Positions 1 through 64,000 of a DNA stretch of 64,000 nucleotides are shown piece after piece. Source of the DNA: an uncultured Candidatus Binatia bacterium. GTDB taxonomy: Bacteria > Desulfobacterota > Binatia > Bin18. The position numbers and the translations under genes are program-made. The notes beneath the pieces were generated by a model. That model was not told the DNA's origin. It was given only the letters and a program-made list of their open reading frames with translations, and did no database searches. The stretch covers positions 390,135 through 454,134 of the forward strand of contig CBDBEO010000001.1 in NCBI GenBank assembly GCA_965204455.1, in the 5' to 3' direction. How positions within the stretch are numbered: the stretch's first letter is position 1; every line of letters begins with the position of its first letter.

Positions 1-182
1 CCCCCGGGGGGTAGTCATGAGGGAGAGGTTCCAGTATTTTTACTATCATTCAATAGAAAATACTCGTATTTCCACTAGTCTATGAGAGGTAATCCTCGTA
101 TTTCTGCTGAACCCCCCTCGACAAGACGAAAGGCAGGTTAAAAATGCTTTCCGCTTTCCGCTCCCCGCACGGAGGGCTGGCG

Positions 183-1005
183 ATGAGTCCGCGCTTGTGT
201 GCCACCCTCATCGCCCTGCTCGGCAGCTTCAGCCTGGTACCTGCGGCCTGGGCCGCGCCCACCTTTGGCGGTGCCAGCATTGACCCCGTCGTCTTCTACA
301 CGTCCCCTGGGACCGGGACGGGTTGCACGGCGCAGCCCGCCAACTCCGTCACCCTGCCCACCGCCACCGGCACGGGGACCATCACCTACGCCATCGCCAG
401 TCTGCCCACCGGCGTCTCCCTCTCCGGCAACACCCTGACCGGCGCTCCCGCGACGATCTCCGCCCAGGCCGCCACGACCTACACCTATACCGCCACCGAC
501 GCCGGCGACAGCCAGACGGCCTCCCTCACCTTCACCCTTGAAGTGGTGAGCGAACGGGCGATATTGCAGGCCCTCTTCAACAACACCGATGGCCCCAACT
601 GGACGACCAAAACCGGCGGCTGGGCCAATCCCATCACCGCCACCTGTCTGAACGCCTTGCACGGCGTCGAGGTCGGGGACACCCAGAATGCGCTCAAGTT
701 CGAGGGGCGGGTGATCAACATACGCCTCACTGGCAACAACCTGAGCGGGTCGATTCCCCCCGAGATCGGCAACCTGAGCCAGCTGGTCCACCTCGAACTC
801 GACGGCAACAACCTGAGCGGGTCGATTCTCCCCGAGATCGGCAACCTGAGCCTGCTGGCCCACCTCTGGCTCGACGGCAACGACCTGAGCGGGTCGATTC
901 CCCCCGAGATCGGCAACCTGACCAAGCTGCAAATCCTCAAGCTCGACGGCAACGAGCTGAGCGGGTCGATTCCCCCCGAGATCGGCAGCCTGACCAAGCT
1001 GCTAG
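183..1005 (+). pseudogene. 5' portion of a large secreted LRR-domain protein gene. It carries a signal peptide, an Ig-like He_PIG-type region, an LRRNT_2-like cap and the first four plant-specific 24-aa LRRs. An IS insertion interrupts it at 1005/1006.
   Basis: GGAGGG RBS 6 nt upstream of the ATG at 183. Signal peptide MSPRLCATLIALLGSFSLVPAAWA. Cap ERAILQALFNNTDGPNW...CLNALHGVEV...GRVINIRLTGNNLSGSIPPEIGNL. The frame is restored exactly when 1006-1863 is removed. Confidence 0.75.
712..1005 (+). repeat. Coding 72-bp tandem repeats (LRR units, LxxLxLxxNxLSGSIPPEIGNLxx). First block, upstream of the IS.
   Basis: Near-identical gagcgggtcgattccccccgagatcggcaacctga units repeated in frame. Confidence 0.8.
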
Positions 1006-1014
1006 GCTCAGGAC

Positions 1015-1359
1015 TCATAACCAGAAGAGCACGGTAGCGGCCAGGCAGATCGCACTGAAGAAGGTATGGGCGCAACGGTCATAGCGAGTGGCAATGCGGC
1101 GCCAGTCCTTGAGGCGGCCAAACATGCGTTCGATAAGGTTGCGTTGCTTGTACAGTTCCGGGTCGTAGGCAATCGGTTTCTTGCGGTGGACGCGCCCAGG
1201 GATGCAGGGGCTGATGCCCCGTTGCAGCAGGGCGGCCCGGAACCGGTCACTGTCGTAGCCCTTATCCGCCAAGAGGGTCTCCGCCGCGGGCAGCGTCGGC
1301 AGCAGGCGCTCGGCTCCCCGAATGTCGCTGACTTGGCCCGCCGTGAGCAGGAACGTCAC
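1015..1359 (-). CDS. IS5-family transposase OrfB (DDE catalytic C-terminal part).
   Basis: LTAGQVSD...LLADKGYDSD...NLIERMFGRLKDWRRIATRYDR is the canonical DDE_Tnp_1 C-terminus. It overlaps orfA with ATGA and lies in the -1 frame. Confidence 0.8.
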   Translation of the reverse strand: MTFLLTAGQVSDIRGAERLLPTLPAAETLLADKGYDSDRFRAALLQRGISPCIPGRVHRKKPIAYDPELYKQRNLIERMFGRLKDWRRIATRYDRCAHTFFSAICLAATVLFWL

Positions 1360-1835
1360 CGGCCGCCCCGCTCCATCGCAGACGGCGTGGAGCTTGGAGG
1401 TGAGGCCGCCGCGGGTCCGCCCGATAGCCCGAGGAAGTGCCCTTTTTTTTGCAGGCTGGCTGCCGTGCGATGGGCGGTGAGATGCGTGGTGTCAATCATG
1501 ACGAGGCCACTCTCGTCGCGTTCGGCGGCCAGCGCCGTGAACAGGCGGGCGAACACGCCCGCCTTGCTCCAGCGCACGAAGCGGTTATAGAGCGTCTTGT
1601 ATGGGCCATAGCAAGCCGGCGCATCGCGCCACATCAAGCCGTTGCGCAGCACATGCAGAATCCCGGAGATCACGCGCCGGTCATCGACCCGCGGGACGCC
1701 CCGGGGCTTGTTGGGCAAAAGCGGTTGTAAGCGGGCAAATTGGGCCTCGGTGAGCCACAGATGAGAACCGGCCATGACCGCACTCCTATGTAGAGAGAGA
1801 CTGGAAATCCCACACTCATCGCCATACACTACCAA
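1356..1835 (-). CDS. IS5-family transposase OrfA (N-terminal DNA-binding part). A -1 frameshift at the A8G run (plus-strand T8 at 1443-1450) would fuse it to OrfB.
   Basis: LTEAQFARLQPLLP...RRVISGILHVLRNGLMWRD...YNRFVRWSKAGVF is typical of IS427/IS5 OrfA. In the -1 frame after the A-run the sequence reads KGALPRAIGRTRGGLTSKLHAVCDGAGRPVTFLLTAGQVSD. Confidence 0.8.
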   Translation of the reverse strand: MVVYGDECGISSLSLHRSAVMAGSHLWLTEAQFARLQPLLPNKPRGVPRVDDRRVISGILHVLRNGLMWRDAPACYGPYKTLYNRFVRWSKAGVFARLFTALAAERDESGLVMIDTTHLTAHRTAASLQKKGHFLGLSGGPAAASPPSSTPSAMERGGR

Positions 1836-1863
1836 CAGACTTATTTATAGGTCCTGAGCCTAG

Positions 1864-2520
1864 CCCTCTATCTTGGCAGCAACGAGTTGAGCGGGTCGAT
1901 TCCCCCCGAGATCGGCAACCTGACCGATCTGACCGACCTCCGGCTCAACGACAACAAGCTGACCGGGTCGATTCCCCCCGGGATCGGCAGCCTGAGCCAG
2001 CTGGGCATCCTCCATCTTCACAGCAACGAGCTGAGCGGGTCGATTCCCCCCGGGATCGGCAGCCTGAGCCAGATGTCATTCCTCTATCTTTACGACAACC
2101 AACTCAGCGGGCAGATTCCCCCCGGGATCGGCAGCCTGACCGAGCTGCGACACCTCGTTCTCAGAAACAACCAACTCAGCGGCTCCATTCCCGCCGGGAT
2201 CGGCAACCTGACCAACCTGACCGTCCTCTTGCTCGACGGCAACAACCTGAGCGGGTCGATTCCCACCGGGATCGGCAGCCTGACCAAGCTGACCCTCCTC
2301 TTTCTCCACCGTAACCAACTGACCGGGCCGATTCCCCCCGAGATCGGCAGCCTGTCCAGCCTGCAACAACTCGTTCTCTTCAACAACCAACTCAGTGGGT
2401 CGATTCCCCCCGAGATCGGCAGCCTGTCCAGCCTGCTCTACCTCTATCTCCACGACAACCAGCTCAGCGGGGAGATTCCCTCTCAGATCGGCGGCCTGAC
2501 CCGCCTGACCCGCCTCACCC
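1864..2520 (+). repeat. Coding 72-bp tandem LRR repeats (second block, ~9 units).
   Basis: Repeated ctcagcgggtcgattccccccgagatcggcagcctg units. Confidence 0.8.
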
Positions 2521-4697
2521 TGCACAGAAACGCCGGTCTGTACAACTATCCCGGCGGCCTGGCCACCAAGAGCGACCTGCACCTGCTCGTCCCCGGTACT
2601 GGCACGGCGCAGTGTCTGCCCACCATGATGGGCGGCACCGACTGCACCATTCCGACCAAGGTGGATCAACTGCGCCTGCGCTTCAGCTACGACCGGATCG
2701 AGGCCTCCTGGAAGCCGCATCCGGCCGGCTCCACCCCGAGCGGCTATGCGCTGGAATATAGCCCCGACGCCTCCACCTGGACCTCCGTGACGCTCAGCCC
2801 CGCCACGGCCACCACGGCCACCATCTCCGATTTGACCCCCGGCCAGACCTACAATGTGCGGGTGCGGACGACTGGCACCCCCACCACCCCTTGGTTGTGG
2901 TCCGAAGTCCGCCTGCCCCTTCTCAGTGATTACCCCGACACGGTGTCGCTGACGGCCAGCACGCGGCGGCCGGCGGAGGGCGCCACGGTGCGGGTGACGG
3001 CGACCTTGAGTACGCCTGCGGCGGCCGGCGGCGTGACGGTGGAGTTCCAGGCCTACCCCACGGGCGCCATAGGCGACCACCCGGCGTATCATGGGGTAAA
3101 CAGTGGCGACTACGTACTGTTGGACGCAGGAGCAGGAGCATGTGGCGACGGACGACAACAACATAGATTTAACCACGCATCAGGTGGCGTCACCGAGGAG
3201 ATCGAGATCCCCGAGGGCGCGCGGCAGGCCACAACGACGCTGTGCGTGTGGGACGACGCCGAGCCTGAGGGCAACGAGACGTTCGCGGTCACGGTCAGCG
3301 GTTCCTGGCCGCTGACCGACTACCCGGAGCTCGTATTCACCATCCCGGCCAACGACGGCGGCACGCCTAGCCCGCCTACCGGCGGTCCCACCGGCGGCGG
3401 TCCCACCGGCGGTGGCGGCGGCGGCACCCGCACCCCGCCCGACCAGCATGGCGACACCCCGGACGAGGCCACCGGCCTCAACCCCCGCGGGTATGCCACC
3501 GGCAGCATCTCCCGCACGATTGCCGCCCGCCTCCAGAGCCGCACCGACATCGACTATTTTACCCTTGACCTGCCCTACGCCGGCGTGCTGATCGCCCACA
3601 CCACCGGGGGCGACACCACCGGCCGCCTGTACCAAGCCCAAGCTGAGGGTACGCCCGTCCTCATTGCCACCGATACCGACAGTGGCAGCGGCGCCAACTT
3701 CCGGCTCGGCGTGGCCGTTGAACCCGGCACCTACTACCTGGCCGTGTCGGCCGGGGCCAGCTTCGGGGACTACCGGCTGCTGGTGGACTACACCCCGGCC
3801 TTTGTCGAGAATCCCGCCCCCAATGCGCCCCAGAGCGGCCTCGGCGTGCTGTCCGGCTGGGTGTGCGACGCCGACACGGTCGAGATCGAACTGGTCCCGG
3901 AAAGCGGCGAGACCCAGATGTGGGTGCCGGCCACGGGCACGAGTCGGGCCGACACCGCCGGGGTGTGTGGCGCGGACACCACCGACACCGGCTACGGCCT
4001 GCTCTACAACTGGAACCTGCTCGGCGACGGCGCCCACACCGTACGGGTCCGTATCAACGAGGTGGTGTTGGCCGAGCGGGCCATCACCGTCACCACCCTC
4101 GGCGCTCACCCCGAGCAGGAGTACCGCCGGGGGCTGTGGGCCACCTCGGAACTCCCCGACTTCCCGGACGCGGGTCAGACGACCACGCTGCGCTGGGAGG
4201 AAGCCTTGCAGAACTTCGTCATCGCCAGCGGGGAGGGCAGCGACGGCGGCGAACAACTGACGCCCGAGCAGGCGCGGTTGGAGAATCCCGCGCCGGGCTC
4301 GTTCCAGAGCGGCCTGGGCGTCATCTCCGGCTGGGTGTGCGAGGCCGAGACGGTCGAGGTCGTGTTTGAGCTGGAGGGCACGGACGCCCCCCTGACCTTC
4401 GAGGCCGGCGCGGGCACCGAGCGGGCCGACACGGCCGACCAATGCGGCGACGCCGACAATGGCTTTGGCTTGCTGTTCAACTGGAACCTGCTGGGCGACG
4501 GCACCCATACCGTGCGGGCTTTGGCCGACGGCGAGGAGTTCGCCCACAGCACCGTAACGGTGACGACGCTGGGCGAGGAGATCGCGCGCGGCTTGCGCCA
4601 GACGCACGAGATTGCGGACTTCCCGGCGGCGGGCCAGACCACGACCGTGGAGTGGCGGGAGGCGCAGCAGAATTTCGTGATTACGGCGGTAGAGTAG
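1864..4697 (+). pseudogene. 3' portion of the IS-disrupted LRR protein gene. It encodes ~9 further plant-type LRRs, an FN3 domain, a Calx-beta domain, a Gly/Pro-rich linker, a PPC (pre-peptidase C-terminal) domain and two tandem ~130-aa Cys-containing domains of unknown function.
   Basis: LALYLGSNELSGSIPPEIGN continues the LRR register. FN3: WKPHPAGSTPSGYALEYSPDASTWTSV...TPGQTYNVRVRT. Calx-beta: DYVLLDAG...EEIEIPEGARQATTTLCVWDDAEPEGNETFAVTVSG. PPC: DIDYFTLDL...EPGTYYLAVSAGASFGDYRLLVDY. Duplicated domain: ENPAP..QSGLGV(L/I)SGWVC...RADTA..CG.AD..(Y/F)GLL(Y/F)NWNLLGDG.HTVR. Confidence 0.75.
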
Positions 4698-4787
4698 CGG
4701 CCGGCCCGGCCGCGCCCCGCCCCCTGCGGCGCGGGACTGCTCCCTCGGGGGGGAGGGTGGTGTCTCACTCTGCCATGCTCTTTTCGA

Positions 4788-4809
4788 GGCGGGCGCCGTG
4801 GCGCCCGCC
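4788..4809 (+). terminator. GC-rich hairpin (ggcgggcgcc/ggcgcccgcc) about 90 nt downstream of the LRR gene stop. Putative intrinsic terminator without a clear U-tract.
   Basis: A perfect 10-bp inverted repeat seen in the sequence. Confidence 0.3.
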
Positions 4810-4921
4810 CTCGGAGCGGGCCGCCGGGGATGAGACAGGCAAGCATTTTCAGACTGAGACACTACCGCCGGGACAGCTCCGCAATAGCGGGGACGGTCCG
4901 AATCTGGTACAGCATGGGGCC

Positions 4922-5641
4922 ATGCAGGTGATCGGACATCGGGGGGCGGCGGCTTTGGCGCCTGAAAATACCTGGGCCAGCTTTGACCTGGCGGTGTCTC
5001 TGGGGGTGGACGCGATTGAAACCGATGTGCGGGCGACCAGCGACGGAGAATTGATCCTGCTGCACGATGAACGGCTGGCCCGGACTACCAACGGTCAGGG
5101 CTTCGCGCGCGAGACGCCGTGGGCGACGATCAAGGAGCTGGATGCCGGAGGATGGTTTGGCGCCGAGTTTCGGGGCGCCCGGGTGCCGCTGTTCGGCGAG
5201 ACTCTGCTTCGCTACGGCGGGCGGATTCCGCTGATCATCGAGGTCAAGCAACTCGACCTTGAGGTCCGTGTCCTGGATTTGGTCCGGGAATATGGCCTGC
5301 TGCACGCAGTCGCTTTTACCTCGTTCTATTTCCCGGTCGTGCAGAATCTCAAGACGCTGGCGCCGGAGGCCAAGGTAGGATTTCTGGCCTCTGACGTGCA
5401 CGAGCAGACAGTCGAGCGGGTCATTACGGCCGGGCTCGACCAGTTCTGTCCTCCGGCCAAGGCCATCTCGCCCGACCGGGTCCGTGCCTGGCAAGCCCTG
5501 GGCCTGGACATCCGGGCCTGGGGGGTAGGCGACCCCGAGCTGATGCGGGTCGCAATGGCGGCCGGGGTGGACGGGATGACCGTCGATTTTCCCCACCTGC
5601 TGCTGGAAGCCCTGGGCCGGCGTCCCCCTCGGGGGGACTGA
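4922..5641 (+). CDS. ugpQ: Glycerophosphodiester phosphodiesterase (GDPD family).
   Basis: MQVIGHRGAAALAPENTWASFDLAVSLGVDAIETDVRATSDGELILLHDERLARTTNG. Length of 240 aa is typical. The ORF-track start at 4442 is an upstream open-frame extension. Confidence 0.85.
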   Translation: MQVIGHRGAAALAPENTWASFDLAVSLGVDAIETDVRATSDGELILLHDERLARTTNGQGFARETPWATIKELDAGGWFGAEFRGARVPLFGETLLRYGGRIPLIIEVKQLDLEVRVLDLVREYGLLHAVAFTSFYFPVVQNLKTLAPEAKVGFLASDVHEQTVERVITAGLDQFCPPAKAISPDRVRAWQALGLDIRAWGVGDPELMRVAMAAGVDGMTVDFPHLLLEALGRRPPRGD

Positions 5642-5673
5642 GACGAATCGGGTGGCAGAGACCCTGCCGGTGA

Positions 5674-6306
5674 CTATGAGGGCGAGGCGGCGAGCTGTTT
5701 CAGCTTGCTCTCGATGCTCTGCACCAGGTTTTCATACGACGATTTGTTGATGATCCGGTTGAACTGAGTCCGATAGTTGCGGACCATGCTGACGTTCTCG
5801 ATCACCACATCGTAGATCAACCAGCGGCCTTCGACCAGGTGCAAACGGTAGCTCAGCGAGAAGGTTTGGTTCAGCGAAGGGGCCAGAATCCGGGAATCAA
5901 CCTCGGCATAGCTGCCGTCAATATGCTCGCGGTCAAAGAAAAATTCGGTATCCTCGCGGTAACGGTCTAAAGTGCTGCTATATGTTTTTTCTATTAAGTC
6001 TGTAAAAAGTCTGATGAATTCCTGTCGCTGCTCCTCTGTCCGATCTCGCCAGTGGACCCCCAGAGTGCGTTTGGCGATTTCCCGAGAGTCAAACTGGGGG
6101 AGGGCAACCTCGCGGACTTTCTGGATGCGGACCTGGCTCTGATCCGGGTCGTGATAGGCCGGATCCTGGAGGATGGCGATGATCTTGTGCATCGTCGTCT
6201 GGATGACCGTGAGGGGCGAGTCTGTGGCTGAGACCAAGCCGGGAAAGGCCAGGCACAGCAGTCCAATGCCGATACTCTTGACCAGTGTTCTCTGCAAGGT
6301 ATTCAC
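5674..6306 (-). CDS. mlaC: Phospholipid-binding periplasmic protein MlaC (Ttg2D/toluene-tolerance family).
   Basis: Signal peptide, then HKIIAILQDP...QVRIQKVREVALPQFDSREIAKRTLGVHWRDRTEEQRQEFIRLFTDLIEKTYSSTLDRY. Last gene of the mla operon. Confidence 0.85.
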   Translation of the reverse strand: MNTLQRTLVKSIGIGLLCLAFPGLVSATDSPLTVIQTTMHKIIAILQDPAYHDPDQSQVRIQKVREVALPQFDSREIAKRTLGVHWRDRTEEQRQEFIRLFTDLIEKTYSSTLDRYREDTEFFFDREHIDGSYAEVDSRILAPSLNQTFSLSYRLHLVEGRWLIYDVVIENVSMVRNYRTQFNRIINKSSYENLVQSIESKLKQLAASPS

Positions 6307-6332
6307 CCCAACCCCCTCATTCCCCGCCTCTC

Positions 6333-7106
6333 CTATTCCTTGACGGCGTTGGCTCGCCGCTGTAAGTAGCCGTCCTGAACCGCCCCGTACAGGTCAACCG
6401 AGACCAGCTCAACCTGTTCAAAGAGTTCCAGGTTGAGTGAGCGGGTGTTGACGGCATTGCCGACCGTCTGGCCGCCCTGAATGGCAAGTACGTCCAGGGC
6501 TGCCAGCAGATAGTTCATCGGATTCATCGCGCTGTCAACGGCAAAACCAAAGGTGTCGCGAACCGTTGAGGGACCGTAGAAGGGCAGCACCAGATACGGG
6601 CCGGCCGAAATGCCGTAGTGGCCCAGGGTCTGGCCGAAGTCTTCGTCGCTCGGTCGCCAGCCGAACAGACTGTCGGCGACATCAAAAAAGCCGATCCCGC
6701 CCAGGATGGTATTGACGGCAAAGCGGCCGATTTCGCGTCCGGCCCCGTCAATTTTTCCCTGGAGTACGCTGTTCACAACGCGGGGCAGCACCCCCAGATT
6801 TTTGAAGAACCGGTCAACGCCGTGCTGGCCCGGCTCCGGAACCACTTCGGCGTAGCCGGTCGCCACCGGTCGCAAGAGATATTCATCGAGCTTGAGGTTG
6901 AAGCTGAACATGGGCTGGTTGAACGACTCCCACGGGTCATACGGCGTGCGCAGGTCTGCCCCTTCGGCTTCATAGGGGTCTTGGGCAGGATTCTGAGCCT
7001 GAACAGGACTTGTGCTCAAGAAACCGATCAGGAGCGCGGCGGTGATGAATACAACAGACACTCTGTCCCTCCTGCGTGTGGTGCTAATCAGCGTAGTACG
7101 GTGCAT
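6333..7106 (-). CDS. mlaA: Outer-membrane lipoprotein MlaA (VacJ family).
   Basis: DPWESFNQPMFSFNLKLDEYLLRPVATGYAEVVPEPGQHGVDRFFKNLGVLPRVVNSVLQGKIDGAGREIGRFAVNTILGGIGFFDVA. The internal ATG at 7106 follows the signal-peptide context. Confidence 0.85.
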   Translation of the reverse strand: MHRTTLISTTRRRDRVSVVFITAALLIGFLSTSPVQAQNPAQDPYEAEGADLRTPYDPWESFNQPMFSFNLKLDEYLLRPVATGYAEVVPEPGQHGVDRFFKNLGVLPRVVNSVLQGKIDGAGREIGRFAVNTILGGIGFFDVADSLFGWRPSDEDFGQTLGHYGISAGPYLVLPFYGPSTVRDTFGFAVDSAMNPMNYLLAALDVLAIQGGQTVGNAVNTRSLNLELFEQVELVSVDLYGAVQDGYLQRRANAVKE

Positions 7107-7113
7107 GGCTTCC

Positions 7114-7617
7114 CTAATCGAGACCGAGATTGAACGGATCGTCTGTCGCAGCGCCGTCGGTCTGCTCGGCCGCGTTGAGGTTGCCGAACAAGACCTGACC
7201 GACGGTGTCGAGGATGTCGGTGGCAGACTCGGTGTGCCGAATCCGACCGCCGGGACTGAGGGTTTCGTCTGCCGGCCCAATCTCAATGTCGATGAAGCGT
7301 TCGCCTATCAGGCCGGCCGTTTTAATTGCCGCCCGGCTGTCCTGGGGCAGCTGGATATCGGGCTGAATGCTCAGCGTTGCCCGGGCCTGTGTCAGCGTGT
7401 CGGTCAGGGCCACAGACTCAACCCGCCCGATTTCCACCCCGGCCACCTCGACCCGGGCGCCGCTCTGCAAGCCGCCGGCGTCGGAGAACTCGGCCGTGAG
7501 CCGGTAGTGCTGGGTGCCGGCAAAGCTGATCTGACCGAACTGCAGGGACAGATAGACCAGACCGCCCAGCACCAGCACGACCAGCCAACCGACCACGAGT
7601 TCTGAGTCAAGTTTCAT
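7114..7617 (-). CDS. mlaD: MCE-domain periplasmic protein MlaD.
   Basis: MKLDSELVVGWLVVLVLGGLVYLSLQ followed by an MCE domain (GTQHYRLTAEFSDAGGLQSGARVEVAGVEIGRV). The 387-aa ORF in the track is an out-of-frame extension. The real start at 7617 overlaps the mlaF stop with ATGA. Confidence 0.85.
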   Translation of the reverse strand: MKLDSELVVGWLVVLVLGGLVYLSLQFGQISFAGTQHYRLTAEFSDAGGLQSGARVEVAGVEIGRVESVALTDTLTQARATLSIQPDIQLPQDSRAAIKTAGLIGERFIDIEIGPADETLSPGGRIRHTESATDILDTVGQVLFGNLNAAEQTDGAATDDPFNLGLD

Positions 7618-7618
7618 C

Positions 7619-8365
7619 CTAATGCGCCTCAATCGGCCCCTGGGTCTGGCCGGTGATAAACTGTTGGACAACGGGGTCGGTCGAGGCTTGCAGCTCTTCG
7701 GGAGTGCCGGCCGCCACAACAGAACCCTGATGCAGCATAGCGATATGTGTGGCCAGTGAAAAGACCTCCGGGATTTCATGGCTGACCACGACCGCAGTAA
7801 AGTTGAGCAGGCCGTGCAAGTCAAGGATGAGCTGGTGGATCGTGTTGACCCGAATGGGGTCGAGGCCGGTGGTCGGCTCGTCGAACAGCATGATTTCGGG
7901 GTCGGTCGCCAGCGCCCGGGCCAGCGCCGCCCGCTTGAGCATGCCGCCCGACAGCTCGGACGGAAATTTGGCATCCACGCCCGACAGGCCGACCTGGGCC
8001 AGGCGCTGATGCACTTTGTCGCTGATGGCTGCTTCTGACAGGCGGGTTTTTTCACGCAGCGGAAACGCGACATTGTCGTACACCGACAACGAGTCAAACA
8101 GAGCGCCGCCCTGGAACAGCATGCTGAAACGATCCCGCATCCGGTTGAGTGCCCGGCCGCGCAGGGCGCTGACCTCGACATCGTCAACCCACACCTGTCC
8201 GCGATCCGGTCGCAGCAGGCCGATAATGTGCTTGAGCAGGCAGCTTTTGCCCGTCCCGCTGCTGCCCACGACAACATAGATCGTCCCGGTCGGGATCTCC
8301 AGATTGATCCCCCGCAACACGTGCTGGGAACCGAAGGATTTGTGCAGGTCGTGAATCCGAATCAT
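7619..8365 (-). CDS. mlaF: ABC transporter ATP-binding protein MlaF.
   Basis: Walker A GSSGTGKS, ABC signature LSGGMLKRAALARAL, Walker B IMLFDEPTTGLD. Confidence 0.9.
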   Translation of the reverse strand: MIRIHDLHKSFGSQHVLRGINLEIPTGTIYVVVGSSGTGKSCLLKHIIGLLRPDRGQVWVDDVEVSALRGRALNRMRDRFSMLFQGGALFDSLSVYDNVAFPLREKTRLSEAAISDKVHQRLAQVGLSGVDAKFPSELSGGMLKRAALARALATDPEIMLFDEPTTGLDPIRVNTIHQLILDLHGLLNFTAVVVSHEIPEVFSLATHIAMLHQGSVVAAGTPEELQASTDPVVQQFITGQTQGPIEAH

Positions 8366-8375
8366 AGGTCTCCGC

Positions 8376-9149
8376 TCAGAACAGCAGTGAGCCGAGGAGA
8401 TAGTCCCAGACCAGGATGAGCACCGAGCACATCACCACGGCCTGGGTCGTGGCCAGGCTCACCCCCTCCGCCCCGCGGGCGGCATAAAAGCCTTTGAAAC
8501 AACACACCCAGGCCACAATAGCCCCGAATGAGAACGATTTATATATGCCGGTCCACACGTCGTGCGAGGTCACGGCGCTGGCCATCTGCGAGAAATAGCT
8601 GCCCACGCTGACCCCCAGCAGCTGAACGCCGACCACATAGCCGCCGTAGATGCCGACCACGGTGAAAACGCTGCTCAGGATGGGAAAGGCGATCAGCGAG
8701 GCCAGCAGAATGGGCACGACCAGGTATTGGATGGGGTGAATGGCCATCACCTCCAGGGCGTCGATCTGCTCGGTAATACGCATGATGCCCAGCTCGGCGG
8801 TCAGGGCCGAGCCGGCGCGGGCGGTAATCATCAGCGACGACAGAACCGGACCCAGCTCAAGAATGAGCGCCAGGCCGACCATCGGGCCGAGCGCCGCCTC
8901 GCCGCCAAAGCGACGCAGCGCGATATAGCCCTGCAGGGCGATGACCATGCCGGTGAAGGCGCCGGTGAAGATAATCAGCACCAGCGAGCGGGCGCCGATG
9001 AAGTACAGACGCCGCAGCAGCGGCGTGAGGCGCAGCGGGGGGACGAACACGAGACCCAGGGCGGAGCCCAGGAAGAGGCCCATGCGGCCCATTTCGCGCA
9101 GCGTTTCAAGCGACCGACGCCCGCAGGCACGCACGACGGGGGTGAACAT
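8376..9149 (-). CDS. mlaE: ABC transporter permease MlaE.
   Basis: MlaE-type TM permease (LGIMRITEQIDALEVMAIHPIQYLVVPILLASLIAFP...). The start at 9149 has an AGGAG RBS. Confidence 0.85.
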   Translation of the reverse strand: MFTPVVRACGRRSLETLREMGRMGLFLGSALGLVFVPPLRLTPLLRRLYFIGARSLVLIIFTGAFTGMVIALQGYIALRRFGGEAALGPMVGLALILELGPVLSSLMITARAGSALTAELGIMRITEQIDALEVMAIHPIQYLVVPILLASLIAFPILSSVFTVVGIYGGYVVGVQLLGVSVGSYFSQMASAVTSHDVWTGIYKSFSFGAIVAWVCCFKGFYAARGAEGVSLATTQAVVMCSVLILVWDYLLGSLLF

Positions 9150-9322
9150 CCAGGCTCCTTTCTGCCGCGACTGCCCCGCACTCGGCCGGAGAGCGATCTG
9201 TCCGGACGGCAGACCGCACACAGCGGCGAAACCCCTAGCATACCCCCCCCTTTTCCTCAAGAGAGTGAACGGCCCGGGATCGCTGGCCGGGGAGTTGAAT
9301 ATCTTGTCAAAGCGCGCTAACA

Positions 9323-9340
9323 GGACAGCTGATCCTGTCC
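9323..9340 (+). promoter_or_regulatory. Perfect 18-bp palindrome GGACAGCTGATCCTGTCC in the mlaE/DHH divergent intergenic region. Candidate operator.
   Basis: Seen in the sequence ~30 nt upstream of the DHH gene RBS. TTGAAT and TTGTCA hexamers lie just upstream. Confidence 0.3.
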
Positions 9341-9372
9341 GGTCGTGCGCCGGACGACGAGGAGGGAACGCC

Positions 9373-10503
9373 ATGGCCGAGACAGCCGAAGCGGTGAGAC
9401 CGGCTCAAGAAGAGCCCCCATTGCGGATCATCAACCCGCAGGAGGCGGACGGGACAAAATGGGCGCAGCTGCGTACCACCTTGAGTCGCCACCAGGGAGA
9501 CAAGCTGCTGCTCATCCTGACCGGCTACCCCGACCCCGACAATATCGCCTCAGGTCTGGCCCACCAGTTTTTGGCCGGCGAATTTGAAATCGAGACCACC
9601 CTGTTGTGTTTTCACGAGGTCAGCCACCAGGAAAACCGGGCGCTGGTCAAACGCCTGGAGATCAACCTCGTGCTGTATGACGAGACCTTCGATCTGGAAC
9701 CCTACGATGTGTACGCCTTTGTCGATACCCAAAAGACGGACACGCCGATCTCGGATCGGCTGGAGGGCAAAACCTTTGTGTCCTTTGTGGACCATCATAA
9801 GCGGCTCGGGGAGGTTGCGGCCGAGTTTGTCGATATCCGCGAGGATGTCGGCTCGACCTGTGCCATCTATGCCGAATACCTGCGGACCCAATATCCCCAC
9901 GGCCTCAACCCGGGCGAAACCGATCAGGTCCGTCTGGCCACGGCGCTGATGCACGGGATCCGCTCCGATACCATGGCCCTGCTTGAGGCAACACGCCTGG
10001 AGTTTGAAGCCGCCGCCTATCTGTGGCCGTGTGTCGATCAGGCTCTGCTCAAAAAGATTGCCGATCAGTCCTTGACCCCGGTGGTGATGGATATGATCCA
10101 GAAGGCACTGGAGAACAAGCAGGTTTTTGACAGCCTGCTGCTGACCGACGTGGGCTTTGTCCGCTCCGAATACCGCGACGGCATCCCGCAGGTGGCCGAG
10201 TTTTTGTTGCGGCGCGAGGGCACCGACACGGTCCTGGTCTTTGGCATTGTTGACGGCAAAACCGTGGACGGCTCGCTGCGGACCCGCAGCGATACGATCT
10301 CCCCGGATATGTTTCTCAAGAAAGCCTTTGGCGCGGACGAGTACAAAAAGAGCTACTACGGCGGGGGCAATATCAAGAATAAGGGCGGCTTTCAGATCCC
10401 CCTCGGCTTTCTGGCCCAAACGGCCGACCGGGACGCTTTGTACACTATGGCCTGTGGGGTGATCCACGAGCGCTTCGTGGAGGCGATCGGCCGCAAAGAG
10501 TAG
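9373..10503 (+). CDS. DHH-family phosphoesterase (NrnA-like oligoribonuclease/pAp-phosphatase type).
   Basis: [10 protein letters not shown] (DHH motif), plus [20 protein letters not shown] and a DHHA1-like C-terminus ([17 protein letters not shown]). GGAGGGA RBS. Confidence 0.75.
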
Positions 10504-10547
10504 GGCCGGCGGTCCTGCTTCACACATCCGAACACAAGGAGAGGGAT

Positions 10548-12500
<1,953 letters not shown>

Positions 12501-12521
12501 GCAGCCCTGGGCGACAGACAC

Positions 12522-13973
12522 ATGGCGTTGCATTTCCATAACACCCTGACCGGCAGGGACGAGGAGTTCATCCCCCTGACCGCCGGCAAAGTCGGCATGT
12601 ATGTGTGCGGGGTAACGGTCTATGACCGCTCGCACGTCGGCCATGCCCGAGCCCTGGTGACCTTTGATGTCATCTACCGCTATCTGCGCTTTCTGGGCTA
12701 CGAAGTCCGCTTTGTGCGCAACTTTACCGATGTGGATGACAAGATCATCAGCCGGGCCAACGAGCGCGGCATCTCGGCTCAGGAGCTGTCCGAGACCTAT
12801 ATCAGCGAGTTCGGCCAGGACATGCGGGCGCTGGGCTGTTTGCCGCCGAGCGTTGAGCCCCGGGCCACGCAGCATATTCCCGAGATGATCGACCTGATTC
12901 GGGACCTGGAGAACAAGGGCCTGGCCTATGCGGTCGGGAGCGATGTGTATTATGCGGTTGAGCGCTTTGCCGCCTACGGCAAGCTGTCGCACCGCCAGCT
13001 CGAAGACATGCTGGCCGGCGCCCGGGTCGAGGTCGATACGCGCAAACGCCACGCCCTGGATTTTGCCCTGTGGAAGGCCAGCAAGCCCGGCGAACCCGAG
13101 TGGGACAGCCCCTGGGGCAAGGGCCGGCCCGGCTGGCATATTGAGTGCTCGGCCATGAGCAGCCGCTATCTGGGCCAGCCGTTCGATATTCACGGCGGGG
13201 GGGCGGATCTCATCTTTCCCCATCATGAGAATGAGATCGCACAGTCCGAAGGCGCAAAAGACTGCCCCTTTGCGCGCTACTGGCTGCACAACGGCATGGT
13301 CACCGTTGAGCACGAAAAGATGTCGAAGTCGCTGGGCAACTTCCTGACCATCGGCCAGGTGCTGGAAGCCCGCGCGGCCGAGGTCTTGCGGGTGGTGTTG
13401 TTATCGACCCAGTACCGTATGCCGCTTGACTTCTCGGACCAGAAGCTGGACGAGGCTGAAAAGAGCCTGCGCCGGGTGTACCAGACCCTGGCCCGCCTCG
13501 ACGAGGCGCTCGGCCCGGCTGCCGGGCACGAGCCGGACCATCCGCGTTCTACCGACTCTCCGGTTCTGGGCCGCTTTCAGGACGCCATGGATGACGACTG
13601 CAACACGCCTCGGGCGCTGGGCGTGGTGTTTGAGACGGTCCGGGAGGCCAACCGTCGGCTCGACGCCGGGCAGCTCGACAGCCTGCTTCAGCTTCGCCAG
13701 GACCTGAACACCATCGGCGGGGTACTGGGGATGTTGCAGGAGGCGCCGGCCGACTTTTTACGGCGGGTCCGGCAAGAAGGGCTGGCCGGCAGCGGCCTGA
13801 GCCCGCAGGCGATTGAGCAGCTGATCGCCGACCGGGCTGCAGCCCGCAAAGCCAGAGATTTCAGCACCGCCGACGCGATCCGCGATCAGCTCCAGGCTCA
13901 GGGGATTGTGCTCAAGGATTCCCCGACCGGGACGACCTGGACCGTTGAGTCCGGTCCTAGCGGCCGCTCCTGA
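12522..13973 (+). CDS. cysS: Cysteinyl-tRNA synthetase.
   Basis: HVGHARA (HIGH), KMSKSLGN, and the zinc-binding motifs CGVTVYD / HIECSAM. Confidence 0.95.
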   Translation: MALHFHNTLTGRDEEFIPLTAGKVGMYVCGVTVYDRSHVGHARALVTFDVIYRYLRFLGYEVRFVRNFTDVDDKIISRANERGISAQELSETYISEFGQDMRALGCLPPSVEPRATQHIPEMIDLIRDLENKGLAYAVGSDVYYAVERFAAYGKLSHRQLEDMLAGARVEVDTRKRHALDFALWKASKPGEPEWDSPWGKGRPGWHIECSAMSSRYLGQPFDIHGGGADLIFPHHENEIAQSEGAKDCPFARYWLHNGMVTVEHEKMSKSLGNFLTIGQVLEARAAEVLRVVLLSTQYRMPLDFSDQKLDEAEKSLRRVYQTLARLDEALGPAAGHEPDHPRSTDSPVLGRFQDAMDDDCNTPRALGVVFETVREANRRLDAGQLDSLLQLRQDLNTIGGVLGMLQEAPADFLRRVRQEGLAGSGLSPQAIEQLIADRAAARKARDFSTADAIRDQLQAQGIVLKDSPTGTTWTVESGPSGRS

Positions 13974-15282
13974 TCAGATAGTTGCGGGAAAAAATCGACG
14001 CATTATTGCTGTCGATATCCTCGTTGAAATACCACTCGGTCTGCCACTCCGCAGGTGGGCTGTGGACGGCCGGAGCCTCAAAGGTCGTGGCGTGGGGAGC
14101 CTGCATATCGACCATCACCGCCTGGGGCATGAAGGCCCATTCGTCGCTGTAGTTGTAGCGGGCGCCCGCAATCGGGTTGACGGGATAGGCGTCGTGGGGC
14201 TTGGTGGTGTAGGCGATGCTGCGCACGAAGACCTTCCACAGCTCGCCCTGCAGGTCGTAGATTTCCTGGATCAGCGGGGCATAGAACTCCTGGTCGACGT
14301 ACAGTATTCGCTTGGAGTAGGTATAGCGTCCGGCATAGCCGACCGGGATGGCCTCGACGACCCACACCCGCCGTTTCTCCCACGGCACGCAGGGCAGGGC
14401 GGCCAGGATGCCCCGATTCTCGTTCTGGGCTGCGCACCAGGCCGACGGGTCGCCGTACTTGTCGCTATGCACGACCGCCAGGATGTCCTTGTCGGCCAGC
14501 ACCCGGAAGCTCCAGAAGCTGAGCTTGGCATTAAAGCCCCACCACGAGTCCAGATCGACATCCGTCCGCCACAGCGGCGTGCTGCGATCAACGATGCTGA
14601 CCCGGTGCACGCGGCGCGTCTCGGGGATGTAGGCGTAGGTGTCGTCGAGCGCGTCGGGCGCCTGGTAGCGGAAGGACAGGATGGAGGTGCCCTTGTGGTC
14701 GTTGGGCAGAAAGGCGGGACCGATCAGATTGGTGTGGCTGACGTTCCGGGCGTGGGGGATGACCGGTTTGGGGTCGCTGTACAGGCGACCGGTCCACATC
14801 AGACGCCGCCACGGATAGGAGAAGGTGCGTTCCAGCTCGCCGCTGGCGCTCACCGTCTGGGTTGTCGAGTCGGTGCCGAAGTTGTCGATGCTGAACGGCG
14901 GATGTTCCTGGTTCCACATGATCCGAAAGCCGGCCAAAGGATCGTTGAGGTCAATGGACGGAAAGGGGCAGCCGGCCACATAGTTGAGCAGCTGCCGTCC
15001 GTCGTCGGACAGGCTGACCTGGCTGGCGAATTTCTCGGTGGCTTCTTCGTAGGCGGTGGGCCAGGTCACCCGTCTGGTGGCAATGATCCGCATCGGCATG
15101 CCCTGCTCCAGCATCCAGCGGGTTGACGGGGTGAGGAGGGTTTCGGCCTGTGCGACCGTGTCTATGGTGAGGGTCTCGCCGGCAGCAACCTCGGCCCCGC
15201 ACGGGCTGGCCGCTCCCACCAGCCACAGGCTGAGCAGCCCGACGAGTATGGTCCATGACTCCGCCCCTGATCTCTTTCGCAT
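13957..15282 (-). CDS. DUF1329-family periplasmic protein (LolA-like fold, outer-membrane lipoprotein-sorting-related).
   Basis: Own signal peptide MRKRSGAESWTILVGLLSLWLVGAASPC after a GGAG RBS. DUF1329-like length (441 aa) and a W/Y-rich pattern. Distinct from the upstream YciI-like open frame. Confidence 0.6.
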   Translation of the reverse strand: MRKRSGAESWTILVGLLSLWLVGAASPCGAEVAAGETLTIDTVAQAETLLTPSTRWMLEQGMPMRIIATRRVTWPTAYEEATEKFASQVSLSDDGRQLLNYVAGCPFPSIDLNDPLAGFRIMWNQEHPPFSIDNFGTDSTTQTVSASGELERTFSYPWRRLMWTGRLYSDPKPVIPHARNVSHTNLIGPAFLPNDHKGTSILSFRYQAPDALDDTYAYIPETRRVHRVSIVDRSTPLWRTDVDLDSWWGFNAKLSFWSFRVLADKDILAVVHSDKYGDPSAWCAAQNENRGILAALPCVPWEKRRVWVVEAIPVGYAGRYTYSKRILYVDQEFYAPLIQEIYDLQGELWKVFVRSIAYTTKPHDAYPVNPIAGARYNYSDEWAFMPQAVMVDMQAPHATTFEAPAVHSPPAEWQTEWYFNEDIDSNNASIFSRNYLIRSGR

Positions 15283-15349
15283 CTCGACTCCTCTGGTCGT
15301 TGTGGAAGGAGGTCTTCCACGGAACCGCATCTCTTCCTGCTTCCCCCGT

Positions 15350-15375
15350 CCGCCATCATCCGAATCGGATGGCGG
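15350..15375 (-). promoter_or_regulatory. Stable hairpin (CCGCCATC...GATGGCGG with an inner ATCCGA/TCGGAT) between the YciI-like ORF and the DUF1329 gene.
   Basis: Inverted repeat seen in the sequence. Role unknown (terminator, attenuator or processing site). Confidence 0.3.
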
Positions 15376-15448
15376 ACAGCCTGCGGTTTCACAGGCTCTT
15401 GCTACGAAACGCGGCGCTCCGAGTCCCGCTCGCATCACGCGCGGGAGA

Positions 15449-15759
15449 CTAGGCGGGACGCCCCGTCCGCCAGTCCCACGGGCGCTGACCGGCACCTGAC
15501 AGTCGGCGAGCATATCCGCCTTGCTGAGAGGATGGTCCGCGACAAAAGCGCGCACTGCCTCAAGTGAAGGCGCTTCGACCACTATGAGAGAGCCGTTGAT
15601 GGTCTCTCCGGTGTCGGTCAGCGTCGGGCCGGCATGATGAAGGCTGACATCGGGATGAGCGGGGTGAGCGTGCAGATAGGCGCGGATGGTGTCCACCATA
15701 TCGATTCGCGTCTGTCCCGCGCCTGGTTTGTCGGTTATGAAAATCACGAAATACATCAA
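15449..15759 (-). CDS. YciI-like (YCII-related domain) protein. The annotated frame has no stop before the DUF1329 gene. A +1 frame gives ...QRPWDWRTGRPA* ending at 15449, suggesting a frameshift or indel.
   Basis: MMYFVIFITDKPGAGQTRIDMV...LHHAGPTLTDTGETINGSLIVVEAPSLEAVRAFVADHP matches the YciI family. The family's typical C-terminal RPW appears only after a 1-nt frame change. Confidence 0.55.
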
Positions 15760-15806
15760 CGTGTCCTCCTGTGTTGAGCAGCAAGCCTGGTGAAGCCGTG
15801 CCCGCC

Positions 15807-17585
15807 TTACGTCTGTCCACCTGGACTCAGCCCTGAGGCTCCCACGCGGACGGTCACGATGTCAACGTCATGGTATTGCTGATGGCGAACCGAGGAGGCG
15901 AGGTGCCGCAACAGCCGCAGTGAGACTTCCCGCTCAATCACATCCTCGGCCACATCCTCGGCGGGCTGCTCGCTGAGCAACGTAATCTGGTCCTGAAGGT
16001 TTTCCTCACCCATCGAGGCGAAGAATTCGAGGATCGCCGCACCGTCTTCCTTGTGCGCAACCAGAAGCAAGCGCCGCCGCTGCCGCTCTGCCCCAGCTTC
16101 ATCCTGCCCGAGGAGTGTCAGCAGGGCCTCCTCGCCGACGGCGTCGAGGCGCTCCGTCATGGTTGTGTCCCACCCGTTGCGGGACGCGAAGACGCCGAGA
16201 AAATCCTTGATTTTCCGCAGGGCCGAGAGGCCGAACTCTACCTCAAGCCGACTGTGGCGCGGTTTTGTCAGCTCCACGAAGAGGGTCATGAGGATGGCGA
16301 CGAGGCCGCCGGCTATCATCCCGTTCCGCAGCAGACCTCCCGCGAACCCCAAGACATGCTCGGGAAATATCACGCCATTCTGGAAGCCGACCCCAAGCCA
16401 GAACGCGATGCCGGCGATTAAGCCTTTGCGATAGTCGAGCCCATCCTGCACGATCATCTTGATGCCGAGGATGAAAATCGTCGCCATCGTTATGGTAATA
16501 AAAGCGGCGATAACCGGGCTCGGTATGGCCAGGAATACGGCGAGCACTTTCGGCAGGAAGGCGAGCGTGATGAGCAGCGCCCCGAGCACGACGCCGACAC
16601 TGCGGGAGCTGATGCCGGTCAACTCGGCCATCGCCGCGCCCGTCGGACGGAACCCGTTCGGCATTGTGCCCGCGAGGCCGGACAGGAGATTGCCGACGCC
16701 GTCGGCGGCCACCGCCCCTTGCACCGCTCGGAAATCCACCGCCCGGGGCTGACGCCAGGATAGGCGCTGAATGGAAACGGTGCTGCTGATCGTTTGGATT
16801 GTGCACAGCAGGGCGATGAACAGAAACGCCGGAAGAAGCCCCCAGAAAGCCGGTCCGAAGTTGAGATCGAAGCCCGGCCATTCGGCGCTCGGGAGGCCAA
16901 TCCACGCAGCCTCGGCAACGCGGTCGATGTCATAGAGACCGAAAACTCCGGCGATCACTGAGCCGGCGGCAATGCCGATGCCCGGCGCCCAGAGGCGCAG
17001 CGGCCCCGTCGCCTGCAGCATGATGCCAACAGCGACGAGGAGGGTCGCCAGCGCGCTCAGCGGAGCGGCCAAGGCCGGGGTTCCGTCCGGCACCTTCTTC
17101 AGCTGATCGAAGATAATCGGCATGACCGTAACCGGCGTGAGCATGAACACCGTTCCTGTGATGGTCGGCGTCAGCAGTCGCCGGAACAGCGAAAGACGTG
17201 CGGAGAACACAAACTGGAAGAGCGCCATGATGAAGACCATGCTGGCGAGCAGGGCCGGGCCGCCTGCGGCGACCGCCATGACACTGACCGCGATAGCGAT
17301 TCCGGGTGGGCCTGTCGTCAGGATATAGCCTGCGCCGACCGGGCCGACCCGCACCGCTTGCAGCAGGGTGGTGACACCACAGGCTATGACGGAGGCAAAC
17401 ACGGCCCATAACAGGAAGACCTCGGTCTCGCCGGCGGCCTGGAACATGGTCGTCGGAATCAACACGATACCGGGCAAAAGGAGAGCGACGAGTTGCAGAG
17501 CGAGGCCAAGGGCCAGCGCCGCCGGGAGTTTCTCGTCGGGCTGGTAGCGAACGCTGGAACCTGGCTTGGATGCGTTGGTACTCAT
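15807..17585 (-). CDS. NCS2-like (nucleobase:cation symporter/xanthine-uracil permease-type) transporter with a ~150-aa C-terminal cytoplasmic extension.
   Basis: 12-14 predicted TM helices with GISSRSVGVVLGALLITLAFLPKV...IPSPVIAAF (NCS2-like signature region). RBS GGAGGGATGG. Family assignment is tentative. Confidence 0.5.
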   Translation of the reverse strand: MSTNASKPGSSVRYQPDEKLPAALALGLALQLVALLLPGIVLIPTTMFQAAGETEVFLLWAVFASVIACGVTTLLQAVRVGPVGAGYILTTGPPGIAIAVSVMAVAAGGPALLASMVFIMALFQFVFSARLSLFRRLLTPTITGTVFMLTPVTVMPIIFDQLKKVPDGTPALAAPLSALATLLVAVGIMLQATGPLRLWAPGIGIAAGSVIAGVFGLYDIDRVAEAAWIGLPSAEWPGFDLNFGPAFWGLLPAFLFIALLCTIQTISSTVSIQRLSWRQPRAVDFRAVQGAVAADGVGNLLSGLAGTMPNGFRPTGAAMAELTGISSRSVGVVLGALLITLAFLPKVLAVFLAIPSPVIAAFITITMATIFILGIKMIVQDGLDYRKGLIAGIAFWLGVGFQNGVIFPEHVLGFAGGLLRNGMIAGGLVAILMTLFVELTKPRHSRLEVEFGLSALRKIKDFLGVFASRNGWDTTMTERLDAVGEEALLTLLGQDEAGAERQRRRLLLVAHKEDGAAILEFFASMGEENLQDQITLLSEQPAEDVAEDVIEREVSLRLLRHLASSVRHQQYHDVDIVTVRVGASGLSPGGQT

Positions 17586-17952
17586 GCCATCCCTCTTGTG
17601 TTCCAGCGGACTGAGCGGCCCTTGCCGGCCGGTGGTGCTGAATCGGACCCGGCGCGGAGGAATGTAAGGCGAGGCACATCGCCTCCGGGCGATACGGGCT
17701 GGGAGCTTAGCACCGGGTTTGTGCCCTTTCAACGGTCGCTTCGGGCGGTTGGCGCTGATCTGGGCGGACAAGGTGTGGACGGGGGCGGCTTGTCACTGTG
17801 TCACGTGGGCGCGCTGCCATGTCCGGTGCGCGCTGCGCTTGCCCGTGACCGCTGAAACCTCTATGTATCGCGCCATAACCCAGCCGATGCTCAAACGGTC
17901 GAGACCACCCAAAATGGGCCAGGACGATTCACAAATCTTAGACAGGGAATGG

Positions 17953-18990
17953 ATGCGGCTGCTCCGAGGGGTCGCAGGATGGGCGACGTTTGCCGCGCTC
18001 TGCGCGGGAATAGTCTGCGCGCTTTCGAGCGGCGCAGACGCGGAGCAGATCACGCTTCGGCTGCACACTTTCAGCGCGCCTCAGGCGATCGCCAATCGCG
18101 TGTTCATACAGCCTTGGGCGCAGGCGATTGAGGAGAAGTCCGGGAACCGGGTCGAGGTCCAGGTGTTTACGGCCATGCAACTGGGCGGCAAGCCGTCAGA
18201 TCTGTATGGCCAGGCGCGTGATGGAGTGGTTGATATTGTCTGGACCCTGCCCGGCTACTCGCCGGGGCGGTTCCCGTTGACGGAGGTGTTCGAACTGCCC
18301 TCCGTCGCCGGCGATGCGGTAGCGACCAGCCAAGCCCTGACCGAGTTCTACCGGAAGTGGATGCGGGACGAGTACAAGGACACCCGGCCGTTGGTCTTTC
18401 ATGCCACCGCCCGCAGCCACCTCCACACCGCCGGGAAACAGATTCGCACCTTGGAGGACTTCGAGGGGCTGAAGATGCGCGCCTCCTCGCGGACCAGCGC
18501 GGCCATGCTCAGGGCGCTGGGCGCCATCCCGGTCGGTATGCCGGTTCCTGACGTCTATGAGGCGCTGTCCCGAGGCGTGGTCGACGGAGCCTGGATACCC
18601 TGGACCATCATGCGTCCCCTCCGCCTGCACGAAGTGACGAAATACCACACTGAGGTCTTCCTCTCCTGCGCCGTGTTCGTGATGACCATGAACACGCAGC
18701 GCTACGATCAGCTCCCGCCGGATATCAGAGCCATCATCGACGACAGCACGGGGATGGCACTGGCCAAACGACTCGGCCGGCTATGGAAGGACGACGAGAA
18801 GCCGGGCCGCGCCCTTGCGGTCAAGCGGGGCGATCCGATTCTGTCGCTCTCCGCAGTGGAGAGGGCGCGCTGGGAGAAGGCGACCCAGCCGGTTGTCGAG
18901 AGTTGGATCGAGAGGGTCAGTGCCATGGGGTATGATGGGCGGGCGCTGATTGCTGAGGCAAGGCGCTTGGTCGCCAAGTATAGCGACTAG
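17953..18990 (+). CDS. dctP: TRAP transporter substrate-binding protein (DctP family).
   Basis: Signal peptide MRLLRGVAGWATFAALCAGIVCALSSGADA. DctP-like core (RLHTFSAPQAIANRVFIQPWAQAIEEKSGNRVEVQVF...TRPLVFHATAR). Confidence 0.8.
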   Translation: MRLLRGVAGWATFAALCAGIVCALSSGADAEQITLRLHTFSAPQAIANRVFIQPWAQAIEEKSGNRVEVQVFTAMQLGGKPSDLYGQARDGVVDIVWTLPGYSPGRFPLTEVFELPSVAGDAVATSQALTEFYRKWMRDEYKDTRPLVFHATARSHLHTAGKQIRTLEDFEGLKMRASSRTSAAMLRALGAIPVGMPVPDVYEALSRGVVDGAWIPWTIMRPLRLHEVTKYHTEVFLSCAVFVMTMNTQRYDQLPPDIRAIIDDSTGMALAKRLGRLWKDDEKPGRALAVKRGDPILSLSAVERARWEKATQPVVESWIERVSAMGYDGRALIAEARRLVAKYSD

Positions 18991-20303
18991 AGCAGCCCCG
19001 GGAGCCACAGGCAGGTTGCGGGCAGGGCCAGAATGAGCGCGACTCGAACGCAGTCGCTCAGCAGGAACGGGACGATACCCCGGAACGACTCGCCAAGCCG
19101 GACCCCCTCGGCCAGCGAATTGATAATATAGACGTTGAGGCCGATCGGCGGGGTGATCAGCCCGATCTCGACGACGGTCAGCGTCAGAATCCCAAACCAG
19201 AGCGCCATCTCCTCCTCGCTGAAGCCGAAATCAAGCCCGGTGACCAGCGGGAAGAACACCGGCACTGTGAGGAGGATCATGGCCATGCTGTCCATCACGC
19301 AGCCGAGGATCAGATAGACGACCAAAATACCGATCAGGATCGACATCGGCGCCAGCCCCGATGCCGTGAGGGCGTCCGCCAGCTCGACTGGAATCTGGGA
19401 CAGCGCGAGAAAGGCGCTATAGATATCGGCGCCGATCAGAATCATGAAGACCATCGCGGTGGCTTGGGCGGTATCAAGCAGACTCGACGCAAAGCTCGCC
19501 CAACTCATCCGACCAGAGGCCAGCGCGACCAAGGCGGTGGCCGCAGCGCCGATAGCAGCGCCCTCGGTGGGGGTGAACACGCCGAGATAGATACCGCCGA
19601 TGACCAGCACAAAGATCGCCGCGACCGGCAATACCGCGCCCAGGCTGCGCACGCGTTCGCCGAACGGCACGGCCGGCGCGACTGGGGCCGATTCGGGCTT
19701 GAGCCGCACGTACAGGCTGATCGCGATCGCATAGCCAAGCGTCGTGATGAGACCGGGGATGAGCGCGGCGAGGAACAGCTTGCCGACGGATTGTTCGGTA
19801 ATAATGGCGTAGATCACCAGGATGACCGAGGGAGGGATCAGAATGCCGAGCGTGCCGCCGCCGGCCAGCGTGCCGGTCGCCAGCGCCCCGGAATAGCCGG
19901 AGCGTTTCATCTCGGGCAGCGCCACCGAGGCCATCGTCGCTCCGGTCGCAACCGACGAACCGCACACCGCCCCGAACGCCGCGCATCCGCAGATCGTCGA
20001 GATGGCGAGCCCGCCGCGATAGTGCCCCACCCAGGCGCGGGCGCTTGTGAACAGCGAGCGGGTGAGCCCCGCCCGGGTCGCAAACTGACCCATCAGCAGG
20101 AACAGCGGCAGCACGGAAAGGGTGTAGCTCGACACCCGGCTGAACGGGGCGGTGTTGAGGAGGTTGAGAAACGCCGGCCAGCCCGCCAGCGAGGCGAAGC
20201 CGAAGCCGCCGACCACAAACATCGCGATCCCGACCGGCATCCGAAGAGCGATCAGCCCCAGGCAGATGCCGAACAAGAGGCCGCCGAATTCAACATTGGT
20301 CAT
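18987..20303 (-). CDS. dctM: TRAP transporter large permease (DctM).
   Basis: DctM-type 12-TM permease (LGILIPPSVILVIYAIITEQSVGKLFLAALIPGLI...). Converges on dctP with a 4-bp overlap. Start at 20303 overlaps the dctQ stop (ATGA). Confidence 0.85.
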   Translation of the reverse strand: MTNVEFGGLLFGICLGLIALRMPVGIAMFVVGGFGFASLAGWPAFLNLLNTAPFSRVSSYTLSVLPLFLLMGQFATRAGLTRSLFTSARAWVGHYRGGLAISTICGCAAFGAVCGSSVATGATMASVALPEMKRSGYSGALATGTLAGGGTLGILIPPSVILVIYAIITEQSVGKLFLAALIPGLITTLGYAIAISLYVRLKPESAPVAPAVPFGERVRSLGAVLPVAAIFVLVIGGIYLGVFTPTEGAAIGAAATALVALASGRMSWASFASSLLDTAQATAMVFMILIGADIYSAFLALSQIPVELADALTASGLAPMSILIGILVVYLILGCVMDSMAMILLTVPVFFPLVTGLDFGFSEEEMALWFGILTLTVVEIGLITPPIGLNVYIINSLAEGVRLGESFRGIVPFLLSDCVRVALILALPATCLWLPGLL

Positions 20304-20854
20304 CGTCTGAGTCGGCGCAAATGACGGGAGAACACCCAGATGCAGACCGCGGTCAACAAGCCCGCTCCCAGGAGTGCCAGGAAGTAGCCCGAATGGAGCG
20401 GGATGCCGAGAAACAGTGTGGTCTCGCCATCCTCGAGTTTGTGCATTCCGCCGACCAGGAGGCGCCAGGCGACGAGACCCGCGACACCCGTGAAGACGAA
20501 ACTGTGCAGCGTGTCCAAGGCCGTCTTGAGGCGCGGGTGCAGTCGGGCGGTGAAGAATGCGACGACGATGTTGGCATTCTTCAGGTGGCAATAGGGGAAG
20601 AAGGCGAACACGGCGACCGCGCAGGCGAGTTCGGTCAGCTCGTAATCGCCCGGGACCGGTGCATTGAAGAGGGAGCGTCCGAGGACACTGGCCACGGTCA
20701 TTGCCATGACCCCGACCAGCAGCAGGCCGCCTGCCATTGCGACTGTCCGGGTCAGACGCTCCACACAGACGCCGAAGCGGTGGTTCATCGAATGAGAATT
20801 CTGGAGAACAGCCATAGTGCAGTCATCGTTGCCCACGACGGCCTGCTCTGTCAT
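20300..20854 (-). CDS. dctQ: TRAP transporter small permease (DctQ). The start is uncertain (20854, 20815 or 20788).
   Basis: Four TM helices and a C-terminal FLALLGAGLLTAVCIWVFSRHLRRLRR typical of DctQ. Directly upstream of and translationally coupled to dctM. Confidence 0.75.
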   Translation of the reverse strand: MTEQAVVGNDDCTMAVLQNSHSMNHRFGVCVERLTRTVAMAGGLLLVGVMAMTVASVLGRSLFNAPVPGDYELTELACAVAVFAFFPYCHLKNANIVVAFFTARLHPRLKTALDTLHSFVFTGVAGLVAWRLLVGGMHKLEDGETTLFLGIPLHSGYFLALLGAGLLTAVCIWVFSRHLRRLRR

Positions 20855-21117
20855 GTCTGGCCGCAGGCCTCAAGCAAGCGCTCAAATCAGCGTCCGGTCG
20901 ATTGCGGCTCAGTATCGCCCTCAAGACGAGAGTCAGCAAGGGGTGAGGGGGGTGTCCGTGTCGCCTGTCCGTCAGAACCGCATTGTATATTGCCCACGGG
21001 AACGTTCCGGGGACCGCGACCGACAGCTGCGCCGACACTCGGTATGAGACAGGCCTGGGACCCGCTGCCGGGGTGCTGGCCGAGCGTGTCAAAAAAATGC
21101 TAGGCTGACCGCCGTGC

Positions 21118-21191
21118 GCGCCCGTAGCTCAATTGGATAGAGCGCCGGGCTTCGAACCCGTCGGTTGGGTGTTCGAGTCACCCCGGGCGTG
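21118..21191 (+). tRNA. tRNA-Arg (anticodon UCG). The 3' CCA is not fully encoded (GCC then T).
   Basis: Cloverleaf read manually. Acceptor GCGCCCG/CGGGCGT (G1-U72 wobble). D-arm GCTC AATTGGATA GAGC. Anticodon arm CCGGG CTTCGAA CCCGT. T-arm GGGTG TTCGAGT CACCC. The D-loop resembles E. coli tRNA-Arg. Confidence 0.8.
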
Positions 21192-21223
21192 CCTTGTGTG
21201 ATGTCTGGCTAGCGGCTGTCATA

Positions 21224-22168
21224 ATGAAAAGACTCTTTGAACGCCTGAGAAAACGCTCCGCCCCGTCCGCGCCCGTCGCCTCCCCGCTCCAGGCCGAACC
21301 GTCGCGTCCGTCTCCCCCCACGGCCCGTAATAACTATATTGTCGTTATTCTCGACAGCTGTCGCTACGACACGCTGATGCGCGCCGCACCCAAGACGCTG
21401 GGTCATCTGGGTCAGGTGGAACGCCGCTGGAGCTACGCGTCGTGGACCGCGCCGTCGCACTACAACCTGCTGATGGGTCTGCTGCCCCATGCCAGCCCCG
21501 CCCAGGTCTACGCTTCGGAGTATTACAAGCAGGATTTTCTGAAATACAACGAACGCCTGGGAACACGCCAGATCGCCTTCAAAAGCTTGATTCCAGACCT
21601 GTTTCTGCCCAGTTTTCTCAAGCACACACTCGGCTATCAGACCCACGCCCTGGTCTCCCTGCCGGTGCTGAATCCGGCCACGCCGATCAATCGCGATTTT
21701 GATTCGTTCACCCTCATGCCCAAGCATAACGATATGGCCGCCATGCTGGAGCGCGTGCGCTTTTCTGCCGAGCGCCCGTCGTTTTACCTGTTGAATGTCG
21801 GCGAGACCCATTACCCCTACGCCCTGCCGGACGAGCCCGAAGACAGCTGGCCCAGGATTCACGGGGTGCACGGGGTGTTCAAGCATCTTGACGAGATGCG
21901 GGTCGGCGGCAAGCTGCGCGACGACGACGCCCCCGCGCCGTTCTTTGATCAGGACAAGCTCGACCAGTTGCGGCAGCGCCAAGTCGAGGCCGTGCGCTAC
22001 CTCGACCGGGTTTTCACCCAGCTGTTCGACACGGTCCCGGCCAATACCTACATCACCGTCACCGCCGACCACGGCGAGCTGTTTGGCGAGTCGGGCTATT
22101 TCGGCCACGGCCCCATTCAGCACGACAAGGTCTACGAAGTGCCCTTTGTCGAGGGCAAGCTGCGCTAG
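21224..22168 (+). CDS. Alkaline-phosphatase-superfamily enzyme, type I phosphodiesterase/nucleotide pyrophosphatase (ENPP)-like, cytoplasmic.
   Basis: YIVVILDSCRYDTL (metal-binding Asp region), WTAPSHYNLLMGLLP (Thr nucleophile motif T.PS..L.TGL.P), VTADHGELFGESGYFGHG (DHG motif). No signal peptide or TM segment. Confidence 0.6.
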   Translation: MKRLFERLRKRSAPSAPVASPLQAEPSRPSPPTARNNYIVVILDSCRYDTLMRAAPKTLGHLGQVERRWSYASWTAPSHYNLLMGLLPHASPAQVYASEYYKQDFLKYNERLGTRQIAFKSLIPDLFLPSFLKHTLGYQTHALVSLPVLNPATPINRDFDSFTLMPKHNDMAAMLERVRFSAERPSFYLLNVGETHYPYALPDEPEDSWPRIHGVHGVFKHLDEMRVGGKLRDDDAPAPFFDQDKLDQLRQRQVEAVRYLDRVFTQLFDTVPANTYITVTADHGELFGESGYFGHGPIQHDKVYEVPFVEGKLR

Positions 22169-22197
22169 CGGGGCGCTAGCGGACGCCGACCGCAGTC

Positions 22198-23604
22198 TTG
22201 TGGACTATGCGTGGTCGATGCGCCAGGCTCATCGTGCTGGGCGTCGGGACCGTCGCCCTGTACGGCCTGCTGACCTGGCTGAGCTTCGCCTTCGTCTATG
22301 GCCAGGGCCATGTTCAGCGGCCCATTGTGCTCTTTGTGGCGGTCTACGCCGGCATCTTCATTTGCTATGGCCTGGCCGTGTACCCCCTCCTGAGCCGCGC
22401 TGTCCAAGCGCCGCTGGGCACTGCGGTCACGCTCATTATGGTGTTCGGACTGCTGTTTCGCGCCACCCTGTTCTTTTCTCAGCCGATTCAAGAGGATGAC
22501 TTCTACCGCTATCTGTGGGACGGCGCGGTTGTGGCCGAGGGGCTGAATCCCTACCGGTTCGCCCCCTTGCGCGTGCAACAACAGCTGGACGGCGCGGCGC
22601 CTGAGACATCCCTCCAGACCTATGTCCAACTTGCCGAGCAGGATGGCCGGCTGTCGTTCGTCCTGTCGCGGGTGAATCATCCTCATATTTCGACCGTGTA
22701 TCCGCCGTTTGCCCAGGCCATCTTTGGTCTTGCGGCGTGGCTGGCGCCCGGCAGTCTGAGCGCCCTGCGGCTGGTCTTTGTGGCTTTTGACCTCGGTCTG
22801 TGCGCTTTGCTGCTGGTCCTGCTGAAGCACCTGAGGCTCAGCCCGCTGCTCCTGGTCGTCTACGCCTGGTCGCCGCTGGTCATAAAGGAAACCATGAACT
22901 CGGCCCACTACGATGTGGTGCCGACCTTCTGCGTGGTTTTGGCCGTGGTGCTGATGGTCAAGGGTCGGGACGTACTGGCCCACATCAGCCTGGCCGCAGC
23001 GGTGTTGGGCAAGCTGTATCCCGTCCTGCTCCTGCCGGTCTTCCTGGCCCGCGTGTGGAAAGCCCACGGCCGTGGTCGGGCCCTGCTCGGACTGGTGGTA
23101 GCGGCTGCGGTCCTCACGGTCGGCTACGCCCCGTTTTGGCCGGCCGGCCGGGCGCTGTGGACAGGAACCCAGACCTTTGCCGAGCAGTGGCAGACCAACA
23201 GCCTGCTTTTCCCCGGCATCGTCGCGCTGGTCGGTGAGCGCTGGCTGGCCAACGGCCTGGTCGGTCTGGGGCTGGGCGGAGTCGCCCTGCTGGTCGGTTC
23301 TCGGTTCGAGTTGGCGGATGACCGTCAGTTTGTGTGGAGTAGCGGGCTGCTGCTGGGCCTGCTGTTTCTGCTCAGTCCGGTTGGCAACCCGTGGTACTTC
23401 GTCTGTCTGGTGCCCTTTCTGACCATTTTCCCGCTCCGTTCGTGGCTGCTCTTATCCGGTTTGCTGAGCCTGTATTATGTGTCATTTTATTTTCTGTACA
23501 GGGGGCGGCTGGAAACCTTCCACGTCTGGTTGGAGTATGTGCCGTTCTATGGGATGCTGGCCTGGGAATGGTGGCAGGGAGAGTATGGCCGGCGCGAGAG
23601 CTGA
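22198..23604 (+). CDS. Polytopic membrane glycosyltransferase of GT-C fold (DUF2029/GT87-like, polyprenol-phosphate-sugar dependent).
   Basis: ~12 TM helices. First periplasmic loop with EDDFYRYLWDGAVVAEGLNPY, and VYPPFAQAIFGLAAW, both characteristic of DUF2029/PIG-M-like GT-C enzymes. Confidence 0.55.
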   Translation: MWTMRGRCARLIVLGVGTVALYGLLTWLSFAFVYGQGHVQRPIVLFVAVYAGIFICYGLAVYPLLSRAVQAPLGTAVTLIMVFGLLFRATLFFSQPIQEDDFYRYLWDGAVVAEGLNPYRFAPLRVQQQLDGAAPETSLQTYVQLAEQDGRLSFVLSRVNHPHISTVYPPFAQAIFGLAAWLAPGSLSALRLVFVAFDLGLCALLLVLLKHLRLSPLLLVVYAWSPLVIKETMNSAHYDVVPTFCVVLAVVLMVKGRDVLAHISLAAAVLGKLYPVLLLPVFLARVWKAHGRGRALLGLVVAAAVLTVGYAPFWPAGRALWTGTQTFAEQWQTNSLLFPGIVALVGERWLANGLVGLGLGGVALLVGSRFELADDRQFVWSSGLLLGLLFLLSPVGNPWYFVCLVPFLTIFPLRSWLLLSGLLSLYYVSFYFLYRGRLETFHVWLEYVPFYGMLAWEWWQGEYGRRES

Positions 23605-23608
23605 GGCA

Positions 23609-24298
23609 ATGAGTTGGACGAGGAATACACGGCGTGGGTGGCGCTGCGGAGCGCTGGTGGGTCTGATGCTGTTCGGACTGGCCGGTCGGGGGTGGGCGGC
23701 TGACGGGCCGAGTCAGGCGCTGCCGGGGCTTGTCGAGGAAAAAGGCCAAGTGCGGGTCTCGGGCCGTATTTTTCCCCGGCGTTTTAATGCCGCCCAAGGA
23801 CCCCAGGCGCGCTATCACTTCCTGGTGTGGCACAACGGCACGTCGCCCCACGCCCTGATCCAGACCCCGGTCGATGACCTCGATTTCCACGCCGCACTGC
23901 TGCGGCTGGGAGCCCGAGCGGGCACAAGCCTGCCGCTGGCCGCCTGGACCGAGCGCCACGCCCACCCCGCCTCGCACCGGACGCTGACCGGCAGCCGACT
24001 CGCCATTCGTGTCTCCTGGCAGGACAATCCGGCCGGTCTTCCGCTTGAGCGGGTCTTCAAGGACGCCGCCCTCAGTCCCCGCTTTGGCGGGAATCGCGAC
24101 CGCTGGTTCAACCGTATCCCCTTTGCCCCCCGTCCGGGCTGTCTGGTCTGCCTGTACAGCTGCCCGAGCGGCAAGGTCGGCAACGGCGCCCTGAGCATCG
24201 CCGACTATGTCGGCCAACCGATGCGCTTTGTGGCCGATACCGGCCAGCTTCCGCCGGATGGCACACCGGTCGTGGTCAGTTTCGCGCTCGGATCCTGA
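23609..24298 (+). CDS. Secreted hypothetical protein with a C-terminal Cys cluster (PGCLVCLYSCPSGK).
   Basis: GAGG RBS. Signal peptide MSWTRNTRRGWRCGALVGLMLFGLAGRGWA. No recognisable family. Confidence 0.5.
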   Translation: MSWTRNTRRGWRCGALVGLMLFGLAGRGWAADGPSQALPGLVEEKGQVRVSGRIFPRRFNAAQGPQARYHFLVWHNGTSPHALIQTPVDDLDFHAALLRLGARAGTSLPLAAWTERHAHPASHRTLTGSRLAIRVSWQDNPAGLPLERVFKDAALSPRFGGNRDRWFNRIPFAPRPGCLVCLYSCPSGKVGNGALSIADYVGQPMRFVADTGQLPPDGTPVVVSFALGS

Positions 24299-24301
24299 GC
24301 C

Positions 24302-25003
24302 ATGCCACAGACTTCTCCGCGGCTGGCCGTCATCATTCCGGCTCTCAACGAAGAGCGCTCCCTGCCGCGGGTTCTGGCCGACCTGCCCCATGAGCAGCTT
24401 GAAGAGGTGGTGGTCGTTGATAACGGCTCATCAGACACGACGGCCGAGGTCGCCCGGGCCGGCGGCGCACGCGTGCTGCACGAGGCGCGGCGGGGTTACG
24501 GCTGGGCGTGTCTGGCCGGTATCGACCACCTCAAGGCCAACCCGCCGGATATTGTCGTCTTTGTCGACGGCGATTATAGCGACCATCCGGATGAGCTGCC
24601 GGCCGTGGTCGCCCCCATCGTCTCTGGGAACTACGACATGGTGATTGGCTCACGCACCACGGGGCAGGCCCAGCCCGGCGCCCTGCTGCCGCACGCCCGC
24701 TTTGGCAATAGTCTGGCCACCGCTTTGATTCGGCTGGTGTACGGCTTTCGCTACACCGACCTGGGACCCTTTCGGGCTGTGCGTTTCCAATCCCTGCTGG
24801 AACTGGGGATGACGGACCGCACCTATGGCTGGACGGTTGAGATGCAGATCAAGGCCATTCAAAAAGGACTGCGCATCACCGAGGTTCCGGTCCGCTACCG
24901 CCGGCGCATTGGGACCTCAAAAGTCAGTGGGACGCTCAAGGGTACGCTGCTGGCCGGCTATAAGATTCTGTGGACGGTGTTTCGCTACGCCTGGAGGCCA
25001 TGA
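24302..25003 (+). CDS. GT2-family glycosyltransferase, polyprenol-phosphate sugar synthase type (DPM1/ArnC/GtrB-like).
   Basis: LAVIIPALNEERSLPRVLADL...VVVVDNGSSDTTAEVA...VVFVDGDYSDHPDELP (DxD)...DMVIGSR...FRAVRFQSL. Confidence 0.85.
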   Translation: MPQTSPRLAVIIPALNEERSLPRVLADLPHEQLEEVVVVDNGSSDTTAEVARAGGARVLHEARRGYGWACLAGIDHLKANPPDIVVFVDGDYSDHPDELPAVVAPIVSGNYDMVIGSRTTGQAQPGALLPHARFGNSLATALIRLVYGFRYTDLGPFRAVRFQSLLELGMTDRTYGWTVEMQIKAIQKGLRITEVPVRYRRRIGTSKVSGTLKGTLLAGYKILWTVFRYAWRP

Positions 25004-25320
25004 TGACCGAGACACGCGCCGAGATACGTTGGGATCTGGGCTTTGCCTATGCCGAGGTGGTGAGCCGGCTGGACACCCTGCTGAGCCGCAAACACCGCCC
25101 GTATCAGCGCGAACACACCGCCGTTGAGGCGCGCTTCCGCGCCACGCTGCCCGGTCAGGGCCGGGTTGAGCTGCGCGCCCGTCCGGTCGAGCCCTCCGGT
25201 CCGCTCAGGGTCGTCCACCAGCGGACCGTGCTGGATATTCGCTTTGAGGATCTCGACCCAGACCAGGAAAAAGCCTTTCTGCACGAGCTGAACATCGCCT
25301 TTCTGCGGCTTGGGGGCTAG
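25000..25320 (+). CDS. Hypothetical 106-aa protein translationally coupled (ATGATGA overlap) to the GT2 gene.
   Basis: ORF with good coding character (MMTETRAEIRWDLGFAYAEVVSRLDTLLSRKHRPYQREH...). No known family recognised. Confidence 0.4.
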   Translation: MMTETRAEIRWDLGFAYAEVVSRLDTLLSRKHRPYQREHTAVEARFRATLPGQGRVELRARPVEPSGPLRVVHQRTVLDIRFEDLDPDQEKAFLHELNIAFLRLGG

Positions 25321-25457
25321 AGCATTGTGCTTTTAGGTTGACGCATAGCCGGCATGGGTAAAGGAATGGCTACATTCCTCGGGCCCAAACCGGGACACAC
25401 CTATCTGCTGGCGTGAAGATCGTCGCCGACTCAATCTATTCACAGAATGCTCTAATG

Positions 25458-26132
25458 GACATCTCGGTCATCATCCCCACCCTGAACGAGGCGGCGACCA
25501 TTGGCGAAACCCTGCGCCGCTTGCGGAGCAGCGGCAGCTGTGAGGTGATTGTGGTGGACGGCGGCAGCGACGACGGCACCCCTGAGCTGGCCCGGCCTCA
25601 GGCTGACCTGGTGCTGTCGGCAGGGCGCGGACGGGCCACACAGATGAATGTCGGGGCGCGGGCGGCGAGCGGTCAGGTGTTGCTGTTTCTGCACGCCGAT
25701 ACGGTCTTGCCGCCCGACTTTCCGGCGCTGCTCGAAAACGCGCTGCGCAACCCCCGGGTCGTGGGCGGTCGCTTTGACGTGCGGCTCGACGCCGAGGGCC
25801 GGCTGTTCCGGATCATTGAGACACTGATGAACCTCCGCTCACGCCTGTCGCGAATTGCGACCGGCGATCAGGCTATTTTTGTGCGTAGCCGGACCTTCCG
25901 AGAACTGGGCGGCTATCGGGAGGCCGAGTTGATGGAGGATCTGGAGCTGAGCTATCGGCTCAAACGGCAGGGCGAACTGGCCTGTCTGCGCGAGCGGGTG
26001 GTGACCTCGGCCCGGCGCTGGCAGCGGGACGGCATTGTGCGGACCATCGGGCTGATGTGGCTGCTGCGCTTGTTGTATTTTATCGGCGTCTCACCGAGCT
26101 ATCTGAAGACGTTTTACGCCGATACGCGCTGA
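25458..26132 (+). CDS. GT2-family glycosyltransferase resembling the TIGR04283 subgroup.
   Basis: ISVIIPTLNEAATIGETLRRL...EVIVVDGGSDDGT...GRGRATQMNVGARAASGQVLLFLHADTVLPPDF...GDQAIFVRSRTFRELGGYREAELMEDLELSYRL...TSARRWQRDGIVRT. Confidence 0.7.
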   Translation, partial: DISVIIPTLNEAATIGETLRRLRSSGSCEVIVVDGGSDDGTPELARPQADLVLSAGRGRATQMNVGARAASGQVLLFLHADTVLPPDFPALLENALRNPRVVGGRFDVRLDAEGRLFRIIETLMNLRSRLSRIATGDQAIFVRSRTFRELGGYREAELMEDLELSYRLKRQGELACLRERVVTSARRWQRDGIVRTIGLMWLLRLLYFIGVSPSYLKTFYADTR

Positions 26133-26180
26133 GCCGGAGCGGCGCGGAGCGGGGAAGATCCGCGCCGCGCCCGGTGGCGC

Positions 26181-27104
26181 CTACTGTAGAGAGCCCTCGT
26201 AGATACTCATGACCGTATCGAGGAATCTGAGCCCGTCCTCTTTTGTGCGCTGGAAGGAGTTGCGGCCGATAATCGAGCCAAACCCGCCACCGTCACGAAT
26301 TGCCCGGACCTCGCCGAAGAATTCCTCGTCGCCCTTGGCCGGTCCGCCCGAGAAGATCACAATCCGTTTGCTGTTGAACGCGCTCTGGACGACATGCCGG
26401 ATACGCTCGGCCAGGCTGTCAATCGGCACGTGATAGCGCTGGTAGGCTTTTTGGGCGTCGGCCAACTCGATGTGGGCCGAGGGCGGCTTGACCTTGATGA
26501 TATGCGCCCCGAGCTGAGCCGCAATCTGGGCCGCGTAGGCGACCACGTCCACCGCAGTCTCCCCGGCCTTGCTCAGATCGCTGCCCCGCGGGTAGGACCA
26601 CACCACAACGGCCAGCCCCTTGGATTTGGCCTCCTTGGTGATCTCGCGCAGCTGCTCATACATGGTTTGGGCTGCCGACGAGCCGGGGTAGATGGTGAAG
26701 CCGACTGCGGCACAGCCCAGCCGCAGGGCGTCATCGACACTGCTGGTCACGGCCGACAGGGGATCTTTTTCATCGTGCAGCACGTCGTGGTTGTTGAGCT
26801 TGAGAATGGTTGGAATCCGATCCAGAAAGGCATCAGCTCCGGCTTCGATGAATCCCAGCGGCGCGGCATAGGCGTTACAGCCGGCGTCGAGCGCCAGCTG
26901 GAAATGGTAGTCGGGATCATAACCGGACGGATTCGGGGCAAAGCTGCGCGCCGGACCATGCTCGAAGCCCTGATCGACCGGCAGGATGACCAGTCTGCCG
27001 GTGCCGGCCAGGCGGCCGCTGTTGAGCAGACGGGCAATGTTGGCGCGGGTGCCCGGATTGTCGCCCTCATACCAACTCAGAATCTCACGAACACGTTCGG
27101 TCAT
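26181..27104 (-). CDS. fbaB: Fructose-bisphosphate aldolase, class I (archaeal-type DhnA/FbaB family).
   Basis: RLVILPVDQGFEHGP..., IIKVKPP (Schiff-base Lys region), GAHIIKVK, VIFSGGP. Confidence 0.85.
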   Translation of the reverse strand: MTERVREILSWYEGDNPGTRANIARLLNSGRLAGTGRLVILPVDQGFEHGPARSFAPNPSGYDPDYHFQLALDAGCNAYAAPLGFIEAGADAFLDRIPTILKLNNHDVLHDEKDPLSAVTSSVDDALRLGCAAVGFTIYPGSSAAQTMYEQLREITKEAKSKGLAVVVWSYPRGSDLSKAGETAVDVVAYAAQIAAQLGAHIIKVKPPSAHIELADAQKAYQRYHVPIDSLAERIRHVVQSAFNSKRIVIFSGGPAKGDEEFFGEVRAIRDGGGFGSIIGRNSFQRTKEDGLRFLDTVMSIYEGSLQ

Positions 27105-27158
27105 ATGACTCCCTCCCTTCGGATATCGAATACGGACAAGAACGGCTGAGGCAAACAC

Positions 27159-27890
27159 TCAGGCTGCTAACAAGGCTTGCAGCACCGCGCGTAACTCCTC
27201 AGCCAGGGTGATCGTTTGCCGGGCCTGCCGGGTGGTGACTGCGGCATGGGCATCGTACCGTGCGCTGTTGCGGAACTGGAGCGCCTGATTCAGCCCGCGT
27301 CCCAGTTTTCGTTCGACCTTAGCCGTCTGGACATACATTTCGCCAAATTTTTGCACGAGACCGCCGTGCGTACGCGGCAATGGCTGTTGGTTCAGAATCA
27401 AGAGCCCCTTGACACATAATTCCGCAGCGTTGTAGCCCGCATCGACCGTTCCACGTAGCTGCTCGCCTTCGAGATCATAGCGGGCGAGATCGATATATTC
27501 CTCGGCCAGCCGCAGGGCGTTCTGTGCCCCTTTTCGGGCCAACTCATCCTCTGCCATGCTGTATACCTCTTCCCCTTCCCGGAGCGCTCGGGTCAGGAAA
27601 TACGAGTCGGTATAAAAAAGCGTATCGGCATCCCGAATGAGGGGCTCCACACTTTCCTGCTTTTCGATACCACTACACAGCGACGCTTCGGCGCAGGCTT
27701 CCGATACCTTGTCGAGCCTGTCGGTGGCGAAGACTAGCAGATCGATGTCGCTGTCAGCCCGAGCCTCTCCCCGGGCCAGGCTGCCAAAGAGCACTACTTT
27801 GGCAATAGCATCCTTGACCTCACTGCGACGCAGGTGGGTGATAAAGAAATCGAGCGCCTGTCTTTTTTTGAGGACGGCGTGTGGGTTCAT
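27159..27890 (-). CDS. Fused minimal nucleotidyltransferase (MNT) and HEPN-domain protein.
   Basis: N-terminus KVVLFGSLARGEARADSDIDLLVF (GS...D.D NTase motif). C-terminus YNAAELCVKGLLILNQQPLPRTHGGLVQKFGEMY...LQFRNSARYDAHA (HEPN-like, R..H region). Overlaps the fbp stop by 4 nt and lies immediately upstream of fba. Confidence 0.7.
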   Translation of the reverse strand: MNPHAVLKKRQALDFFITHLRRSEVKDAIAKVVLFGSLARGEARADSDIDLLVFATDRLDKVSEACAEASLCSGIEKQESVEPLIRDADTLFYTDSYFLTRALREGEEVYSMAEDELARKGAQNALRLAEEYIDLARYDLEGEQLRGTVDAGYNAAELCVKGLLILNQQPLPRTHGGLVQKFGEMYVQTAKVERKLGRGLNQALQFRNSARYDAHAAVTTRQARQTITLAEELRAVLQALLAA

Positions 27891-28912
27891 GCCTGACGTG
27901 GTCTTGCCTGGTCTTCGTGGTAAAACGATTCTGCGGTCTGCACGTCCTGGGCGCTGCCGATGATCAGCGGCGTCCGTTGATGGAGGCTGTCGGGGACGAT
28001 ATCGCGGATGGGCTGGGTGCCGTCACTGGCCCGACCGCCGGCCTGTTCAACCACAAAGCCGAGCGGGGCGGCCTCGTACATGAGCCGCAGCTTGCCCCTG
28101 GCGTTCTTGGGGTCGGCCGGGTAGAGGAAGACGCCGCCCTTGAGCAGGGTGCGGTGAAAGTCGGCCACCAGGGAGCCGATATAGCGACCCGAGTAGGGCC
28201 GCTTGGTCTGGCTGTCGGTCTCTTGCAGATGGTCGATATAGGCGCGGGTCGGGGGGAACCAGGTATTGCGACGGCCCTCGTTGATGCTGTAGGTCGAACC
28301 GCGCTGCGGAATACGGATATGTTCGTGGGACAGCAGAAAGTCGCCAATGCTGCGGTCCAGGGTGAAGCCGTGCACGCCCTGGCCGGTGGTGTAGACCAGC
28401 GTCGTGCTGGGGCCGTACAGGGCGTAGCCGGCCGCCACCTGACCCCGACCGCGCAGATGCAGGGCGTCCACCAGCGCGGTGCCTTTTTTCCCCTCCGGGC
28501 GACGGTGGACCGAAAAGATAGAGCCGACCGTCACATTGACATCCAGGTTTGACGAGCCGTCGAGCGGATCGACAAAAATGACGTATTTGCCTTTGTCCTC
28601 GTTGCCCTGGATTGGGGTCGGATGCTCCATTTCCTCGGAGACCATCTCGGACACCAGCTGGCCGTCGGCAAAGGCGGCCAGGAAGGCATCGTTGCTGATC
28701 TGGTCGAGCTTTTGTTGGACTTCACCCTGGATATTGATCTCGCCCGAGGCGCCCAAGACGTCGACCAGGCCGGCCCGGCCGAGTTCTCGGGAGATTGTTT
28801 TGGCCGCAAACGCGATTTGCGACAACAGCATGGAGAACTCTCCGGTCGCGCCCGGATGCTCGCGCTGCTGCATCAACAGATAACGGGTCAGCGTGATGCT
28901 GCTACTCTCCAT
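27887..28912 (-). CDS. fbp: Fructose-1,6-bisphosphatase class 1.
   Basis: TRYLLMQQREHPGATGEFSMLLSQIAFAAK..., VDPLDGSSNLDVNV, YPADPKNARGKLRLMYEAAP. Confidence 0.95.
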   Translation of the reverse strand: MESSSITLTRYLLMQQREHPGATGEFSMLLSQIAFAAKTISRELGRAGLVDVLGASGEINIQGEVQQKLDQISNDAFLAAFADGQLVSEMVSEEMEHPTPIQGNEDKGKYVIFVDPLDGSSNLDVNVTVGSIFSVHRRPEGKKGTALVDALHLRGRGQVAAGYALYGPSTTLVYTTGQGVHGFTLDRSIGDFLLSHEHIRIPQRGSTYSINEGRRNTWFPPTRAYIDHLQETDSQTKRPYSGRYIGSLVADFHRTLLKGGVFLYPADPKNARGKLRLMYEAAPLGFVVEQAGGRASDGTQPIRDIVPDSLHQRTPLIIGSAQDVQTAESFYHEDQARPRQA

Positions 28913-28998
28913 CTTGTACCCTCCCGAAAAAGAACTGTCCCTTTTTCCCTACTGTACTACAGCACGGCGCGCCGGTCCAAAAGGGGGGCGGGCAAAAC

Positions 28999-29796
28999 TC
29001 AGGCCGATTGGGCCAGCTCGGCCAGCAGGCGGCGCGCCCGCGCGCCGTCGGCCGGCAGCTCAAGGGCGGCGTACAAGTCGGCCGCCTGGCTCAGATAGGC
29101 CCGGGCCGGGCGCTGAGCGTCGGTCTGACCGGTCCGCGCCAGAAACTCGCCCAGGGCCAGTGCGCTGTGCGCCTGGAAGGGACGGCTGTGCATCTGCTGG
29201 GCGTAGTCCAGGGCACGAACCAGATGGCTCCGGGCGGCCGGCCGGTCCGACGGCTCGCGCTGGGCCAGAATACGCCCCAGGACGCGGTGGGCCGAGTACA
29301 CAAACCAGCGGCTGTGGCTGTGCTCGGCTTCGACGAGGACAGCGGTGGCCACGCGCAGGGCTTCTTCGCCACGCCCCAGGCCGAGCAGGGCCTCGGCATA
29401 CCAGCTGCCGAGCAGCTCGGCGTACACGCCCTTCTGCTGCCAGCTTGTGGCCAGACTGGTGATGGACGGGCTTGGCGCCTGCCCGACCGCGCTCAGCAGG
29501 CCCGCGTATTCGTGGACGGCGCCGGCCATCAGCAGCGAGGCCGGGGCGCCGACCTCCCGCATCAGGTCTAAACCAGCGCTGGCTTCGCGCTCGGCCAGCT
29601 CGGCCTCACCCCGCAGGGCGTGCAACAGCGCCAAACCCCAGTGGGGCAGAGCCTGGGGCAGGTGACGCAGGTGTTGGCTGGCCACCGCCTTGGCCTGGCC
29701 CAACTGTCGAAAGCCTAGCGCCAGATCGCCCAAAAACCCGTGGCACAGTCCGGCCACGGCCAGACTGTGCGGAAAAAAATAAACGACGTTTTCCAT
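28999..29796 (-). pseudogene. C-terminal TPR/helical-repeat fragment of a large signal-transduction ATPase (cyclase/AAA/TPR family). Probably the 3' remnant of the gene whose 5' part is at 31271-32716.
   Basis: Ala/Leu-rich TPR-like repeats (ALLGLGRGEEALRVATAVLVEAEHSHSRWFVYSAHRVLGRIL...LALGEFLARTGQ). Its start codon lies in an AT-rich junction. An 8-bp repeat is shared with the 5' fragment. Confidence 0.5.
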
Positions 29797-29858
29797 TTCC
29801 CCGTTTTGCTAACTCTTGCAAGCGCCCCAAAATAAGGGAAATGGATATGGATACTGTC

Positions 29859-30383
29859 CTACTTTGCCCCGACTGCCGGGGCGGGTTTCCATAATTTATC
29901 CCCGTGGGTGCAGATCAAGAGGTCCGAGTCTGGGGGGCACTCCCCCCACAGGATGGGCTTATCGCCCAGCGTCTCGAACTGCTGCAACAGGCGGCGGAAG
30001 TCCCGAAAGAAATACGGGTCTTGCACGATAAAGTGTGGGGGGATCGTCGGCATGAACTCCGCGATCCTCGTGCGATTCTCGGGCATGCGGAGCAACACGT
30101 TTAGGGCCTCGATGAGAAACCACATGGCCACGGCCGAGTCCCCCTCAATGGCACGCTCAGACAGCCGGAAGAGCCTGTCGTCAAACGCCTTGCGTTCCCG
30201 TTCCTCTGCGCGGTCCAGGCGGGCCATTTCCTGCCAGTACTGATTGATCGCTCGGCGCCGGAGTTCCGTTCTCGCCTCCTCCGGCGTGAAGCGCGGGGCC
30301 TCTGGGGTGTCGCCCTGCGCACGTGCGGGGGGGCTGCTGATGAGGACAAGAGGGAGGACAACACAGGACACCAGACGGGACAT
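29859..30383 (-). CDS. Secreted hypothetical protein (174 aa) within the segment separating the two cyclase-gene fragments.
   Basis: Signal peptide MSRLVSCVVLPLVLISSPPARAQG. No family recognised. Confidence 0.45.
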   Translation of the reverse strand: MSRLVSCVVLPLVLISSPPARAQGDTPEAPRFTPEEARTELRRRAINQYWQEMARLDRAEERERKAFDDRLFRLSERAIEGDSAVAMWFLIEALNVLLRMPENRTRIAEFMPTIPPHFIVQDPYFFRDFRRLLQQFETLGDKPILWGECPPDSDLLICTHGDKLWKPAPAVGAK

Positions 30384-30751
30384 GGGCGGAACCCTTGGCC
30401 TTTCCCCGCCCAATGAGTAGAATACGGTCTTAGCCCAGCGCTGCCCGATCCACCTCATCGAGCGGTGTTGGGGCCCGCGCTGAAGTCGTTTGCCGCGGTT
30501 CAACGCGAGGCACGCCACCAGTTCTGTTCGCCCGGCGAGGGATGCCGGGCCGTATCGACCTCATAGCAACGATGTGAATGAGTCCTGCGCGTTCACCACG
30601 GCGCGGGTCATGACTCCCACACGTCAGGTGGCTGTTCTATTGGGCAGGCGACCCGACCCACGGATCGTTCCCAAAGGCCGATGGGGGACATCGTGACAGG
30701 ATGGGCGGGGAAGTGCAACCGCGCGGCTTGACACGGCCCCCACGGGGGGGA

Positions 30752-31211
30752 TTAGTCAGCGAGGAACAGAAACCGTTCCAGGAAGACCTGCACCGCCTTC
30801 CAGAGCTGGTCGTGGGGAAACTCCAGCACGGGCGTGGCCTCCGATGTCAGCGTCACGACAATGCGACATTGCAGCGCTTCCGCGTCCCACCGGGTCGTGA
30901 TCACCCCGGTCCTGGGCGGGTGCGGCGCCCCCGCTTCCGGGAGCACCGTGACCGCAATCGTGCCCGCCAGGGCGTCGTACTCGAACTGACAGGCTCCCAA
31001 ATCCCCCCGTCGCACTCTGGCAGGTGAGGCTCAGGTGGTGGGGGCCTTGCCGCGCTGGGGGCAGGGCATAGGTGATATCCAAGGCCGCCGTGCGTTCTTC
31101 CGCATTCGCGCGCTGGAGATCGACACTCACAATGGCGCGGAGGTCCGGCCAGAGCCGCTGCATGTCACACTTGGCCCGCTCGGCAATCCAGTTGGGACGG
31201 GTGATGCTCAT
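30752..31211 (-). pseudogene. Hypothetical ~150-aa protein gene split by a frameshift in a G6 homopolymer (plus-strand C6 at 31003-31008).
   Basis: The N-terminal part is in one frame (...LSLTCQSATGG) and the C-terminal part in another (GDLGACQFEYDALAGTIAVTV...). Adding one G restores a continuous ORF. Confidence 0.5.
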
Positions 31212-31270
31212 TGCACTCTTCTAGCAGAAATGCGTGCCCCAGACAGCACACCATTTTTTATTTTTCCGCG

Positions 31271-32716
31271 TCAGCTATTTTTTCCCCGGACAGGCAGGTG
31301 ATGAATCTCCGGCAGCAAGGAGTGCAGGAAATCCAGGCTCCGCCGATCAAGCCATTGCAGATCTTCGAGCAGGAAGGCCAGCGGCTGGCGACGGCTCTCA
31401 GCCACGATCTGGCGTTTGATCCCGGTTTCAACCTTGTGCAGCCGGGCTTCAAAAGGCAGGCAGGCGATTGCCGGCTCTTGACTCTCCACGCCCAGTAATT
31501 CGAGCAGCAAAGCCAGGAGCGCAGCGTCCGGGACGGCGTGCGTCGGCGTCAGGGTACGCAGGAGTTTTGTCCGATACGTGGCCGGGTCGTCCTGTTCACC
31601 GATCCGACAGTACTGCTTGAACATTTCGACCCAGGGCAGATAGGCCCGCGTTCTGCCATACGGAAAGGCGGCGCCTTCGATCAGCAGATAGTGGTGTTGC
31701 TGCAGCGTGGCTTTGAGTTCTGCCAGCAGACGCGATTTGCCCACCCCGGCCTCGCCGACCAGCGTGACAATCTGACCCTGGCCGCCCGCAGCCAAGGCGG
31801 CACGCTCGTCCAGTTGTTCGCGTTCGTGACTGCGTCCAACAAGCGGCGATAGGCCGTGGGCCGCCCGGCGTGAGCGGGTAGCGCTCGCGCCCAGCAGGGC
31901 GTAGGTGGCAAGCGGGCTGGAGACGCCTTTGACGCTGGTCCGCCCCTTGGCCTCGAAACGGAACCCGGCTCTGGTCAAGGCATAGGTCCGGGCCGTCACC
32001 AGGCTTGAACCGGGGGCGGCCAGCGATTCCATCCGGGCGGCCAGGCCGACGGCGTGACCCACGGCCGAGTAGTCCATGCACAAGTCGTCGCCAATGGTCC
32101 GCACGACCACCTCGCCGGTGTTGATGCCGACCCGGATCTGGAGCCCAATCCCGTGGCTGCGGCGAACCTCGGCCGCATAGCGACCGACCTGCTCATGCAT
32201 CTCCAGAGCGGTATGCAGGGCCCGCTGGGGATGATCTTCGAGGGCCAGGGGTGCGCCGAACAGGGCCATGATGCCGTCGCCCAGGATACGGTTGACCGTC
32301 CCTTCAAAGCGGTGCACGGCCTGCATCATGAGCTGCAGACACGGATCGAGCACGCGTTTGGCCTCTTCGGGATCGAGCCGCTCCATGATGTCCATCGAGC
32401 CTCTGATGTCGCTGAACAGAACGGTGACGATTTTGCGCTCGCCCTCAAGCGCGGTCCGGCCCGACAGAATACGCTCAGCCAGATGGTCCGGCGTATAGGC
32501 AAGAGGAGCCGGGCTGCTGCCGGTGGGGTGCGGGTGCAGGAGGGCGGGAGAGGCCGAGTCAACGCGGTCCAGGGACGCCCCGCACGTCCCACAAAACTTT
32601 TTCCCAGCCGGCACCTGGCTGCCGCAACTCGGGCATGCCAGGCTGAGGCGCGCGCCGCATTCTTCGCAGAACTGAATCCCGTCCCGATTGGCGGCCTTGC
32701 ATGTGCTGCACTGCAT
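31271..32716 (-). pseudogene. 5' fragment of a signalling protein. It has a double zinc ribbon, a class III adenylate/guanylate cyclase catalytic domain and the N-terminal half of an AAA (AAA_16-type) ATPase domain. It is truncated just after Walker B.
   Basis: CxxC pairs (CSTCKA...CEECGA...CPSCGS...CGTCGA). VTVLFSDIRGSMDIMERL...GDGIMALFGAP (cyclase homology domain). GEAGVGKSRLL (Walker A). LAFLLEDLQWLD (Walker B), then ...HHLPVRGKNS* inside an A-rich stretch. Confidence 0.6.
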
Positions 32717-32749
32717 AGCCTCGCCTCAGTCCCCGGTTCGGAATCGGCC

Positions 32750-33574
32750 TCAGGGGCTCAAGAATTGACTCACCAGTTCGGCCACCCGCTGCGGCTGTTC
32801 CAGCAGCAGGCTGTGTGACGAACCCGGAATTCTGACCAGCTGCGCCCCGGCAATCGCAGCCTGAAACAGCTCACCCAGGGCGACCGGAGCGAGTTTGTCC
32901 TGCTCGGCCCAGATAATCCGGGTCGGCGCGGTGATCCGAAACAGCCGCTGTTGAAGACGCGGGTTGTACAGACAGGGCGGCTTCCAACCGAGCCGGGCGG
33001 CGACCATCTGGGCCTTGTAGAACAGAAAGTTGGCGGCCGGAGACATGTCGTCGGGGATGGCGCCCAGGGCCAGTTCGGAGTTCGGCTCCTGAAACAGCAG
33101 CTCGCGCACCTCGTGCTGGCCGCCCTCGGCTTTGGGGGTGACGGTATAAAAGAAATTGCCGATTCGCGCCTCGGGCGTGGACACCCCGAGCGGGTTGATC
33201 AGCACCAGCTTGCGTAGCCGGTGTGAGTAGCGGCTGGCGAATTCGGCCGCCACCCAGCCGCCCAGGGACGCCCCGACCAGATTGACGGTGTCGAGCCCCA
33301 GCGTATCCAGCACGTCCAGGCAGAAAAAGACCGCGTCTTCTATGGTATCGAGCTCGTCAAAGCCCTGACTGTCGGCATAGCCGGGCAGGGCCGGCGCGGA
33401 CACGGCAAAAGAGGCGGCCAGGGCTTCGTGAAAGGCGGTAAAGCCGGCCGTCTCGGGCAGGCTGTGAATATCGGCCAGGAGGCCGTGGAGGTAGAGCAGC
33501 GGCGTGCCGCTGCCGCCCCGCAGGAGCTGAACCGTGCTGCCACGGACACTAAGCGTCTCGGTCGTGAGAGCCAT
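32750..33574 (-). CDS. Alpha/beta-hydrolase-fold protein.
   Basis: LLYLHGLLAD..., nucleophile elbow GASLGG, C-terminal SSHSLLLEQP. Confidence 0.8.
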   Translation of the reverse strand: MALTTETLSVRGSTVQLLRGGSGTPLLYLHGLLADIHSLPETAGFTAFHEALAASFAVSAPALPGYADSQGFDELDTIEDAVFFCLDVLDTLGLDTVNLVGASLGGWVAAEFASRYSHRLRKLVLINPLGVSTPEARIGNFFYTVTPKAEGGQHEVRELLFQEPNSELALGAIPDDMSPAANFLFYKAQMVAARLGWKPPCLYNPRLQQRLFRITAPTRIIWAEQDKLAPVALGELFQAAIAGAQLVRIPGSSHSLLLEQPQRVAELVSQFLSP

Positions 33575-33611
33575 ACTCCATCTTTCCTGTCAGGCGGGAG
33601 GCCCGTTTCGC

Positions 33612-34880
33612 TCAGGCGCGGGCGTCCCGGCCCCGGCCGGCTTGGCCGGCTTGATCCTCTTGGTCCTTTTGGGCGTGGACTCCGGGCAGCGCGGCAAACG
33701 CGGCATCGGCGTGTTTGCGGACATAGGGAAAGACATCGTTGGCCAGAAACTCCATATTTTTACGGGTCAGATGATCGGGCAGACTGCCGAACTGGGGCAG
33801 GGCCAGAATATTGCCGACCTTGAATTCGAGCACGTACTGGAGCAGTTTTTCGCGCACCGTCTCCGGGCTACCGATCAGGACTGAGCCGCCCGCCTCAACG
33901 TCGTCCCAGGTCGTGGCGTGGCCGAGCTGCCAGCGGGCATGCCCGCCGCCGGGATCGTTCAGCTTTTGCAGCCGCTCCAGGGATTTCAGCGAGGTATAGC
34001 CCGGCGGCATCCACGTCCGACCCTTGCCGGCAAACCCCTTGAGGAGTTTGTCAATAAAATACCAGATATGCTCCTCGGCCTCTTCGCGCGCCTTTTGCTC
34101 GGTCTCGGCCACATACATGGGCACCAGCCAGCCCAGCATTTCCGGGTGGTAGGGGTGTTTGCCGACCCGCTCGACCGTCTGCTGGAAGAAGGCCGCGTTC
34201 TGGCGGAAGGATTCGACGTGGGAGTAGGTCAGGGCGGCGTAGGTGAAGCCGCGCTCGGCGACCAGCTCCATGGTTTCGACACTGCCCACGCCGGGAATCC
34301 AGATCGGCGGATGGGGCTGCTGGACCGGGCGGGGCCAGACATTACAGTACTGGAACTGGAAATGCTTGCCGTCCCAGCTGAACGGTCCCGGGTCGGTCCA
34401 GGCTTTGACGATCAGATCGGTGGCCTCCCGAAAGCGCTCGCGGGCATAGGTCGGGTTGATGTTGTAGGAATAGTACTCCGGGCCGCCGCCGACCACAAAG
34501 CCGGCGTCAAACCGGCCCCGAAACATGTTGTCCAGCATGGCGAACTCTTCGGCGACCTTGAGCGGCACCTCGTACAGGGGCAGGCCGTTGCCCAGCACCA
34601 TCACCCGGGCGGTCTGGACCCGCTGGGACAGGGCGGCGGCAATCAGATTGGGCGAGGGCATGATGCCGTAGGCATTCTGGTGGTGTTCGTTGATGACCAC
34701 CCCGTCAAAGCCGATGTCGTCGGCATAGGCCAGCTGGTCGATGTACTGGTGGTACACCTGCGGACCGCGCTCGGGGTCGAACAGCCCGTTTGAGCAGGTC
34801 ACCCAGGCCGTGTCGTAGGTGTCCTCAAAGTTGTCTGGCAGATGGGGCCAGGGCATCAGGTGGAACATCCAGAATTTCAT
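33612..34880 (-). CDS. LLM-class (luciferase-like) flavin-dependent monooxygenase/oxidoreductase.
   Basis: Bacterial-luciferase-family TIM-barrel signature (GFDGVVINEHHQNAYG...). 422 aa. Confidence 0.75.
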   Translation of the reverse strand: MKFWMFHLMPWPHLPDNFEDTYDTAWVTCSNGLFDPERGPQVYHQYIDQLAYADDIGFDGVVINEHHQNAYGIMPSPNLIAAALSQRVQTARVMVLGNGLPLYEVPLKVAEEFAMLDNMFRGRFDAGFVVGGGPEYYSYNINPTYARERFREATDLIVKAWTDPGPFSWDGKHFQFQYCNVWPRPVQQPHPPIWIPGVGSVETMELVAERGFTYAALTYSHVESFRQNAAFFQQTVERVGKHPYHPEMLGWLVPMYVAETEQKAREEAEEHIWYFIDKLLKGFAGKGRTWMPPGYTSLKSLERLQKLNDPGGGHARWQLGHATTWDDVEAGGSVLIGSPETVREKLLQYVLEFKVGNILALPQFGSLPDHLTRKNMEFLANDVFPYVRKHADAAFAALPGVHAQKDQEDQAGQAGRGRDARA

Positions 34881-35039
34881 CGCGCTTCCTCCTGAGCGAG
34901 CGTTCGGCTGAGGTCTACCACAGCCACCCGACCTTGCAAAGGCTTGGCGCGTCCACGTGCCCGCGTGCGACCGCGATTGCCAGGCCGCCCGCGCTGCGGC
35001 TACAATCCGGGATCATGTCGGACACAAGGAGGGAAACCG

Positions 35040-35921
35040 ATGACTCAGCTTCCAGACGATCTGCTCGCCTTCATGGAAACGCTCAAGCCCCCCAAGGGCG
35101 TCAATCCGGCCGATCTGTTGATCAAATACAACGACCTGATGAACGGCAACCCGCCGCCGGTTGGGGCTGTGCACGATGACGTGCTGCTCAGACAGGTGGC
35201 GGGCTGGCGGCTGAGCGCCGACATCAGCGTGCCCACGAACCCGGGACCTCACCCCGTCCTGGTCTACTTCCACGGTGGAGGCTGGACCATGGGCAGTCCC
35301 AAGACCCACCTGCGCCTCGGCCGGGAGTTTGCCGCCGCCGGCTATCTGACCGTCAACGTCGACTATCGTCGCGCGCCCAAGCATCGTTTTCCGGCCGCGT
35401 TCGACGACTGTCTGTTCGCCACCCAGTGGGCGGTCGAGCACGCCGCCGAGTACGGGGGCGACGCCCAACGTCTGGCCGTTGGTGGCGACTCGGCCGGGGC
35501 CAACCTGGCCGGCGGGGTCCTGGCCGAGTGCAGCCGCAATGGCGGACCGGCCATCAAGGCCGGCCTGCTGCTGTACGGGGTGTTTGATTATCATGCGGCG
35601 CTGGCCGGCCTGGGCACACCGCACGCCAAGCAGCAGTTGTATCTGCCGGTCGAAGACTACGAGACGCTGCGCGAGGATCACCGGGTCAGCCCGCTGTACG
35701 CGTGTGACGGCTTTCCGCCGTGCTACCTCGCGGTCGGCACCAAAGACCCGCTGCTGGCGGAGTCACACGCCCTGGCCGAAAAACTGTCGGCGGCCGGGGT
35801 GGAGCACGAGCTGCATATTCTTGACGGCGCGCCGCACGCGTTCTTCCAGCTGCCGCCGCTGCCCGCCTACGCCGAGGGCTATCGGCGGGCCGGCGCGTTC
35901 CTGGATACGCATCTGAAGTAG
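35040..35921 (+). CDS. Alpha/beta-hydrolase esterase/lipase of the hormone-sensitive-lipase (family IV) type.
   Basis: HGGGW oxyanion motif (VYFHGGGWTMGS), GDSAG nucleophile motif, AGGAGGGAAACCGATG RBS. Confidence 0.85.
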   Translation: MTQLPDDLLAFMETLKPPKGVNPADLLIKYNDLMNGNPPPVGAVHDDVLLRQVAGWRLSADISVPTNPGPHPVLVYFHGGGWTMGSPKTHLRLGREFAAAGYLTVNVDYRRAPKHRFPAAFDDCLFATQWAVEHAAEYGGDAQRLAVGGDSAGANLAGGVLAECSRNGGPAIKAGLLLYGVFDYHAALAGLGTPHAKQQLYLPVEDYETLREDHRVSPLYACDGFPPCYLAVGTKDPLLAESHALAEKLSAAGVEHELHILDGAPHAFFQLPPLPAYAEGYRRAGAFLDTHLK

Positions 35922-35985
35922 GACGGCGGTTGCCAACGGGTGGGGTGGCAACCGCATTGTGAGGATTGGGGAGGGCTGCTCCCGG

Positions 35986-37443
35986 CTACTTGCCGCTGGC
36001 CAGCTTCCAGTCCTCGCCCAGTTCCTCGGACACGCTGACCAGGGTCTCTCGCAGGATGGTGACCATCTCGTCGATCTGCTGTGTGGTGATAATCAGCGGG
36101 GGGCACAGGGCGATGACGTTGGACCCGCCCATGCGGGTCAGCAGCCCGCTCCGCAGGGCGCGTTCCCAGACCCGCGTGACCAGCTTGGTCTCGGCCGGGA
36201 ACATCTCCTTTGTGTGTTTGTCCTTGACCAGCTCAATGGCCGCTACCAGCCCCTTGCCGCGAACATCGCCGACAATCGGGATATCCTTGAGCGTGGCCAG
36301 CGCCTTTTGCAGATAGCGGCCCTGTTCGCGGGCTTTCTGGACCAGCTTTTCATCCTCGATGATTGCAAGATTGGCCAGCCCGGCCGCACACACGGTGGGG
36401 TGGCCGGTATAGGTGTAGCCGTGCCAGAAAGCCTGGTCGCCGGCCTGCAGAAAGGTCTGGAAGATTTCTTCTTTGAACAACACCACTCCGAGTGGCAGAT
36501 AGCCGCTGGTAATGCCCTTGGCCGAGACCAGGATATCGGGGCCGACGCTGGACGAGGCGAACATGGTGCCGGTCCGGCCGAATCCGGTGATGACCTCGTC
36601 GCACACCAGCAGAATATTGTGCCGGGCGCAGATTTCACGGATTTTGGGCAGCCACTCCTTGGGCGGAACGATAACGCCGCCCACGCCCTGTATCGGCTCG
36701 GTCACAAAGGCGCCGATCGTCCCGGCGCCCTCGCGCTTGATGATCCGTTCGAGTTCGTCGGCGCAGTCGACCTGACAGGCGGGGTAGGTCTTGCCCAGCT
36801 CGCAGCGGTAGCAGTAGGGCCGGGCCATATGGATGACGCCCGGCAGACCGGGCTCGACCTGCTCGTTGAACAGCGGGATGCCGGTCAGGCTGGCCGCCCC
36901 GCTTGAGGTGCCGTGGTAGCCCTGGTTGAGGCTGATGAACTTGGTCTTCTCGGGCTTGCCCTTGGCCTTCCAATAGGCCCGGACGAGGCGGATCATGGTT
37001 TCGTTCGATTCCGAGCCGCCCGAGGTGAAAATCACCCGCCGCAGGCCCTTGGGGCCGATCTTGGCCAGCTTGGCGGCCAGCTCAACGGTTGGGGCTGAGG
37101 TCGGGCCGATGAGGGTCGGGGCGAAGGCCAGCTGATCCATCTGGGCGGCAACGGCGCGGCTGATCTCTTTGCGGCCGTGGCCCACATGCACGTTCCACAG
37201 CGAGGCCAGGCCGTCGAGATAGCGCGTGCCGTCCGTATCCCACAGATACACGCCCTCGCCTCTGACGAAGATGGGCATGCCGCGCTCCTGATGCAGGCTC
37301 AGGGGCACGAAGCCGTGGACCAGATGCGCCTTGTCCTGCTGGTGCAGGGTCTTGGCCCGTTTGCGATCCATGGGGGTCGGCGCTGCGTTGGCTCGGGAGC
37401 GGAGGGGGATCACCTTGGCCGATTTTTTTGTTGTGTGTGGCAT
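35986..37443 (-). CDS. Class III (omega-type) pyridoxal-phosphate aminotransferase.
   Basis: SGGSESNETMIRL, ILLVCDEVITGFGRTGTMFA (PLP-Lys region), DILVSAKGITSGYLPLG. Start approximate (37443 or 37368). Confidence 0.8.
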   Translation of the reverse strand: MPHTTKKSAKVIPLRSRANAAPTPMDRKRAKTLHQQDKAHLVHGFVPLSLHQERGMPIFVRGEGVYLWDTDGTRYLDGLASLWNVHVGHGRKEISRAVAAQMDQLAFAPTLIGPTSAPTVELAAKLAKIGPKGLRRVIFTSGGSESNETMIRLVRAYWKAKGKPEKTKFISLNQGYHGTSSGAASLTGIPLFNEQVEPGLPGVIHMARPYCYRCELGKTYPACQVDCADELERIIKREGAGTIGAFVTEPIQGVGGVIVPPKEWLPKIREICARHNILLVCDEVITGFGRTGTMFASSSVGPDILVSAKGITSGYLPLGVVLFKEEIFQTFLQAGDQAFWHGYTYTGHPTVCAAGLANLAIIEDEKLVQKAREQGRYLQKALATLKDIPIVGDVRGKGLVAAIELVKDKHTKEMFPAETKLVTRVWERALRSGLLTRMGGSNVIALCPPLIITTQQIDEMVTILRETLVSVSEELGEDWKLASGK

Positions 37444-37538
37444 GCTCTTCCTCCCTGTGGCTGACGTGTTGACACGGTCCTCTTTTGGGGCAGTATACTC
37501 CTTTCGTTCCATTTTCCTATGCCAACGGAGGAAGCGAT

Positions 37539-38555
37539 ATGAAAACGCAGCGGCTGGGCCGAACCGGGCTCAAAGTGTCCGAACTGTGTCTGGGAACCAT
37601 GACCTTTGGACGCCAGTGCGACGAAGCGCTGAGCTTTGCCATCATGGATACCGCGTGTGAGGCTGGGGTCGATTTTTTTGACACCGCAGACGTCTATCCG
37701 GTCGGCGGGGATGCCTCGACGGTCGGCCGCACCGAGGACATTGTCGGAAAATGGCTCAAGGGCAGACGCGAGCAGATTGTCCTGGCCACCAAGTGCTGGG
37801 GCGCCATGGGACCCCAGCCGAATGATCGTGGCCTGTCCCGCAAGCACATCCTGGCCGCCATAGACGAGAGTCTGCGCCGGCTGCAAACCGACTACATCGA
37901 CCTCTATCAGGTGCACGCGCCGGATCTCGACACCCCGATAGACGAGACCCTGGCGGCGCTCGACGACGTGGTGCGGCAGGGCAAGGTCCGTTATATCGGC
38001 TGCTCGAACTTCCAGACCTGGATGCTGGCCAAAGCCCTGTGGACCAGCGACAAACACGGCCTGGCCCGTTTCGACTGCGTACAGCCGCGCTATAACATCC
38101 TGTTCCGGGAAATCGAACATGAGCTGCTGCCGCTGTGTCGCGATCAGGACGTCGGGGTGATCCCCTACAATCCGCTGGCCGGCGGCTTTCTGACCGGCAA
38201 GCATATGGCCAACCAAGCCAGCCAGGCCCCCTCGTCCGAGACGCGTTTCGCGCTCGAAGGCCGGGCCGGACGCACCTACAAGAAGCGCTACTGGCAGGAG
38301 GCCCAGTTTGCCGCCGTGGCCCACCTCCACGAGTTCTTCTCGGCCCGCAACAAGCCGCTGGCCCAGGTTGCGATTGCCTGGGTGCTGGCTCAGGACGGCA
38401 TCACCTCGCCAATCGTCGGAGCCACCTCGCCCGAGCAGCTGCGCCAGTCGCTGCCGGCGGTTGAGCTGAGCCTGGACGAAGAAGAGCTGGCGGTGTGCGA
38501 CGCGGTGTGGTTTGAGCTGCCCCGGCTCAAAGACCCGATGGTGGCGCTGCGCTGA
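37539..38555 (+). CDS. Aldo/keto reductase family oxidoreductase.
   Basis: MKTQRLGRTGLKVSELCLGTMTFG...DFFDTADVYP...IDLYQVHAPD...VRYIGCSNF. GGAGGAAG RBS. Confidence 0.85.
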   Translation: MKTQRLGRTGLKVSELCLGTMTFGRQCDEALSFAIMDTACEAGVDFFDTADVYPVGGDASTVGRTEDIVGKWLKGRREQIVLATKCWGAMGPQPNDRGLSRKHILAAIDESLRRLQTDYIDLYQVHAPDLDTPIDETLAALDDVVRQGKVRYIGCSNFQTWMLAKALWTSDKHGLARFDCVQPRYNILFREIEHELLPLCRDQDVGVIPYNPLAGGFLTGKHMANQASQAPSSETRFALEGRAGRTYKKRYWQEAQFAAVAHLHEFFSARNKPLAQVAIAWVLAQDGITSPIVGATSPEQLRQSLPAVELSLDEEELAVCDAVWFELPRLKDPMVALR

Positions 38556-38581
38556 GCCCGGGCGGTCAGCGACCGCTACGT

Positions 38582-39823
38582 TCACAGCATATCGGAAAAG
38601 CTGCCCTGACCGGGGACGAACAGGCGGCTGTAGAAGCGCATCGCGTACGAGTCGGTCATGCTGGACAGAAAATCGCAGATGACCCGCTTGCAGGCCGCTT
38701 CGTCCCCCTCGCCCAGGGCGCGCTGGTAGCGCTCGGCCTGCTCTTCGGGCAGTAGACCGACCGACTCGCGGCCCTGGTCCAGCACCTCAAACAGACGCGC
38801 CAGAACCGTTTGGCCCTTGTAGCCAAGGGTGGCCACGCGCGGGTTACGAATCACTTTCTGAGACTCAAAGGCTTTCAGGACTTCGATCCGCACCCGCTCG
38901 GAAAAGGCCGCGTCAATGCGACCGGTTGGCTGGACCTCGACCGTACTGGCAAAGGCCGAGATGAGGTCGCGGGTCAGCATCTTATGCGCCGCCCGGCCGG
39001 CCGTGTGTTCCAGGGCGTCGAGCTGGGTCGCGAGCTGGGTCAGCACCGCGCCGGCCGTTTCAGCATCGACCGTCCGGTGCCAGGCGCCGAGCGCAGCGTT
39101 GACCTCGGGCAGCAGACGCTGGGCCGGAAAGCGGCGAAAGTCGGCCAGCGTGATCAGGCCGGCTTGCAGGCTGTCTTCGATGTCGTGGACCGAATAGGCG
39201 ATATCATCGGCCACGTCCATGATCTGGCACTCCGGGCTGCGCTGCTGACCGCTGCCGGTCGCCCGGCTGATCGCCTCAACCAGCTCACGATCTGCGGTGT
39301 AATAGCCCTTGACCGGTTCGTGCCCGGACGGAAGCAGCTCTGCGGCATTGAGACAGGTCTTGTATTTCAGCAGCCCGTCGAGGCTGGGGTAGGTGAGGTT
39401 CAGGCCCGGATAGGCGGTGTGTTTGTGTTCGAGCCGGGTCACGATGCGGAAGGTCTGGGCGTTGGCCTCAAAGCCGCCATAGGGCCGCATGCGGTCGTGC
39501 AGGAGGCGTTCCCCGGCGTGGCCGAAGGGGGCGTGGCCAAGGTCGTGGGCCAGGCAGACCGTCTCGACCAGGTCGGTATCCGCGCCCAGCGCCAGGGCAA
39601 TGCCCTTGGCAATCTGGGCGACTTCAAGCGAGTGGGTCAGCCGGGTCCGAAAGAAATCGCCCTCATACACCCCGAACACCTGGGTTTTGCCCTGGAGGCG
39701 CCGAAACGCGGCCGAGTGGATGATGCGCGCCCGGTCGTGTTCAAACTCGGATCGGTGGTCGTTGGCCGGTCGTGGCGGCTCCAGGGTATGCCGACGGGCG
39801 TCTGAGGGACGGGCGAACTGCAC
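38582..39823 (-). CDS. dgt: dGTP triphosphohydrolase-like HD-domain protein (Dgt family).
   Basis: RTRLTHSLEVAQIAKGIALALG...CLAHDLGHAPFGHAGE (HD motif)...IMDVADDIAYSVHDIED. Confidence 0.85.
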   Translation of the reverse strand: MQFARPSDARRHTLEPPRPANDHRSEFEHDRARIIHSAAFRRLQGKTQVFGVYEGDFFRTRLTHSLEVAQIAKGIALALGADTDLVETVCLAHDLGHAPFGHAGERLLHDRMRPYGGFEANAQTFRIVTRLEHKHTAYPGLNLTYPSLDGLLKYKTCLNAAELLPSGHEPVKGYYTADRELVEAISRATGSGQQRSPECQIMDVADDIAYSVHDIEDSLQAGLITLADFRRFPAQRLLPEVNAALGAWHRTVDAETAGAVLTQLATQLDALEHTAGRAAHKMLTRDLISAFASTVEVQPTGRIDAAFSERVRIEVLKAFESQKVIRNPRVATLGYKGQTVLARLFEVLDQGRESVGLLPEEQAERYQRALGEGDEAACKRVICDFLSSMTDSYAMRFYSRLFVPGQGSFSDML

Positions 39824-39892
39824 GCTGCTGACTCCTTACTACTGACTTGTCGGATCAGGATAAACGACGCGGCGTGAGCTGCGCAACTACAC

Positions 39893-40744
39893 TCAGGGTG
39901 AAACGCCGGAAGCGCGGGCAAAACGCCGGTCGAGTTCCCGCTTGGCCTGTTTTCTGAGCTGGATGCAATCGCCATAGCGCCAGGAAGTCCTGAGCCAATC
40001 CCACACGCCCCCCTGCTGAAAGGGATTCATGGCTTGGGCGAAGCTCAGCACGCCCGACTGCGGCTTTTCGATTTGCAGCAGGGAACGCAGATTTTCCACA
40101 ACCGGTCCTTGGAGGGTCAGGCGGGCGCTCGTGCGGGTGTTTTCCAGCACCAGATTGAGGGCATACGCCCCTTCCCGGACCGGGATATCCCTGGCGTACA
40201 GACGCAGCTCGGGGGGGTGGCGGTGTTCGCGTGCCGACTGCGGGTCGCGCTCCTCGGGTTCCGCGAAGCGCTCCCAGTCCAGCTCTCCGCCAGGAGACAG
40301 CCGATACTCCTGCTCTCCGCCCTGGCCGGCCGCAACCTGGACGTAGCGGGTGAAAACCGGGCCGGTGATTGTTTGCTGCGTCTGCGCGGCGACGAGTTGG
40401 AAGGCGAGCCCGAAGGTGTCACCGTACCACTCGGGCGGAAGCGCCAGCCGCTTTTTTTCAATCAGCAGAGAAACGCCGTTCGGCCCGGGCGGTCCGGCGA
40501 TCCATCCTACCTGAACCTTGGCCAGCACCAGCGCTCGGGAGCGGCCGTCGGGCGGGCGTTTCTCGAACAAAGCGTAGGCCTGCCGGTAGGCGCCGTAGCC
40601 GTGGCCGAGTTCGGAGCACAGGTGGTCGAAACGCAGGGGGTGGTCGCGGTCGAAAGCGACCATCTGCTGCTGAGTCAGAGCGGTGCTGGCAGACAACACG
40701 AACAGAGCGGTGACGGCAGTAATTTTCGCCATAGTCTTGGGCAT
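39893..40744 (-). CDS. Secreted hypothetical protein.
   Basis: Signal peptide MAKITAVTALFVLSASTA. No family recognised. Confidence 0.45.
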   Translation of the reverse strand: MPKTMAKITAVTALFVLSASTALTQQQMVAFDRDHPLRFDHLCSELGHGYGAYRQAYALFEKRPPDGRSRALVLAKVQVGWIAGPPGPNGVSLLIEKKRLALPPEWYGDTFGLAFQLVAAQTQQTITGPVFTRYVQVAAGQGGEQEYRLSPGGELDWERFAEPEERDPQSAREHRHPPELRLYARDIPVREGAYALNLVLENTRTSARLTLQGPVVENLRSLLQIEKPQSGVLSFAQAMNPFQQGGVWDWLRTSWRYGDCIQLRKQAKRELDRRFARASGVSP

Positions 40745-40864
40745 CTCTTCGACGGGCTCCGGCAAATCACACGGGCCTCCCCCTTTTGCTGGGGCCTATG
40801 AGGCCAGCATAAACGACGCCGCTGCGGGTGCAAGCAACCCGGTGCGAAGTAGCTGCCGCCCCGA

Positions 40865-41094
40865 TCAGGAGCCGGTTTTGGAGTGCTGAGAGCCGGACAG
40901 GAAAATGACCAGGCCCACCGCCAGACAGCTGCTCCCGCACACGTACATGGGGGTAAAGCCGGCCTGACTGGCGATGCTGCCCATCAGCACCCCGCCCAGC
41001 CCCATGCCGAGATCGAGCCCCTGGGCGAAGGTGGCCATGCCCAGGCCGCGTCGTTCGGGTGTCAGGCGGTCGATCATCCACGCGCCGGCGGCAG
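40865..41094 (-). pseudogene. 3' remnant (last ~75 codons) of an MFS-type transporter gene. Truncated at the boundary of the low-GC R-M island.
   Basis: C-terminal TM helices (...GMATFAQGLDLGMGLGGVLMGSIASQAGFTPMYVCGSSCLAVGLVIFLSG). The upstream frame stops (TAA) exactly where GC content drops at ~41095. Confidence 0.55.
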
Positions 41095-41127
41095 CAAATC
41101 TTTACCTGTTATGTAGAGAATAGGTTC

Positions 41128-41829
41128 ATGATCCTGCTGGCCATCGGGTGGGTGTCGGAAAAGGCTGGACATCCTCCCTGGGGCATGAATAATAATCCAG
41201 TGGACATTGAAGAGGAAATACGACGCCTCGCCGACAAGTACGCCGCGAATCTCGAAGCCCGTGTTGAGCGTCGCGTGAAGGAAATGGAATCGGATGACAG
41301 GAGCCATCACCTGATCTATCGTGTCCTCGGCGTGGCCGACGAGGAAGGGAGTCTCATAGACATCTACCAGAACAAAGGACGGTTCCTTTATAGATATGCA
41401 GGATCGTTCTTGGAAGAAGCGGCGAAGCTCTGTTTCCGCGAGAGGTATCCAGACTCTGCTTCCGTCCGAATACCGAACACCTTGGGGCAGCGCCCCAAAA
41501 CTTTCGAGATCGACTGCCTTGTTGAAGACCGGGACGCGGTAGAGATTAAGTGGCGGGATGCGACAACGGACGGGGATCACGTCACCAAGGAACATACGCG
41601 CCTGCAAAACATCAAAGCCGCTGGCTACAAGCCTATCCGCGTCATGTTCTACTATCCAAATCGAGAACAAGCGCGACGAATCCAAAACACGCTTGAAACT
41701 CTCTACAGGGGTATAGGCGGCGAGTACTATTACGGAGGAGGCGCGTGGCGGTATATCAGGGAATATACAGGAGTCGATCTGAAGACCATCCTGGAAAGGA
41801 TCGCAGATGAGCGCCCTCGGAATGCCTGA
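41128..41829 (+). CDS. Type II restriction endonuclease candidate (PD-(D/E)xK fold).
   Basis: FEIDCLVEDRDAVEIKWRD (D...E.K catalytic motif). Located in a low-GC (~45%) island. Its last 23 nt overlap the methyltransferase gene. Confidence 0.6.
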   Translation: MILLAIGWVSEKAGHPPWGMNNNPVDIEEEIRRLADKYAANLEARVERRVKEMESDDRSHHLIYRVLGVADEEGSLIDIYQNKGRFLYRYAGSFLEEAAKLCFRERYPDSASVRIPNTLGQRPKTFEIDCLVEDRDAVEIKWRDATTDGDHVTKEHTRLQNIKAAGYKPIRVMFYYPNREQARRIQNTLETLYRGIGGEYYYGGGAWRYIREYTGVDLKTILERIADERPRNA

Positions 41830-43084
41830 GGCGAGAACGTACGTGGGCGACTGCCTAGATGTCCTCCGCGATATAGAGCCGTCATCGGTCGATCTTGCCT
41901 ATATTGACCCACCGTTCTTTACGCAGAAGATACACAGATTAAACACAAGAGACGGGTCTACGACATTCAGCTTCCGGGATATTTGGGACAGCGATCGTTC
42001 CTACTCCGATTTTATCTGTCAGCGAATTCGCCGCACACGGACTGTCCTGAAGAGTTCCGGCAGCCTGTTCTTCCATTGCGATAAAGCAGCATCCCATATT
42101 ATTCGTTTCTTACTTGATAGTATATTCGGGCCTGAGCAGTTTCGATCCGAGATAATTTGGTCTTTTAGAAGATGGTCGAATACAAAAAAGGGTTTGTTGC
42201 CGGCTCACCAGACAATTTTCTTTTACTCGAAGACTGACGACTTCAAATTCAATACATCCTACCAGGAATATTCGCCCTCAACAAACATCGACCAGATCAT
42301 GCAGAAGCGGATTCGGGATTTCCGTAACAAGACGATTTATGCACGGAATGAGAAAGGTGAGGTTGTTGGAAACGGGACCAAAAAAGGTGTTCCCTTGTCG
42401 GATGTCTGGGAGATCCCATTTCTCAATCCAAAAGCGAAAGAGCGTGTTGGTTTCCCCACTCAGAAGCCAATTCTCTTGATGAAGCGAATCGTTGAACTTG
42501 TGACAGATGAGGGGGATTGGATTCTGGACCCGTTTTGCGGCAGTGGTACGACGCTCGTTACCTCGAAACTCCTCAACAGGAACTCCATAGGGATGGATGT
42601 TTCCGAGGAAGCTGTCGAACTGACAAAACGAAGGCTTGAGACTCCTCTCGTTACAGAGTCGCCCTTGGTCCAGAGAGGGAGAGAATCCTACCGTCAACAT
42701 GAATCGTATGCCGCTGCGCATCTCTTTGGTGTCGCCTACACACCTGTTCATCGAAACGCAGGTATCGATGGCCTGTTGAAAGAGGAAGTTGACGGACTCC
42801 CCGTATTCGTTCGCGTTCAGCGCGAAGAAGAATCCGTCAGTCAGGCTGCCTCTGCTTTGAGGAAGGCAGCGAGAAATAAAGGCGATTGCAGGCTGGTGGT
42901 TATCGCTACACACGCAGATTTGTTTGATTCCGGCCGTTTCGCCGCGGTCGATGTCATTCCATCGACCGCGTTCGTGTTGAACGAGTACACCAATAAAAGA
43001 AGGGTGAGCAGGCAACGCGACCTCCGCGCCGGCGACGAGGGACTTATCTCCCGCGGCCAGAAACACAACCCGAATGGAGTCTGA
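41807..43084 (+). CDS. Beta-class amino-DNA methyltransferase (N6-adenine or N4-cytosine) with a C-terminal Mrr-cat-like (restriction-endonuclease-like) domain.
   Basis: Motif IV DPPF (AYIDPPFF) precedes motif I (LDPFCGSGTT), the beta-class order. The C-terminal ~140 aa contain NAGIDGLL...VFVRVQRE...CRLVVIATHADLF (Mrr_cat-like GIDG/QxK region with K replaced by E). Confidence 0.75.
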   Translation: MSALGMPEARTYVGDCLDVLRDIEPSSVDLAYIDPPFFTQKIHRLNTRDGSTTFSFRDIWDSDRSYSDFICQRIRRTRTVLKSSGSLFFHCDKAASHIIRFLLDSIFGPEQFRSEIIWSFRRWSNTKKGLLPAHQTIFFYSKTDDFKFNTSYQEYSPSTNIDQIMQKRIRDFRNKTIYARNEKGEVVGNGTKKGVPLSDVWEIPFLNPKAKERVGFPTQKPILLMKRIVELVTDEGDWILDPFCGSGTTLVTSKLLNRNSIGMDVSEEAVELTKRRLETPLVTESPLVQRGRESYRQHESYAAAHLFGVAYTPVHRNAGIDGLLKEEVDGLPVFVRVQREEESVSQAASALRKAARNKGDCRLVVIATHADLFDSGRFAAVDVIPSTAFVLNEYTNKRRVSRQRDLRAGDEGLISRGQKHNPNGV

Positions 43085-43190
43085 CGGAATCCGGGAATGG
43101 GCGGTTACCCGCCGAGAATCGGGCTTCGGCTCGGCAGTAGCAAATCCGCACCGGCTGTGCTCTAATCGCGGGCCGAACAGGAGGGCTGCC

Positions 43191-44360
43191 ATGTCGATTG
43201 AAACCCTGAAGGACAAAGCCGCGATTGTCGGTGTCGGCCACACCGAGTACTCCAAGGATTCGGGGCGCAGTGAGATCAGCCTGGCCATTGAGTGCATTCA
43301 GCGGGCGATTGACGATGCGGGTCTGCAAACCAGCGACATTGACGGGATTGCCAAGTATACGATGGACAATAACGACCCGGTCGAGCTGGCCGCCCACCTC
43401 GGGGTGCCCGAGCTGCGCTTCTTCGGCGAGGTGGCCTACGGCGGGGGCGGCGGGCCGGTCGGCTCGATCCTGCTGGCGGCCATGGCGGTGGCGACCGGTA
43501 TGGCCGAGACGGTCATTGCCTTTCGGGCCATGAACGAGCGCTCCGGTCGGGGCACGCCCCGCTTTGGACAGGCTGCGGTGCGCCGCGGCACGCCGGGAGT
43601 CGGCGCCTACCTCGAACCCTACGGTCTGTTCAGTCCGGCCCAGATGGTGGCCCTGGCGGCCCGGCGGCATATGCATTTGTACGGCACCAAGAGCGAACAT
43701 TTTGGCGCTATTGCCGTTGCCTGCCGCACCCACGCTCAGACCAATCCCAACGCGGTCATGCGCGACCGGCCGATCAGCATTGAGGACCACCAGAACTCGC
43801 GCATGATCGCCGACCCGCTGCGCCTGCTCGACTGTTGTCTGGAAACCGACGGCGGGGCTGCGGTGGTGGTCACCAGCGCCGAGCGGGCCAGAGACCTGAA
43901 ACACACGCCGGCGTACATCATGAGCGGCGGGTTCGGAGCGGGCGAGTGGAATACCCAGCGGGTGGTCAAGGATATTGAGAGCCGGGAGACCGAATCAACC
44001 GTCGTGGCCAAAGCCATGTTCGGCCGGGCCGGCATCAGCCACGCCGACCTTGATGTGTGCTACCTGTACGACCACTTCACGCCGCTGGTGCTGATGGCTT
44101 TTGAAGAACTCGGCTTTTGTGAGCGCGGCGAGGGCGGACCGTTTGTGTCGGACGGCAAACTGCTGTGGCCGAACGGCAGCCTGCCGTTCAATACCAGCGG
44201 CGGCAACCTGTCCGAGGGCTATATCCACGGCATGGAAAACATTGTGGAAGCCGTGCGTCAGCTGCGCGGCCAAGCCATCAACCAGGTCAAGGATGCCGAG
44301 ATTGCCCTGGTAACCTCGGGCAACGGTGTGCCCAATACGGGCATGATTCTTCATAATTAG
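43191..44360 (+). CDS. Thiolase-like protein (SCP-x / lipid-transfer-protein type, nonspecific 3-ketoacyl-CoA thiolase family).
   Basis: AAIVGVGHTEYSKDSGRSE..., CLETDGGAAVVVTS, YLYDHFTPLVLMAFEELGF, NTSGGNLSEGYIHGM. GGAGGG RBS. Confidence 0.7.
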   Translation: MSIETLKDKAAIVGVGHTEYSKDSGRSEISLAIECIQRAIDDAGLQTSDIDGIAKYTMDNNDPVELAAHLGVPELRFFGEVAYGGGGGPVGSILLAAMAVATGMAETVIAFRAMNERSGRGTPRFGQAAVRRGTPGVGAYLEPYGLFSPAQMVALAARRHMHLYGTKSEHFGAIAVACRTHAQTNPNAVMRDRPISIEDHQNSRMIADPLRLLDCCLETDGGAAVVVTSAERARDLKHTPAYIMSGGFGAGEWNTQRVVKDIESRETESTVVAKAMFGRAGISHADLDVCYLYDHFTPLVLMAFEELGFCERGEGGPFVSDGKLLWPNGSLPFNTSGGNLSEGYIHGMENIVEAVRQLRGQAINQVKDAEIALVTSGNGVPNTGMILHN

Positions 44361-44421
44361 CCCCGCGTCTAGGTTGATTCCGGGTAACTGCGGGGGACCA
44401 ACCCAGGGCAACCACACGCCC

Positions 44422-44616
44422 CTACGGGTCGCCCGAACGGGGCGTATAGCCCGGACACTCCAGGACCGGCAGACGGGGGTATTTGGCGTAGCGGTCATCC
44501 TCCTCCGCCCGCGAGCAGTACAAAAAGCGCGAGCCTTTGGCGCTGATGATTTCGCGCGCATAGACACATGCTTGACATAAGCCGGGCTGCGGCTGGGCGG
44601 GACGGTGTGTGTCCAT
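44422..44616 (-). CDS. Small Cys4 hypothetical protein (64 aa).
   Basis: CQAC...C...C spacing (GLCQACVYAREIISAKGSRFLYCSRAEEDDRYAKYPRLPVLECPGY). Family not recognised. Confidence 0.35.
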   Translation of the reverse strand: MDTHRPAQPQPGLCQACVYAREIISAKGSRFLYCSRAEEDDRYAKYPRLPVLECPGYTPRSGDP

Positions 44617-44628
44617 ACCAGCCCCTGT

Positions 44629-45288
44629 CTACTCGGCCCCGACCAGCGGCCGCAGGTCGGCCGCCAGCCGGTCCAGAATCACGCCGAGGTTGTGGCTCAT
44701 GGCTTCGGCGACCGCAGCCGGGTTGCGCTTGGCGGCCTGGTGCGTGACCGCGTACGACTCGAACCAGACCGGGGTGCGCTGCGGCGGGCGGGTCAGCCAG
44801 ACCTCGATTTCCAGGGCGGCTTCCCAGGTCTCGTCGCGGTCAAGCTCTTCGATGTGGCGCAGCGTCCCGCCCAGGACGTAGTCGGCGTCGCCCTCCGGGG
44901 TGGGGAAGACCTTGGCGAACAGCCCGCTGCTGCGCAGATAGCGACGCGTCCAGTCCGTCACCTGGGCCGCAGGCGCGCTGGCCCAGCGATGGTAGGTGTA
45001 GAAGTCGAGTTGATACGGCGAGGAGCGGTAGACCAGACGCTGCTGGTCGTAGGGGTCATGGGCGCGAAAGGCGTGGACGACCAGGGTCGGGCTGGCCGGG
45101 CTGCTCGGCTCGGGAAGCTGTGGCAGAGCCAGGACATAATACTGGACGCTGGGGGCCGGCTGGGTCAGGCTACAGCCCGGCAGGCCGCACATCAGCAGGC
45201 CGCACAAGAGCGGCGGGGACAGCGCGGCGCGGACCGCGCGCCCGTCTTTCCAGAGCAATCTCCAGAGTAACATCCAGAGTAATCTCAT
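44629..45288 (-). CDS. ABC-transport auxiliary lipoprotein (PqiC/YmbA, DUF330 family).
   Basis: Lipobox LPGC after a hydrophobic N-terminus. Conserved YYVL...V..F.A....D...L.Y pattern. ATGA-coupled to the upstream MCE gene. Confidence 0.7.
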   Translation of the reverse strand: MRLLWMLLWRLLWKDGRAVRAALSPPLLCGLLMCGLPGCSLTQPAPSVQYYVLALPQLPEPSSPASPTLVVHAFRAHDPYDQQRLVYRSSPYQLDFYTYHRWASAPAAQVTDWTRRYLRSSGLFAKVFPTPEGDADYVLGGTLRHIEELDRDETWEAALEIEVWLTRPPQRTPVWFESYAVTHQAAKRNPAAVAEAMSHNLGVILDRLAADLRPLVGAE

Positions 45289-46220
45289 GGATCGGGCAGC
45301 TCTCGCGGCGGTCTGTTTTTGCCCCAGATGAGGCCCGACGGATCGGTCCGGATCGTATCGCTGGCCTCTTTGAGGTCGTACGAGGCATCGGCCAGGTTGG
45401 TCAACAGCTGGCGGAGTTCAGACCGGTTTTCAACCACCAACTCGTCGATGTGCCTGGTCAGCTGGGCGACCTCATCCGCCAGCCGGGCGGTCATTGCTGC
45501 GGTCTGGCGAATCTGGACCAGCATCGTCTGACCATCCCGGAAGAGTTCGTCCCGGACCTCATTGATGGCCATGGTGGTATGCCTGATCCCGGCTGCGGCC
45601 TCGGCCAGATTCTTGACCATATCTCTGAGGGCCAGCTGGGTCTCGGGCGTGGCAATCTCGTCAAGAGCGGTCCGCAGGTTCTCGGCCAGGACCGACATGC
45701 TGTGGAGAAACGTGGTGATGGCCTCACGGTTTTGCCGGCTCAGCAGGTCTTGTTCAATGCGGGTGAGGGTGGTGAGCAAACGCTGGGCGATTTCGCTGGC
45801 CCGGTCTCGGAACTCCTCAAGACCACCCTCACGGACCACAATCGTTCCGCCGGGTTCCAGCAGGGGGACATCCACCGAGCCCCCCTCAAGCTGGACAAAC
45901 CGAATCCCGGTCACAAACGAGCCGACCAGATGGGCAATCGTGTTGCGCCGGACCGGCGTCCCGGGCTGGAGGGCGATGACGACCTGGGCACGCGGTGGTG
46001 TCTCGGCGGTCAGATACACGCCTTCCACCTTGCCGACCGTGACGCCCTGATACTCGACGGCCGCGCCGGGCAACAGCCCGCTGACCGACTTGGCGAAGTA
46101 GATGGTGTAGGTATCGACCGGCTGGAGAAAACGGGAGCCGGCCAGCCACAGCAGGGTTGCGGCAAACAGAAAAAAACTCAGGGTGATAAACAGACCAACT
46201 TTGAGCCGGGTTGTGCCCAT
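45285..46220 (-). CDS. MCE-family substrate-binding protein (MlaD/PqiB-like) with a long C-terminal helical region.
   Basis: N-terminal TM (VGLFITLSFFLFAATLLWL), then an MCE domain (YTIYFAKSVSGLLPGAAVEYQGVTVGKVEGV), then coiled-coil-like sequence. GGAG RBS. Confidence 0.8.
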   Translation of the reverse strand: MGTTRLKVGLFITLSFFLFAATLLWLAGSRFLQPVDTYTIYFAKSVSGLLPGAAVEYQGVTVGKVEGVYLTAETPPRAQVVIALQPGTPVRRNTIAHLVGSFVTGIRFVQLEGGSVDVPLLEPGGTIVVREGGLEEFRDRASEIAQRLLTTLTRIEQDLLSRQNREAITTFLHSMSVLAENLRTALDEIATPETQLALRDMVKNLAEAAAGIRHTTMAINEVRDELFRDGQTMLVQIRQTAAMTARLADEVAQLTRHIDELVVENRSELRQLLTNLADASYDLKEASDTIRTDPSGLIWGKNRPPRELPDP

Positions 46221-46221
46221 A

Positions 46222-47028
46222 TCAGGCTCCGTCGGTGAGGCGTTCGAGCAGTCCGTGCCGCAGCCCGGCCGGCCGCGGCCGGCGGTCAAAGAACGCCTGC
46301 ACCTGCGGCAGAGCCATGGCCTGGACCTCGGCCAGCGGGCCGGCCGCCAACACGCGTCCATCGTGCAGCATAATGGCTCGGTCCGCAATCATCTGAATGC
46401 TGCCCAGCTCGTGGGTCACAATCAGGATGGCCATGTCAAACTGGGCTTTGAGGCGCAGGACGAGTTCGTCAAGCTCGCGCGCCGTCACCGGGTCCAGGCC
46501 GGCCGACAGCTCGTCGAACAGCAGCAGGGCCGGGTCGAGGGCCAGCGCACGGGCAACCGCAGCCCGTTTTTTCATGCCGCCGCTCAGCTCGGCCGGCAGC
46601 AGCCGGGCGGCGTGTTCCAGGCCGACCAGCGAGAGCTTCATCCGCGCCAGCATCCGGGCCGTTTCTACCGGCGCCCGGGTGTGTTCCAGAATCGGCAGCA
46701 TCACATTCTCTTCCACGCTCATCGAGTTGAACAGCGCCCCGCCCTGAAAGGACATGCCGACATTGCGCAGGATGGCTTCCCGCTCCGCTTCGCCCGCCCG
46801 GTGGACGTCCCGCCCGTCGATCAAGACCCGGCCTGAGCTGGGCGTCAGCAGACCGACGATATGACGCAGCAGGGTGGTTTTGCCACAGCCGCTGCCGCCC
46901 AGAATGACGGTAATTTCTCCCCGTCGAGCCTGCACGCTGACCCCGTTGAGCACGGTCTGGTCGCCGTAGCCGGCGACCAGATTCTCAACTCTGACGTAGG
47001 CAGGTGCGGAACTGGGCGTGTTCGGCAT
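46222..47028 (-). CDS. ABC transporter ATP-binding protein (MlaF/Mkl-like).
   Basis: GGSGCGKTT (Walker A), LSGGMKKRAAVARAL (signature), LLLFDELSAGLD (Walker B). Confidence 0.9.
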   Translation of the reverse strand: MPNTPSSAPAYVRVENLVAGYGDQTVLNGVSVQARRGEITVILGGSGCGKTTLLRHIVGLLTPSSGRVLIDGRDVHRAGEAEREAILRNVGMSFQGGALFNSMSVEENVMLPILEHTRAPVETARMLARMKLSLVGLEHAARLLPAELSGGMKKRAAVARALALDPALLLFDELSAGLDPVTARELDELVLRLKAQFDMAILIVTHELGSIQMIADRAIMLHDGRVLAAGPLAEVQAMALPQVQAFFDRRPRPAGLRHGLLERLTDGA

Positions 47029-47043
47029 GGCTCGTCTCGTCCC

Positions 47044-48207
47044 TTACGACAGATAGAAAAAGATGGTGGTGAAGACGGCGTCGGCCAGGATGCACAGCAC
47101 AATCGAGGTCACCACCGAAGCCGTGGTATTGGTGCCCACGCCCTCTGCTCCGCCCCGGACATACATGCCGCGATAGCAGGCCACCAGCCCGATCAGGCCG
47201 GCAAAGACGACGCTCTTGACCATGCCGGTCACCAGATCACTCATCAGCAGGGCCTGGCCGGTCTGCTGGATATAGTTGCGGCTGCCCAGGCCGAGCAGTA
47301 GCACGCCGACCCAGTAGCCGCCAAAAATGCCGGCCAGATTCGACAGCACGGTCAGGCACGGCACCGCGCACAGCAGAGCCACGACCCGGGGCAGGAGCAG
47401 AAATCGAGCCGGGCTCAGGGCCATGGTACGCATGGCGTCAATCTCCTCCGACACGACCATGGTGCCCAGCTCGGCGCTGATGGCCGAGCCGCTGCGGCCG
47501 GCCACAATGACGGCGGTGATCAACGGGGCCATCTCCCGCGCCATGGACACGCCGACCAGATTGGCAATATAGATGGCCGCCCCGAACTGGCGCAGCTGGC
47601 TGGCCGCGTTGAGGGCCAGCACCGCTCCGACCAGAAAAGACAGAAAGCTCACAATCGGGATACCCTCAATCCCGATCTTGACGATCTGCTCCCCGGTTCG
47701 GTCCCATTTCACGCCCTTGCCGCGCCACGGGGCAACACACAAGCAGTAGGCCAGCTCACCGATCATATCCAGCAGACGGCGTCCGGTGGTCAGCAGGGCG
47801 AGGGTCTGGTCGCCCAGGTGTTCGACCGAAGACAGTCGGCTGTGTACGACTTGGGGCGGACCGAGCAGGTCGTCCTCAAGACCGCTGAACGCCTGACGCA
47901 GCCCGGCCGACAGGCCCACAAAGCGGACCTCACACCCTTGGGTGTGGCGCTCGGCAGCCAGCTGCAACAGGCCGGCCACCTCGAGGCTGTTGAGCTGTTG
48001 GACGGCGCTGAAATCGAGGACGAGGCGCGCCCCGGCCGGCGCGCGTCTCAAGGCGCGGCGAATCTCTTCGAGCTGGCCCGGCAGGTCGGGTCGGGGGTCT
48101 GGGTCAGACCCGCCCGACTGCGGGTGGGGCGGGTCGATATGGAATTCCACGCTGCTCACGGTCTGGGCCGCCGCCTTTCTGGTGTACGCTGATCGCCATC
48201 CTAGCAT
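47044..48207 (-). CDS. MlaE-family ABC permease with an N-terminal STAS (anti-sigma-factor-antagonist-like, MlaB-like) domain. Start approximate.
   Basis: N-terminus LVLDFSAVQQLNSLEVAGLLQLAAERHTQGCEVRFVGLSAGLRQAF (STAS). The C-terminus is homologous to the MlaE in this window (ISAELGTMVVSEEIDAMRTMALSP...). Confidence 0.75.
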   Translation of the reverse strand: MLGWRSAYTRKAAAQTVSSVEFHIDPPHPQSGGSDPDPRPDLPGQLEEIRRALRRAPAGARLVLDFSAVQQLNSLEVAGLLQLAAERHTQGCEVRFVGLSAGLRQAFSGLEDDLLGPPQVVHSRLSSVEHLGDQTLALLTTGRRLLDMIGELAYCLCVAPWRGKGVKWDRTGEQIVKIGIEGIPIVSFLSFLVGAVLALNAASQLRQFGAAIYIANLVGVSMAREMAPLITAVIVAGRSGSAISAELGTMVVSEEIDAMRTMALSPARFLLLPRVVALLCAVPCLTVLSNLAGIFGGYWVGVLLLGLGSRNYIQQTGQALLMSDLVTGMVKSVVFAGLIGLVACYRGMYVRGGAEGVGTNTTASVVTSIVLCILADAVFTTIFFYLS

Positions 48208-48373
48208 GAGCGTCGTTGTGACTGGTAGTGCGACGCCGTGACCGGCATCGCGCATTGACACGCGAATCGGCCTTGCCTAGACTTCGGGGCGGTGGAGTCC
48301 TGCCCCCGGCTGTCTGGCCGGCGGCAAACCACTGTCTTGGCACAACACCACACTTCGAGGATGGAGCAGGCTC

Positions 48374-50188
48374 ATGTTATGGTGCGACAAGCTCGCCGAG
48401 CGGGTGTCCGGCCCGCAGCTGATTAACGATTCCAAGACGCCCTCGGGCCGGGTGCATGTCGGCGCGCTGCGGGGCGTGCTGATCCACGACGCCGTGTTTC
48501 GGACCCTCAAGGATCGCGGCATTCCCGTCCGCTATACCTTCGGCGTTGACGACTACGACCCGCTCGACGAGCTGCCGGCCGGCCACGCCGAGTTTTTCCG
48601 CCCCTACCTGGGAGCGCCGTTGTGCCAGGTTCCGCCGCCGCCGGGCTCCTCGGCGCCGGATGTGGCCGAGCACTATATTGCGGAGTTTTTTGACATCTTT
48701 CGGGAGTTGGGGGTCGAGGCCGAGACCTACCGGATGCGCGATATCTACCGCTCGGGGCAATTTAACGAGGCCATTGACGCCATCCTGAACAACGCGGCCA
48801 AGGTCCGTGAGGTATACAAGACCGTCAGCAACTCTGAGCGTCCCGACACCTGGTATCCCTTTCAGGTGGTGTGCGAGGCGTGCGGCCGGGTCGGCACGAC
48901 CGAGGTCAGCGACTACGACGGCAGGGAAGTCAGCTACACCTGCCGGCCCGATCTGGTCGACTGGGCGACGGGCTGTGGACACGCCGGCAAGGTTTCGCCG
49001 TTTGACGGTCGGGGCAAGCTGCCCTGGAAGCTGGAATGGACGGCCAAGTGGCAGACCTTTGGCATTACGATTGAGGGCGCGGGCAAGGACCACAACACCA
49101 AGGGCGGCTCACGCGATGTGTCGGCCGCCTGCCTGCGGACCATTTTCGGTCAGTCGGCCCCACTGAATATCCCGTATGAGTTTTTCCTGGTCGGCGGGGC
49201 CAAGATGAGTTCGTCCAAGGGGATTGGCGTGTCGGCGCGGGACATGGCGGATTTCCTGCCGCCCGAAATCCTGCGCTTCGTCATGATCCGCACCCAGCCC
49301 AAACAGCCGGTGAATTTCTCGCCGGACGAGAAGTCGATCATCAAAATCTTCAACGACTTCGACCGCTTTCATACCCGCACCTACCACGATCCCAAGGTCT
49401 CGCCGGACGACAAGCGGGTCTACCAGCTGTCACAAACTGTGTCCTGGGGCGATTTCTACGCCGCCGATTTTCAGCTGGTGGCAACGGTTGCCCAGCTGCC
49501 GCATCTCGATCTGGCCGGCGAGGTCGAAAAGCGCAAAGGCGCGCCGCTGACCCAGACTGAACGCGACCAGCTCGGCCGCCGCGCGCAGGCCGCGCGCTAC
49601 TGGCTGGAGCACTACGCCAGCCCTGAGGAGCGGATCGTGCTGCAAGACGCGCTGCCCGAGCGGGCCGGGGAGTTGACCGCCGGCCAGCGCGCTTTTCTGC
49701 ATCAGCTGGCCGACCGCCTGCCCGGCGTAGCGTGGGAAGACAGCGCCTTGCAGACTGCGGTGTTCGATGTGGCGCGGCTCACGCCGATTGCGCCAGCCCA
49801 AGCCTTCAAGGCGCTCTACCGTGTCCTGCTCGACCGCGACTCAGGCCCCAAGGCCGGCAACCTGCTGGCCTTTCTGGACCGGGACTTCCTGCTCCAGCGT
49901 CTTCGAGAGCTGCCGTATGACCAACAGACGTTCTGGCAGGAAACCGCCATCAGTCGAGAAGATTTCGCTGCCTGGACGGCTGAGCATCGGGGACACATCA
50001 CCCGACTCAGTGCTGAGGCCACACTCGGCCAAGCCCGGCCTGAGGCATTGGTGCGGCTGGGAATCGTTGAGTACACCGTTGCGTTTGATGACAACAAAAC
50101 GCACCTGCGGCGTGTCCTGCTGGGGGAGTTCGCCGAACAGGCAGCTTTTGACGCGGCGGTACGGGACCAAGTCGCCATAAATGAATAG
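48374..50188 (+). CDS. lysK: Class I lysyl-tRNA synthetase (archaeal/LysK type).
   Basis: TPSGRVHVGALRGV (HIGH-type), KMSSSKG (KMSKS), a Zn-binding Cys cluster (CEACG...C), 604 aa. Confidence 0.85.
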   Translation: MLWCDKLAERVSGPQLINDSKTPSGRVHVGALRGVLIHDAVFRTLKDRGIPVRYTFGVDDYDPLDELPAGHAEFFRPYLGAPLCQVPPPPGSSAPDVAEHYIAEFFDIFRELGVEAETYRMRDIYRSGQFNEAIDAILNNAAKVREVYKTVSNSERPDTWYPFQVVCEACGRVGTTEVSDYDGREVSYTCRPDLVDWATGCGHAGKVSPFDGRGKLPWKLEWTAKWQTFGITIEGAGKDHNTKGGSRDVSAACLRTIFGQSAPLNIPYEFFLVGGAKMSSSKGIGVSARDMADFLPPEILRFVMIRTQPKQPVNFSPDEKSIIKIFNDFDRFHTRTYHDPKVSPDDKRVYQLSQTVSWGDFYAADFQLVATVAQLPHLDLAGEVEKRKGAPLTQTERDQLGRRAQAARYWLEHYASPEERIVLQDALPERAGELTAGQRAFLHQLADRLPGVAWEDSALQTAVFDVARLTPIAPAQAFKALYRVLLDRDSGPKAGNLLAFLDRDFLLQRLRELPYDQQTFWQETAISREDFAAWTAEHRGHITRLSAEATLGQARPEALVRLGIVEYTVAFDDNKTHLRRVLLGEFAEQAAFDAAVRDQVAINE

Positions 50189-50191
50189 CCC

Positions 50192-50437
50192 ATGAGCACC
50201 AATACTTCCGATATCTCGGTTGCCGTCATTCACTGGCCTGAAATGGCAAATTCTGTGTTCGTGCCCCACACCGAGGACGAGTATCGCCGCCTCGTCGCCT
50301 TCCTAGATGGCTTGATTGACAAAGTCGGCGAAGAGGAAACTCACCCTCTGGCCTCGTTAATGGAAATTTTGGGCGTTTTGATTGAGCAATATGAAGCGGA
50401 ACACGTTCCTGAACTGAGCGGAGGGGAAGTAATTTAG
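50192..50437 (+). CDS. HigA-like antitoxin N-terminal domain only (81 aa). It lacks the C-terminal HTH, so it is likely a truncated remnant.
   Basis: EDEYRRLVAFLDGLIDKVGEEETHPLASLMEILGVLIEQYEAEH...GGEVI parallels the N-domain of E. coli HigA. A stop falls where the HTH should begin. Confidence 0.45.
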   Translation: MSTNTSDISVAVIHWPEMANSVFVPHTEDEYRRLVAFLDGLIDKVGEEETHPLASLMEILGVLIEQYEAEHVPELSGGEVI

Positions 50438-50473
50438 ATCGTAGCTCTGCGTTGCGCTGACGAAGGAGCAGGC

Positions 50474-50701
50474 TTAGACATCCATCACAGTCGAGGCTTG
50501 CTTCGCCACTTCCGGCAGGTCGATTGGAACGAACATGGAGGCGGGATAGAGGTAGCCGTCGGACTCTGACTTGTCCTCGTCAAGAACCCGGAGCAGGTCG
50601 GGTGCCTCGGCTTCAGCGCCCGACAACACGCGGTAGACTTTACCCACAATCAAACTGGCGGGGTTACTCTCATTGTCTATGCAGATCACAAACTCACTCA
50701 T
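50474..50701 (-). CDS. Small conserved-looking hypothetical protein (75 aa).
   Basis: MSEFVICIDNESNPASLIVGKVYRVL...LLRVLDEDKSESDGYLYPASMFVPIDLPE. Good coding character. No family assigned. Confidence 0.4.
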   Translation of the reverse strand: MSEFVICIDNESNPASLIVGKVYRVLSGAEAEAPDLLRVLDEDKSESDGYLYPASMFVPIDLPEVAKQASTVMDV

Positions 50702-50747
50702 CGGACTGCCTCGGAGCGGAGCAACCCCTGTTCCATGGACGGGCCTG

Positions 50748-53311
50748 CTACGGCGTCCACTCAAAATAGTCGCGCAGGTTGTCTAACTCGCGCTGCTGAC
50801 AGGCGACGGCGATACGCAGCTTCTCCAGGTGCTGCTGAACCATTTTCTCGCCCCCCTTGACCGGATGGGCGGCAAAAAAGGCCGTCACCTCGGCTTCGAG
50901 TGCGGGCGTGACCAGACCCGTAACGCCCTCGCACATGCGGGGGACGGTGCTGGCCGGGTAGTGGCCCAGCATGGCGTCCCAGTTATCTTTCAGGAACTGC
51001 CAGGCGCGCTCGCGCTGCTGGGTGTTGAGCAGCAGCTGGCGCATCAGGAAGGGCGCGTTCTGGGTGCGGACCTCGCCGTTGGTGGTCAGCGCCAGCGTGC
51101 GCTCGAACAATGCGGACGGCTGAAAGGCAGCCAGGGCGAACAGGTAGCGCATCTCCTCCTGGGGGGTCTCGGCCGTTTTGAAGGTGGCGTAGAACTCGTC
51201 ATAGTCGGCCTCGTTGCCGCTGTGGGCCACAATCGAGACCAGGGCCGGAACGAGGTTGGGATCAACCGCAGCGCTATCCGACTTGTAGGCGGCGTAGCGG
51301 GCGCGCGCCTCGGCCTGGGTGGCGCGGTCGTTGCCCAGGGTGCCCAGCGCGCCCAACAGCTCTCCGCGCAGCTGGCCGACCAGGGCATCCTCTCCGTCGG
51401 CCGGCTGCCAGCCCAGACGCTCGATGCTGGGACCGACCAGGCTGTGAACCCGGGCGTGTAGCGCCGGGCGATGGGCCGGGTCGAGCAGACGGTCGAGGTA
51501 GTGCAGTGAGCCGAGAATGGCGCTCCAGACATTGTGCTCGGTTTCGTCCTCGAACAGCAGCAGCAGGTCCATATAGTCGGCCAGGGGGGTGAGACCGGCC
51601 AGGGCTGCGGCCCAGGTGTCGTTGACCAGATTAAAGCGTTCGATCGCCGACAGCTCGGTCTGGAGTGCGCCGGTCAGCCGCTGGAGCAGATCCGGGCTGT
51701 AGCGCACCCGGTAGAAGCCGTGGCCGCCGGCGTTGACCACCACCCAGTCCGGCCGCGTCGGCAGGTCGAGACGAACCTCGTCCTCCTCCAGCAGCACGGT
51801 TCGGGTCAGCTCCTGATCGCCGCTCTTGGCCCGGATGAACACGGGCACCTGCCAGCGCCGGGTGGCGTCGGCCTCCGCCGGCAGATACTGGAAGATGTGC
51901 TGGGACACGACGAGCGTCGTGTCTTCGACGGCGGCCGAAATCAGGGGATGGCCGGGCTGAAACACCCACGAGTCCATCATCGTCCGCACCGGCTGGCGGG
52001 CCGATTCCTCAATCGCGTCCCACAGGTCGGTGGTCTCGGCATTCGCGTAGGCGTGCTTGCCGACATAGCTGCTGATGCCGGCCCGGAAGGTGTCCGGACC
52101 CAGGTACTGTTCCAGCATGCGCAGGACTGCGGCGCCTTTCTCGTAGGTCAGAATGTCGAACATGCCGGCCGCTTCGTCCGGATGGCGAACCGGAAACTCG
52201 ATTGACCGGGTGCTCTGCAAGCCGTCGATCTGTAGCGCGGCGGCGCGCGAGACGGCAAAGCTGGTCCAGCGCTGCCACTCGGGCTTCCAGTCGTCAACGG
52301 CCATCATCTCCATGAAGGTGGCAAACGCCTCGTTGAGCCACAGCCCGTTCCACCACTTCATGGTGACCAGGTCGCCGAACCACATGTGGGCGTTTTCGTG
52401 CGACACCACGTCGGCCACCCGCTCCAGCTCGCTGCGCGCCGCCCGGTTTTCGTCGACCAGCAGCGCGGTTTCACGAAAGGTGATGGCCCCCAGGTTCTCC
52501 ATGGCGCCGAAGGCAAAATCGGGAATGGCGATCAGGTCGAGCTTGTCGCCCGGATAGCTACGGCCGTAGTAGCGGTTGAAAAACGCCAGCGAGGCGGCGC
52601 CGATGGCCTGACCGAATTTCGCCAGGTGGAGCTTGCCCGGCACCGCCCAGACCCGCAGCGGCGTGCCGTCAACGTCGGTCGGCTCGGTCGCCTCGAACTC
52701 GCCGACAATGAAGGCGACCAGGTAGCTCGACATTTTGATCGTATCGGCAAAGACGACCTCTTTCTGCTGGGTGGCGGGCAGCGGCGTCTCGCGCACGATG
52801 GCCGCGTTGGAGATGGCGGTCAGGGCGGCGTCGATCACCAGGGTCACCTGAAAAACCGCCTTGAGCGCCGGCTCGTCCCAGCACGGAAACGCGCGGCGGG
52901 CGTCGGTGGATTCAAACTGGGTCGAGGCCAGGACCTTCTCCTGGCCGTCGGCCGTGGTGTAGGTGCTGCGGTAAAAGCCGTGCAGTTTGTCGTTGAGGAT
53001 ACCGCTGAAGCTGATCCCAGGGTCCAGGCGCCGGGGGCGAGGGGCTGGGGAAAGTGGAAGCTGGCCCGTTCCTGCTCGCTGTCCAGGCTGACCGTGCCGT
53101 CCAGGGTCTGGCCGTCCGGGCCGCTGGCGGATACGCTGTGGATGGTCAGCTCGATGGCGTTCAGCACAATCTCGGTGACCGGCTCGTGGACGGTGATGTC
53201 CACCGTCTCTTCCCCGTCAAAGGTAAACGCGCGCAGGTCAGGGGTGAGGCGGATGGCGTAGCGCTGAGGGCTGACCTGGGTGGGGAGCTGATAGGCCGGC
53301 GTGTGTGTCAT
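50748..53311 (-). pseudogene. pepN: Aminopeptidase N (M1 family) with an apparent 1-nt frameshift near 53020-53030.
   Basis: N-terminal 96 aa are in one frame (MTHTPAYQLPTQVSPQRYAIRL...PLAPGAWTL). The remainder is in another (GISFSGILNDKLHGFYRSTYTTADGQEKV...GAMEN...HENAHMWFGD HExxH...). Inserting one nt in ccctggg joins them. Confidence 0.8.
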
Positions 53312-53511
53312 GAGAGCCTCCGTATCCGGGCGGCGTGTCCTTCCGCCTCGGTTCTGGTCGAGGAGATACCAGAAACCGGGTCTTCTTGGAACCGAGCCGT
53401 CTGAGAATCGGGCCGTCTGAGAATCGGGTCCTCTTGGCAAACCGCCGTCCGAGCGCTATGGACAGTAGGGAGCCCTGGCGGACAGATGTTCTCTGAACGA
53501 CGGAGGGGGAT

Positions 53512-53835
53512 ATGGCCAAGGATTACGACAACGATACCGATCTTGATCGTGACGTAATAACCGAGACCGAGAAAAAGACCAAAAAGCCGCCGCTGTACAA
53601 GGTGCTGCTGCACAACGACGACTACACCACGATGGAGTTCGTCGTGTACATCCTGCAGTCGGTCTTTAACCATGACGCCACCAAAGCCACCCAGGTCATG
53701 CTGCACGTGCATCGAAAAGGCATGGGGGTGGCCGGGGTGTATACCTACGAGGTGGCTGAGACCAAGGTGGACAAGGTCCACTCGCTGGCCAAGAAGTACG
53801 AGTTTCCCCTGAAATGTAGTATGGAAGAAGCCTGA
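53512..53835 (+). CDS. clpS: ATP-dependent Clp protease adaptor ClpS.
   Basis: PPLYKVLLHNDDYTTMEFVVYILQSVF...ATQVMLHVHRKGMGVAGVYTYEVAETK. Confidence 0.95.
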   Translation: MAKDYDNDTDLDRDVITETEKKTKKPPLYKVLLHNDDYTTMEFVVYILQSVFNHDATKATQVMLHVHRKGMGVAGVYTYEVAETKVDKVHSLAKKYEFPLKCSMEEA

Positions 53836-53907
53836 TCCTGCGGCCGCCCACCAGGACGGTCGCAGAGAACACAGCTTCCCGGGCCAGGCCCGCAGAAGGA
53901 GCGGAGA

Positions 53908-56232
53908 ATGCAAATTAGTCGGGAATTTGAGATTGCCCTGACCCTGGCGATCAAGGAAGCCAGACAGCGTCGCCACGAGTTTCTGTGTCTCGAGCACGTG
54001 TTGTACGCCCTGTCGTTTGACGAGGATGTGGCCGAAATCCTGCGCCACTGCGGCGGCGAGGTCGAACAGCTGCAAAAGGATCTGGTGCAGTTCTTTGAGG
54101 AGAACATCGAGGCGCTGTCCGAAGAGAGCGACGTCGACCCCCAGCAGACCTCGGGCTTTCAGCGGGTCTTGCAGCGGGCGGCCATGCACGTCCAGTCCAG
54201 CGGCAAAGACCTGGTTGAGGGGCGCAACTTTCTGGTCGCGCTGTTCCGGGAAGAAAACAGCCACGCCCTGTACTTTCTGCAAAAGCAGGGCATCAGCCGC
54301 CTGGACGTGCTGAACTACATCTCGCACGGCATCTCCAAGGTCCAACCCGAGGACGAGGACGACGAGTCGGCCGCCCAGCCGGAGGCCGAGGGTGTGGACG
54401 ACGAGGACGATCCCCGGCCGGCCAAAGACCCGCTCAAGGCTTTCACCGCCGACCTGGTCCAGCGCGCCAGGGACGGCGAGATTGACCCCCTGATCGGCCG
54501 CGAGGTCGAGGTCGAACGCACCATCCACGTGCTGTGCCGGCGGCGGAAAAACAACCCGGTGTATGTCGGCGATTCCGGGGTGGGAAAAACGGCCATCGCC
54601 GACGGGCTGGCGCTGCAGATCGCCAACGGCGAGGTGCCCGAGGTGCTCAAGGATGCCCGGATCTATTCCCTGGACATGGGCTCGGTTCTGGCCGGCACGA
54701 AGTTCCGCGGCCAGTTCGAGGAGCGGCTCAAGGCCGTGCTGAACGCGCTCCGCAAGGATCCCAACGCCATTCTGTTTATCGACGAGATTCATACCATTGT
54801 CGGCGCCGGGGCGACCAGCGGGGGCTCGATGGACGCCTCGAACATCCTCAAGCCGGCCCTGGCGTCTGGAAAACTGCGCTGCATCGGCGCCACGACCTAC
54901 CACGAGTACCGCAGCTATTTTGAGCGCGACCGCGCCCTGGCCCGGCGTTTCCAGAAGATCGAGATCCACGAACCCAGTATCGAAGACGCGGTCAAGATTC
55001 TGGAGGGCCTGAAATCCTACTACGAAGACCACCACGGCGTGTCCTACACCCCGGACGCGCTCAAGGCCGCAGCCGAGCTGTCGGCCAAATACATCAACGA
55101 CCGTTTCCTGCCCGACAAGGCGATTGATGTCATTGACGAGGTCGGCGCGGCCTTCAAGATCAAACCCAGTACCGACGAGGACAAGGTCATTGGTGAGACG
55201 GATATCGAGGCGGTGGTGGCCAAGATTGCCCGGATTCCGCCCCGCAGCGTGTCGGTCTCCGACAAGGACCGGCTCCACCGGCTCGACGACGATCTCAAGA
55301 AGGTGGTCTTTGGCCAGGATCCGGCCATTGCGGTCATTGTCCGCGCCATCCGGCTGGCCCGGGCCGGTCTGGGCCAGCCGGAAAAGCCGGTCGGCTCGTT
55401 TCTGTTCTCCGGGCCGACCGGGGTGGGCAAAACCGAGGTGGCCAAGCAGCTGGCCCAGACCCTGGGCTTGCAGTTCCTGCGCTTTGACATGAGCGAGTAC
55501 ATGGAGAAGCATACCGTCTCGCGGCTGATCGGCGCCCCGCCGGGCTATGTCGGCTTTGACCAGGGCGGGCTGCTGACCGAGGCGATCACCCGCAACCCCC
55601 ATTCGGTGCTGCTGCTGGACGAGATCGAGAAGGCCCACCCCGACCTGTTCAATATCCTGCTGCAAGTCATGGACCACGCCACGCTGACCGACAACAACGG
55701 CAAAAAAGCCGATTTCCGGCACGTCATCCTGATTATGACCAGCAATGCCGGGGCACGCGAAATGGCGGCCACGGCGATCGGTTTTGGCGAGCAGTCCAAC
55801 GAGGGCAAGGACCAGCAGGCGATTGAAAAGCTGTTCAGCCCCGAGTTCCGCAACCGTCTGGACGGGGTCGTCCACTTCCAGACGCTACCGCCCGCAGCCG
55901 TTGAGCGGGTGGTTGACAAGTTCATGAAAGAGCTGATCGATCAGCTGACCGAGAAGAATGTACGCATTGCGCTGACCGACGATGCCCGCCGCTATCTGGC
56001 CGAAAAAGGCTATGACAAGACCTTTGGCGCCCGGCCCATGGCCCGCCTGATTCAGAGCGAGGTCAAACAGGTCCTGGCCGATGAGATTCTGTTCGGCCAG
56101 CTCCAGAACGGCGGCCGGGTCGAGATCGATCTCGGCGAAGACGGCCTGGTGTTCCGTTACGAGCCGCGGCCGGCTGACGAGACGGCCGAAGCCGCGCCGG
56201 CCGAGTCGGTGCCGGAGACGGTCGGCGACTGA
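53908..56232 (+). CDS. clpA: ATP-dependent Clp protease ATP-binding subunit ClpA.
   Basis: Clp N-domain, two AAA modules ([11 protein letters not shown]; [15 protein letters not shown]), 774 aa. Confidence 0.95.
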
Positions 56233-56288
56233 CAGGACCGCAATGTGTCGGGCGAGGCGCCGTTTGGTCCGAGCCGGGAGCCGGAGTC

Positions 56289-56928
56289 GTGCGGGCCTGG
56301 CTGGCGATAGGGGTTGGCCTGGTCGTGGCCAGCCTGGCCGGCGCCGATGAGCTGCCCACGGCCGATCCGGCCGATCCGGCCGAACTGGGCAAGGGCAAGC
56401 TGCTGGTGGCCGCCCGCCAGCTCGCCGATCCCAATTTCGCCCAGTCGGTTGTCCTGCTGCTCGGCTATGGACGGCTGGGAGCACTCGGCGTGATTATCAA
56501 TCGCCCCACTGCGGTCCAACTGTCCGAGGTCGTGCCCGAGTCTCTCCAAGTCACACCCCAGGCTGGAGTGGTATACGGCGGCGGGCCGGTCGCTCACCTC
56601 TGTGATGCTGCTGCTGTTCCGCGCCGAGCAGCCGCCTGACGAGAGCCTGCCCGTTTTTGCCGATGTCTACCTGAGCGGCAGTCCGAGCGTGGTGGAGAAC
56701 GAACTCGCCCGAGGCGGCACGTTTCGGATGTACGCCGGCCATGCCGGCTGGGCTCCGGGCCAGCTGGACGGCGAGGTGGAGCGGGGGGACTGGCACATCG
56801 TTGCGGCCGATATCGACGCCGTGTTTCACCGGCCTGCGGAAGACCTGTGGTCCGAGCTGATTCAGCGCACGACTGGCCGCTGGGTGGACCTGCGGCCGCC
56901 GCGCGCCGCAGACCACGGCCCAGGCTGA
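56289..56928 (+). pseudogene. yqgE: YqgE/AlgH (UPF0301) family gene split into two ORFs by an apparent 1-nt indel near 56585.
   Basis: First ORF ...LLVAARQLADPNFAQSVVLLLGYGRLGALGVIINRP...VVYGGGPV. Second ORF, +1 frame: SLTSVMLLLFRAEQPP...FRMYAGHAGWAPGQLDGEVERGDWHIV. Together they match YqgE end-to-end. Confidence 0.75.
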
Positions 56929-56957
56929 ACCCATACAGACTGGAGAGGAGAGGTGAC

Positions 56958-57365
56958 ATGAATGCCTTGGAAGAAGGCACCGAAATCAGGCTCGATTTCA
57001 AGAAGTTAGGCAGTATCGCGGACAAGGGTCTGGACGTGGTTCCGGTCGTGCTGCAACACGCCCGGACGGGCGACGTGCTGTTTATTGGCTATGCCAACGA
57101 GCTGGCCCTGCGGGAGACGCTGGAGCGCGGTCAGGCCGTCCTGTGGTCAACCTCACGCAACGAGCTGTGGCACAAGGGAGCCACCTCGGGCGACGTGCTC
57201 GACCTGGTCGAGGTGCGTCTCAACTGCGAGCAGAACTCCCTGCTGTACCGCGTGATTCCCCGCCGGGGCGGGGTGTGTCATACCAAAGGCGAAGACGGGC
57301 AGGCCAGACCGCGCTGCTACTACCGACGGATCGCCCGTAGCGGCGACGTGCTCGAATTTGTCTGA
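56958..57365 (+). CDS. hisI: Phosphoribosyl-AMP cyclohydrolase.
   Basis: GDVLFIGYANELALRETLERGQAVLWSTSRNELWHKGATSGD...RLNCEQNSLLYRV...GVCHTKGE. Confidence 0.9.
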   Translation: MNALEEGTEIRLDFKKLGSIADKGLDVVPVVLQHARTGDVLFIGYANELALRETLERGQAVLWSTSRNELWHKGATSGDVLDLVEVRLNCEQNSLLYRVIPRRGGVCHTKGEDGQARPRCYYRRIARSGDVLEFV

Positions 57366-57385
57366 ACCGGGCAGGAGACACACGT

Positions 57386-58237
57386 ATGGACCTTGGCGTT
57401 TTCAGTTTCAATACCGAGTACACGCTGCCGGCCGACGAGCTGGCCAAGGAGTGTGAGACGCGGGGCTTTGAGTCGCTGTGGCTGCCCGAGCACACCCATA
57501 TTCCGGCCAGCCGCGAGTCCCAGTACCCGGGCGGCGGCGAGCTGCCCGAAGAGTACGTCCACATGTCCGACCCCTTTATCGGTCTGGCCGCCGCCGCTGC
57601 GGTGACCACCAGGCTCAAACTCGGCACCGGTATCTCGCTGGTGACCGAGCACGATCCGATTGTGCAGGCCAAGCAGGTCGCCTCGCTGGATCGGCTCTCC
57701 CACGGGCGGTTTATTTTCGGGATTGGCGCGGGCTGGAATAAAGAGGAGATGGCCAACCACGGCACGCCGCCGGCCAAACGCTGGAAGGTCTTGACCGAGC
57801 GGGTCCAGGCCATGAAGGCGCTGTGGACCCAGGACGAGGCCAGCTATCACGGCGAGTTTGTGAATTTCGACCGGGTGTGGTCCTACCCCAAGCCGCTGAC
57901 CACACCCCACCCGCCGATTCTGATGGGCAGTCTGAGTTCGCGGCTGGGCCGCCAGCGGGTGGTCGATCTGTGTGACGGCTGGATTCCGGTTGAGACGGCG
58001 ATTGACGATATGCCGGCCGCGATTGCCGACCTCCACGACAAGGCCCGGGCCGCCGGCCGCGATCCGGCCTCCATCCCGATTTCGTTCTTCCTGGTCCACG
58101 CCCCGGGCATGGGTCGGCTCGCACGCTACAGAGAGCTTGGCGCGGTTCGCACTGTCGTACGCGCGCCCACCGCCGGCCGTGACGAGGTACTGCCGTTTCT
58201 GGACAGATATGCCGAAATCGCCCGCCAGTTGATATAA
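57386..58237 (+). CDS. LLM-class F420-dependent oxidoreductase (luciferase-like).
   Basis: FESLWLPEHTHIP..., GTGISLVTEHDPI, IFGIGAGWNKEE. Typical of the F420-dependent LLM subfamily. Confidence 0.75.
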   Translation: MDLGVFSFNTEYTLPADELAKECETRGFESLWLPEHTHIPASRESQYPGGGELPEEYVHMSDPFIGLAAAAAVTTRLKLGTGISLVTEHDPIVQAKQVASLDRLSHGRFIFGIGAGWNKEEMANHGTPPAKRWKVLTERVQAMKALWTQDEASYHGEFVNFDRVWSYPKPLTTPHPPILMGSLSSRLGRQRVVDLCDGWIPVETAIDDMPAAIADLHDKARAAGRDPASIPISFFLVHAPGMGRLARYRELGAVRTVVRAPTAGRDEVLPFLDRYAEIARQLI

Positions 58238-58258
58238 GACGCGATCCCATCTGTTCAC

Positions 58259-58543
58259 ATGATTAGGTCCTTCGCCGACAAGCGCACCGAGAATATCTTT
58301 AACGGCATAAGAGAGCGATCTTTCCCTGCCTCGCTTGTAAAACGGGCCAGGAGCAAACTAGACCGGATCAACTATGCGGCAAGTGTCACTGACTTACGGA
58401 TTCCTCCAGGCAACCGGCTTGAGCGACTTAGGGGGGATCGAGAGGGGCAGTACAGCATTCGCGTCTCGCGTGGTTGGCGGATCTGCTTTGTCTGGAGAGA
58501 CGGCGACGCTTTCGAGGTAGATTTAGTCAACCACTACGATTGA
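58259..58543 (+). CDS. higB: Type II toxin HigB (RelE/ParE superfamily, plasmid-maintenance killer family).
   Basis: MIRSFADKRTENIF...IPPGNRLERLRGDREGQYSIRVSRGWRICFVWRDGDAFEVDLVNHYD matches the HigB family consensus. Confidence 0.85.
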   Translation: MIRSFADKRTENIFNGIRERSFPASLVKRARSKLDRINYAASVTDLRIPPGNRLERLRGDREGQYSIRVSRGWRICFVWRDGDAFEVDLVNHYD

Positions 58544-58559
58544 AGAATGGAGCAAGACA

Positions 58560-58886
58560 ATGGTCCGAGTGCCCACAAATCGGATTACCACGCACCCCGG
58601 CGCTCTACTACGTGAGCAGATAAGAGAGTTAGGGCTGAGTGTCAGCGGCCTTGCCCGGGATATCAGCCTACCTGCCACCCGGCTGCGTGAGATCGTTCAC
58701 GAACGGCGCGGTGTAAGTGCAGAGACGGCAATTGCGCTGGGCGCGTATTTCGGTCAGACCCCCGAATTCTGGATGAACGCGCAGACGGCCTATGATCTGT
58801 CAAAGGAGTTGGTTGAGCGCGGACAGGCCATCCGCGCGCGGGTCAGCCATCGTGTCCAGGACTGCCTGACGAGTTCAGCCAAATAG
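58560..58886 (+). CDS. higA: Antitoxin HigA (XRE-family HTH).
   Basis: HPGALLREQIRELGLSVSGLARDISLPATRLREIVHERRGVSAETAIALGAYFGQTPEFWMNAQTAYDL. Confidence 0.85.
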   Translation: MVRVPTNRITTHPGALLREQIRELGLSVSGLARDISLPATRLREIVHERRGVSAETAIALGAYFGQTPEFWMNAQTAYDLSKELVERGQAIRARVSHRVQDCLTSSAK

Positions 58887-58904
58887 AGAACTGAGGCGCA
58901 ATCT

Positions 58905-59873
58905 TCAGGGCCTCGGCCGGGGCGTGTTCAGCGTCCGTACCGGCTGCCCGTCCAGGAAGGCCCGGATATTCTCGACCGTCTGGTCAAAGAAGATGTGGTA
59001 GGTTTCGGCGGTCACGTAGCCGATGTGGGGGCTGAGCACCGTGTTGTCCAGCCGTCGCAGCGGATGATCCAGGGGCAGGGGTTCCTGGTCAAACACGTCC
59101 AGCCCGGCCCCGGCAATCGTCCCATTTTGGAGCGCCTGCACCAGCGCCGGCTCGTCCACAATCGGCCCGCGTGAGGTATTGATGAGGTAGGCGGTCGGTT
59201 TCATCAGGCCCAGCTCGCGGGCGCCGATCAAGCCCCGCGAGCGCGGGCTCAACACCAGGTGGATGGACAGCACGTCCGACTGCGCCAGGAGTTCGTTTTT
59301 GCTGACCAGGCTCGCGCCGCATTCGGCCGCCCGCTCGGCCGTCAGGTTCTGGCTCCAGGCGATGAGCGTCATCTGAAACGCCGCGCCGATTGTCGCAACC
59401 TGTGAGCCCAGTCGGCCCAGACCCATCAGCCCCAGGGTTTTGCCGTTCAGCCCCAGCCCCAGACTGCGCTGCCACTGGCCCGCGCGGGTGGCCCGGTCTT
59501 CCTCTGGGATATGCCGCACCAGGGCCAGGATCAGGCCCCAGGTCAGCTCGGCGGTCGGATAGCCCACGCCCCCGGTGCCACACACCACAACGCCACAGTC
59601 GGTGGCGGCGTCCAGGTCAATCGCCGCGTTGCGCATGCCGGTGGTGGTCAGCAGTTGCAGCTTGGGCAGGCGTTCCAGCAGGCTGCGGGGGAAGGGCGTG
59701 CGCTCGCGCATGGCCATGACGATCTCGAAATCTTCGAGACGCCGGACCAGGGCGGCCTCGTCGGTGAGGTGATCGTGGAACACCTCAAGGCTGACCTCGG
59801 CCGGCAGCACCGCCCAGTCGGTCATGCGCCGGGCCAGGTGCTGATAATCATCCAGGATTGCAACGCGGACCAC
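58905..59873 (-). CDS. D-isomer-specific 2-hydroxyacid dehydrogenase family protein (glycerate/hydroxypyruvate/phosphoglycerate dehydrogenase-like).
   Basis: NAD-binding GKTLGLMGLGRLG, catalytic-region signature NTSRGPIVDEPALVQAL. Confidence 0.85.
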   Translation of the reverse strand: MVRVAILDDYQHLARRMTDWAVLPAEVSLEVFHDHLTDEAALVRRLEDFEIVMAMRERTPFPRSLLERLPKLQLLTTTGMRNAAIDLDAATDCGVVVCGTGGVGYPTAELTWGLILALVRHIPEEDRATRAGQWQRSLGLGLNGKTLGLMGLGRLGSQVATIGAAFQMTLIAWSQNLTAERAAECGASLVSKNELLAQSDVLSIHLVLSPRSRGLIGARELGLMKPTAYLINTSRGPIVDEPALVQALQNGTIAGAGLDVFDQEPLPLDHPLRRLDNTVLSPHIGYVTAETYHIFFDQTVENIRAFLDGQPVRTLNTPRPRP

Positions 59874-59896
59874 GCTTCATCCTCCAGCGTACACGC

Positions 59897-60883
59897 CTAT
59901 TTGTTGAGGCGCACGAACTTTTGCAGCACATGGCCGTCGAGCGGGATCAGACCCTGTCGGCCGCCCGCGCTGTAGTTCACCTCGCTGACGTACAGGTCGC
60001 CCCGCGAGTCGGCCCAGATGCCGTGCGGCGCATAGAAATTGCCCGGCTCCAGACCGTGCTCGCCGAAGCGGTGCTGGATTTCTCCGTCCAGGGTCAGCAC
60101 GCTGACGCACGACGGGGGCTCGTGGGGGGGCACTTCGGCGCCCAGGCCGTTCGGCATGTTGGCGACCTTGAAGCCCAACTCGGCCACAAACAGGTTCTCG
60201 TCGGCGTCGATATACAGATCGTCCGGGCGGCTCACATGGGTCCATTCGGTGCGGTACTCGCCGTCGGCGCTGAACACCTGAATGCGGGAGTTCTCACGGT
60301 CGGCGACGTATACCGTGCCGCGCCGGTCAACCGCAATCGAGTGCGGGATTTTGAACTGGCCCGGGCCACTGCCGGGTTCCCCCCAGGAGAACAGCAGCTC
60401 GCCCTCGGCCGAGAATTTGTGCACTCGGGCGTTGCCGTAGCCGTCGGCGATATACATCGCGCCGTCCGGCGCCAGGGCGACATTGGTCACCATGTTGAAC
60501 GGCCCGGCCGCCTGCTGAACCGGGGTGGTCCAGGCTTTGAAACCGGTGTCGGCAGGCGTGTCTTTCTCGCCCAGGGTTTTGAGCAGCGTGCCGTCGGGTT
60601 TGCACAGGCGGACGGTGTGGTCAAAATTGTCGGCGCAGTAGATGGTGTCATCCGGGCCGATAAAAATGCCGTGGGCGTTGGTGAACACGTCTTCTCCCCA
60701 GGCGTCGAGAAACTTCCCGTCCCGGTCAAAGACGATCATCGGGTGCTCGCCACGGTTAAAGGCGTACACCCGGTCCTGGGAGTCGGTGGCCACGCCCGCC
60801 ACCTCGACAAACGACCAGCCCTCGGGCAGCTGCTCCCAGCCCTCAATCACTTCGTATTCCACTTTGTTCGCGCCAAGTGCCAT
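59897..60883 (-). CDS. NHL-repeat (six-bladed beta-propeller) protein.
   Basis: Repeated ..GIAVD..G.VYVAD..N.RIQVF... motifs. Confidence 0.7.
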   Translation of the reverse strand: MALGANKVEYEVIEGWEQLPEGWSFVEVAGVATDSQDRVYAFNRGEHPMIVFDRDGKFLDAWGEDVFTNAHGIFIGPDDTIYCADNFDHTVRLCKPDGTLLKTLGEKDTPADTGFKAWTTPVQQAAGPFNMVTNVALAPDGAMYIADGYGNARVHKFSAEGELLFSWGEPGSGPGQFKIPHSIAVDRRGTVYVADRENSRIQVFSADGEYRTEWTHVSRPDDLYIDADENLFVAELGFKVANMPNGLGAEVPPHEPPSCVSVLTLDGEIQHRFGEHGLEPGNFYAPHGIWADSRGDLYVSEVNYSAGGRQGLIPLDGHVLQKFVRLNK

Positions 60884-60898
60884 GGGACTTCCTCCTTT

Positions 60899-61366
60899 TC
60901 AGGGGACGCGCTGATCGAGCTGGATCACGATCCCGTCGGGGTCTTTGAACAGGGTGGTCATGACCTTGCCGCCCGGCGCTTCGCCGTAGGCGACGCTGTC
61001 GAAGACTCGTGGGGCCAGGACGATCGGCACGCCGGCAGCCTTGACCTTCTCGAAGGTCTCCTCCAGATCGTCCACCCAGAAGGCAAAATGGTGGATGCCG
61101 ACCTGGGTCAGATTGATCGCCTCGCCCGAGGTCGGACGGTTCTGGGACAGGACGATGAACGTGGCGTCCGGGCCGTCCTCCCAGCGCAGGTACACCCCGT
61201 GACGTCCGGGCCGCTCGGCGCCGGTGACCGTCTGAATCATGCCCCCCGGGTTTTCGTTGGGGTCGTCCAGGCTGACGCGCAGGCCCAGCAGGTCGCGATA
61301 GAATTTCAGCGACTCGGCCATGTTGCTGACGCCAATGGCGATGTGCGAGGTCGCTCGAATTTTCAT
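60899..61366 (-). CDS. VOC-family (glyoxalase/bleomycin-resistance/dioxygenase) protein.
   Basis: HIAIGVSNMAESLKFYRDLLGL...VGIHHFAFWVDDLEETFEKVKAAGV. Confidence 0.75.
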   Translation of the reverse strand: MKIRATSHIAIGVSNMAESLKFYRDLLGLRVSLDDPNENPGGMIQTVTGAERPGRHGVYLRWEDGPDATFIVLSQNRPTSGEAINLTQVGIHHFAFWVDDLEETFEKVKAAGVPIVLAPRVFDSVAYGEAPGGKVMTTLFKDPDGIVIQLDQRVP

Positions 61367-61445
61367 GCCTCCCTCCTTTGTCTGTCTCGGCTCTCCTGAC
61401 CCGCAGCTATGACACGCTTTGTGGCCGGCGTCCAGACATGGCGGC

Positions 61446-62888
61446 TCAACCGGCGTGGGCTCGCGCGCGGCGGATCAGGCGGCTCTTGAGGGCGGCCAGA
61501 CGCGGTTCGAGTTCCAGCCGATACGGCTGCGGATCGCTGAGCCGGGTGACCGCCGGCGGTAAACAGCTCAGCTGGTCCTGGGCTCGCTGGCGGATCGCGG
61601 TCGGCACGGGGCTGGTATACACGACTTCGCCCCGGCGGAAGACCGGCACCAGCAGATCGTTCCACGTCGGCCCGGCCGAGCCGGCGACCCGCGCCGCGTC
61701 GTCAATCCCCAGCCGGGTATCATACACCGTGTCGCCGACAAAGCTCCCGTCGGTCTGATAGCGGCGCACCTGCAGGATGCCCGGGGTGGTGGTTTTGTCG
61801 TCCTCTTCCGACAGTTTGACTTTGTACTGCCAGGGCTGGCCCGGGCTCCGTACCGCACTCAGCTTATAGACCCCGCCCAGGGCCGGCTGGGTGTCGGCCG
61901 TGACCAGCTTTGTGCCGATCCCCCACACCCCGATCGGGCTGCCCTGGGCTTTGAGGCGGGCAATGGCGTGTTCGTCCAGGTCGTTGCTACCGACAATGAA
62001 GGCCTCAGGAAAGCCGGCCTGGTCCAGGATCTTGCGCGCCTCGATCCCGAGCTGGACAAAATCGCCCGAGTCCAGGCGGATGCCGACCAGCTCGTGGCCC
62101 TTGTCGCGCAGCCAGTGACCGACCCGAACCGCCCGGCGCACCCCGGCCAGACTGTTATAGGTATCGACCAGAAAGATGCAGTTGTTGGGCATGGCCCGGG
62201 CATAAGCCTCGAACGCTTCGCGTTCCGTGTCAAAGGCCATGACCCAGCTGTGGGCGTGGGTGCCTCGGACCGGAATCCCGAACAGTTTTCCGGCCAACAC
62301 GTTCGAGGTGGCGGCACAGCCGCCGATATACGCCGCCCGACTCGCCGCCAGCGCGCCGTCAATACCCTGCGCGCGACGCAGTCCGAATTCGAGCACCGGC
62401 TCTCCCTCGGCGGCCAGGCGGATACGGGCCGCTTTGGTGGCGATCAGGGTCTGAAAATTGATGATATTGAGCAGCGCGGTTTCAAGCAGTTGGCCTTGGA
62501 TGAGCGGGCCTTGGACGCGCAGCAGGGGCTGGTTGGGAAAAACAGGCGTGCCTTCGGGGATGGCGTCAACCAAACACGAGAAGCGCAGCTCTTGCAGATA
62601 GCCGAGAAACTCGCGGGGAAACAGGGCTTTGCCGTCGTTGCCGGTCAGCTCGGCCAGGTAGGCGACATCCTCGGCGGTAAACCGCACGTGGCTCAGGAAG
62701 TCGATGGCGTAGGCCAGACCGCAGGCCAGGCTGAACGCGCCGCCAAACGGATGATGGCGAAAGGACAGCTGAAACACCGCCTGCCTGTCGGCCATGCCCG
62801 ACCGCCAGTAGCCGTAGGCCATGGTGAGCTGGTACAGGTCGGTCAGCAGCGCCAGGGAAGGGCGGTAGAGCGCGGACGGGATGTTCAT
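61446..62888 (-). CDS. pncB: Nicotinate phosphoribosyltransferase.
   Basis: LLTDLYQLTMAYGYW..., GTHAHSWV, GIRLDSGD, 480 aa. Confidence 0.9.
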   Translation of the reverse strand: MNIPSALYRPSLALLTDLYQLTMAYGYWRSGMADRQAVFQLSFRHHPFGGAFSLACGLAYAIDFLSHVRFTAEDVAYLAELTGNDGKALFPREFLGYLQELRFSCLVDAIPEGTPVFPNQPLLRVQGPLIQGQLLETALLNIINFQTLIATKAARIRLAAEGEPVLEFGLRRAQGIDGALAASRAAYIGGCAATSNVLAGKLFGIPVRGTHAHSWVMAFDTEREAFEAYARAMPNNCIFLVDTYNSLAGVRRAVRVGHWLRDKGHELVGIRLDSGDFVQLGIEARKILDQAGFPEAFIVGSNDLDEHAIARLKAQGSPIGVWGIGTKLVTADTQPALGGVYKLSAVRSPGQPWQYKVKLSEEDDKTTTPGILQVRRYQTDGSFVGDTVYDTRLGIDDAARVAGSAGPTWNDLLVPVFRRGEVVYTSPVPTAIRQRAQDQLSCLPPAVTRLSDPQPYRLELEPRLAALKSRLIRRARAHAG

Positions 62889-62917
62889 CTGAGCCCCGCA
62901 TGGCCCACGGACGGAGC

Positions 62918-64000
62918 TTACTCCAGGTTGGCCTCGATCAGCATCGGCCCCGGGCTGCCGAACCCGTAGCCGAGGGCGTCGTTCAGCTCTTCGGCCGTCC
63001 ATACCGCCCGCGCCTCGACTCCAAAGCCCTCGGCCAGCTTGACAAAATCAAACACGGGCGAATCCAGACCGGTCAGGGACAGGCTGGCCTCACCTGGGGT
63101 GATCTTGGCCCGTTCCAGCTCCCAGCGCAGAATGGAGTACGCTCGATTCTTGCAGATGATGGCGGTCACGTTGTGTTTCTCGCGGGCCATCGTCCACAGG
63201 GCCTGGATGGTATACAGGGACGAGCCGTCGCCCTCCAGACACACGACCGGTCGGTCCGGCGCGGCGGCTGCGGCCCCGGCCGCGCACGGTAGACCCTGGC
63301 CGATCGAGCCGCCGGTCAGGGCCATATAGGTGAAGGGCGGGGCGCCGGCCGCCATCGGATAGTAACCAAAGCCGGCGGTCGCCCCCTCGTCCATCACAAT
63401 GGCGTTGTCGGGCTGGAGGGCCGCCACCGCCTGGCACATATGGCGTGGCGTCAGGGGGCCGCTCGGCGGCGCCGGACGATCAGGGGTGGGTGCCTGGCGT
63501 TCGGGCGGCGCGTCGAGCGCCTCGGCCAAGGCGATGACGGCGGCGGCCGGGTCGGCCTCGGCGCCACACGCTTCGAGCAGCTCGGCGTCTTCGGCGTACA
63601 GACCGCTGCGGTTGTCGGGATAACCGAAAAAGGCGACCGGTTTGGCGGCTCCGGCCAGCACCAGGGTCTTATACGGCTCCAGGACCTGGCGGGCCGGCTC
63701 TGGAGCGTAGGGAATCTTGTCCGGGCATATCAGGCCGCGCCCCCGGTCCTGGACCGGGGGAAAGGTCGGGGCCAAGACCTTGCAGCCGGTGGCTTGGGCG
63801 ATCCGGTCGGCCGCCCGTAAGCCTGCGGCTCGCAGCGCGCTGCCGCCCAGCACCAGCGCCGACCCAGGCCGACTCAGCGCTCGCGCCGCGCGTTCCACCG
63901 CCTCGGACTGGGGAGGGGCGGGCTGCGAGAGCACCGGTTGGGGGAGGGGCTGACTGACCTTTGCCCACTGCATATCGCCGGGCAGGATCAGGGTGCCCGG
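62918..64000 (-). CDS. Thiamine-pyrophosphate-dependent enzyme (acetolactate-synthase/benzoylformate-decarboxylase superfamily). The 5' end lies beyond the window.
   Basis: TPP-binding C-terminal domain (GGSIGQGLPCAAGAAAAAPDRPVVCLEGDGSSLYTIQALWT...). The frame is open to the window edge (...PGTLILPGDMQW...). Confidence 0.75.
   Translation of the reverse strand, partial: PGTLILPGDMQWAKVSQPLPQPVLSQPAPPQSEAVERAARALSRPGSALVLGGSALRAAGLRAADRIAQATGCKVLAPTFPPVQDRGRGLICPDKIPYAPEPARQVLEPYKTLVLAGAAKPVAFFGYPDNRSGLYAEDAELLEACGAEADPAAAVIALAEALDAPPERQAPTPDRPAPPSGPLTPRHMCQAVAALQPDNAIVMDEGATAGFGYYPMAAGAPPFTYMALTGGSIGQGLPCAAGAAAAAPDRPVVCLEGDGSSLYTIQALWTMAREKHNVTAIICKNRAYSILRWELERAKITPGEASLSLTGLDSPVFDFVKLAEGFGVEARAVWTAEELNDALGYGFGSPGPMLIEANLE

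Follow-up and report, generated by a model that had tools for sequence, protein, structure and literature searches.

The window, a 64,000-nucleotide stretch of DNA from an uncultured Binatia bacterium, contains a gene that is split by an insertion sequence (IS) and whose two halves rejoin into one reading frame. We think it rather likely that the gene encoded a Sec-exported, multi-domain 'eukaryotic-like' surface adhesin, recently inactivated, from the eukaryotic-like protein (ELP) repertoire of sponge symbionts. The N-terminal part would comprise a signal peptide, a He_PIG Ig-like domain, a helical cap, 13 to 14 plant-specific (PS)-type leucine-rich repeats (LRRs) and a C-cap with a Cys pair. 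In the C-terminal part, fibronectin type III (FN3) and unassigned beta domains would be followed by a Gly/Pro linker, a PPC/CBD-like sandwich and a tandem Ig-like pair. The LRR solenoid would be the ligand-recognition surface, with FN3 and the linker as spacers; the PPC-like domain and the tandem pair may form a shared C-terminal cassette for tethering or matrix binding. An extracellular binding role is probable for this LRR protein, as is the ligand- or cell-surface-binding role proposed in the first-pass annotation. An intact IS5-family element, inserted at CTAG in LRR5, would account for the inactivation.

Restored reading frame

Joining 183-1005 to 1864-4697 gave 3,657 nt, a multiple of 3 with 0 internal stops, encoding 1,218 aa. 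The ORF of >1200 aa expected after removal of the IS and one CTAG copy was thus recovered; 'giant', as the protein was first called, overstates this length. The product was aligned with an intact metagenomic homologue of 1,159 aa (P0002) in one HSP at 63.6% identity, spanning aa 26-1218 of the restored product and 2-1159 of P0002, and also with P0003 (49%) and P0006 (67%). Because the HSP with P0002 is single and ungapped at the junction, the open frame across the join is, on this alignment, genuine and not a chance opening in GC-rich DNA. P0002 is the IS-free relative that had been sought: the halves form one continuous frame there, and the proposal of one gene split by an IS holds, excision restoring the frame and a product collinear with P0002. 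The same domain layout is intact in P0002 (collinear), P0003, P0004 and P0244. The layout is therefore shared and not unique, contrary to the first impression of an architecture that could not be placed in any characterised family.

All features of the gene lie on the plus strand. Its 5' part (183..1005, read from the sequence) encodes aa 1-274 plus one base; the start ATG is at 183, with GGAGGG 6 nt upstream. Mla, AcsA and CysS genes are neighbours in the window and indicate a Gram-negative chromosome; the CysS product shares 70-72% identity with proteins named Candidatus Binatia. The host is a Binatia bacterium and the gene is chromosomal.

C-terminal domains

The first copy of the terminal Ig-like domain (3798..4232, aa 920-1064) carries a conserved Cys pair and an NWN-LGDG-H motif; the second (4272..4697) covers aa 1078-1218 and the stop codon. 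A duplicated, Cys-containing domain of ~130 aa had been noticed before, and is present as two C-terminal copies of ~140 aa. The pair was modelled as two Ig-like sandwiches (pLDDT 93.8, pTM 0.87), and by this model the duplicated domain is a disulfide-containing Ig-like fold. Pfam and NCBIfam models and PDB sequences were searched with the pair and gave no match. The family comprises 2,308 representative (50%-identity) clusters at E<=1e-3. Exactly two copies were present in 131/134 fetched members, usually at the extreme C-terminus or right behind the signal peptide. This widespread, unnamed C-terminal pair is the only little-known part of the protein.

Upstream of the pair, in this product and in 108 fetched proteins, is a beta sandwich like PPC and the collagenase collagen-binding domain (3435..3797, aa 799-919). 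Its Pfam PPC match (E 8e-4, 20.7 bits) is under the gathering threshold of 25.9. The AF2 model (pLDDT about 90) was matched by Foldseek to 1nqj, 1nqd and 5sv5 at TM(target) 0.69-0.73 and 20-23% identity. The predicted fold confirmed a PPC-type domain at TM about 0.7, in line with the initial assignment. It is preceded by a Gly/Pro-rich linker (3357..3434) that holds a 15-bp tandem repeat, evident from the sequence, and by a beta-rich domain without family assignment (2913..3356, aa 625-772; AF2 pLDDT 35-65) found only in four close homologues. A Calx-beta domain had been annotated; Pfam, PDB profile search and hhalign gave no support for one at aa 625-772, and the assignment was dropped. The FN3 domain (2658..2912, aa 540-624) was retained, with a Pfam fn3 match at E 2.4e-8 (34.5 bits vs a cut-off of 25), an AF2 pLDDT of about 90 and Foldseek matches to fibronectin FN3 arrays.

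Among 50 sampled members of the pair family, partner domains were LRR (11), fn3 (9), Calx-beta (4), He_PIG (4), PPC (4), SRCR (3), cadherin (2) and Ldl_recept_b (2). The pair also occurs on Matrixin/BACON/InhA-MAM proteins of Binatia MAGs, and 10/10 loci found in GTDB species-representative genomes were in Binatia MAGs. The lineage thus appears to join the C-terminal cassette to many passengers (LRR, FN3, cadherin, SRCR, LDL-receptor-B, metalloprotease), and on this ground the protein is placed in the sponge-symbiont ELP repertoire. Published work finds Binatota enriched in sponges (PMC9999580, PMC9531527, PMC12648040), and LRR and other eukaryote-like proteins are abundant in sponge symbionts (PMC4850255). 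The only secretion or anchoring signal identified in the restored protein was the Sec signal peptide; we therefore infer surface display, rather than a periplasmic location.

PS-type LRR multi-domain proteins are spread over many marine phyla (Bacteroidota, Chloroflexota, Acidimicrobiia and Halobeggiatoa included). PS-type LRR proteins are also present in many marine bacteria that have no evident sponge link, and the product may accordingly have served adhesion independently of a host. That the product was such a bacterial surface or matrix protein, its 'eukaryotic-like' look being coincidental, is somewhat unlikely: the tandem pair is found on proteases with BACON/MAM domains too, and Pfam describes the PPC domain as typical of proteases that bacteria secrete, but SRCR, cadherin and LDL-receptor class B partners are typical of animal extracellular proteins, and the class in which all ten GTDB loci lie is reported as sponge-enriched (PMC9999580). 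Cell-cell aggregation, biofilm or particle attachment, and scaffolding of a secreted enzyme complex are the host-independent roles that were named.

Leucine-rich repeats and N-terminal region

Repeat register and consensus place LRR 1 to 4 and the first part of LRR5 at 708..1005, and the remainder of LRR5 to LRR13 at 1864..2501. The 13 exact 24-residue repeats run in perfect register over aa 176-487. Next come a degenerate 14th repeat and a C-cap holding a Cys pair (NAGLYNYP...CLPTMMGGTDC; 2502..2657), which are conserved in 10 homologues. The consensus, LxxLxLxxNxLSGSIPPeIGsLt, matches the published PS LRR consensus (PMC2946307). Plant receptor-kinase ectodomains were the best matches among solved structures, GSO1 (phmmer E 2e-180) ahead of MIK2, FLS2 and PEPR1. 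Repeat length, consensus and the best matches in the PDB thus sustained the count of about 13 plant-specific repeats. The accompanying remark, 'not the common bacterial LRR type', is a misleading one: this repeat type was recovered at E<=1e-10 in at least 7,991 database proteins (8,000 candidates scored), and the best 120 of these matches are nearly all bacterial or metagenomic. On these counts, LRRs of the PS type are a very common bacterial feature; their occurrence in bacteria was described in 2013 (Miyashita et al., as cited in PMC9471246).

The repeats are preceded by a cap (549..707, aa 123-175; ERAILQALFNNTDGPNW...TCLNALHGV...GRV), a variant of the common bacterial cap motif DRxALxALYNATDGPNWxxxxNW...WHGV. 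In this clade xxCLxxLxGV stands in place of WxGV and co-occurs with a Cys in the preceding He_PIG domain. The cap had been likened to plant LRRNT_2. A Pfam search with it gave no LRRNT_2 match even at E<=10, a cap-only profile of 36 sequences matched no plant protein in the PDB, and LRRNT_2 was touched by only 5/36 related bacterial caps (best E 0.012); the likeness was not upheld. Before the cap lie a putative Sec signal peptide read by eye from the sequence (MSPRLCATLIALLGSFSLVPAAWA followed by AP; 183..254), with equivalent N-termini in P0003 and P0004, and a He_PIG-type Ig-like domain (255..548, aa 25-122) that had been overlooked. Pfam gave no match to the query's own domain at aa 25-122; the assignment was made through the related P0006 domain (E 3e-33), which scores 31.4 bits for He_PIG vs a cut-off of 24.

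It is improbable that a receptor-like or PGIP-like ectodomain was acquired from plants for interaction with plant or algal partners. Plant LRR-RLK ectodomains do match best among solved structures, plant proteins are among the top database matches (e.g. Eucalyptus, aligned over 26% of the query at 60% identity), and horizontal transfer of PS-LRRs between the two groups, plants and bacteria, is a published proposal (Miyashita et al., 2013, as cited in PMC9471246). Against this, thousands of bacterial proteins with the same repeat type rank above the plant matches, the cap has neither an LRRNT_2 match nor the plant Cys pair, and the restored protein has no TM or kinase domain. The host is Binatia and the GC content of the gene (67%) is close to that of the window (64%). 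The family's fusion partners are metazoan-type modules (SRCR, cadherin, LDL-receptor B, FN3); with the Binatia chromosome, they do not indicate the plant or algal partner first suggested.

Insertion sequence and state of the gene

The IS (1006..1859, minus strand, 854 bp) was identified by its inverted ends and transposase profile matches. It lies between CTAG copies at 1002..1005 and 1860..1863, in the order ...AAGCTG, CTAG, GCTCAGGAC...GTCCTGAGC, CTAG, CCCTC..., and its insertion point falls inside LRR5. The terminal inverted repeats GCTCAGGAC/GTCCTGAGC are perfect over 9-10 bp. Since CTAG is a palindrome, the true target duplication may be 2 to 4 bp. Against the NCBIfam profile of IS5-family transposases (NF033580, 258 positions), two overlapping minus-strand ORFs both exceed the cut-off: OrfA (1356-1835, DUF4096) matches positions 3-112 and OrfB (1015-1359, DDE_Tnp_1_2) positions 142-258. 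A slippery A8 run is present at 1443-1450.

The window was assembled from a metagenome (P0001 lies on a contig of 952,604 bp), mis-joins are frequent at IS copies, and frameshifts in the close homologues P0006 and P0007 could be assembly errors, but a mis-assembled IS in a gene that is intact in the real organism is very improbable, because complete inverted ends, an exact flanking CTAG duplication and perfect restoration of both the frame and the 24-residue register are the marks that true transposition leaves, and not those of a chimeric join.

The gene is dead in this genome. The insertion looks recent, because neither half has other stops or frameshifts. The residual product could be at most an exported N-terminal truncated fragment of 285 aa; the C-terminal ORF (936 aa) has no signal peptide.

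Comparison with known systems

Plant PS-LRR ectodomains (LRR receptor kinases, RLPs, PGIP; GSO1 6s6q, MIK2, FLS2 4mn8, PEPR1) share with the restored protein the 24-residue repeat, the consensus LxxLxLxxNxL(S/T)GxIPxxIGxLxx, an N-cap with a helix, a C-cap with a Cys pair and an extracellular location, predicted here. Unlike them, the restored protein is bacterial (Binatia), has no LRRNT_2 HMM match, lacks the N-cap Cys pair, island domain, TM helix and kinase, and is fused to He_PIG, FN3, PPC-like and novel Ig-like domains. With bacterial PS-type LRR multi-domain surface proteins, thousands of which occur in metagenomes, it shares the repeat type, the cap motif class (ALxALYxxTxGxxW...GV...GRV) and modular fusion to Ig-like, FN3, cadherin and protease domains; it differs in this clade's cap variant and in the cassette of PPC-like domain and tandem pair.

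The PPC-like domain resembles clostridial collagenase collagen-binding/PPC domains (PF04151; ColG s3b 1nqj; B. anthracis 5sv5) in fold, at the TM(target) of 0.69-0.73, and in lying close to the C-terminal end of a secreted protein. It differs in a Pfam score below threshold and in being followed by two more domains instead of the protein end. The IS is like two-ORF frameshifting IS5-family elements (NF033580) in having both ORFs above the family cut-off, a length of ~0.85 kb, short terminal inverted repeats, an A8 slippery run and a CTAG/TA-containing target.

The ELPs of sponge symbionts known to have been studied experimentally are ankyrin-repeat proteins, not LRR proteins; the present product differs from them as an LRR protein. 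It resembles sponge-symbiont ELPs at large (LRR, ankyrin, TPR, FN3, cadherin; PMC4850255) as a predicted exported LRR and FN3 repeat protein, and in coming from a lineage, Binatia, that is reported to be sponge-enriched (PMC9999580), the sponge origin of this genome being putative. It is also like them in that the partners found in its family include SRCR, cadherin and LDLR-B.

Interruption and restoration of the gene

The gene (window 183-4697) was found to be interrupted by an 854-bp insertion sequence (IS) at 1006-1859, flanked on the plus strand by CTAG at 1002-1005 and a second CTAG at 1860-1863. At its two ends the element has perfect inverted repeats (GCTCAGGAC / GTCCTGAGC); on the minus strand it encodes two ORFs that overlap, at 1356-1835 (Pfam DUF4096, E 5e-25) and 1015-1359 (DDE_Tnp_1_2, E 6e-18). 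These scored 118.3 and 123.2 bits against NF033580, the NCBIfam model for IS5-family transposases (cut-off 110), and together covered its profile positions 3-258. A run of eight A residues (1443-1450) lies within the first ORF and upstream of the start of the second, the usual layout for programmed frameshifting in such elements. By transposase model, terminal inverted repeats and target-site duplication alike, the element belongs to the IS5 family. It is present as a single copy, no other being found in the 64-kb window, and it sits in repeat 5 of the leucine-rich repeat (LRR) array.

Excision of the IS and one CTAG joined 183-1005 to 1864-4697 in a stop-free frame of 3,657 nt (1,218 aa), with GGAGGG six bases 5' of the ATG at 183. 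The product was aligned to P0002, an intact 1,159-aa homologue from a metagenome contig, in one HSP (aa 26-1218 to 2-1159, 63.6% identity) that was gapless at the junction and elsewhere differed cleanly by the length of one repeat (24 aa). Because of this single-HSP alignment, the joined frame was taken as a real gene and not a chance ORF of GC-rich DNA. Three further homologues (P0003, P0004 and P0244) share this overall arrangement. The 936-aa fragment downstream of the IS is already a separate database protein (P0001, 100% identical). The first-pass annotation had proposed one gene, split and inactivated by an IS, and had called for an intact IS-free relative. The exact reversal of the insertion and the collinear P0002 bear this out.

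Two of the closest homologues, P0006 and P0007, run into translations identical to alternative-frame ORFs of the window. The out-of-frame identity to this gene (window 199-438, 3412-3591, 3664-4260 and 3863-4369) takes in the P0006 C-terminus and the two ends of P0007, so both proteins were regarded as frameshifted copies. The frameshifts could reflect recurrent gene decay, pseudogenes or indel errors of the assemblies. P0006 also has a mosaic look: its unassigned domain shares 96% identity with the window, and its LRR part is nearer to P0002. Directly upstream of the gene lies a short AT-rich stretch (20-140; 64% GC elsewhere), within which falls the single sigma-70-like promoter match of the first 5 kb (118-145). 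At its locus (L001) the intact P0002 is surrounded by genes of defence systems and mobile elements (1-7000 and 12000-19480): SMODS, bacterial HORMA and AAA ATPase (CBASS-like), BrxR/WYL, a nuclease of PDDEXK type, an N6_N4 methylase and a number of IS fragments. A 420-bp fragment at L001 13060-13477 is 86% identical to the IS of this gene.

Domain composition of the restored protein

A Sec-type signal peptide was predicted by reading of the sequence at aa 1-24, ending in AWA and followed by AP. It precedes an Ig-like domain (aa 25-122) that the first-pass annotation had overlooked. This segment itself gave no Pfam match to He_PIG (PF05345) and was provisionally typed through a homologue: phmmer matched it at E 3e-33 to a domain of P0006, which scores 31.4 bits against He_PIG (threshold 24). 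The N-terminal cap (aa 123-175) leads into the LRR array (aa 176-487), made up of 13 consecutive repeats of exactly 24 residues, after which come a degenerate 14th repeat and a C-x10-C cap. The FN3 domain previously assigned was retained at aa 540-624, since it exceeded the Pfam threshold (PF00041, 34.5 bits against 25) and its AlphaFold2 (AF2) model (pLDDT about 90) gave structural matches to fibronectin. The remainder comprises a segment earlier labelled Calx-beta (aa 625-772), a Gly/Pro linker (aa 773-798), a PPC-like domain (aa 799-919) and two copies of an unnamed Ig-like domain (aa 920-1064 and 1078-1218). Neither a kinase domain nor a transmembrane segment was found in the restored protein by Pfam or sequence reading.

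The Calx-beta label was not supported. Residues 625-772 had no Pfam match at E<=10, Calx-beta (PF03160) included, and a profile of four homologues of the segment retrieved no Calx-beta chain from the PDB. Alignment by hhalign to two Calx-beta-bearing members of the family (P0163 and P0219) gave probabilities of 0.1% and 2.4%, with the motif DDAEPEGNETF alone aligned, so that the likeness comes down to 25 residues at 2.4%. The AF2 model of the segment was poor (pLDDT 35-65, with an unmodelled insertion), and no Calx-beta structure was among the 50 best Foldseek matches listed. The segment occurs in four close homologues only.

The PPC assignment held as a fold and fell short as a profile match. 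The isolated domain scored 20.7 bits (E 8e-4) against PPC (PF04151), below the gathering threshold of 25.9. Its AF2 model (pLDDT about 90) was matched by Foldseek to 1nqj, 1nqd, 4hpk, 2o8o and 5sv5 with TM(target) 0.61-0.73 and 19-23% identity. Superposition on the ColG collagen-binding domain and on a PPC domain of Bacillus anthracis collagenase gave TM(target) 0.69-0.73 at 20-23% identity, and the model predicts a beta sandwich of the PPC/CBD type.

Class of the repeats and of the N-terminal cap

The consensus of the 13 repeats, LxxLxLxxNxLSGSIPPeIGsLt, was compared with that published for plant-specific (PS) LRRs, LxxLxLxxNxL(t/s)GxIPxxLGxLxx (PMC2946307). The repeats belong to the PS class both by this consensus and by their tandem arrangement in units of 23-25 residues. 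In a phmmer search of all PDB sequences, plant receptor ectodomains ranked at the top (GSO1 at E 2e-180, then MIK2, FLS2 and PEPR1), and bacterial Leptospira LRR proteins and SHOC2 ranked far below. The first-pass description of plant-type repeats was thus accurate as to class, but misleading in setting them apart from the common bacterial LRR type. A database search scored 8,000 candidates, at least 7,991 of them at E<=1e-10, and the best 120 matches were almost all bacterial or metagenomic multi-domain proteins with a few plant kinases interspersed. Sources among these 120 included Bacteroidota, Chloroflexota, Acidimicrobiales, Candidatus Poriferisodalis, Halobeggiatoa and Aquimarina. Miyashita et al. 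2013 (cited in PMC9471246) already dealt with bacterial PS-LRRs. Among bacterial LRRs of PS type a plant-like appearance is familiar and widespread. The DNA of the repeats is a tandem array with a 72-bp period (window 732-1001 and 1888-2516), in which matching reaches 89% among the first four copies and 77% among the others, a pattern suggestive of recent duplication within the gene or of concerted evolution.

The cap is a variant of a recurrent bacterial motif, DRxALxALYNATDGPNWxxxxNW...PLxxWHGV...GRV, often present several times per protein. It had been likened to the plant LRRNT_2 cap, and three kinds of test gave this no support. Neither the whole protein nor the isolated cap matched LRRNT_2 (PF08263) in Pfam at E<=10, marginal matches were seen in 5 of 36 related bacterial caps (best E 0.012), and a cap-only profile found no plant protein in the PDB. 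The restored cap holds a single Cys, whereas the plant cap has a conserved Cys pair. In the full-length phmmer alignment to MIK2, W...C...GV was aligned with the plant cap at low posterior support. Distant kinship of bacterial and plant caps is plausible; membership in LRRNT_2 was not demonstrated by these comparisons. Assignment to the plant LRR-RLK/RLP/PGIP ectodomain family was rejected, the protein having no LRRNT_2 match, kinase or transmembrane segment and both its genomic context and the nearby CysS being those of Binatia.

In the clade of the restored protein, CLxxLxGV stands in place of the WxGV tryptophan. All ten fetched proteins with xxCLxxLxGV (P0002-P0004, P0006, P0007, P0014, P0039, P0090, P0109 and P0244) also have, some 110 residues before it, a further Cys within the He_PIG-like domain that precedes the cap. 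The context of this Cys is G-[ST]-x-C in nine; P0007, the exception, has a frameshift at this point, and P0244 has two Cys more. The corresponding residues of the restored protein are Cys48 (window 324-326) and Cys159 (window 657-659). This co-occurrence suggests an inter-domain disulfide that would tie the Ig-like domain to the LRR cap.

The tandem Ig-like pair

The duplicated C-terminal domain is the least known part of the protein. The two tandem copies of an unassigned Cys-containing domain that had been described were both recovered. A word-indexed search with the pair returned 1,612 proteins. When 1.84 billion representatives were scanned exhaustively with HMMER, 2,308 clusters came up at E<=1e-3, and 1,911 remained at E<=1e-10; the family size of about 2,300 is counted in 50%-identity clusters. 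No Pfam annotation covered the pair region in any of the 1,612 proteins, and searches of NCBIfam, PADLOC and PDB sequences with the pair gave no match. Further members were not found in the 64-kb window.

Exactly two domain copies were present in 131 of 134 fetched members, mostly at the protein end. Many other members carry the pair directly after the signal peptide, which is why a role as sorting signal at the C-terminus, in the manner of the T9SS CTD, was rejected. Conserved features are an N-terminal (L)ENPxPxSxQSGxGVxSGWxC with a second Cys about 34 residues later, GFGLLxNWNxLGDGxH, and a C-terminal QNFVI. AF2 modelling from a 105-sequence alignment (pLDDT 93.8, pTM 0.87) gave two beta sandwiches, oriented to each other in a defined way. 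Since 108 fetched proteins have the PPC-like domain ahead of the pair, the conserved cassette is often the PPC-like domain plus the pair.

Partner domains were assigned by Pfam in a sample of 50 members. LRRs were found in 11 and fn3 in nine, followed by Calx-beta, He_PIG and PPC (four each), SRCR (three), cadherin and LDL-receptor class B (two each) and NHL/teneurin (one). In Binatia metagenome-assembled genomes (MAGs), proteins of ~1,020 aa with Matrixin, BACON and InhA-MAM modules end in the pair, so that putative secreted metalloproteases, too, bear it. Two adjacent paralogues of this kind, each with Matrixin, BACON, InhA-like MAM and a terminal pair, lie at 481-3549 and 3796-6855 of L002 (Candidatus Binatia OX638322.1), and similar genes were seen at four other homologue loci (L003, L004, L006 and L007).

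Source organism and genomic surroundings

The gene neighbours, a GlpQ-like phosphodiesterase, MlaC/A/D/E, AcsA and CysS, are Gram-negative housekeeping genes, and the window CysS is 70-72% identical to Candidatus Binatia bacterium proteins. A genome scan for the C-terminal region, in which each GTDB species was represented by a single genome and the patterns came from the query itself, found ten loci, all in Candidatus Binatia MAGs. Binatota/Binatia are documented and enriched in marine sponge microbiomes (PMC9999580, PMC9531527, PMC12648040), and eukaryote-like proteins, LRRs included, are abundant in sponge symbionts (PMC4850255). The isolate name at homologue locus L010 (p16x34bins.64) resembles bin names of an Ircinia sponge study (PMC9531527), a circumstantial likeness. 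Against this background the source bacterium may be sponge-associated.

Other features of the window were recorded. A 774-aa ORF at 53908-56232 (+) matched AAA-type candidate defence proteins in PADLOC (PDC-M37B, E 3e-36; DolB, E 2e-30); an overlapping 855-aa ORF at 53308-55875 (-) had no family match and is probably spurious. A type II N6/N4 DNA methyltransferase is encoded at 41807-43084 (+) (PADLOC MTase_II, E 2e-154; Pfam N6_N4_Mtase). A STAS-MlaE fusion permease at 47044-48261 (-) lies about 38 kb from an Mla-like set at 5674-9374 (-) (MlaC/HpnM-like, MlaA, MlaD and MlaE), so the region holds two Mla-type lipid-transport permeases. The ORF at 48374-50188 (+) matched the class I lysyl-tRNA synthetase family (tRNA-synt_1f, E 4e-89), the less common type among bacteria. 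Rfam returned one tRNA over the window and nothing else.

Interpretation

The evidence best supports a gene, inactivated recently, whose product would have been an exported binding protein of modular build and of the eukaryotic-like-protein type. The predicted signal peptide, disulfide-type Cys pairs and exclusively extracellular-type domains point to a protein outside the cell or at its surface. As in LRR proteins generally, the solenoid is the putative ligand-binding element. The cassette would serve for tethering or matrix binding, as suggested by its fold likeness to collagen-binding domains and by its fusion, at either terminus, to many different passengers. An interaction with a host is suggested by the taxon and the animal-type partner domains. 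A host-independent role in adhesion or in the matrix is plausible, if on the unlikely side. Descent from a plant gene by horizontal transfer, with a plant or algal partner as the first-pass annotation had suggested to be possible, is poorly supported and very doubtful: the repeats resemble those of plant receptors, but base composition, the cap and the abundance of bacterial homologues all lend no support to a recent plant-to-bacterium transfer, and the host is a member of Binatia. That the IS within the gene is an assembly artefact is most improbable, because the target duplication is exact.

For the cassette, a bolder proposal may be made. The PPC-like domain with its pair of disulfide-bonded Ig-like domains may be a dedicated module for tethering to host matrix or cell surface in sponge-associated Binatia and their neighbours. 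The family of ~2,300 clusters, so far undescribed, would then present, within the sponge mesohyl, an exchangeable set of protease modules and of binding modules that are eukaryote-like, with members such as this one silenced by IS or frameshift in a rapid turnover of the repertoire. We put this forward as speculation that is rather unlikely to hold.

The single locus matters little, being one more inactivated LRR-type surface protein of an uncultured bacterium. Precedents exist for bacterial PS-type LRRs, for adhesins of eukaryote-like type in sponge-associated lineages and for gene disruption by IS5-family elements. Of wider interest is the unnamed tandem Ig-like family with its PPC-like companion, which is large, confidently modelled and absent from the domain libraries searched. 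The pair marks modular exported proteins that carry animal-type adhesion domains in Binatia, which makes it well suited for defining a new family and a means of tracing symbiosis factors. The PPC/collagen-binding-like domain beside it suggests that symbionts may bind matrix in the collagen-rich sponge mesohyl. Like the eukaryote-like proteins of sponge symbionts, the restored protein has LRRs and FN3 behind a predicted signal peptide, and the partners of its pair family include SRCR, cadherin and LDL-receptor class B domains.

Follow-up and report, generated by a model that had tools for sequence, protein, structure and literature searches.

A fused MNT-HEPN gene between fbp and fba in a Candidatus Binatia lineage belongs to a family with a conserved nested-start signal

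The gene lying between fructose-1,6-bisphosphatase and fructose-bisphosphate aldolase in the 64,000-nucleotide window analyzed here, from the uncultured lineage Candidatus Binatia, encodes a minimal nucleotidyltransferase (MNT) fused to a HEPN domain. What is new in the family of this gene (hereafter X) is its nested-start signal, a conserved Shine-Dalgarno (SD) sequence with ATG or GTG at codon 112, which predicts a HEPN-only product of 132 aa (M112-A243, 27557 down to 27159). The explanation that we put first, tentatively and at somewhat less than an even chance, is that X is a single-ORF type VII-like MNT/HEPN module (PF05168, AF0298-like) that was horizontally acquired, is promoter-less and was inserted between ancestrally adjacent fbp and fba. 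The features of the locus are:

27887..28912, minus strand: fbp, class 1 fructose-1,6-bisphosphatase (Pfam FBPase and FBPase_C; NCBIfam NF006778)
27159..27890, minus strand: X, fused MNT-HEPN gene, an ORF of 243 aa (Pfam Polbeta and HEPN)
27552..27815, minus strand: MNT domain of X, a Pol-beta-type minimal nucleotidyltransferase, residues 26-113 (PF18765/PF01909)
27735-27785, minus strand: MNT catalytic motif G36-S37-x10-D48-x-D50, with E82 as third carboxylate
27566..27575, minus strand: internal SD-like GGGGAAGAGG, core GAGG at 27569-27566
27555..27557, minus strand: internal start Met112, a conserved codon at the MNT/HEPN boundary
27180..27518, minus strand: HEPN domain of X (PF05168, AF0298-like), residues 125-237 (Pfam, Foldseek)
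27366-27368, 27270-27272, 27258-27260 and 27255-27257, minus strand: H175, R207, R211 and Y212 of X, respectively
HEPN residues R146, D150, N154, E157 and K161 of X: invariant in the family alignment
27105..27158, minus strand: X-fba spacer of 54 nt, with the fba SD AAGGGAGGGAG and a weak 5-bp hairpin
26181..27104, minus strand: fba, class I (DhnA-type) fructose-bisphosphate aldolase, 307 aa (Pfam DeoC; NCBIfam NF006704)

The presence of a 243-aa gene between fbp and a class I fba, noted in an earlier sequence-only reading, is borne out by the ORF itself and by Pfam/NCBIfam calls on all three genes, the fbp product scoring 462 bits against NF006778 (cut-off 368) and the fba product 511 bits against NF006704 (cut-off 277). 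That reading had the stop of X overlapping the start of fbp by 4 nt. Since transcription on the minus strand runs fbp, X, fba, the ATGA overlap is instead formed by the fbp stop (TGA, 27889-27887) on the ATG of X. It arose because the fbp stop codon was lost in this strain alone: fbp is 341 aa long here vs. 332 aa in relatives, the 9-codon C-terminal extension occurs in this strain only, fbp of a 97%-identical relative (L009) ends 24 nt earlier, and the fbp-X gap is 3 nt in relatives L002 and L003. The distance from X to the fba ATG, given before as 55 nt, is 54 nt; this spacer holds a strong SD for fba and is kept in L002 and L009. A terminator scan, in which the number of hits equalled chance expectation, returned only the weak 5-bp hairpin between X and fba, directly after the X stop.

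Both domains assigned from the sequence were recovered by profile searches. The N-terminal nucleotidyltransferase is matched by Polbeta/NTP_transf_2 (Pfam, E 1e-10), with 42 bits against PF18765 (cut-off 26.9) and 39 bits against PF01909 (cut-off 21). The motif cited earlier, GSLARGEARADSDIDLL, corresponds to residues 36-52 and fits the MNT pattern hG[GS]x9-13Dh[DE]h as F35-G36-S37-x10-D48-I-D50-L, with two catalytic carboxylates present. Residue conservation was counted over 80 family members and nucleotide conservation over 70-80; S47, D48 and D50 are found in 80/80 members and G36 in 79/80, and E82, on strand 81-87 of the AF2 model, is kept in 72/80. Judged by sequence, the catalytic residues of the NTase are intact. 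The X profile matches the NTase chain of PDB 9xbd (E 5e-12) and also MntA 5yep. The NCBIfam model MntA_antitoxin (NF047752) gives 35.1 bits, below its cut-off of 60, which counts against a type VII-like reading.

The C-terminal half is assigned to HEPN by PF05168 (E 5.6e-13, 49.5 bits vs. cut-off 22), the sole HEPN family matched in Pfam, PF01934 giving no match at E<=1. The AF2 model of X has a pLDDT of 95.8, and Foldseek matches its HEPN part to 2hsb (TMt 0.85, rmsd 2.9 Å) and 1ufb (TMt 0.77). The R..H dyad whose integrity the sequence-only reading wished to see checked is not there, the canonical Rx4-6H being absent; X has R207-N-S-A-R211-Y212, in which R207 is kept in 78/80 members, R211 is invariant or nearly so, and Y212 occupies the His position in 80/80. 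The sole His following an Arg in the motif region, H215, is kept in 27/80. An alternative His of AF0298 type, H175, is kept in 78/80; it lies between helices 2 and 3, begins an inserted helix (175-187) in the AF2 model and aligns with the His of 'SSHSA' in 9xbd. For the AF0298 type, PMC3710099 describes this combination of the motif Arg with an alternative His in the insert separating helices 2 and 3. The residues R146-D150-N154-E157-K161 form an invariant polar stripe along one helix face.

Among solved structures, X is closest to the NTase and HEPN chains of 9xbd, a complex encoded by two genes. The X profile matches its HEPN chain with E 3e-10, and the 9xbd segment LRNRSDYD aligns with RNSARYD of X; the companion entry 9xbc has Phe in place of the motif Tyr of 9xbd. 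No paper on 9xbd/9xbc was found.

In the comparison with 9xbd, codon 112 maps to the gap between the two free chains, after the NTase chain has ended and before the HEPN chain begins. It is ATG in 73/80 family members, GTG in 5/80 and GTA in 1/80; a divergent branch of the family lacks Met112. The internal SD core of X lies 8 nt 5' of this ATG, and GGAG or GAGG occurs 5-15 nt before codon 112 in 68/74 members vs. 10.5% at other positions. Conservation extends to synonymous sites: GAG is used at codon 108 in 64/70 members (p=1e-12), and codon 107 ends in G in 67/75 (p=9e-26). The full-length start is preceded by an SD in just 8-18 of 73 members.

In the preferred type VII-like reading, X would be transcribed from the fbp promoter, and the full-length MNT-HEPN protein would be made at a low level, by coupling to fbp translation; the X start rarely has an SD. 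Translation from Met112, the strong internal start, would give the 132-aa HEPN-only protein. Using ATP, the MNT domain would nucleotidylate the invariant Tyr212, at the position of the catalytic His in canonical HEPN RNases, both in its own HEPN domain and in free HEPN subunits, and this modification would hold the HEPN dimer inactive at the site where it binds or cleaves RNA. Loss of the modification, whether by ATP depletion, AMP removal or loss of the full-length protein, would free HEPN activity on RNA. The position between fbp and fba would be one where a promoter-less cassette is expressed and tolerated, and not a sign of a gluconeogenic role. MntA enzymes AMPylate a Tyr beside the HEPN motif (PMC13000451, PMC7641770), and nucleotidylation of Tyr was predicted (PMC3710099). 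Three further points count against this reading: MNT-fused HEPN domains are argued to be usually catalytically dead and substrate-binding (PMC3710099), AF0298-like HEPN domains are RNases by prediction only, and X lacks the canonical Rx4-6H dyad.

The single-chain arrangement, earlier taken to be out of the ordinary, was already known: PMC3710099 lists 'Fusions to MNT' under PF05168 HEPN, and FhepTA is a characterized fused MNT-HEPN protein (PMC13000451). FhepTA (SO_1440, Shewanella prophage CP4So) resembles X in being one polypeptide with N-terminal MNT and C-terminal HEPN, and it self-oligoAMPylates a Tyr near the HEPN motif (PMC13000451); by analogy, X may use the same mechanism. It differs in its DUF86-type RφxxxH motif with regulatory cysteines, its carriage on prophages and islands, and its near-identical two-gene counterparts (PMC13000451), whereas members of the X family have another motif, lie between housekeeping genes and are fused in 87 of the 87 loci examined, each a continuous match. 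According to its authors, FhepTA is also without an internal RBS and ATG for its HEPN part (PMC13000451), whereas the X family keeps the internal SD and ATG.

Type VII HepT/MntA systems, such as Shewanella SO_3166/SO_3165, Aphanizomenon HEPN/MNT and Legionella HEPN-MNT, share with X an MNT that comes first and is paired with HEPN, and a conserved Tyr at the HEPN motif. In HepT/MntA this Tyr is the AMPylation site, in a catalytic antitoxin logic that may also hold for X, where Tyr212 is invariant. These systems consist of two genes, with a DUF86-type HEPN carrying Rx4HxY, and are found on mobile islands, whereas X is one ORF of PF05168/AF0298-like type with R-N-x-A-R-Y and no motif His, and its family sits inside core operons. 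The AF0298/UPF0332 HEPN-T proteins (2hsb, 1ufb and 9xbd, with separate MNT partners) belong to the same PF05168 sub-class as X and have the same alternative His in the helix 2-3 insert and an RNxxxY motif, but the solved ones are free-standing and lack both the polar stripe and the second Arg, R211, of the X family. Among defense models, matches were generic and at domain level for the PADLOC candidate systems PDC-S09 (E 3e-12, MNT half) and PDC-M05B (E 4e-5, HEPN half), and the HalB model gave 26 bits vs. a cut-off of 190.

The layout of X, with a helical HEPN-related domain behind a Pol-beta NTase on one chain, recurs in ANT(4') KNTase, AAD(9), ANT(3'')(9), LinB and GlnE/GlnD, which act on small molecules or on glutamine synthetase; the helical domains of ANT/GlnE/GlnD (PF07827, PF08335) are without the R...RY motif of X. 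It is conceivable, though we consider it unlikely, that X is a domesticated enzyme of this KNTase/GlnE-like kind, with a dead, substrate-binding HEPN domain, serving in housekeeping modification or repair by nucleotidylating either another protein or a small molecule; candidate substrates would be the hydroxyl of a sugar or sugar phosphate (cf. ANT/aminoglycosides) or a metabolic enzyme. In most fusions the HEPN domain is without RNase residues, and GlnE and KNTase arose from such domains (PMC3710099); the polar stripe is not in the two-gene relative 9xbd, and the best whole-chain fold matches in Foldseek are the two-domain AAD(9), ANT(3'')(9), ANT(4') and LinB. The whole-chain superpositions are poor, however (TM 0.33-0.36, rmsd 12-15 Å), and NCBIfam ANT families score 11-19 bits vs. 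cut-offs of 193-587. An hhalign comparison with a KNTase sequence, to be taken as a lead only, aligned just the NTase motif; an equivalence of KNTase E145/K149 with E157/K161 of X was considered on this basis and set aside as no more than a lead. If the HEPN domain served only to bind substrate, one would hardly expect a conserved start that yields this half by itself. Purifying selection on X and conserved, vertically inherited housekeeping contexts, several of them related to sugar phosphates (fbp|fba, gap|pgk, gmd|pmm, upstream of FGGY kinase), fit such an enzyme; the contexts as a whole differ too much to point to a single metabolic substrate (nuoL|nuoM, leuC|leuD-like, parA|gyrA, Cas6).

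Comparison of fbp-fba operons in relatives, the check proposed with the sequence-only reading, confines X to the closest ones: it is present in L002, L003, L008 and L009 only, 74-97% identical to the X described here. In at least ten further contigs, with fba 77-90% identical, fbp lies directly upstream of fba and X is absent, so that X is a lineage-specific insertion. Its GC content is 0.57-0.60 vs. 0.62-0.65 in the flanks. Signatures of a mobile element were sought and rejected: there are no meaningful direct or inverted repeats flanking X, no sequence motif common to the X boundaries of different contexts, no neighboring tRNA or Rfam element and no transposase or integrase within 5 kb.

The slightly lower GC and the absence of X from most relatives might suggest an inert passenger, or a decaying mobile toxin-antitoxin remnant without current function. 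We regard this as highly improbable. The dN/dS of X vs. relatives is 0.08-0.17 over dS up to ~2, indicating purifying selection and largely refuting that reading; moreover, all four Binatia species-level relatives keep an intact ORF, and catalytic and motif residues are invariant across the 80 members. The dS of X equals that of the flanking genes, and X is inherited vertically with them. Purifying selection and vertical co-inheritance fit either a domesticated or regulatory role or a selfish element.

The X family is patchily distributed over bacteria and archaea, with several copies per genome, and its members are repeatedly found wedged between partner genes: gap|pgk (9 loci in Anaerolineae), gmd|pmm, leuC|leuD-like, nuoL|nuoM and miaB-like|HIT. 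Further contexts are parA|gyrA and a position upstream of FGGY kinase, and some members adjoin other MNT/HEPN genes or Cas6. The patchy distribution and these MNT/HEPN or Cas6 neighbors count in favor of the preferred reading. Anaerolineae genomes carry up to three paralogues, each at its own conserved site, and no transposase or integrase was found near them. The gluconeogenic location thus reflects a habit of the family and not a specific link: nothing supports a tie of the protein to gluconeogenesis, given the many unrelated housekeeping operons, and since the contexts of the clades closest to the Binatia clade are unrelated ones (SMC/IF-2B-like and ParA-X-GyrA-ParB), a specific gluconeogenic function was rejected as the main explanation. 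A literature search for MNT-HEPN genes inside glycolytic operons found no paper. In their stable, syntenic housekeeping surroundings, family members resemble a domesticated gene more than a typical toxin-antitoxin locus, which counts against the preferred reading.

The same contexts bear on whether X is an operon-specific regulator, setting the expression ratio of fbp/fba (elsewhere gap/pgk) or the activity of the enzymes, for instance if HEPN processed the polycistronic mRNA, or if neighboring enzymes were AMPylated according to ATP level. Two independent placements in glycolysis/gluconeogenesis, Binatia fbp|fba and Anaerolineae gap|pgk, and the tight packing of X against its neighbors, which suggests co-expression, speak for this proposal. 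We nevertheless judge it improbable: the two glycolytic placements are separate clades of the tree, the closest relatives of the Binatia clade lie in the unrelated contexts named above, ten relatives keep fbp-fba without X, and the probability of chance co-occurrence is only about 0.03, as a rough post hoc estimate with about 45 independent contexts.

Two-gene versions of the subfamily were also considered and were rejected on inspection of the candidates. An all-against-all profile search returned many 'HEPN-only' proteins of ~130 aa beginning exactly at Met112, and 'MNT-only' proteins of ~140 aa. One candidate split locus (L168) is a frameshifted fused gene, and another (L169) is a fused gene truncated at the end of its contig, for which gene calling settled on the internal Met. 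Since these two are fused genes and all loci examined are continuous, split forms are not claimed.

A bolder version of the preferred module, which we think rather doubtful, is that the X family is a distinct element, a promoter-less 'one ORF, two products' MNT/HEPN module combining a weakly initiated full-length protein with a strongly initiated free HEPN. Such an element would spread by lodging between partner genes of essential constitutive operons (fbp|fba, gap|pgk, leuC|leuD-like, nuoL|nuoM, gmd|pmm), tying its expression, and perhaps an addictive or defensive action, to core metabolism.

For annotation, the locus carries a warning that function is not readable from operon context, the gluconeogenic neighborhood saying little about the X protein. 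The repeated independent wedging between partners of core operons may reflect a real mechanism of targeting or retention, or the survivorship of promoter-less genes where they are expressed, a question that bears on how operons tolerate foreign insertions. If the nested start is used, the family would represent a new way of setting toxin-to-antitoxin stoichiometry from a single ORF, and, as a one-gene, two-product system, would be simple to study by experiment.

Pfam profiles support both halves of the 243-aa protein that the sequence-only reading had placed between fbp and fba. Residues 26-113 match a Pol-beta-type minimal nucleotidyltransferase (MNT) domain (42 bits to PF18765, 39 bits to PF01909), and residues 125-237 a HEPN domain (49.5 bits to PF05168, E 5.6e-13); each of the three hits clears its curated cut-off. 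The elements of the locus are:

28912 to 27887, minus strand: fbp, class 1 fructose-1,6-bisphosphatase
27890 to 27159, minus strand: fused MNT-HEPN gene
27555-27575, minus strand: internal Shine-Dalgarno (SD) region and predicted start (SD core GAGG 27569-27566; ATG 27557-27555)
27104 to 26181, minus strand: fba, class I DhnA-type fructose-bisphosphate aldolase

Since the minus-strand order is fbp, MNT-HEPN gene, fba, in the ATGA overlap, previously taken as the stop of the fused gene over the fbp start, it is in fact fbp whose stop overlaps the fused gene's start; the spacer ahead of fba measures 54 nt instead of the 55 nt given before, and it includes a strong SD. The overlap is peculiar to the window strain. 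The fbp stop lies 24 nt ahead of the fused gene in the 97% identical locus L009, and the gap is 3 nt in the related loci L002 and L003. At 27887-27916 the stop used by relatives is gone (CAC TGA in L009 vs. CAC GAA here), so that fbp reads nine codons further, gains nine C-terminal residues and ends in the overlap.

The gene upstream of fbp also differs structurally between the two strains (window 29767-31288 vs. L009 1927-3125). L009 carries an intact 1130-aa zinc-ribbon/adenylate-cyclase/AAA_16/TPR gene, of which the window retains residues 1-476 (32716-31289) and 876-1130 (29766-29002), the middle being swapped for about 1.5 kb of unrelated sequence with a 219-aa ORF (29859-30518, minus strand) that has a signal-peptide-like N-terminus. 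The difference is either a structural variant or a disrupted gene, and it lies some 90 nt or more upstream of the fbp promoter region. On the other side, about 130 nt between a 116-aa ORF and a GT2 glycosyltransferase gene (25320-25451) are missing from L009, seen as an alignment break. The sole RNA gene detected in the 64-kb window, a tRNA-Arg(TCG) at 21118-21193, lies some 6 kb away from the locus; next to the fused gene itself there was no sign of an integrase.

Conservation was read from two alignments, of 28 database homologues and of 80 genomic copies. The nucleotidyltransferase signature G36-S37-x10-D48-x-D50 is invariant (S47, D48 and D50 in 80/80 copies) and the third carboxylate, E82, is conserved in 72/80. 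In the HEPN half R146, D150, N154, E157 and K161 form a single invariant helix face; N154, E157 and K161 belonged to the search pattern of the genome scan and are likewise invariant in the independent set of 28 homologues. H175 and R207 are each conserved in 78/80 copies, R211 and Y212 in 80/80. The R..H dyad singled out for checking in the sequence-only reading is absent as a canonical Rx4-6H RNase motif, the His position being taken by the invariant Tyr212 (R207-N-S-A-R211-Y212). H215, which could be taken for the dyad His, is conserved in only 27/80 copies.

In the AlphaFold2 model, which is confident (pLDDT 95.8), HEPN helices 2 and 3 are separated by a short inserted helix that begins with H175, and helix 3 closes with the R...RY motif. 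AF0298-like PF05168 members are described as missing the motif His and having a strongly conserved alternative His from a helix 2-3 insert (PMC3710099), and the arrangement found here matches that type. By the defining tests the protein is an MNT and an AF0298-type PF05168 HEPN; it lacks canonical Rx4-6H, is not of the DUF86/HepT type, and scores below the MntA equivalog and ANT family thresholds. Fold searches matched the HEPN half to AF0298 (2hsb, TMt 0.85) and TT1696 (1ufb, 0.77) and the MNT half to MntA (7bxo), while two-domain ANT enzymes match the whole chain only loosely (TM about 0.35). The nearest solved relatives by sequence profile are both chains of the two-gene NTase+HEPN complex 9xbd (E 5e-12 and 3e-10), whose HEPN segment LRNRSDYD aligns with RNSARYD; the companion entry 9xbc has Phe at the position of that Tyr. 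No publication on 9xbd/9xbc was found.

At the domain boundary, 73 of 80 copies have ATG as codon 112, 5 have GTG and 1 has GTA, and nucleotide conservation upstream of it exceeds what the protein needs, across bacteria and archaea (equivalent position in loci L002-L087). The Glu108 codon is GAG in 64/70 copies vs. a 52% background (p=1e-12), a bias not found at the invariant control residues Glu82 (26/67) and Glu157 (30/75). Residue 107 varies (K, E, Q, R, V, M, L, W), and the third base of its codon is G in 67/75 vs. 31% background (p=9e-26). The consensus AAG GAG GTN TAY NNN ATG is a near-perfect SD 8 nt ahead of a start codon. Codon 112 is preceded at 5-15 nt by GGAG/GAGG in 68/74 copies, compared with 10.5% of other positions and 23/259 other internal ATGs; a motif of this kind accompanies the full-length start, which frequently sits right against the upstream gene's stop codon, in only 8-18/73 copies. 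These features predict a nested product, M112-A243 (132 aa), that would comprise the complete HEPN domain, and relative to 9xbd, M112 comes after the point where the free NTase chain ends and before the one where the free HEPN chain begins. Since the characterised fused protein FhepTA is stated to be without an internal RBS and ATG (PMC13000451), the conserved internal start distinguishes the present family.

Candidatus Binatia/Binatota assemblies contain the exact protein and copies 97% identical to it. The family is widespread yet patchy: a scan of one-genome-per-species assemblies gave 102 matching loci, most in Chloroflexota (Anaerolineae, often 2-3 copies per genome), the remainder in Deltaproteobacteria/Thermodesulfobacteriota, NC10, Bipolaricaulota, Clostridia and several archaeal groups, and an exhaustive profile search gave 152 clusters at E<=1e-30. 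The match is continuous and fused in 87/87 loci examined. Database entries of "HEPN-only" or "MNT-only" type were rejected as split forms, being frameshifted genes or genes truncated at contig ends; two "HEPN-only" proteins beginning at Met112 are gene-calling artefacts from a frameshifted (L168, 440-1130) and a contig-truncated (L169, 1-483) fused gene. Counts of "two-gene" MNT/HEPN systems from metagenomic protein catalogues may be inflated by such artefacts.

The position between fbp and fba holds for the Binatia relatives (L001-L004, L008, L009) and extends nowhere else among the loci examined. An aldolase-based metagenome scan returned 80 loci, in ten of which (L088-L091, L094, L096, L097, L100, L103, L104) fbp directly precedes fba at a distance of 35-105 nt, with fba 77-90% identical and no copy of the fused gene within 4 kb. 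The ancestral state is therefore fbp-fba, and the fused gene is a later insertion just past the stop codon of fbp. The insertion is marked by neither a target-site duplication nor terminal repeats nor mobility genes. Since then the gene has been inherited together with its flanks: dS is equal across the three genes (about 0.5 to L002 and about 2 to L003), and GC content is slightly below that of the flanks. That the gene is an inert remnant is highly improbable; its dN/dS of 0.08-0.17, which indicates purifying selection, speaks against it (fbp 0.04-0.10, fba 0.02-0.04).

Neighbours of other copies, checked by all-against-all clustering, Pfam and tblastn probes, repeat one pattern, in which the fused gene is wedged into a pair of functionally partnered genes that run in the same direction. 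The contexts (upstream gene, downstream gene) are:

GAPDH, PGK, mostly with a YvcK/CofD-like gene further upstream: 9 Anaerolineae/Thermoflexales MAG loci (L021, L027, L029, L030, L052, L054, L062, L068, L073)
GDP-mannose dehydratase, phosphomannomutase: 7 loci
MiaB-like radical-SAM, HIT: 8 loci (L053, L055, L063, L064, L069, L082, L083, L086)
Aconitase-family large subunit, small subunit (leuC/leuD-like dehydratase): L012 (1723-2418)
NuoL, NuoM of complex I: L032, L049 (5001-5700)
ParA, GyrA-ParB: L006
ABC permease, FGGY sugar kinase: L078

A few copies adjoin Cas6 or further MNT/HEPN genes. In L012, L032 and L049 the next gene downstream starts no more than a few bases from the stop of the fused gene. 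The gap-pgk, leuC-leuD and nuoL-nuoM pairs are normally immediate neighbours; adjacency without the fused gene was shown directly here for fbp-fba. A neighbour-joining tree gives one clade per context. The GAPDH-PGK paralogous clade is a second, independent placement within a glycolysis/gluconeogenesis gene pair, and its YvcK/CofD-like neighbour is of the "gluconeogenesis factor" type. The Binatia clade groups with unrelated contexts (SMC/IF-2B-like, ParA-GyrA) and not with that clade. Given this grouping and the variety of contexts, the gluconeogenic placement is one case of a general pattern and does not count as evidence that the gene acts in gluconeogenesis. A regulator specific to the fbp/fba operon is improbable. 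Sugar-phosphate genes recur among the neighbours, which is suggestive but unproven (about the 0.03 level by a rough estimate made post hoc). Throughout the MiaB-like clade the HIT-family nucleotide hydrolase is downstream and the radical-SAM enzyme upstream; the hydrolase could be a de-modifying partner of a putative AMPylating module, or may just belong to another split pair of old neighbours.

The stability of these housekeeping contexts, and a polar stripe specific to the family, speak for a domesticated KNTase/GlnE-like transferase with the HEPN half as a dead substrate-binding domain; we regard this as rather unlikely, because the contexts are too diverse and the internal start is conserved. 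Fused MNT-HEPN proteins are already known. What appears new is an AF0298-like subfamily that is fused throughout and has invariant residues of its own, an internal SD plus start showing synonymous-site conservation, and recurrent placement between partner genes of core operons.

In characterised MNT/HEPN systems MNT AMPylates a Tyr beside the active motif and so neutralises the HEPN RNase, and one fused form AMPylates itself (PMC7641770, PMC13000451); Tyr nucleotidylation had been predicted earlier for MNT-associated HEPN domains (PMC3710099). Taking this mechanism together with the intact NTase site, the invariant Tyr212 and the predicted HEPN-only product, our best, still tentative, explanation is a type VII-like MNT/HEPN system. 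The gene would be transcribed together with fbp; translational coupling would supply a small amount of full-length MNT-HEPN protein, and the internal start a larger amount of free HEPN. As long as there is ATP, the MNT domain would hold the HEPN subunits in a nucleotidylated, silent state.

Follow-up and report, generated by a model that had tools for sequence, protein, structure and literature searches.

In the window, by which we mean the whole 64,000-nucleotide stretch of DNA under analysis, a 2.05-kb type II restriction-modification (R-M) cassette of the ApaLI family is horizontally inserted between two Binatia host genes (Table 1). The insert comprises an endonuclease gene (R) and a methyltransferase gene (M) only, with no mobility gene, and is bordered by two copies of a direct repeat. 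The R and M open-reading frames (ORF; 41128-41829 and 41807-43084) overlap by 23 nt. They are separate, adjacent and intact, are presumably co-transcribed and are both under purifying selection (dN/dS 0.13-0.14). To the left of the cassette lies the remnant of a major facilitator superfamily (MFS) transporter gene, and to its right a thiolase-like host gene.

Table 1. Features of the R-M cassette and its borders, in window coordinates
Feature	Position	Strand	Basis
MFS transporter remnant, pseudogene, last ~74 codons	40865..41087	-	MFS models; collinear with L001 7865-8087
Left ~30-nt direct repeat copy	41082..41113	+	Repeat search, spacing 2,046 bp; duplicated part of the thiolase-upstream element
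Deletion junction	41085..41087	.	blastn against L001, 1,191 bp missing
ApaLI-family type II restriction endonuclease gene	41128..41829	+	Pfam RE_ApaLI, PADLOC REase_II
Methyltransferase gene, catalytic domain, residues 1-280	41807..42646	+	Pfam N6_N4_Mtase, PDB relatives
Methyltransferase C-terminal Mrr_cat/PD-(D/E)xK-fold domain, residues 281-394	42647..42988	+	AF2, Pfam, hhalign, Foldseek
Methyltransferase C-terminal tail, residues 395-425, and stop codon	42989..43084	+	Alignment, pLDDT
Right direct repeat copy	43128..43159	+	Continuous with the intact conserved upstream element of the thiolase-like gene
Host thiolase-like 'lipid-transfer protein' gene, right neighbor	43191..44360	+	NCBIfam PRK07855, 1.4e-147

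The ApaLI-family cassette and its composition

The initial annotation had proposed a PD-(D/E)xK endonuclease candidate on the basis of the stretches FEIDCLV and AVEIKW. This proposal is confirmed by an end-to-end match to the Pfam model RE_ApaLI (PF09499; profile positions 2-188 of 189, E = 1e-96, 322.6 bits for a cut-off of 25) and by the EID...EIK motif, whose catalytic residues D129...E139-I-K141 (numbered from 41128) show no variation across five homologues (65-89% identity). The PADLOC model REase_II is matched at 3.3e-96, and comparison with the GTDB species representative, a Binatia metagenome-assembled genome (MAG) denoted here L007, yields a dN/dS of 0.14. The ATG at 41185 is likely the true start, resulting in a protein of 214 aa, with 41128 as the alternative; in the alignment with five homologues, the first 19 aa from 41128 are lineage-specific.

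The end-to-end family-model match and the intact D...ExK motif liken the system to ApaLI (type IIP, GTGCAC; PF09499), a likeness judged through the family model and not through the prototypes R.ApaLI and M.ApaLI, and differing in that the host is here an uncultured Binatia bacterium. By family membership, the endonuclease would cut unmethylated GTGCAC, with cleavage expected after the first G. No clear avoidance of GTGCAC is observed in the window (9 occurrences for 12.3 expected), and the window count therefore adds no independent support for this specificity. In all four other hosts checked, the methyltransferase gene is likewise preceded by an ApaLI-family endonuclease gene. These hosts are Phaeobacter, Paracoccus (where the pair lies beside conjugation genes), a MAG and a 6-kb Psychrobacter plasmid, the endonuclease of which is named 'ApaLI family restriction endonuclease' in RefSeq. 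The order R then M and the overlap of the two genes are thus shared with family members found on a plasmid, adjacent to conjugation genes and on chromosomes. The cassette is, in this respect, intact and ordinary, and does not constitute a new kind of system.

The methyltransferase gene encodes 425 aa on the forward strand, with residues 28-274 matching Pfam N6_N4_Mtase (PF01555; 1.5e-48, 166 bits for a cut-off of 26.7) and the protein matching PADLOC MTase_II at 2e-154. Motif IV (DPPF, residues 34-37) is followed by the recognition region and then by motif I (FCGSGTT, 243-249), both motifs being invariant in the homologue alignment, and the beta-class amino-methyltransferase originally read from the order of these motifs can be retained. 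Relatives of the catalytic domain in the PDB include M.MboIIA, M.RsrI and CcrM, which is the best sequence match, and the dN/dS of the domain is 0.10. Given the DPPF motif and family membership, the methylated base is most likely N6-adenine rather than N4-cytosine; the best NCBIfam matches are to 'adenine-specific' models, all of them below their cut-offs. The enzyme would protect host DNA by placing an N6-methyl group on the only adenine that the site contains. Its C-terminal tail (residues 395-425) is probably disordered, with an alignment that turns ragged after column 400 and a pLDDT of 44-62, and the dN/dS analysis detected no purifying selection on these residues.

Low GC, low GC3, R-M-free relatives in which the flanking genes adjoin and the presence of a flanking repeat together point to a foreign origin of the cassette. 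The GC content of positions 41095-43090 is 51.2%, as compared to 65% in the 2 kb on each side, and the lowest 2-kb stretch of the entire 64 kb starts at 41101 (51.3%, for a window mean of 63.5% and a standard deviation of 2.4%). Codon usage also differs from that of the flanks, with GC3 values of 56-62% (61.5% in the endonuclease gene and 55.9% in the methyltransferase gene) versus 76-81% in the flanking genes. The island is hence compositionally deviant by both measures. The initial annotation had claimed the GC drop, which is confirmed, but the fall to ~42-45% reported there was overstated, since values of 43-44% are reached only at about 42000-42450. The broader claim of a horizontally acquired type II R-M island encoding an endonuclease and a beta-class methyltransferase is sustained by the Pfam matches, the low GC and the existence of cassette-free relatives. 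The dGTPase gene noted ~1 kb away is indeed present, at 38582-39823(-), but it is not part of the island, because relatives that have no cassette keep it in synteny with the thiolase-like gene. A defense-island reading that included this gene, which matches the PADLOC dGTPase model, was rejected on the same grounds.

[quoted passage not shown]

The ~115 structured residues following the catalytic domain are a diverged homologue of the Mrr_cat (PD-(D/E)xK) domain. The fusion of such a domain to a methyltransferase had been considered unusual. It is instead the rule among its relatives: an alignment of 38 homologues (57-94% identity), drawn from the 120 best matches, themselves 357-430 aa long, shows the domain in every one, and MTase_II PDLC03339, a PADLOC model derived from REBASE, extends across it (query residues 9-394). 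A profile of the domain matches only 223 representatives of 1.84 billion, those examined being either short fragments or methyltransferases of ~400 aa, and a dN/dS of 0.15 indicates purifying selection on the domain. Judging from these alignments, it is a constant, selected part of the methyltransferase family. In the literature on M.ApaLI, pA40P2 and Mrr-like domains on methyltransferases we found no description of it.

The relationship to Mrr_cat emerges from the homologues. A Pfam scan of the window's own C-terminal 149 aa returned no match at E ≤ 10. When isolated domains from 81 homologues were searched, Mrr_cat (PF04471) was the only family matched repeatedly, by 18 of 31 members of one set (best 1.8e-5) and by 10 of 50 of another (best 1.5e-4), always at profile positions ~27-87 and in one common register; one other family was matched by three members, and each of the remaining families by a single one. 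Full-length homologues score 14.5-16.5 bits against Mrr_cat, under its gathering score of 21 bits. Comparison by hhalign of a domain alignment (A2) with the single EcoKMrr sequence detected nothing, and comparison with a shallow Mrr profile was not significant (P = 0.05). Marginal significance was attained only with a deeper alignment (A5), which matched an EcoKMrr-based profile along 93 columns at P = 0.0045; the matched stretch takes in the complete alpha-beta-beta-beta-alpha-beta core and places GID on GID. Profile searches of PDB sequences with A2 and A5 retrieved no nuclease, only chance matches (ribosomal protein L36, PyrR).

The structure predicted by AF2 for the domain (pLDDT 81) has the topology alpha-alpha-beta-beta-beta-alpha-beta-beta-alpha, with core elements H20-25, E31-33, E42-44, E53-57, H64-75 and E82-87 in the numbering of the domain model. 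The best Foldseek matches in the PDB and BFVD are nuclease domains, namely DdmD, Bax1, FokI, BbvCI, FAN1 and Cap4 and phage proteins annotated as 'restriction endonuclease' and 'Mrr domain'. The Foldseek TM-score is about 0.4. The Mrr_cat resemblance that had been suspected from the sequence is therefore borne out by the homologue Pfam matches, AF2 and Foldseek and, with a deep profile, by hhalign. Each individual statistic is marginal, be it the missing Pfam match of the protein itself, the sub-threshold bit scores, the TM-score or the lack of a PDB sequence match, as would be the case if the resemblance were convergent or accidental and the extension an unrelated small alpha/beta domain, such as part of the target-recognition apparatus. 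We regard this as distinctly improbable, given that Mrr_cat is the sole family matched by many members (28 of 81) in a single register, that PD-(D/E)xK and Mrr proteins dominate the results of independent structural searches of two libraries, and that the hhalign alignment brings together all core elements.

The domain shares with Mrr_cat of EcoKMrr, besides the alpha-beta-beta-beta-alpha-beta core, an aligned G-I-D-G, an Asp in place, a hydrophobic beta-3 and a conserved helix. In the best-supported alignment register, the Q-A-K of EcoKMrr aligns with R336-V337-Q338, and (R/K)xQ replaces (Q/E)xK in 50 of 50 members while D321 is kept. A residue census on these 50 members finds D321, R/K336 and Q338 in all of them and E342 in 45. 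R316, N317 and K358 are, like E342, near-invariant. The altered active site that had been read from the sequence is thus real insofar as the motif is non-canonical. The replacement of Lys by Glu is not, since E340 is variable and the relevant triplet is R336-V337-Q338. Unlike Mrr_cat proper, the domain falls below the Pfam threshold and its nuclease activity is doubtful, and whereas the catalytic domain of Mrr follows a winged-helix modification reader, here it is fused C-terminally to a methyltransferase. We also considered whether the domain could be a duplicated copy of the endonuclease, and rejected this candidate because hhalign against the endonuclease alignment detected no sequence relationship between the two.

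Possible roles of the C-terminal domain

The domain is, we infer, a non-cleaving DNA-binding or dimerization module. [quoted passage not shown] The CcrM domain adopts a six-stranded SAND/PWWP-like fold, binds the non-target strand and is required for activity (PMC6787082), and it is an earlier example of a beta-class methyltransferase equipped with an accessory DNA-binding domain at its C-terminus. CcrM (PDB 6PBD) and the enzyme described here share the beta-class catalytic domain, a short flexible linker and a C-terminal domain of about 90-115 aa. They differ in the fold of that domain, which in CcrM is not PD-(D/E)xK, and in that CcrM is an orphan cell-cycle methyltransferase recognizing GANTC; its C-terminal domain was accordingly discarded as a candidate homologue and retained as a functional analogy only.

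A PD-(D/E)xK-type domain and a DNA methyltransferase are also joined in a single polypeptide in type IIG/IIC enzymes such as BpuSI and MmeI. These enzymes combine a canonical, N-terminal nuclease domain with a gamma-class methyltransferase and a fused recognition domain, and have no separate R gene; BpuSI is described as carrying its PD-ExK nuclease domain at the N-terminus. In the system analyzed here, by contrast, the domain is C-terminal, its motif is non-canonical and a separate, intact endonuclease gene is present.

An invariant Asp, an invariant Gln and a conserved Glu surround the former active site of the domain. Conservation at these positions exceeds what a module binding only the DNA backbone would need, and may reflect a catalytic or ligand-binding function that persists in residual or altered form. 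We think it unlikely that the domain, instead of being a passive DNA clamp, has a function of its own, whether by cleaving through a swapped active site (D...(R/K)xQ...E) or, as a pseudo-nuclease, by docking on the endonuclease to time restriction. If this were true, the modification subunit would bring to a classical type IIP system an undescribed layer of control or activity.

Two specific versions of this idea can be weighed against the evidence. PD-(D/E)xK domains commonly dimerize, and a pseudo-nuclease interaction module that controls restriction by binding the ApaLI-type endonuclease or by dimerizing the methyltransferase would fit the organization of every cassette examined, in which R comes first, M overlaps it and no C-protein gene is found, as well as the confinement of this methyltransferase family, among the cassettes examined, to the vicinity of ApaLI-type endonucleases. 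Ordinary cognate R-M linkage explains this co-occurrence equally well, however, and the domain has no relationship to the endonuclease detectable by hhalign, so that we deem such a module quite unlikely. In the second version, the active site has been rearranged (D321, E342, R/K336 and Q338) and would still cleave DNA, endowing the methyltransferase with a second restriction activity directed, for instance, at foreign or differently modified DNA. Active PD-(D/E)xK enzymes in which Gln or Glu replaces the Lys are known (BglII, BamHI), as are enzymes that draw an acidic ligand from a helix (Cfr10I/NgoMIV). The persistence of D321 and Q338, of R or K at position 336 and, at 90%, of E342 in members down to 25% identity could be understood in these terms, as could the purifying selection on the domain. 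Against this stand the Arg or Lys that occupies the Mrr metal-ligand position (Q/E) in every one of the 50 members, the dedicated intact endonuclease already in the system, and the fact that the modification-sensing N-terminal domain of Mrr has no counterpart in the methyltransferase. An active nuclease is, on balance, decidedly improbable, and a non-cleaving accessory module remains our preferred reading.

Insertion site and the separate MFS deletion

Neither R nor M is present in any of 80 related metagenome loci, and in at least 12 R-M-free loci the MFS gene stands beside the thiolase-like gene, about 250-430 bp apart. The cassette entered the ~260-bp divergent intergenic region between these two genes, landing at a conserved element just upstream of the thiolase-like gene. 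The direct repeat found at its borders measures 32 nt, with 72% identity between copies in the window lineage, and the right copy runs into the conserved element TGTGCTCTAATC at 43156-43167. The 8-mer AGCAAATC occurs in the 64 kb only at 41093 and 43139, and in L007 the 14-mer GGCAGTAGCAAATC is exact at both cassette borders. Each of more than 15 empty sites has just one copy of the repeat element, in relatives only 80-87% identical in the neighboring protein. A sigma-54 reading of the conserved element was set aside, given that the GG/GC spacing fits some loci only and that the window lineage has lost the GG.

We interpret these observations as a cassette insertion with target duplication, of which the site and the repeat are directly visible and the repeat length is borderline. 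R-M insertions with long target duplication have been defined as R and M genes within less than 20 kb, free of other mobile-element genes, with a direct repeat of >30 bp whose counterpart in the uninserted genome is present only once (Furuta, Abe and Kobayashi 2010, PMC2853133). The present locus resembles this class in its R and M content, its 2-kb insert with GC below that of the host and its flanking repeat, single-copy in R-M-free relatives. It departs from the class in the length of the repeat, which at about 27-32 nt lies on the lower margin of the >30-bp criterion, and in the divergence already seen between its copies (72% identity here, with a 14-nt exact core in L007).

As the initial annotation stated, only the last ~75 codons of the MFS gene remain: the remnant ORF spans 70 codons, 40865-41077(-), and homology to the intact gene reaches 41087. 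The encoded 70 aa match MFS models at their C-terminus (NCBIfam PRK05122, positions 330-392 of 404), and the remnant aligns collinearly with the 3'-terminal part (7865-8087) of the MFS gene, intact and encoding 405 aa, in a near-identical contig (L001). Alignment of the window to L001 with blastn produces two collinear blocks overlapping by 3 nt; relative to L001, two further near-identical contigs (L002, L004) and L007, the window is missing 1,191 bp (L001 8088-9278), equivalent to MFS codons 1 to ~332 and 196 bp of intergenic DNA.

The loss of this DNA had been attributed to the insertion itself. L001, L002 and L004, which are 99.6-99.7% identical to the window, and the species representative L007 all carry the cassette together with intact MFS sequence, and insertion and deletion are separable events because the cassette occupies the same site in all four. 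Comparison with the intact orthologues hence shows that the 1,191-bp deletion is an event of its own, of which the insertion was not the cause. Its right end does lie within a few nt of the left repeat of the cassette, but that the insertion removed the 5' part of the MFS gene is hardly credible when these four loci share cassette, site and repeats beside an intact MFS gene. Later and independently of the insertion, the MFS gene lost its 5' 80% to this deletion, together with most of the intergenic DNA as far as the left repeat, and the cassette stayed intact. The same junction is found in L006, so that the deletion is common to the window and this more distant locus and absent from the closer L001 and L002, a distribution that requires recombination, a recurrent event or assembly mixing.

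Taken jointly, we consider it probable that the locus contains an inserted type IIP ApaLI-family cassette next to a separate MFS deletion, with a methyltransferase that bears a non-cleaving Mrr-like accessory domain. In practical terms, the analysis only adds another R-M system of the ApaLI family, from a candidate phylum, Binatota, about which little is known. The locus also offers a natural series, from empty site to insertion with duplicated target to nearby deletion, illustrating that an R-M cassette beside a truncated gene need not mean that the insertion caused the truncation. With regard to the family, the aligned homologues indicate that M.ApaLI-type methyltransferases carry a domain derived from Mrr that is under selection and unannotated, and in which the active-site motif is systematically altered. 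This bears on how beta-class methyltransferases recruit accessory DNA-binding modules, or on a possible regulatory role of a 'dead' nuclease fold.

ApaLI-family genes and their composition

The two overlapping genes of the cassette (see table) encode an endonuclease (R) and a methyltransferase (M). The R product matches the whole of the Pfam model RE_ApaLI (PF09499; E = 1e-96, 322.6 bits) and a PADLOC type II REase model (3.3e-96). The endonuclease motif proposed in the initial annotation is borne out by D129...E139-I-K141, which stays unchanged in all four homologues aligned with R (65-89% identity). Because the first 19 residues read from 41128 are restricted to the Binatia lineage in this alignment, the ATG at 41185 is the likelier start. 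Residues 28-274 of the 425-aa M product match N6_N4_Mtase (1.5e-48), and DPPF (34-37) precedes FCGSGTT (243-249), the motif order of the beta class to which M had been assigned; its closest solved structures are CcrM, M.MboIIA and M.RsrI. Methylation of adenine at N6 would be the favoured activity, given the DPPF motif and best matches described as 'adenine-specific'.

Every testable defining feature of the family was found, and the pair is an ApaLI-family type IIP restriction-modification (R-M) system. Its predicted recognition sequence is quite probably GTGCAC; since the window shows no clear shortage of this hexamer (9 observed against 12.3 expected under a 4th-order Markov model), the prediction is drawn from family membership. 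Several 6-bp palindromes are strongly rarer in the window than the same model predicts (GAGCTC, 2 against 20.6; CTCGAG, 4 against 30.0; GGGCCC, 4 against 23.3; AGATCT, 2 against 11.2; AAGCTT, 1 against 6.4), a scarcity that may be a trace of past or present R-M systems with other specificities in the lineage.

The cassette had been described as an island with a GC content of about 42-45%. The anomaly is real, but smaller than claimed: GC content is 51.2% at 41095-43090, each of the 2-kb flanks having 65%, and the drop to 43-44% is confined to about 42000-42450. The lowest-GC 2-kb window of all in the 64 kb starts at 41101 (51.3%; mean 63.5%, sd 2.4%), and GC3 is 61.5% in R and 55.9% in M, against 76-81% in neighbouring genes. 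In three other hosts, too, the cassette lies 5-12 GC points under its flanks.

Coordinates of features at the R-M locus (window numbering)
Feature	Position	Strand	Remarks
Aldo-keto reductase	37485-38555		one 356-aa ORF
dGTPase	38582-39823	-	HD and HD_assoc domains; PADLOC dGTPase model, 4.9e-128
MFS remnant	40865-41087	-	left of cassette
Direct repeat bracketing cassette	41082-41113 and 43128-43159		32 nt, 72% identity
Deletion junction	41085-41087		2-3 nt microhomology, one odd base
R, endonuclease	41128/41185-41829	+	alternative starts
M, methyltransferase	41807-43084	+	23-nt overlap with R
Hairpin within M	42943-42970	+	perfect 11-bp stem, CGCGGTCGATG...CATCGACCGCG
Conserved element	43128-43167		GTGGCAAA-N~14-T(G/A)TGCTCTAATC; about 23 nt upstream of thiolase-like start codon
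Thiolase-like gene	43191-44360	+	right of cassette
64-aa Cys-containing ORF	44422-44616	-	CxxC...C...C; between thiolase-like and Mla-type lipoprotein genes

The C-terminal extension of the methyltransferase

Residues 281-394 of M form a C-terminal extension that had been read as an unusual fusion, a reading that its distribution contradicts. The best 120 database homologues of M are 357-430 aa long (59-94% identity), none of the 38 that were aligned lacks the extension, which has many invariant residues, and the R-M pair recurs in four other hosts. An RE_ApaLI gene directly precedes M in Phaeobacter inhibens, in Paracoccus denitrificans, where it adjoins conjugation genes, and on a 6-kb Psychrobacter plasmid, where the partner is named 'ApaLI family restriction endonuclease' in RefSeq. 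On a 2.47-Mb MAG contig (L094, 3382-5233), an ApaLI-type pair, again with M right behind the endonuclease gene, lies inside the dcw (cell-division/cell-wall) cluster, between genes with Pfam domains fitting murG and murC, at 32% GC against 44-46% in its flanks. MTase_II PDLC03339, a PADLOC model derived from REBASE, covers M residues 9-394 and therefore takes in the extension. A profile of the extension matches only 223 of 1.84 billion cluster representatives; most are short proteins, apparently truncated gene calls, in which the match sits at the C-terminal end or close to it, and a few are of about 400 aa. Among phage records, the extension is found only in the Tenacibaculum jumbo phages PTm1 and PTm5. 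What these phages carry looks like a decayed ApaLI-type cassette (in PTm1: L096, 1486-2923; NC_049340.1, 158036-159473), in which a 67-aa ORF named 'type II restriction endonuclease' is accompanied by M pieces of 39 and 260 aa; the 260-aa piece retains the Mrr-like C-terminal domain, with 31% identity to that of the window. On the strength of the homologues, the PADLOC model, the gene pairs and the profile and phage searches, we consider the extension a constant feature of ApaLI-type methyltransferases. A literature search, thin on subscription journals, found no published description of it.

Several independent lines suggest that the extension is an Mrr_cat/PD-(D/E)xK domain that has diverged, in agreement with the resemblance to Mrr_cat originally proposed. 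The window's own extension has no Pfam match, and profile searches against PDB sequences returned nothing meaningful. When 31 close homologues were scanned singly with Pfam, 18 matched Mrr_cat (best E 1.8e-5) and every other family was matched by at most three. Within a more diverse set of 50 (25-56% identity), Mrr_cat was matched by 10 (best 1.5e-4), Mrr_cat_2 by one and each remaining family once. In full-length homologues the Mrr_cat matches always fall at profile positions ~27-87 and score 14.5-16.5 bits, below the gathering score of 21 bits. Alignment with hhalign of the diverse set to a profile based on EcoKMrr of E. coli covers 93 columns (P = 0.0045), placing GIDG on GIDG and keeping the order of all core elements. 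AlphaFold2 models the isolated extension (pLDDT 81) as helix-helix-strand-strand-strand-helix-strand-strand-helix, and the full-length M model has the same topology after a low-confidence linker (residues 285-296). The top Foldseek matches in the PDB are the DdmD nuclease-helicase, Bax1, FokI, BbvCI, N.BspD6I, FAN1 and Cap4 (best E 4e-3, TM about 0.4); among viral models, a phage methyltransferase homologue comes first, followed by 'restriction endonuclease', 'Mrr domain-containing', RecB-family and VRR-NUC proteins. The extension probably descends from an Mrr-type nuclease domain. Since it misses both the Pfam threshold and the catalytic motif of Mrr_cat, we term it Mrr_cat-like rather than a member of that family.

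The active site differs from the one first suggested, in which VQRE was set on QxK and the canonical Lys was replaced by Glu: that residue, E340, is variable (P, E, K, D, S and others). In the hhalign register, which is consistent with the predicted beta-3 strand (333-337), VFVRVQR lies on Mrr VYVQAKR, with R336 opposite Gln and Q338 opposite Lys. D321, R or K at 336, and Q338 are each present in 50/50 diverse members, and R316 (49/50), N317 (47/50), K358 (46/50) and E342 (45/50) are nearly invariant; by these counts, the canonical D...(Q/E)xK has been systematically swapped for D...(R/K)xQ. The extension is under purifying selection (dN/dS 0.15, against 0.10 in the M catalytic domain), and the last 30 residues of M show no constraint.

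The extension would most likely be an accessory module that does not cleave, attached by a flexible linker and serving DNA binding and/or dimerisation. The precedent on a beta-class methyltransferase comes from CcrM, which needs its C-terminal domain for activity and uses it to bind the non-target strand (PMC6787082); as that domain is SAND-like (PMC6787082), the likeness is one of analogy, not homology. Given how strictly Asp, Gln and Glu are conserved, the extension may, less probably, have an altered catalytic or ligand-binding role. A simple terminator scan flagged a hairpin within the C-terminal coding region of M, which is probably incidental.

Insertion of the cassette and truncation of the MFS gene

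The locus was recovered from related assemblies by exact-protein look-ups and a genome scan. The cassette occupies the same place in L007, the GTDB species representative ('uncultured Candidatus Binatia bacterium' MAG, phylum Binatota) whose flanks are about 95% identical to those of the related contig L001 and therefore also to the window. Neither R nor M is present in any of the 80 loci that a metagenome scan with the thiolase-like protein brought up; in at least 12 of them, an MFS gene (59-71% identity) divergently adjoins the thiolase-like gene, and the coding regions matched at these empty sites lie about 250-430 bp apart. The MFS and thiolase start codons of L001 are 2,302 bp apart; without the 2,046 bp of the repeat spacing the distance would be 256 bp, in keeping with the empty sites.

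Within the 64 kb, the 8-mer AGCAAATC occurs only in the two copies of the direct repeat, and the 14-mer GGCAGTAGCAAATC is exact at both cassette borders in L007. Empty sites contain the corresponding sequence once, within a conserved element upstream of the thiolase-like gene that may be a promoter or operator and is found in more than 20 related loci on Binatia-related metagenome contigs (e.g. L028, ~3620-3660). The cassette is inserted into this element. In other hosts R is preceded by unrelated sequence; the left repeat accordingly comes from the host and does not belong to the cassette, with which no integrase or transposase was found. The arrangement would match the 'insertion with long target duplication' of R-M genes (PMC2853133), with the repeat at the lower limit of that definition. 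Synonymous divergence from L007 (41185-43084) is 0.38-0.47 in R and M, against 0.11 in the adjacent thiolase-like gene; from the related contig L006 it is about 0.1 in all three. Allelic exchange of the cassette between lineages and weaker codon-usage constraint on foreign genes are both possible explanations of the divergence from L007.

The dGTPase gene is rejected as part of the island: relatives free of R and M have it in synteny with the thiolase-like gene (66-71% identity), which makes it a resident host gene, whose HD protein may have a housekeeping or defence role. For the 64-aa ORF, tblastn gives matches at 47-61% identity in roughly a dozen related loci, and the ORF has no Pfam or PADLOC family. 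The aldo-keto reductase is in two pieces (90 + 214 aa) in L001 (4539-5555) and a single 338-aa gene in the related contigs L002 (4539-5555) and L006; the split is a frameshift or assembly error in L001.

The insertion had been held responsible for deleting host DNA, which comparison with related contigs refutes. L001 and L002, with M identical to the window's and contigs 99.3-99.7% identical to it, have the cassette adjoining an intact 405-aa MFS gene, and the sequence is likewise undeleted in L004 (99.6-99.7% identical to the window) and L007; the deletion is therefore separate from the insertion. The 1,191 bp missing from the window (L001 8088-9278) cover MFS codons 1 to ~332 together with 196 bp of the intergenic region. 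The right breakpoint lies a few nt from the left repeat, and both cassette genes and the 43 nt upstream of the ATG at 41128 are intact. L006, 96.6% identical to the window, has the same junction (~9270). An allele common to the window and this more distant contig but absent from L001, L002 and L004 does not fit simple clonal descent and implies recombination among members of the population, a repeated deletion event or mixing during assembly.

Neither the rarity of the methyltransferase-nuclease fusion nor its role in a loss of host DNA is upheld; what is left standing is a family-wide, unannotated pseudo-nuclease-like domain, together with the insertion and deletion history of the locus.
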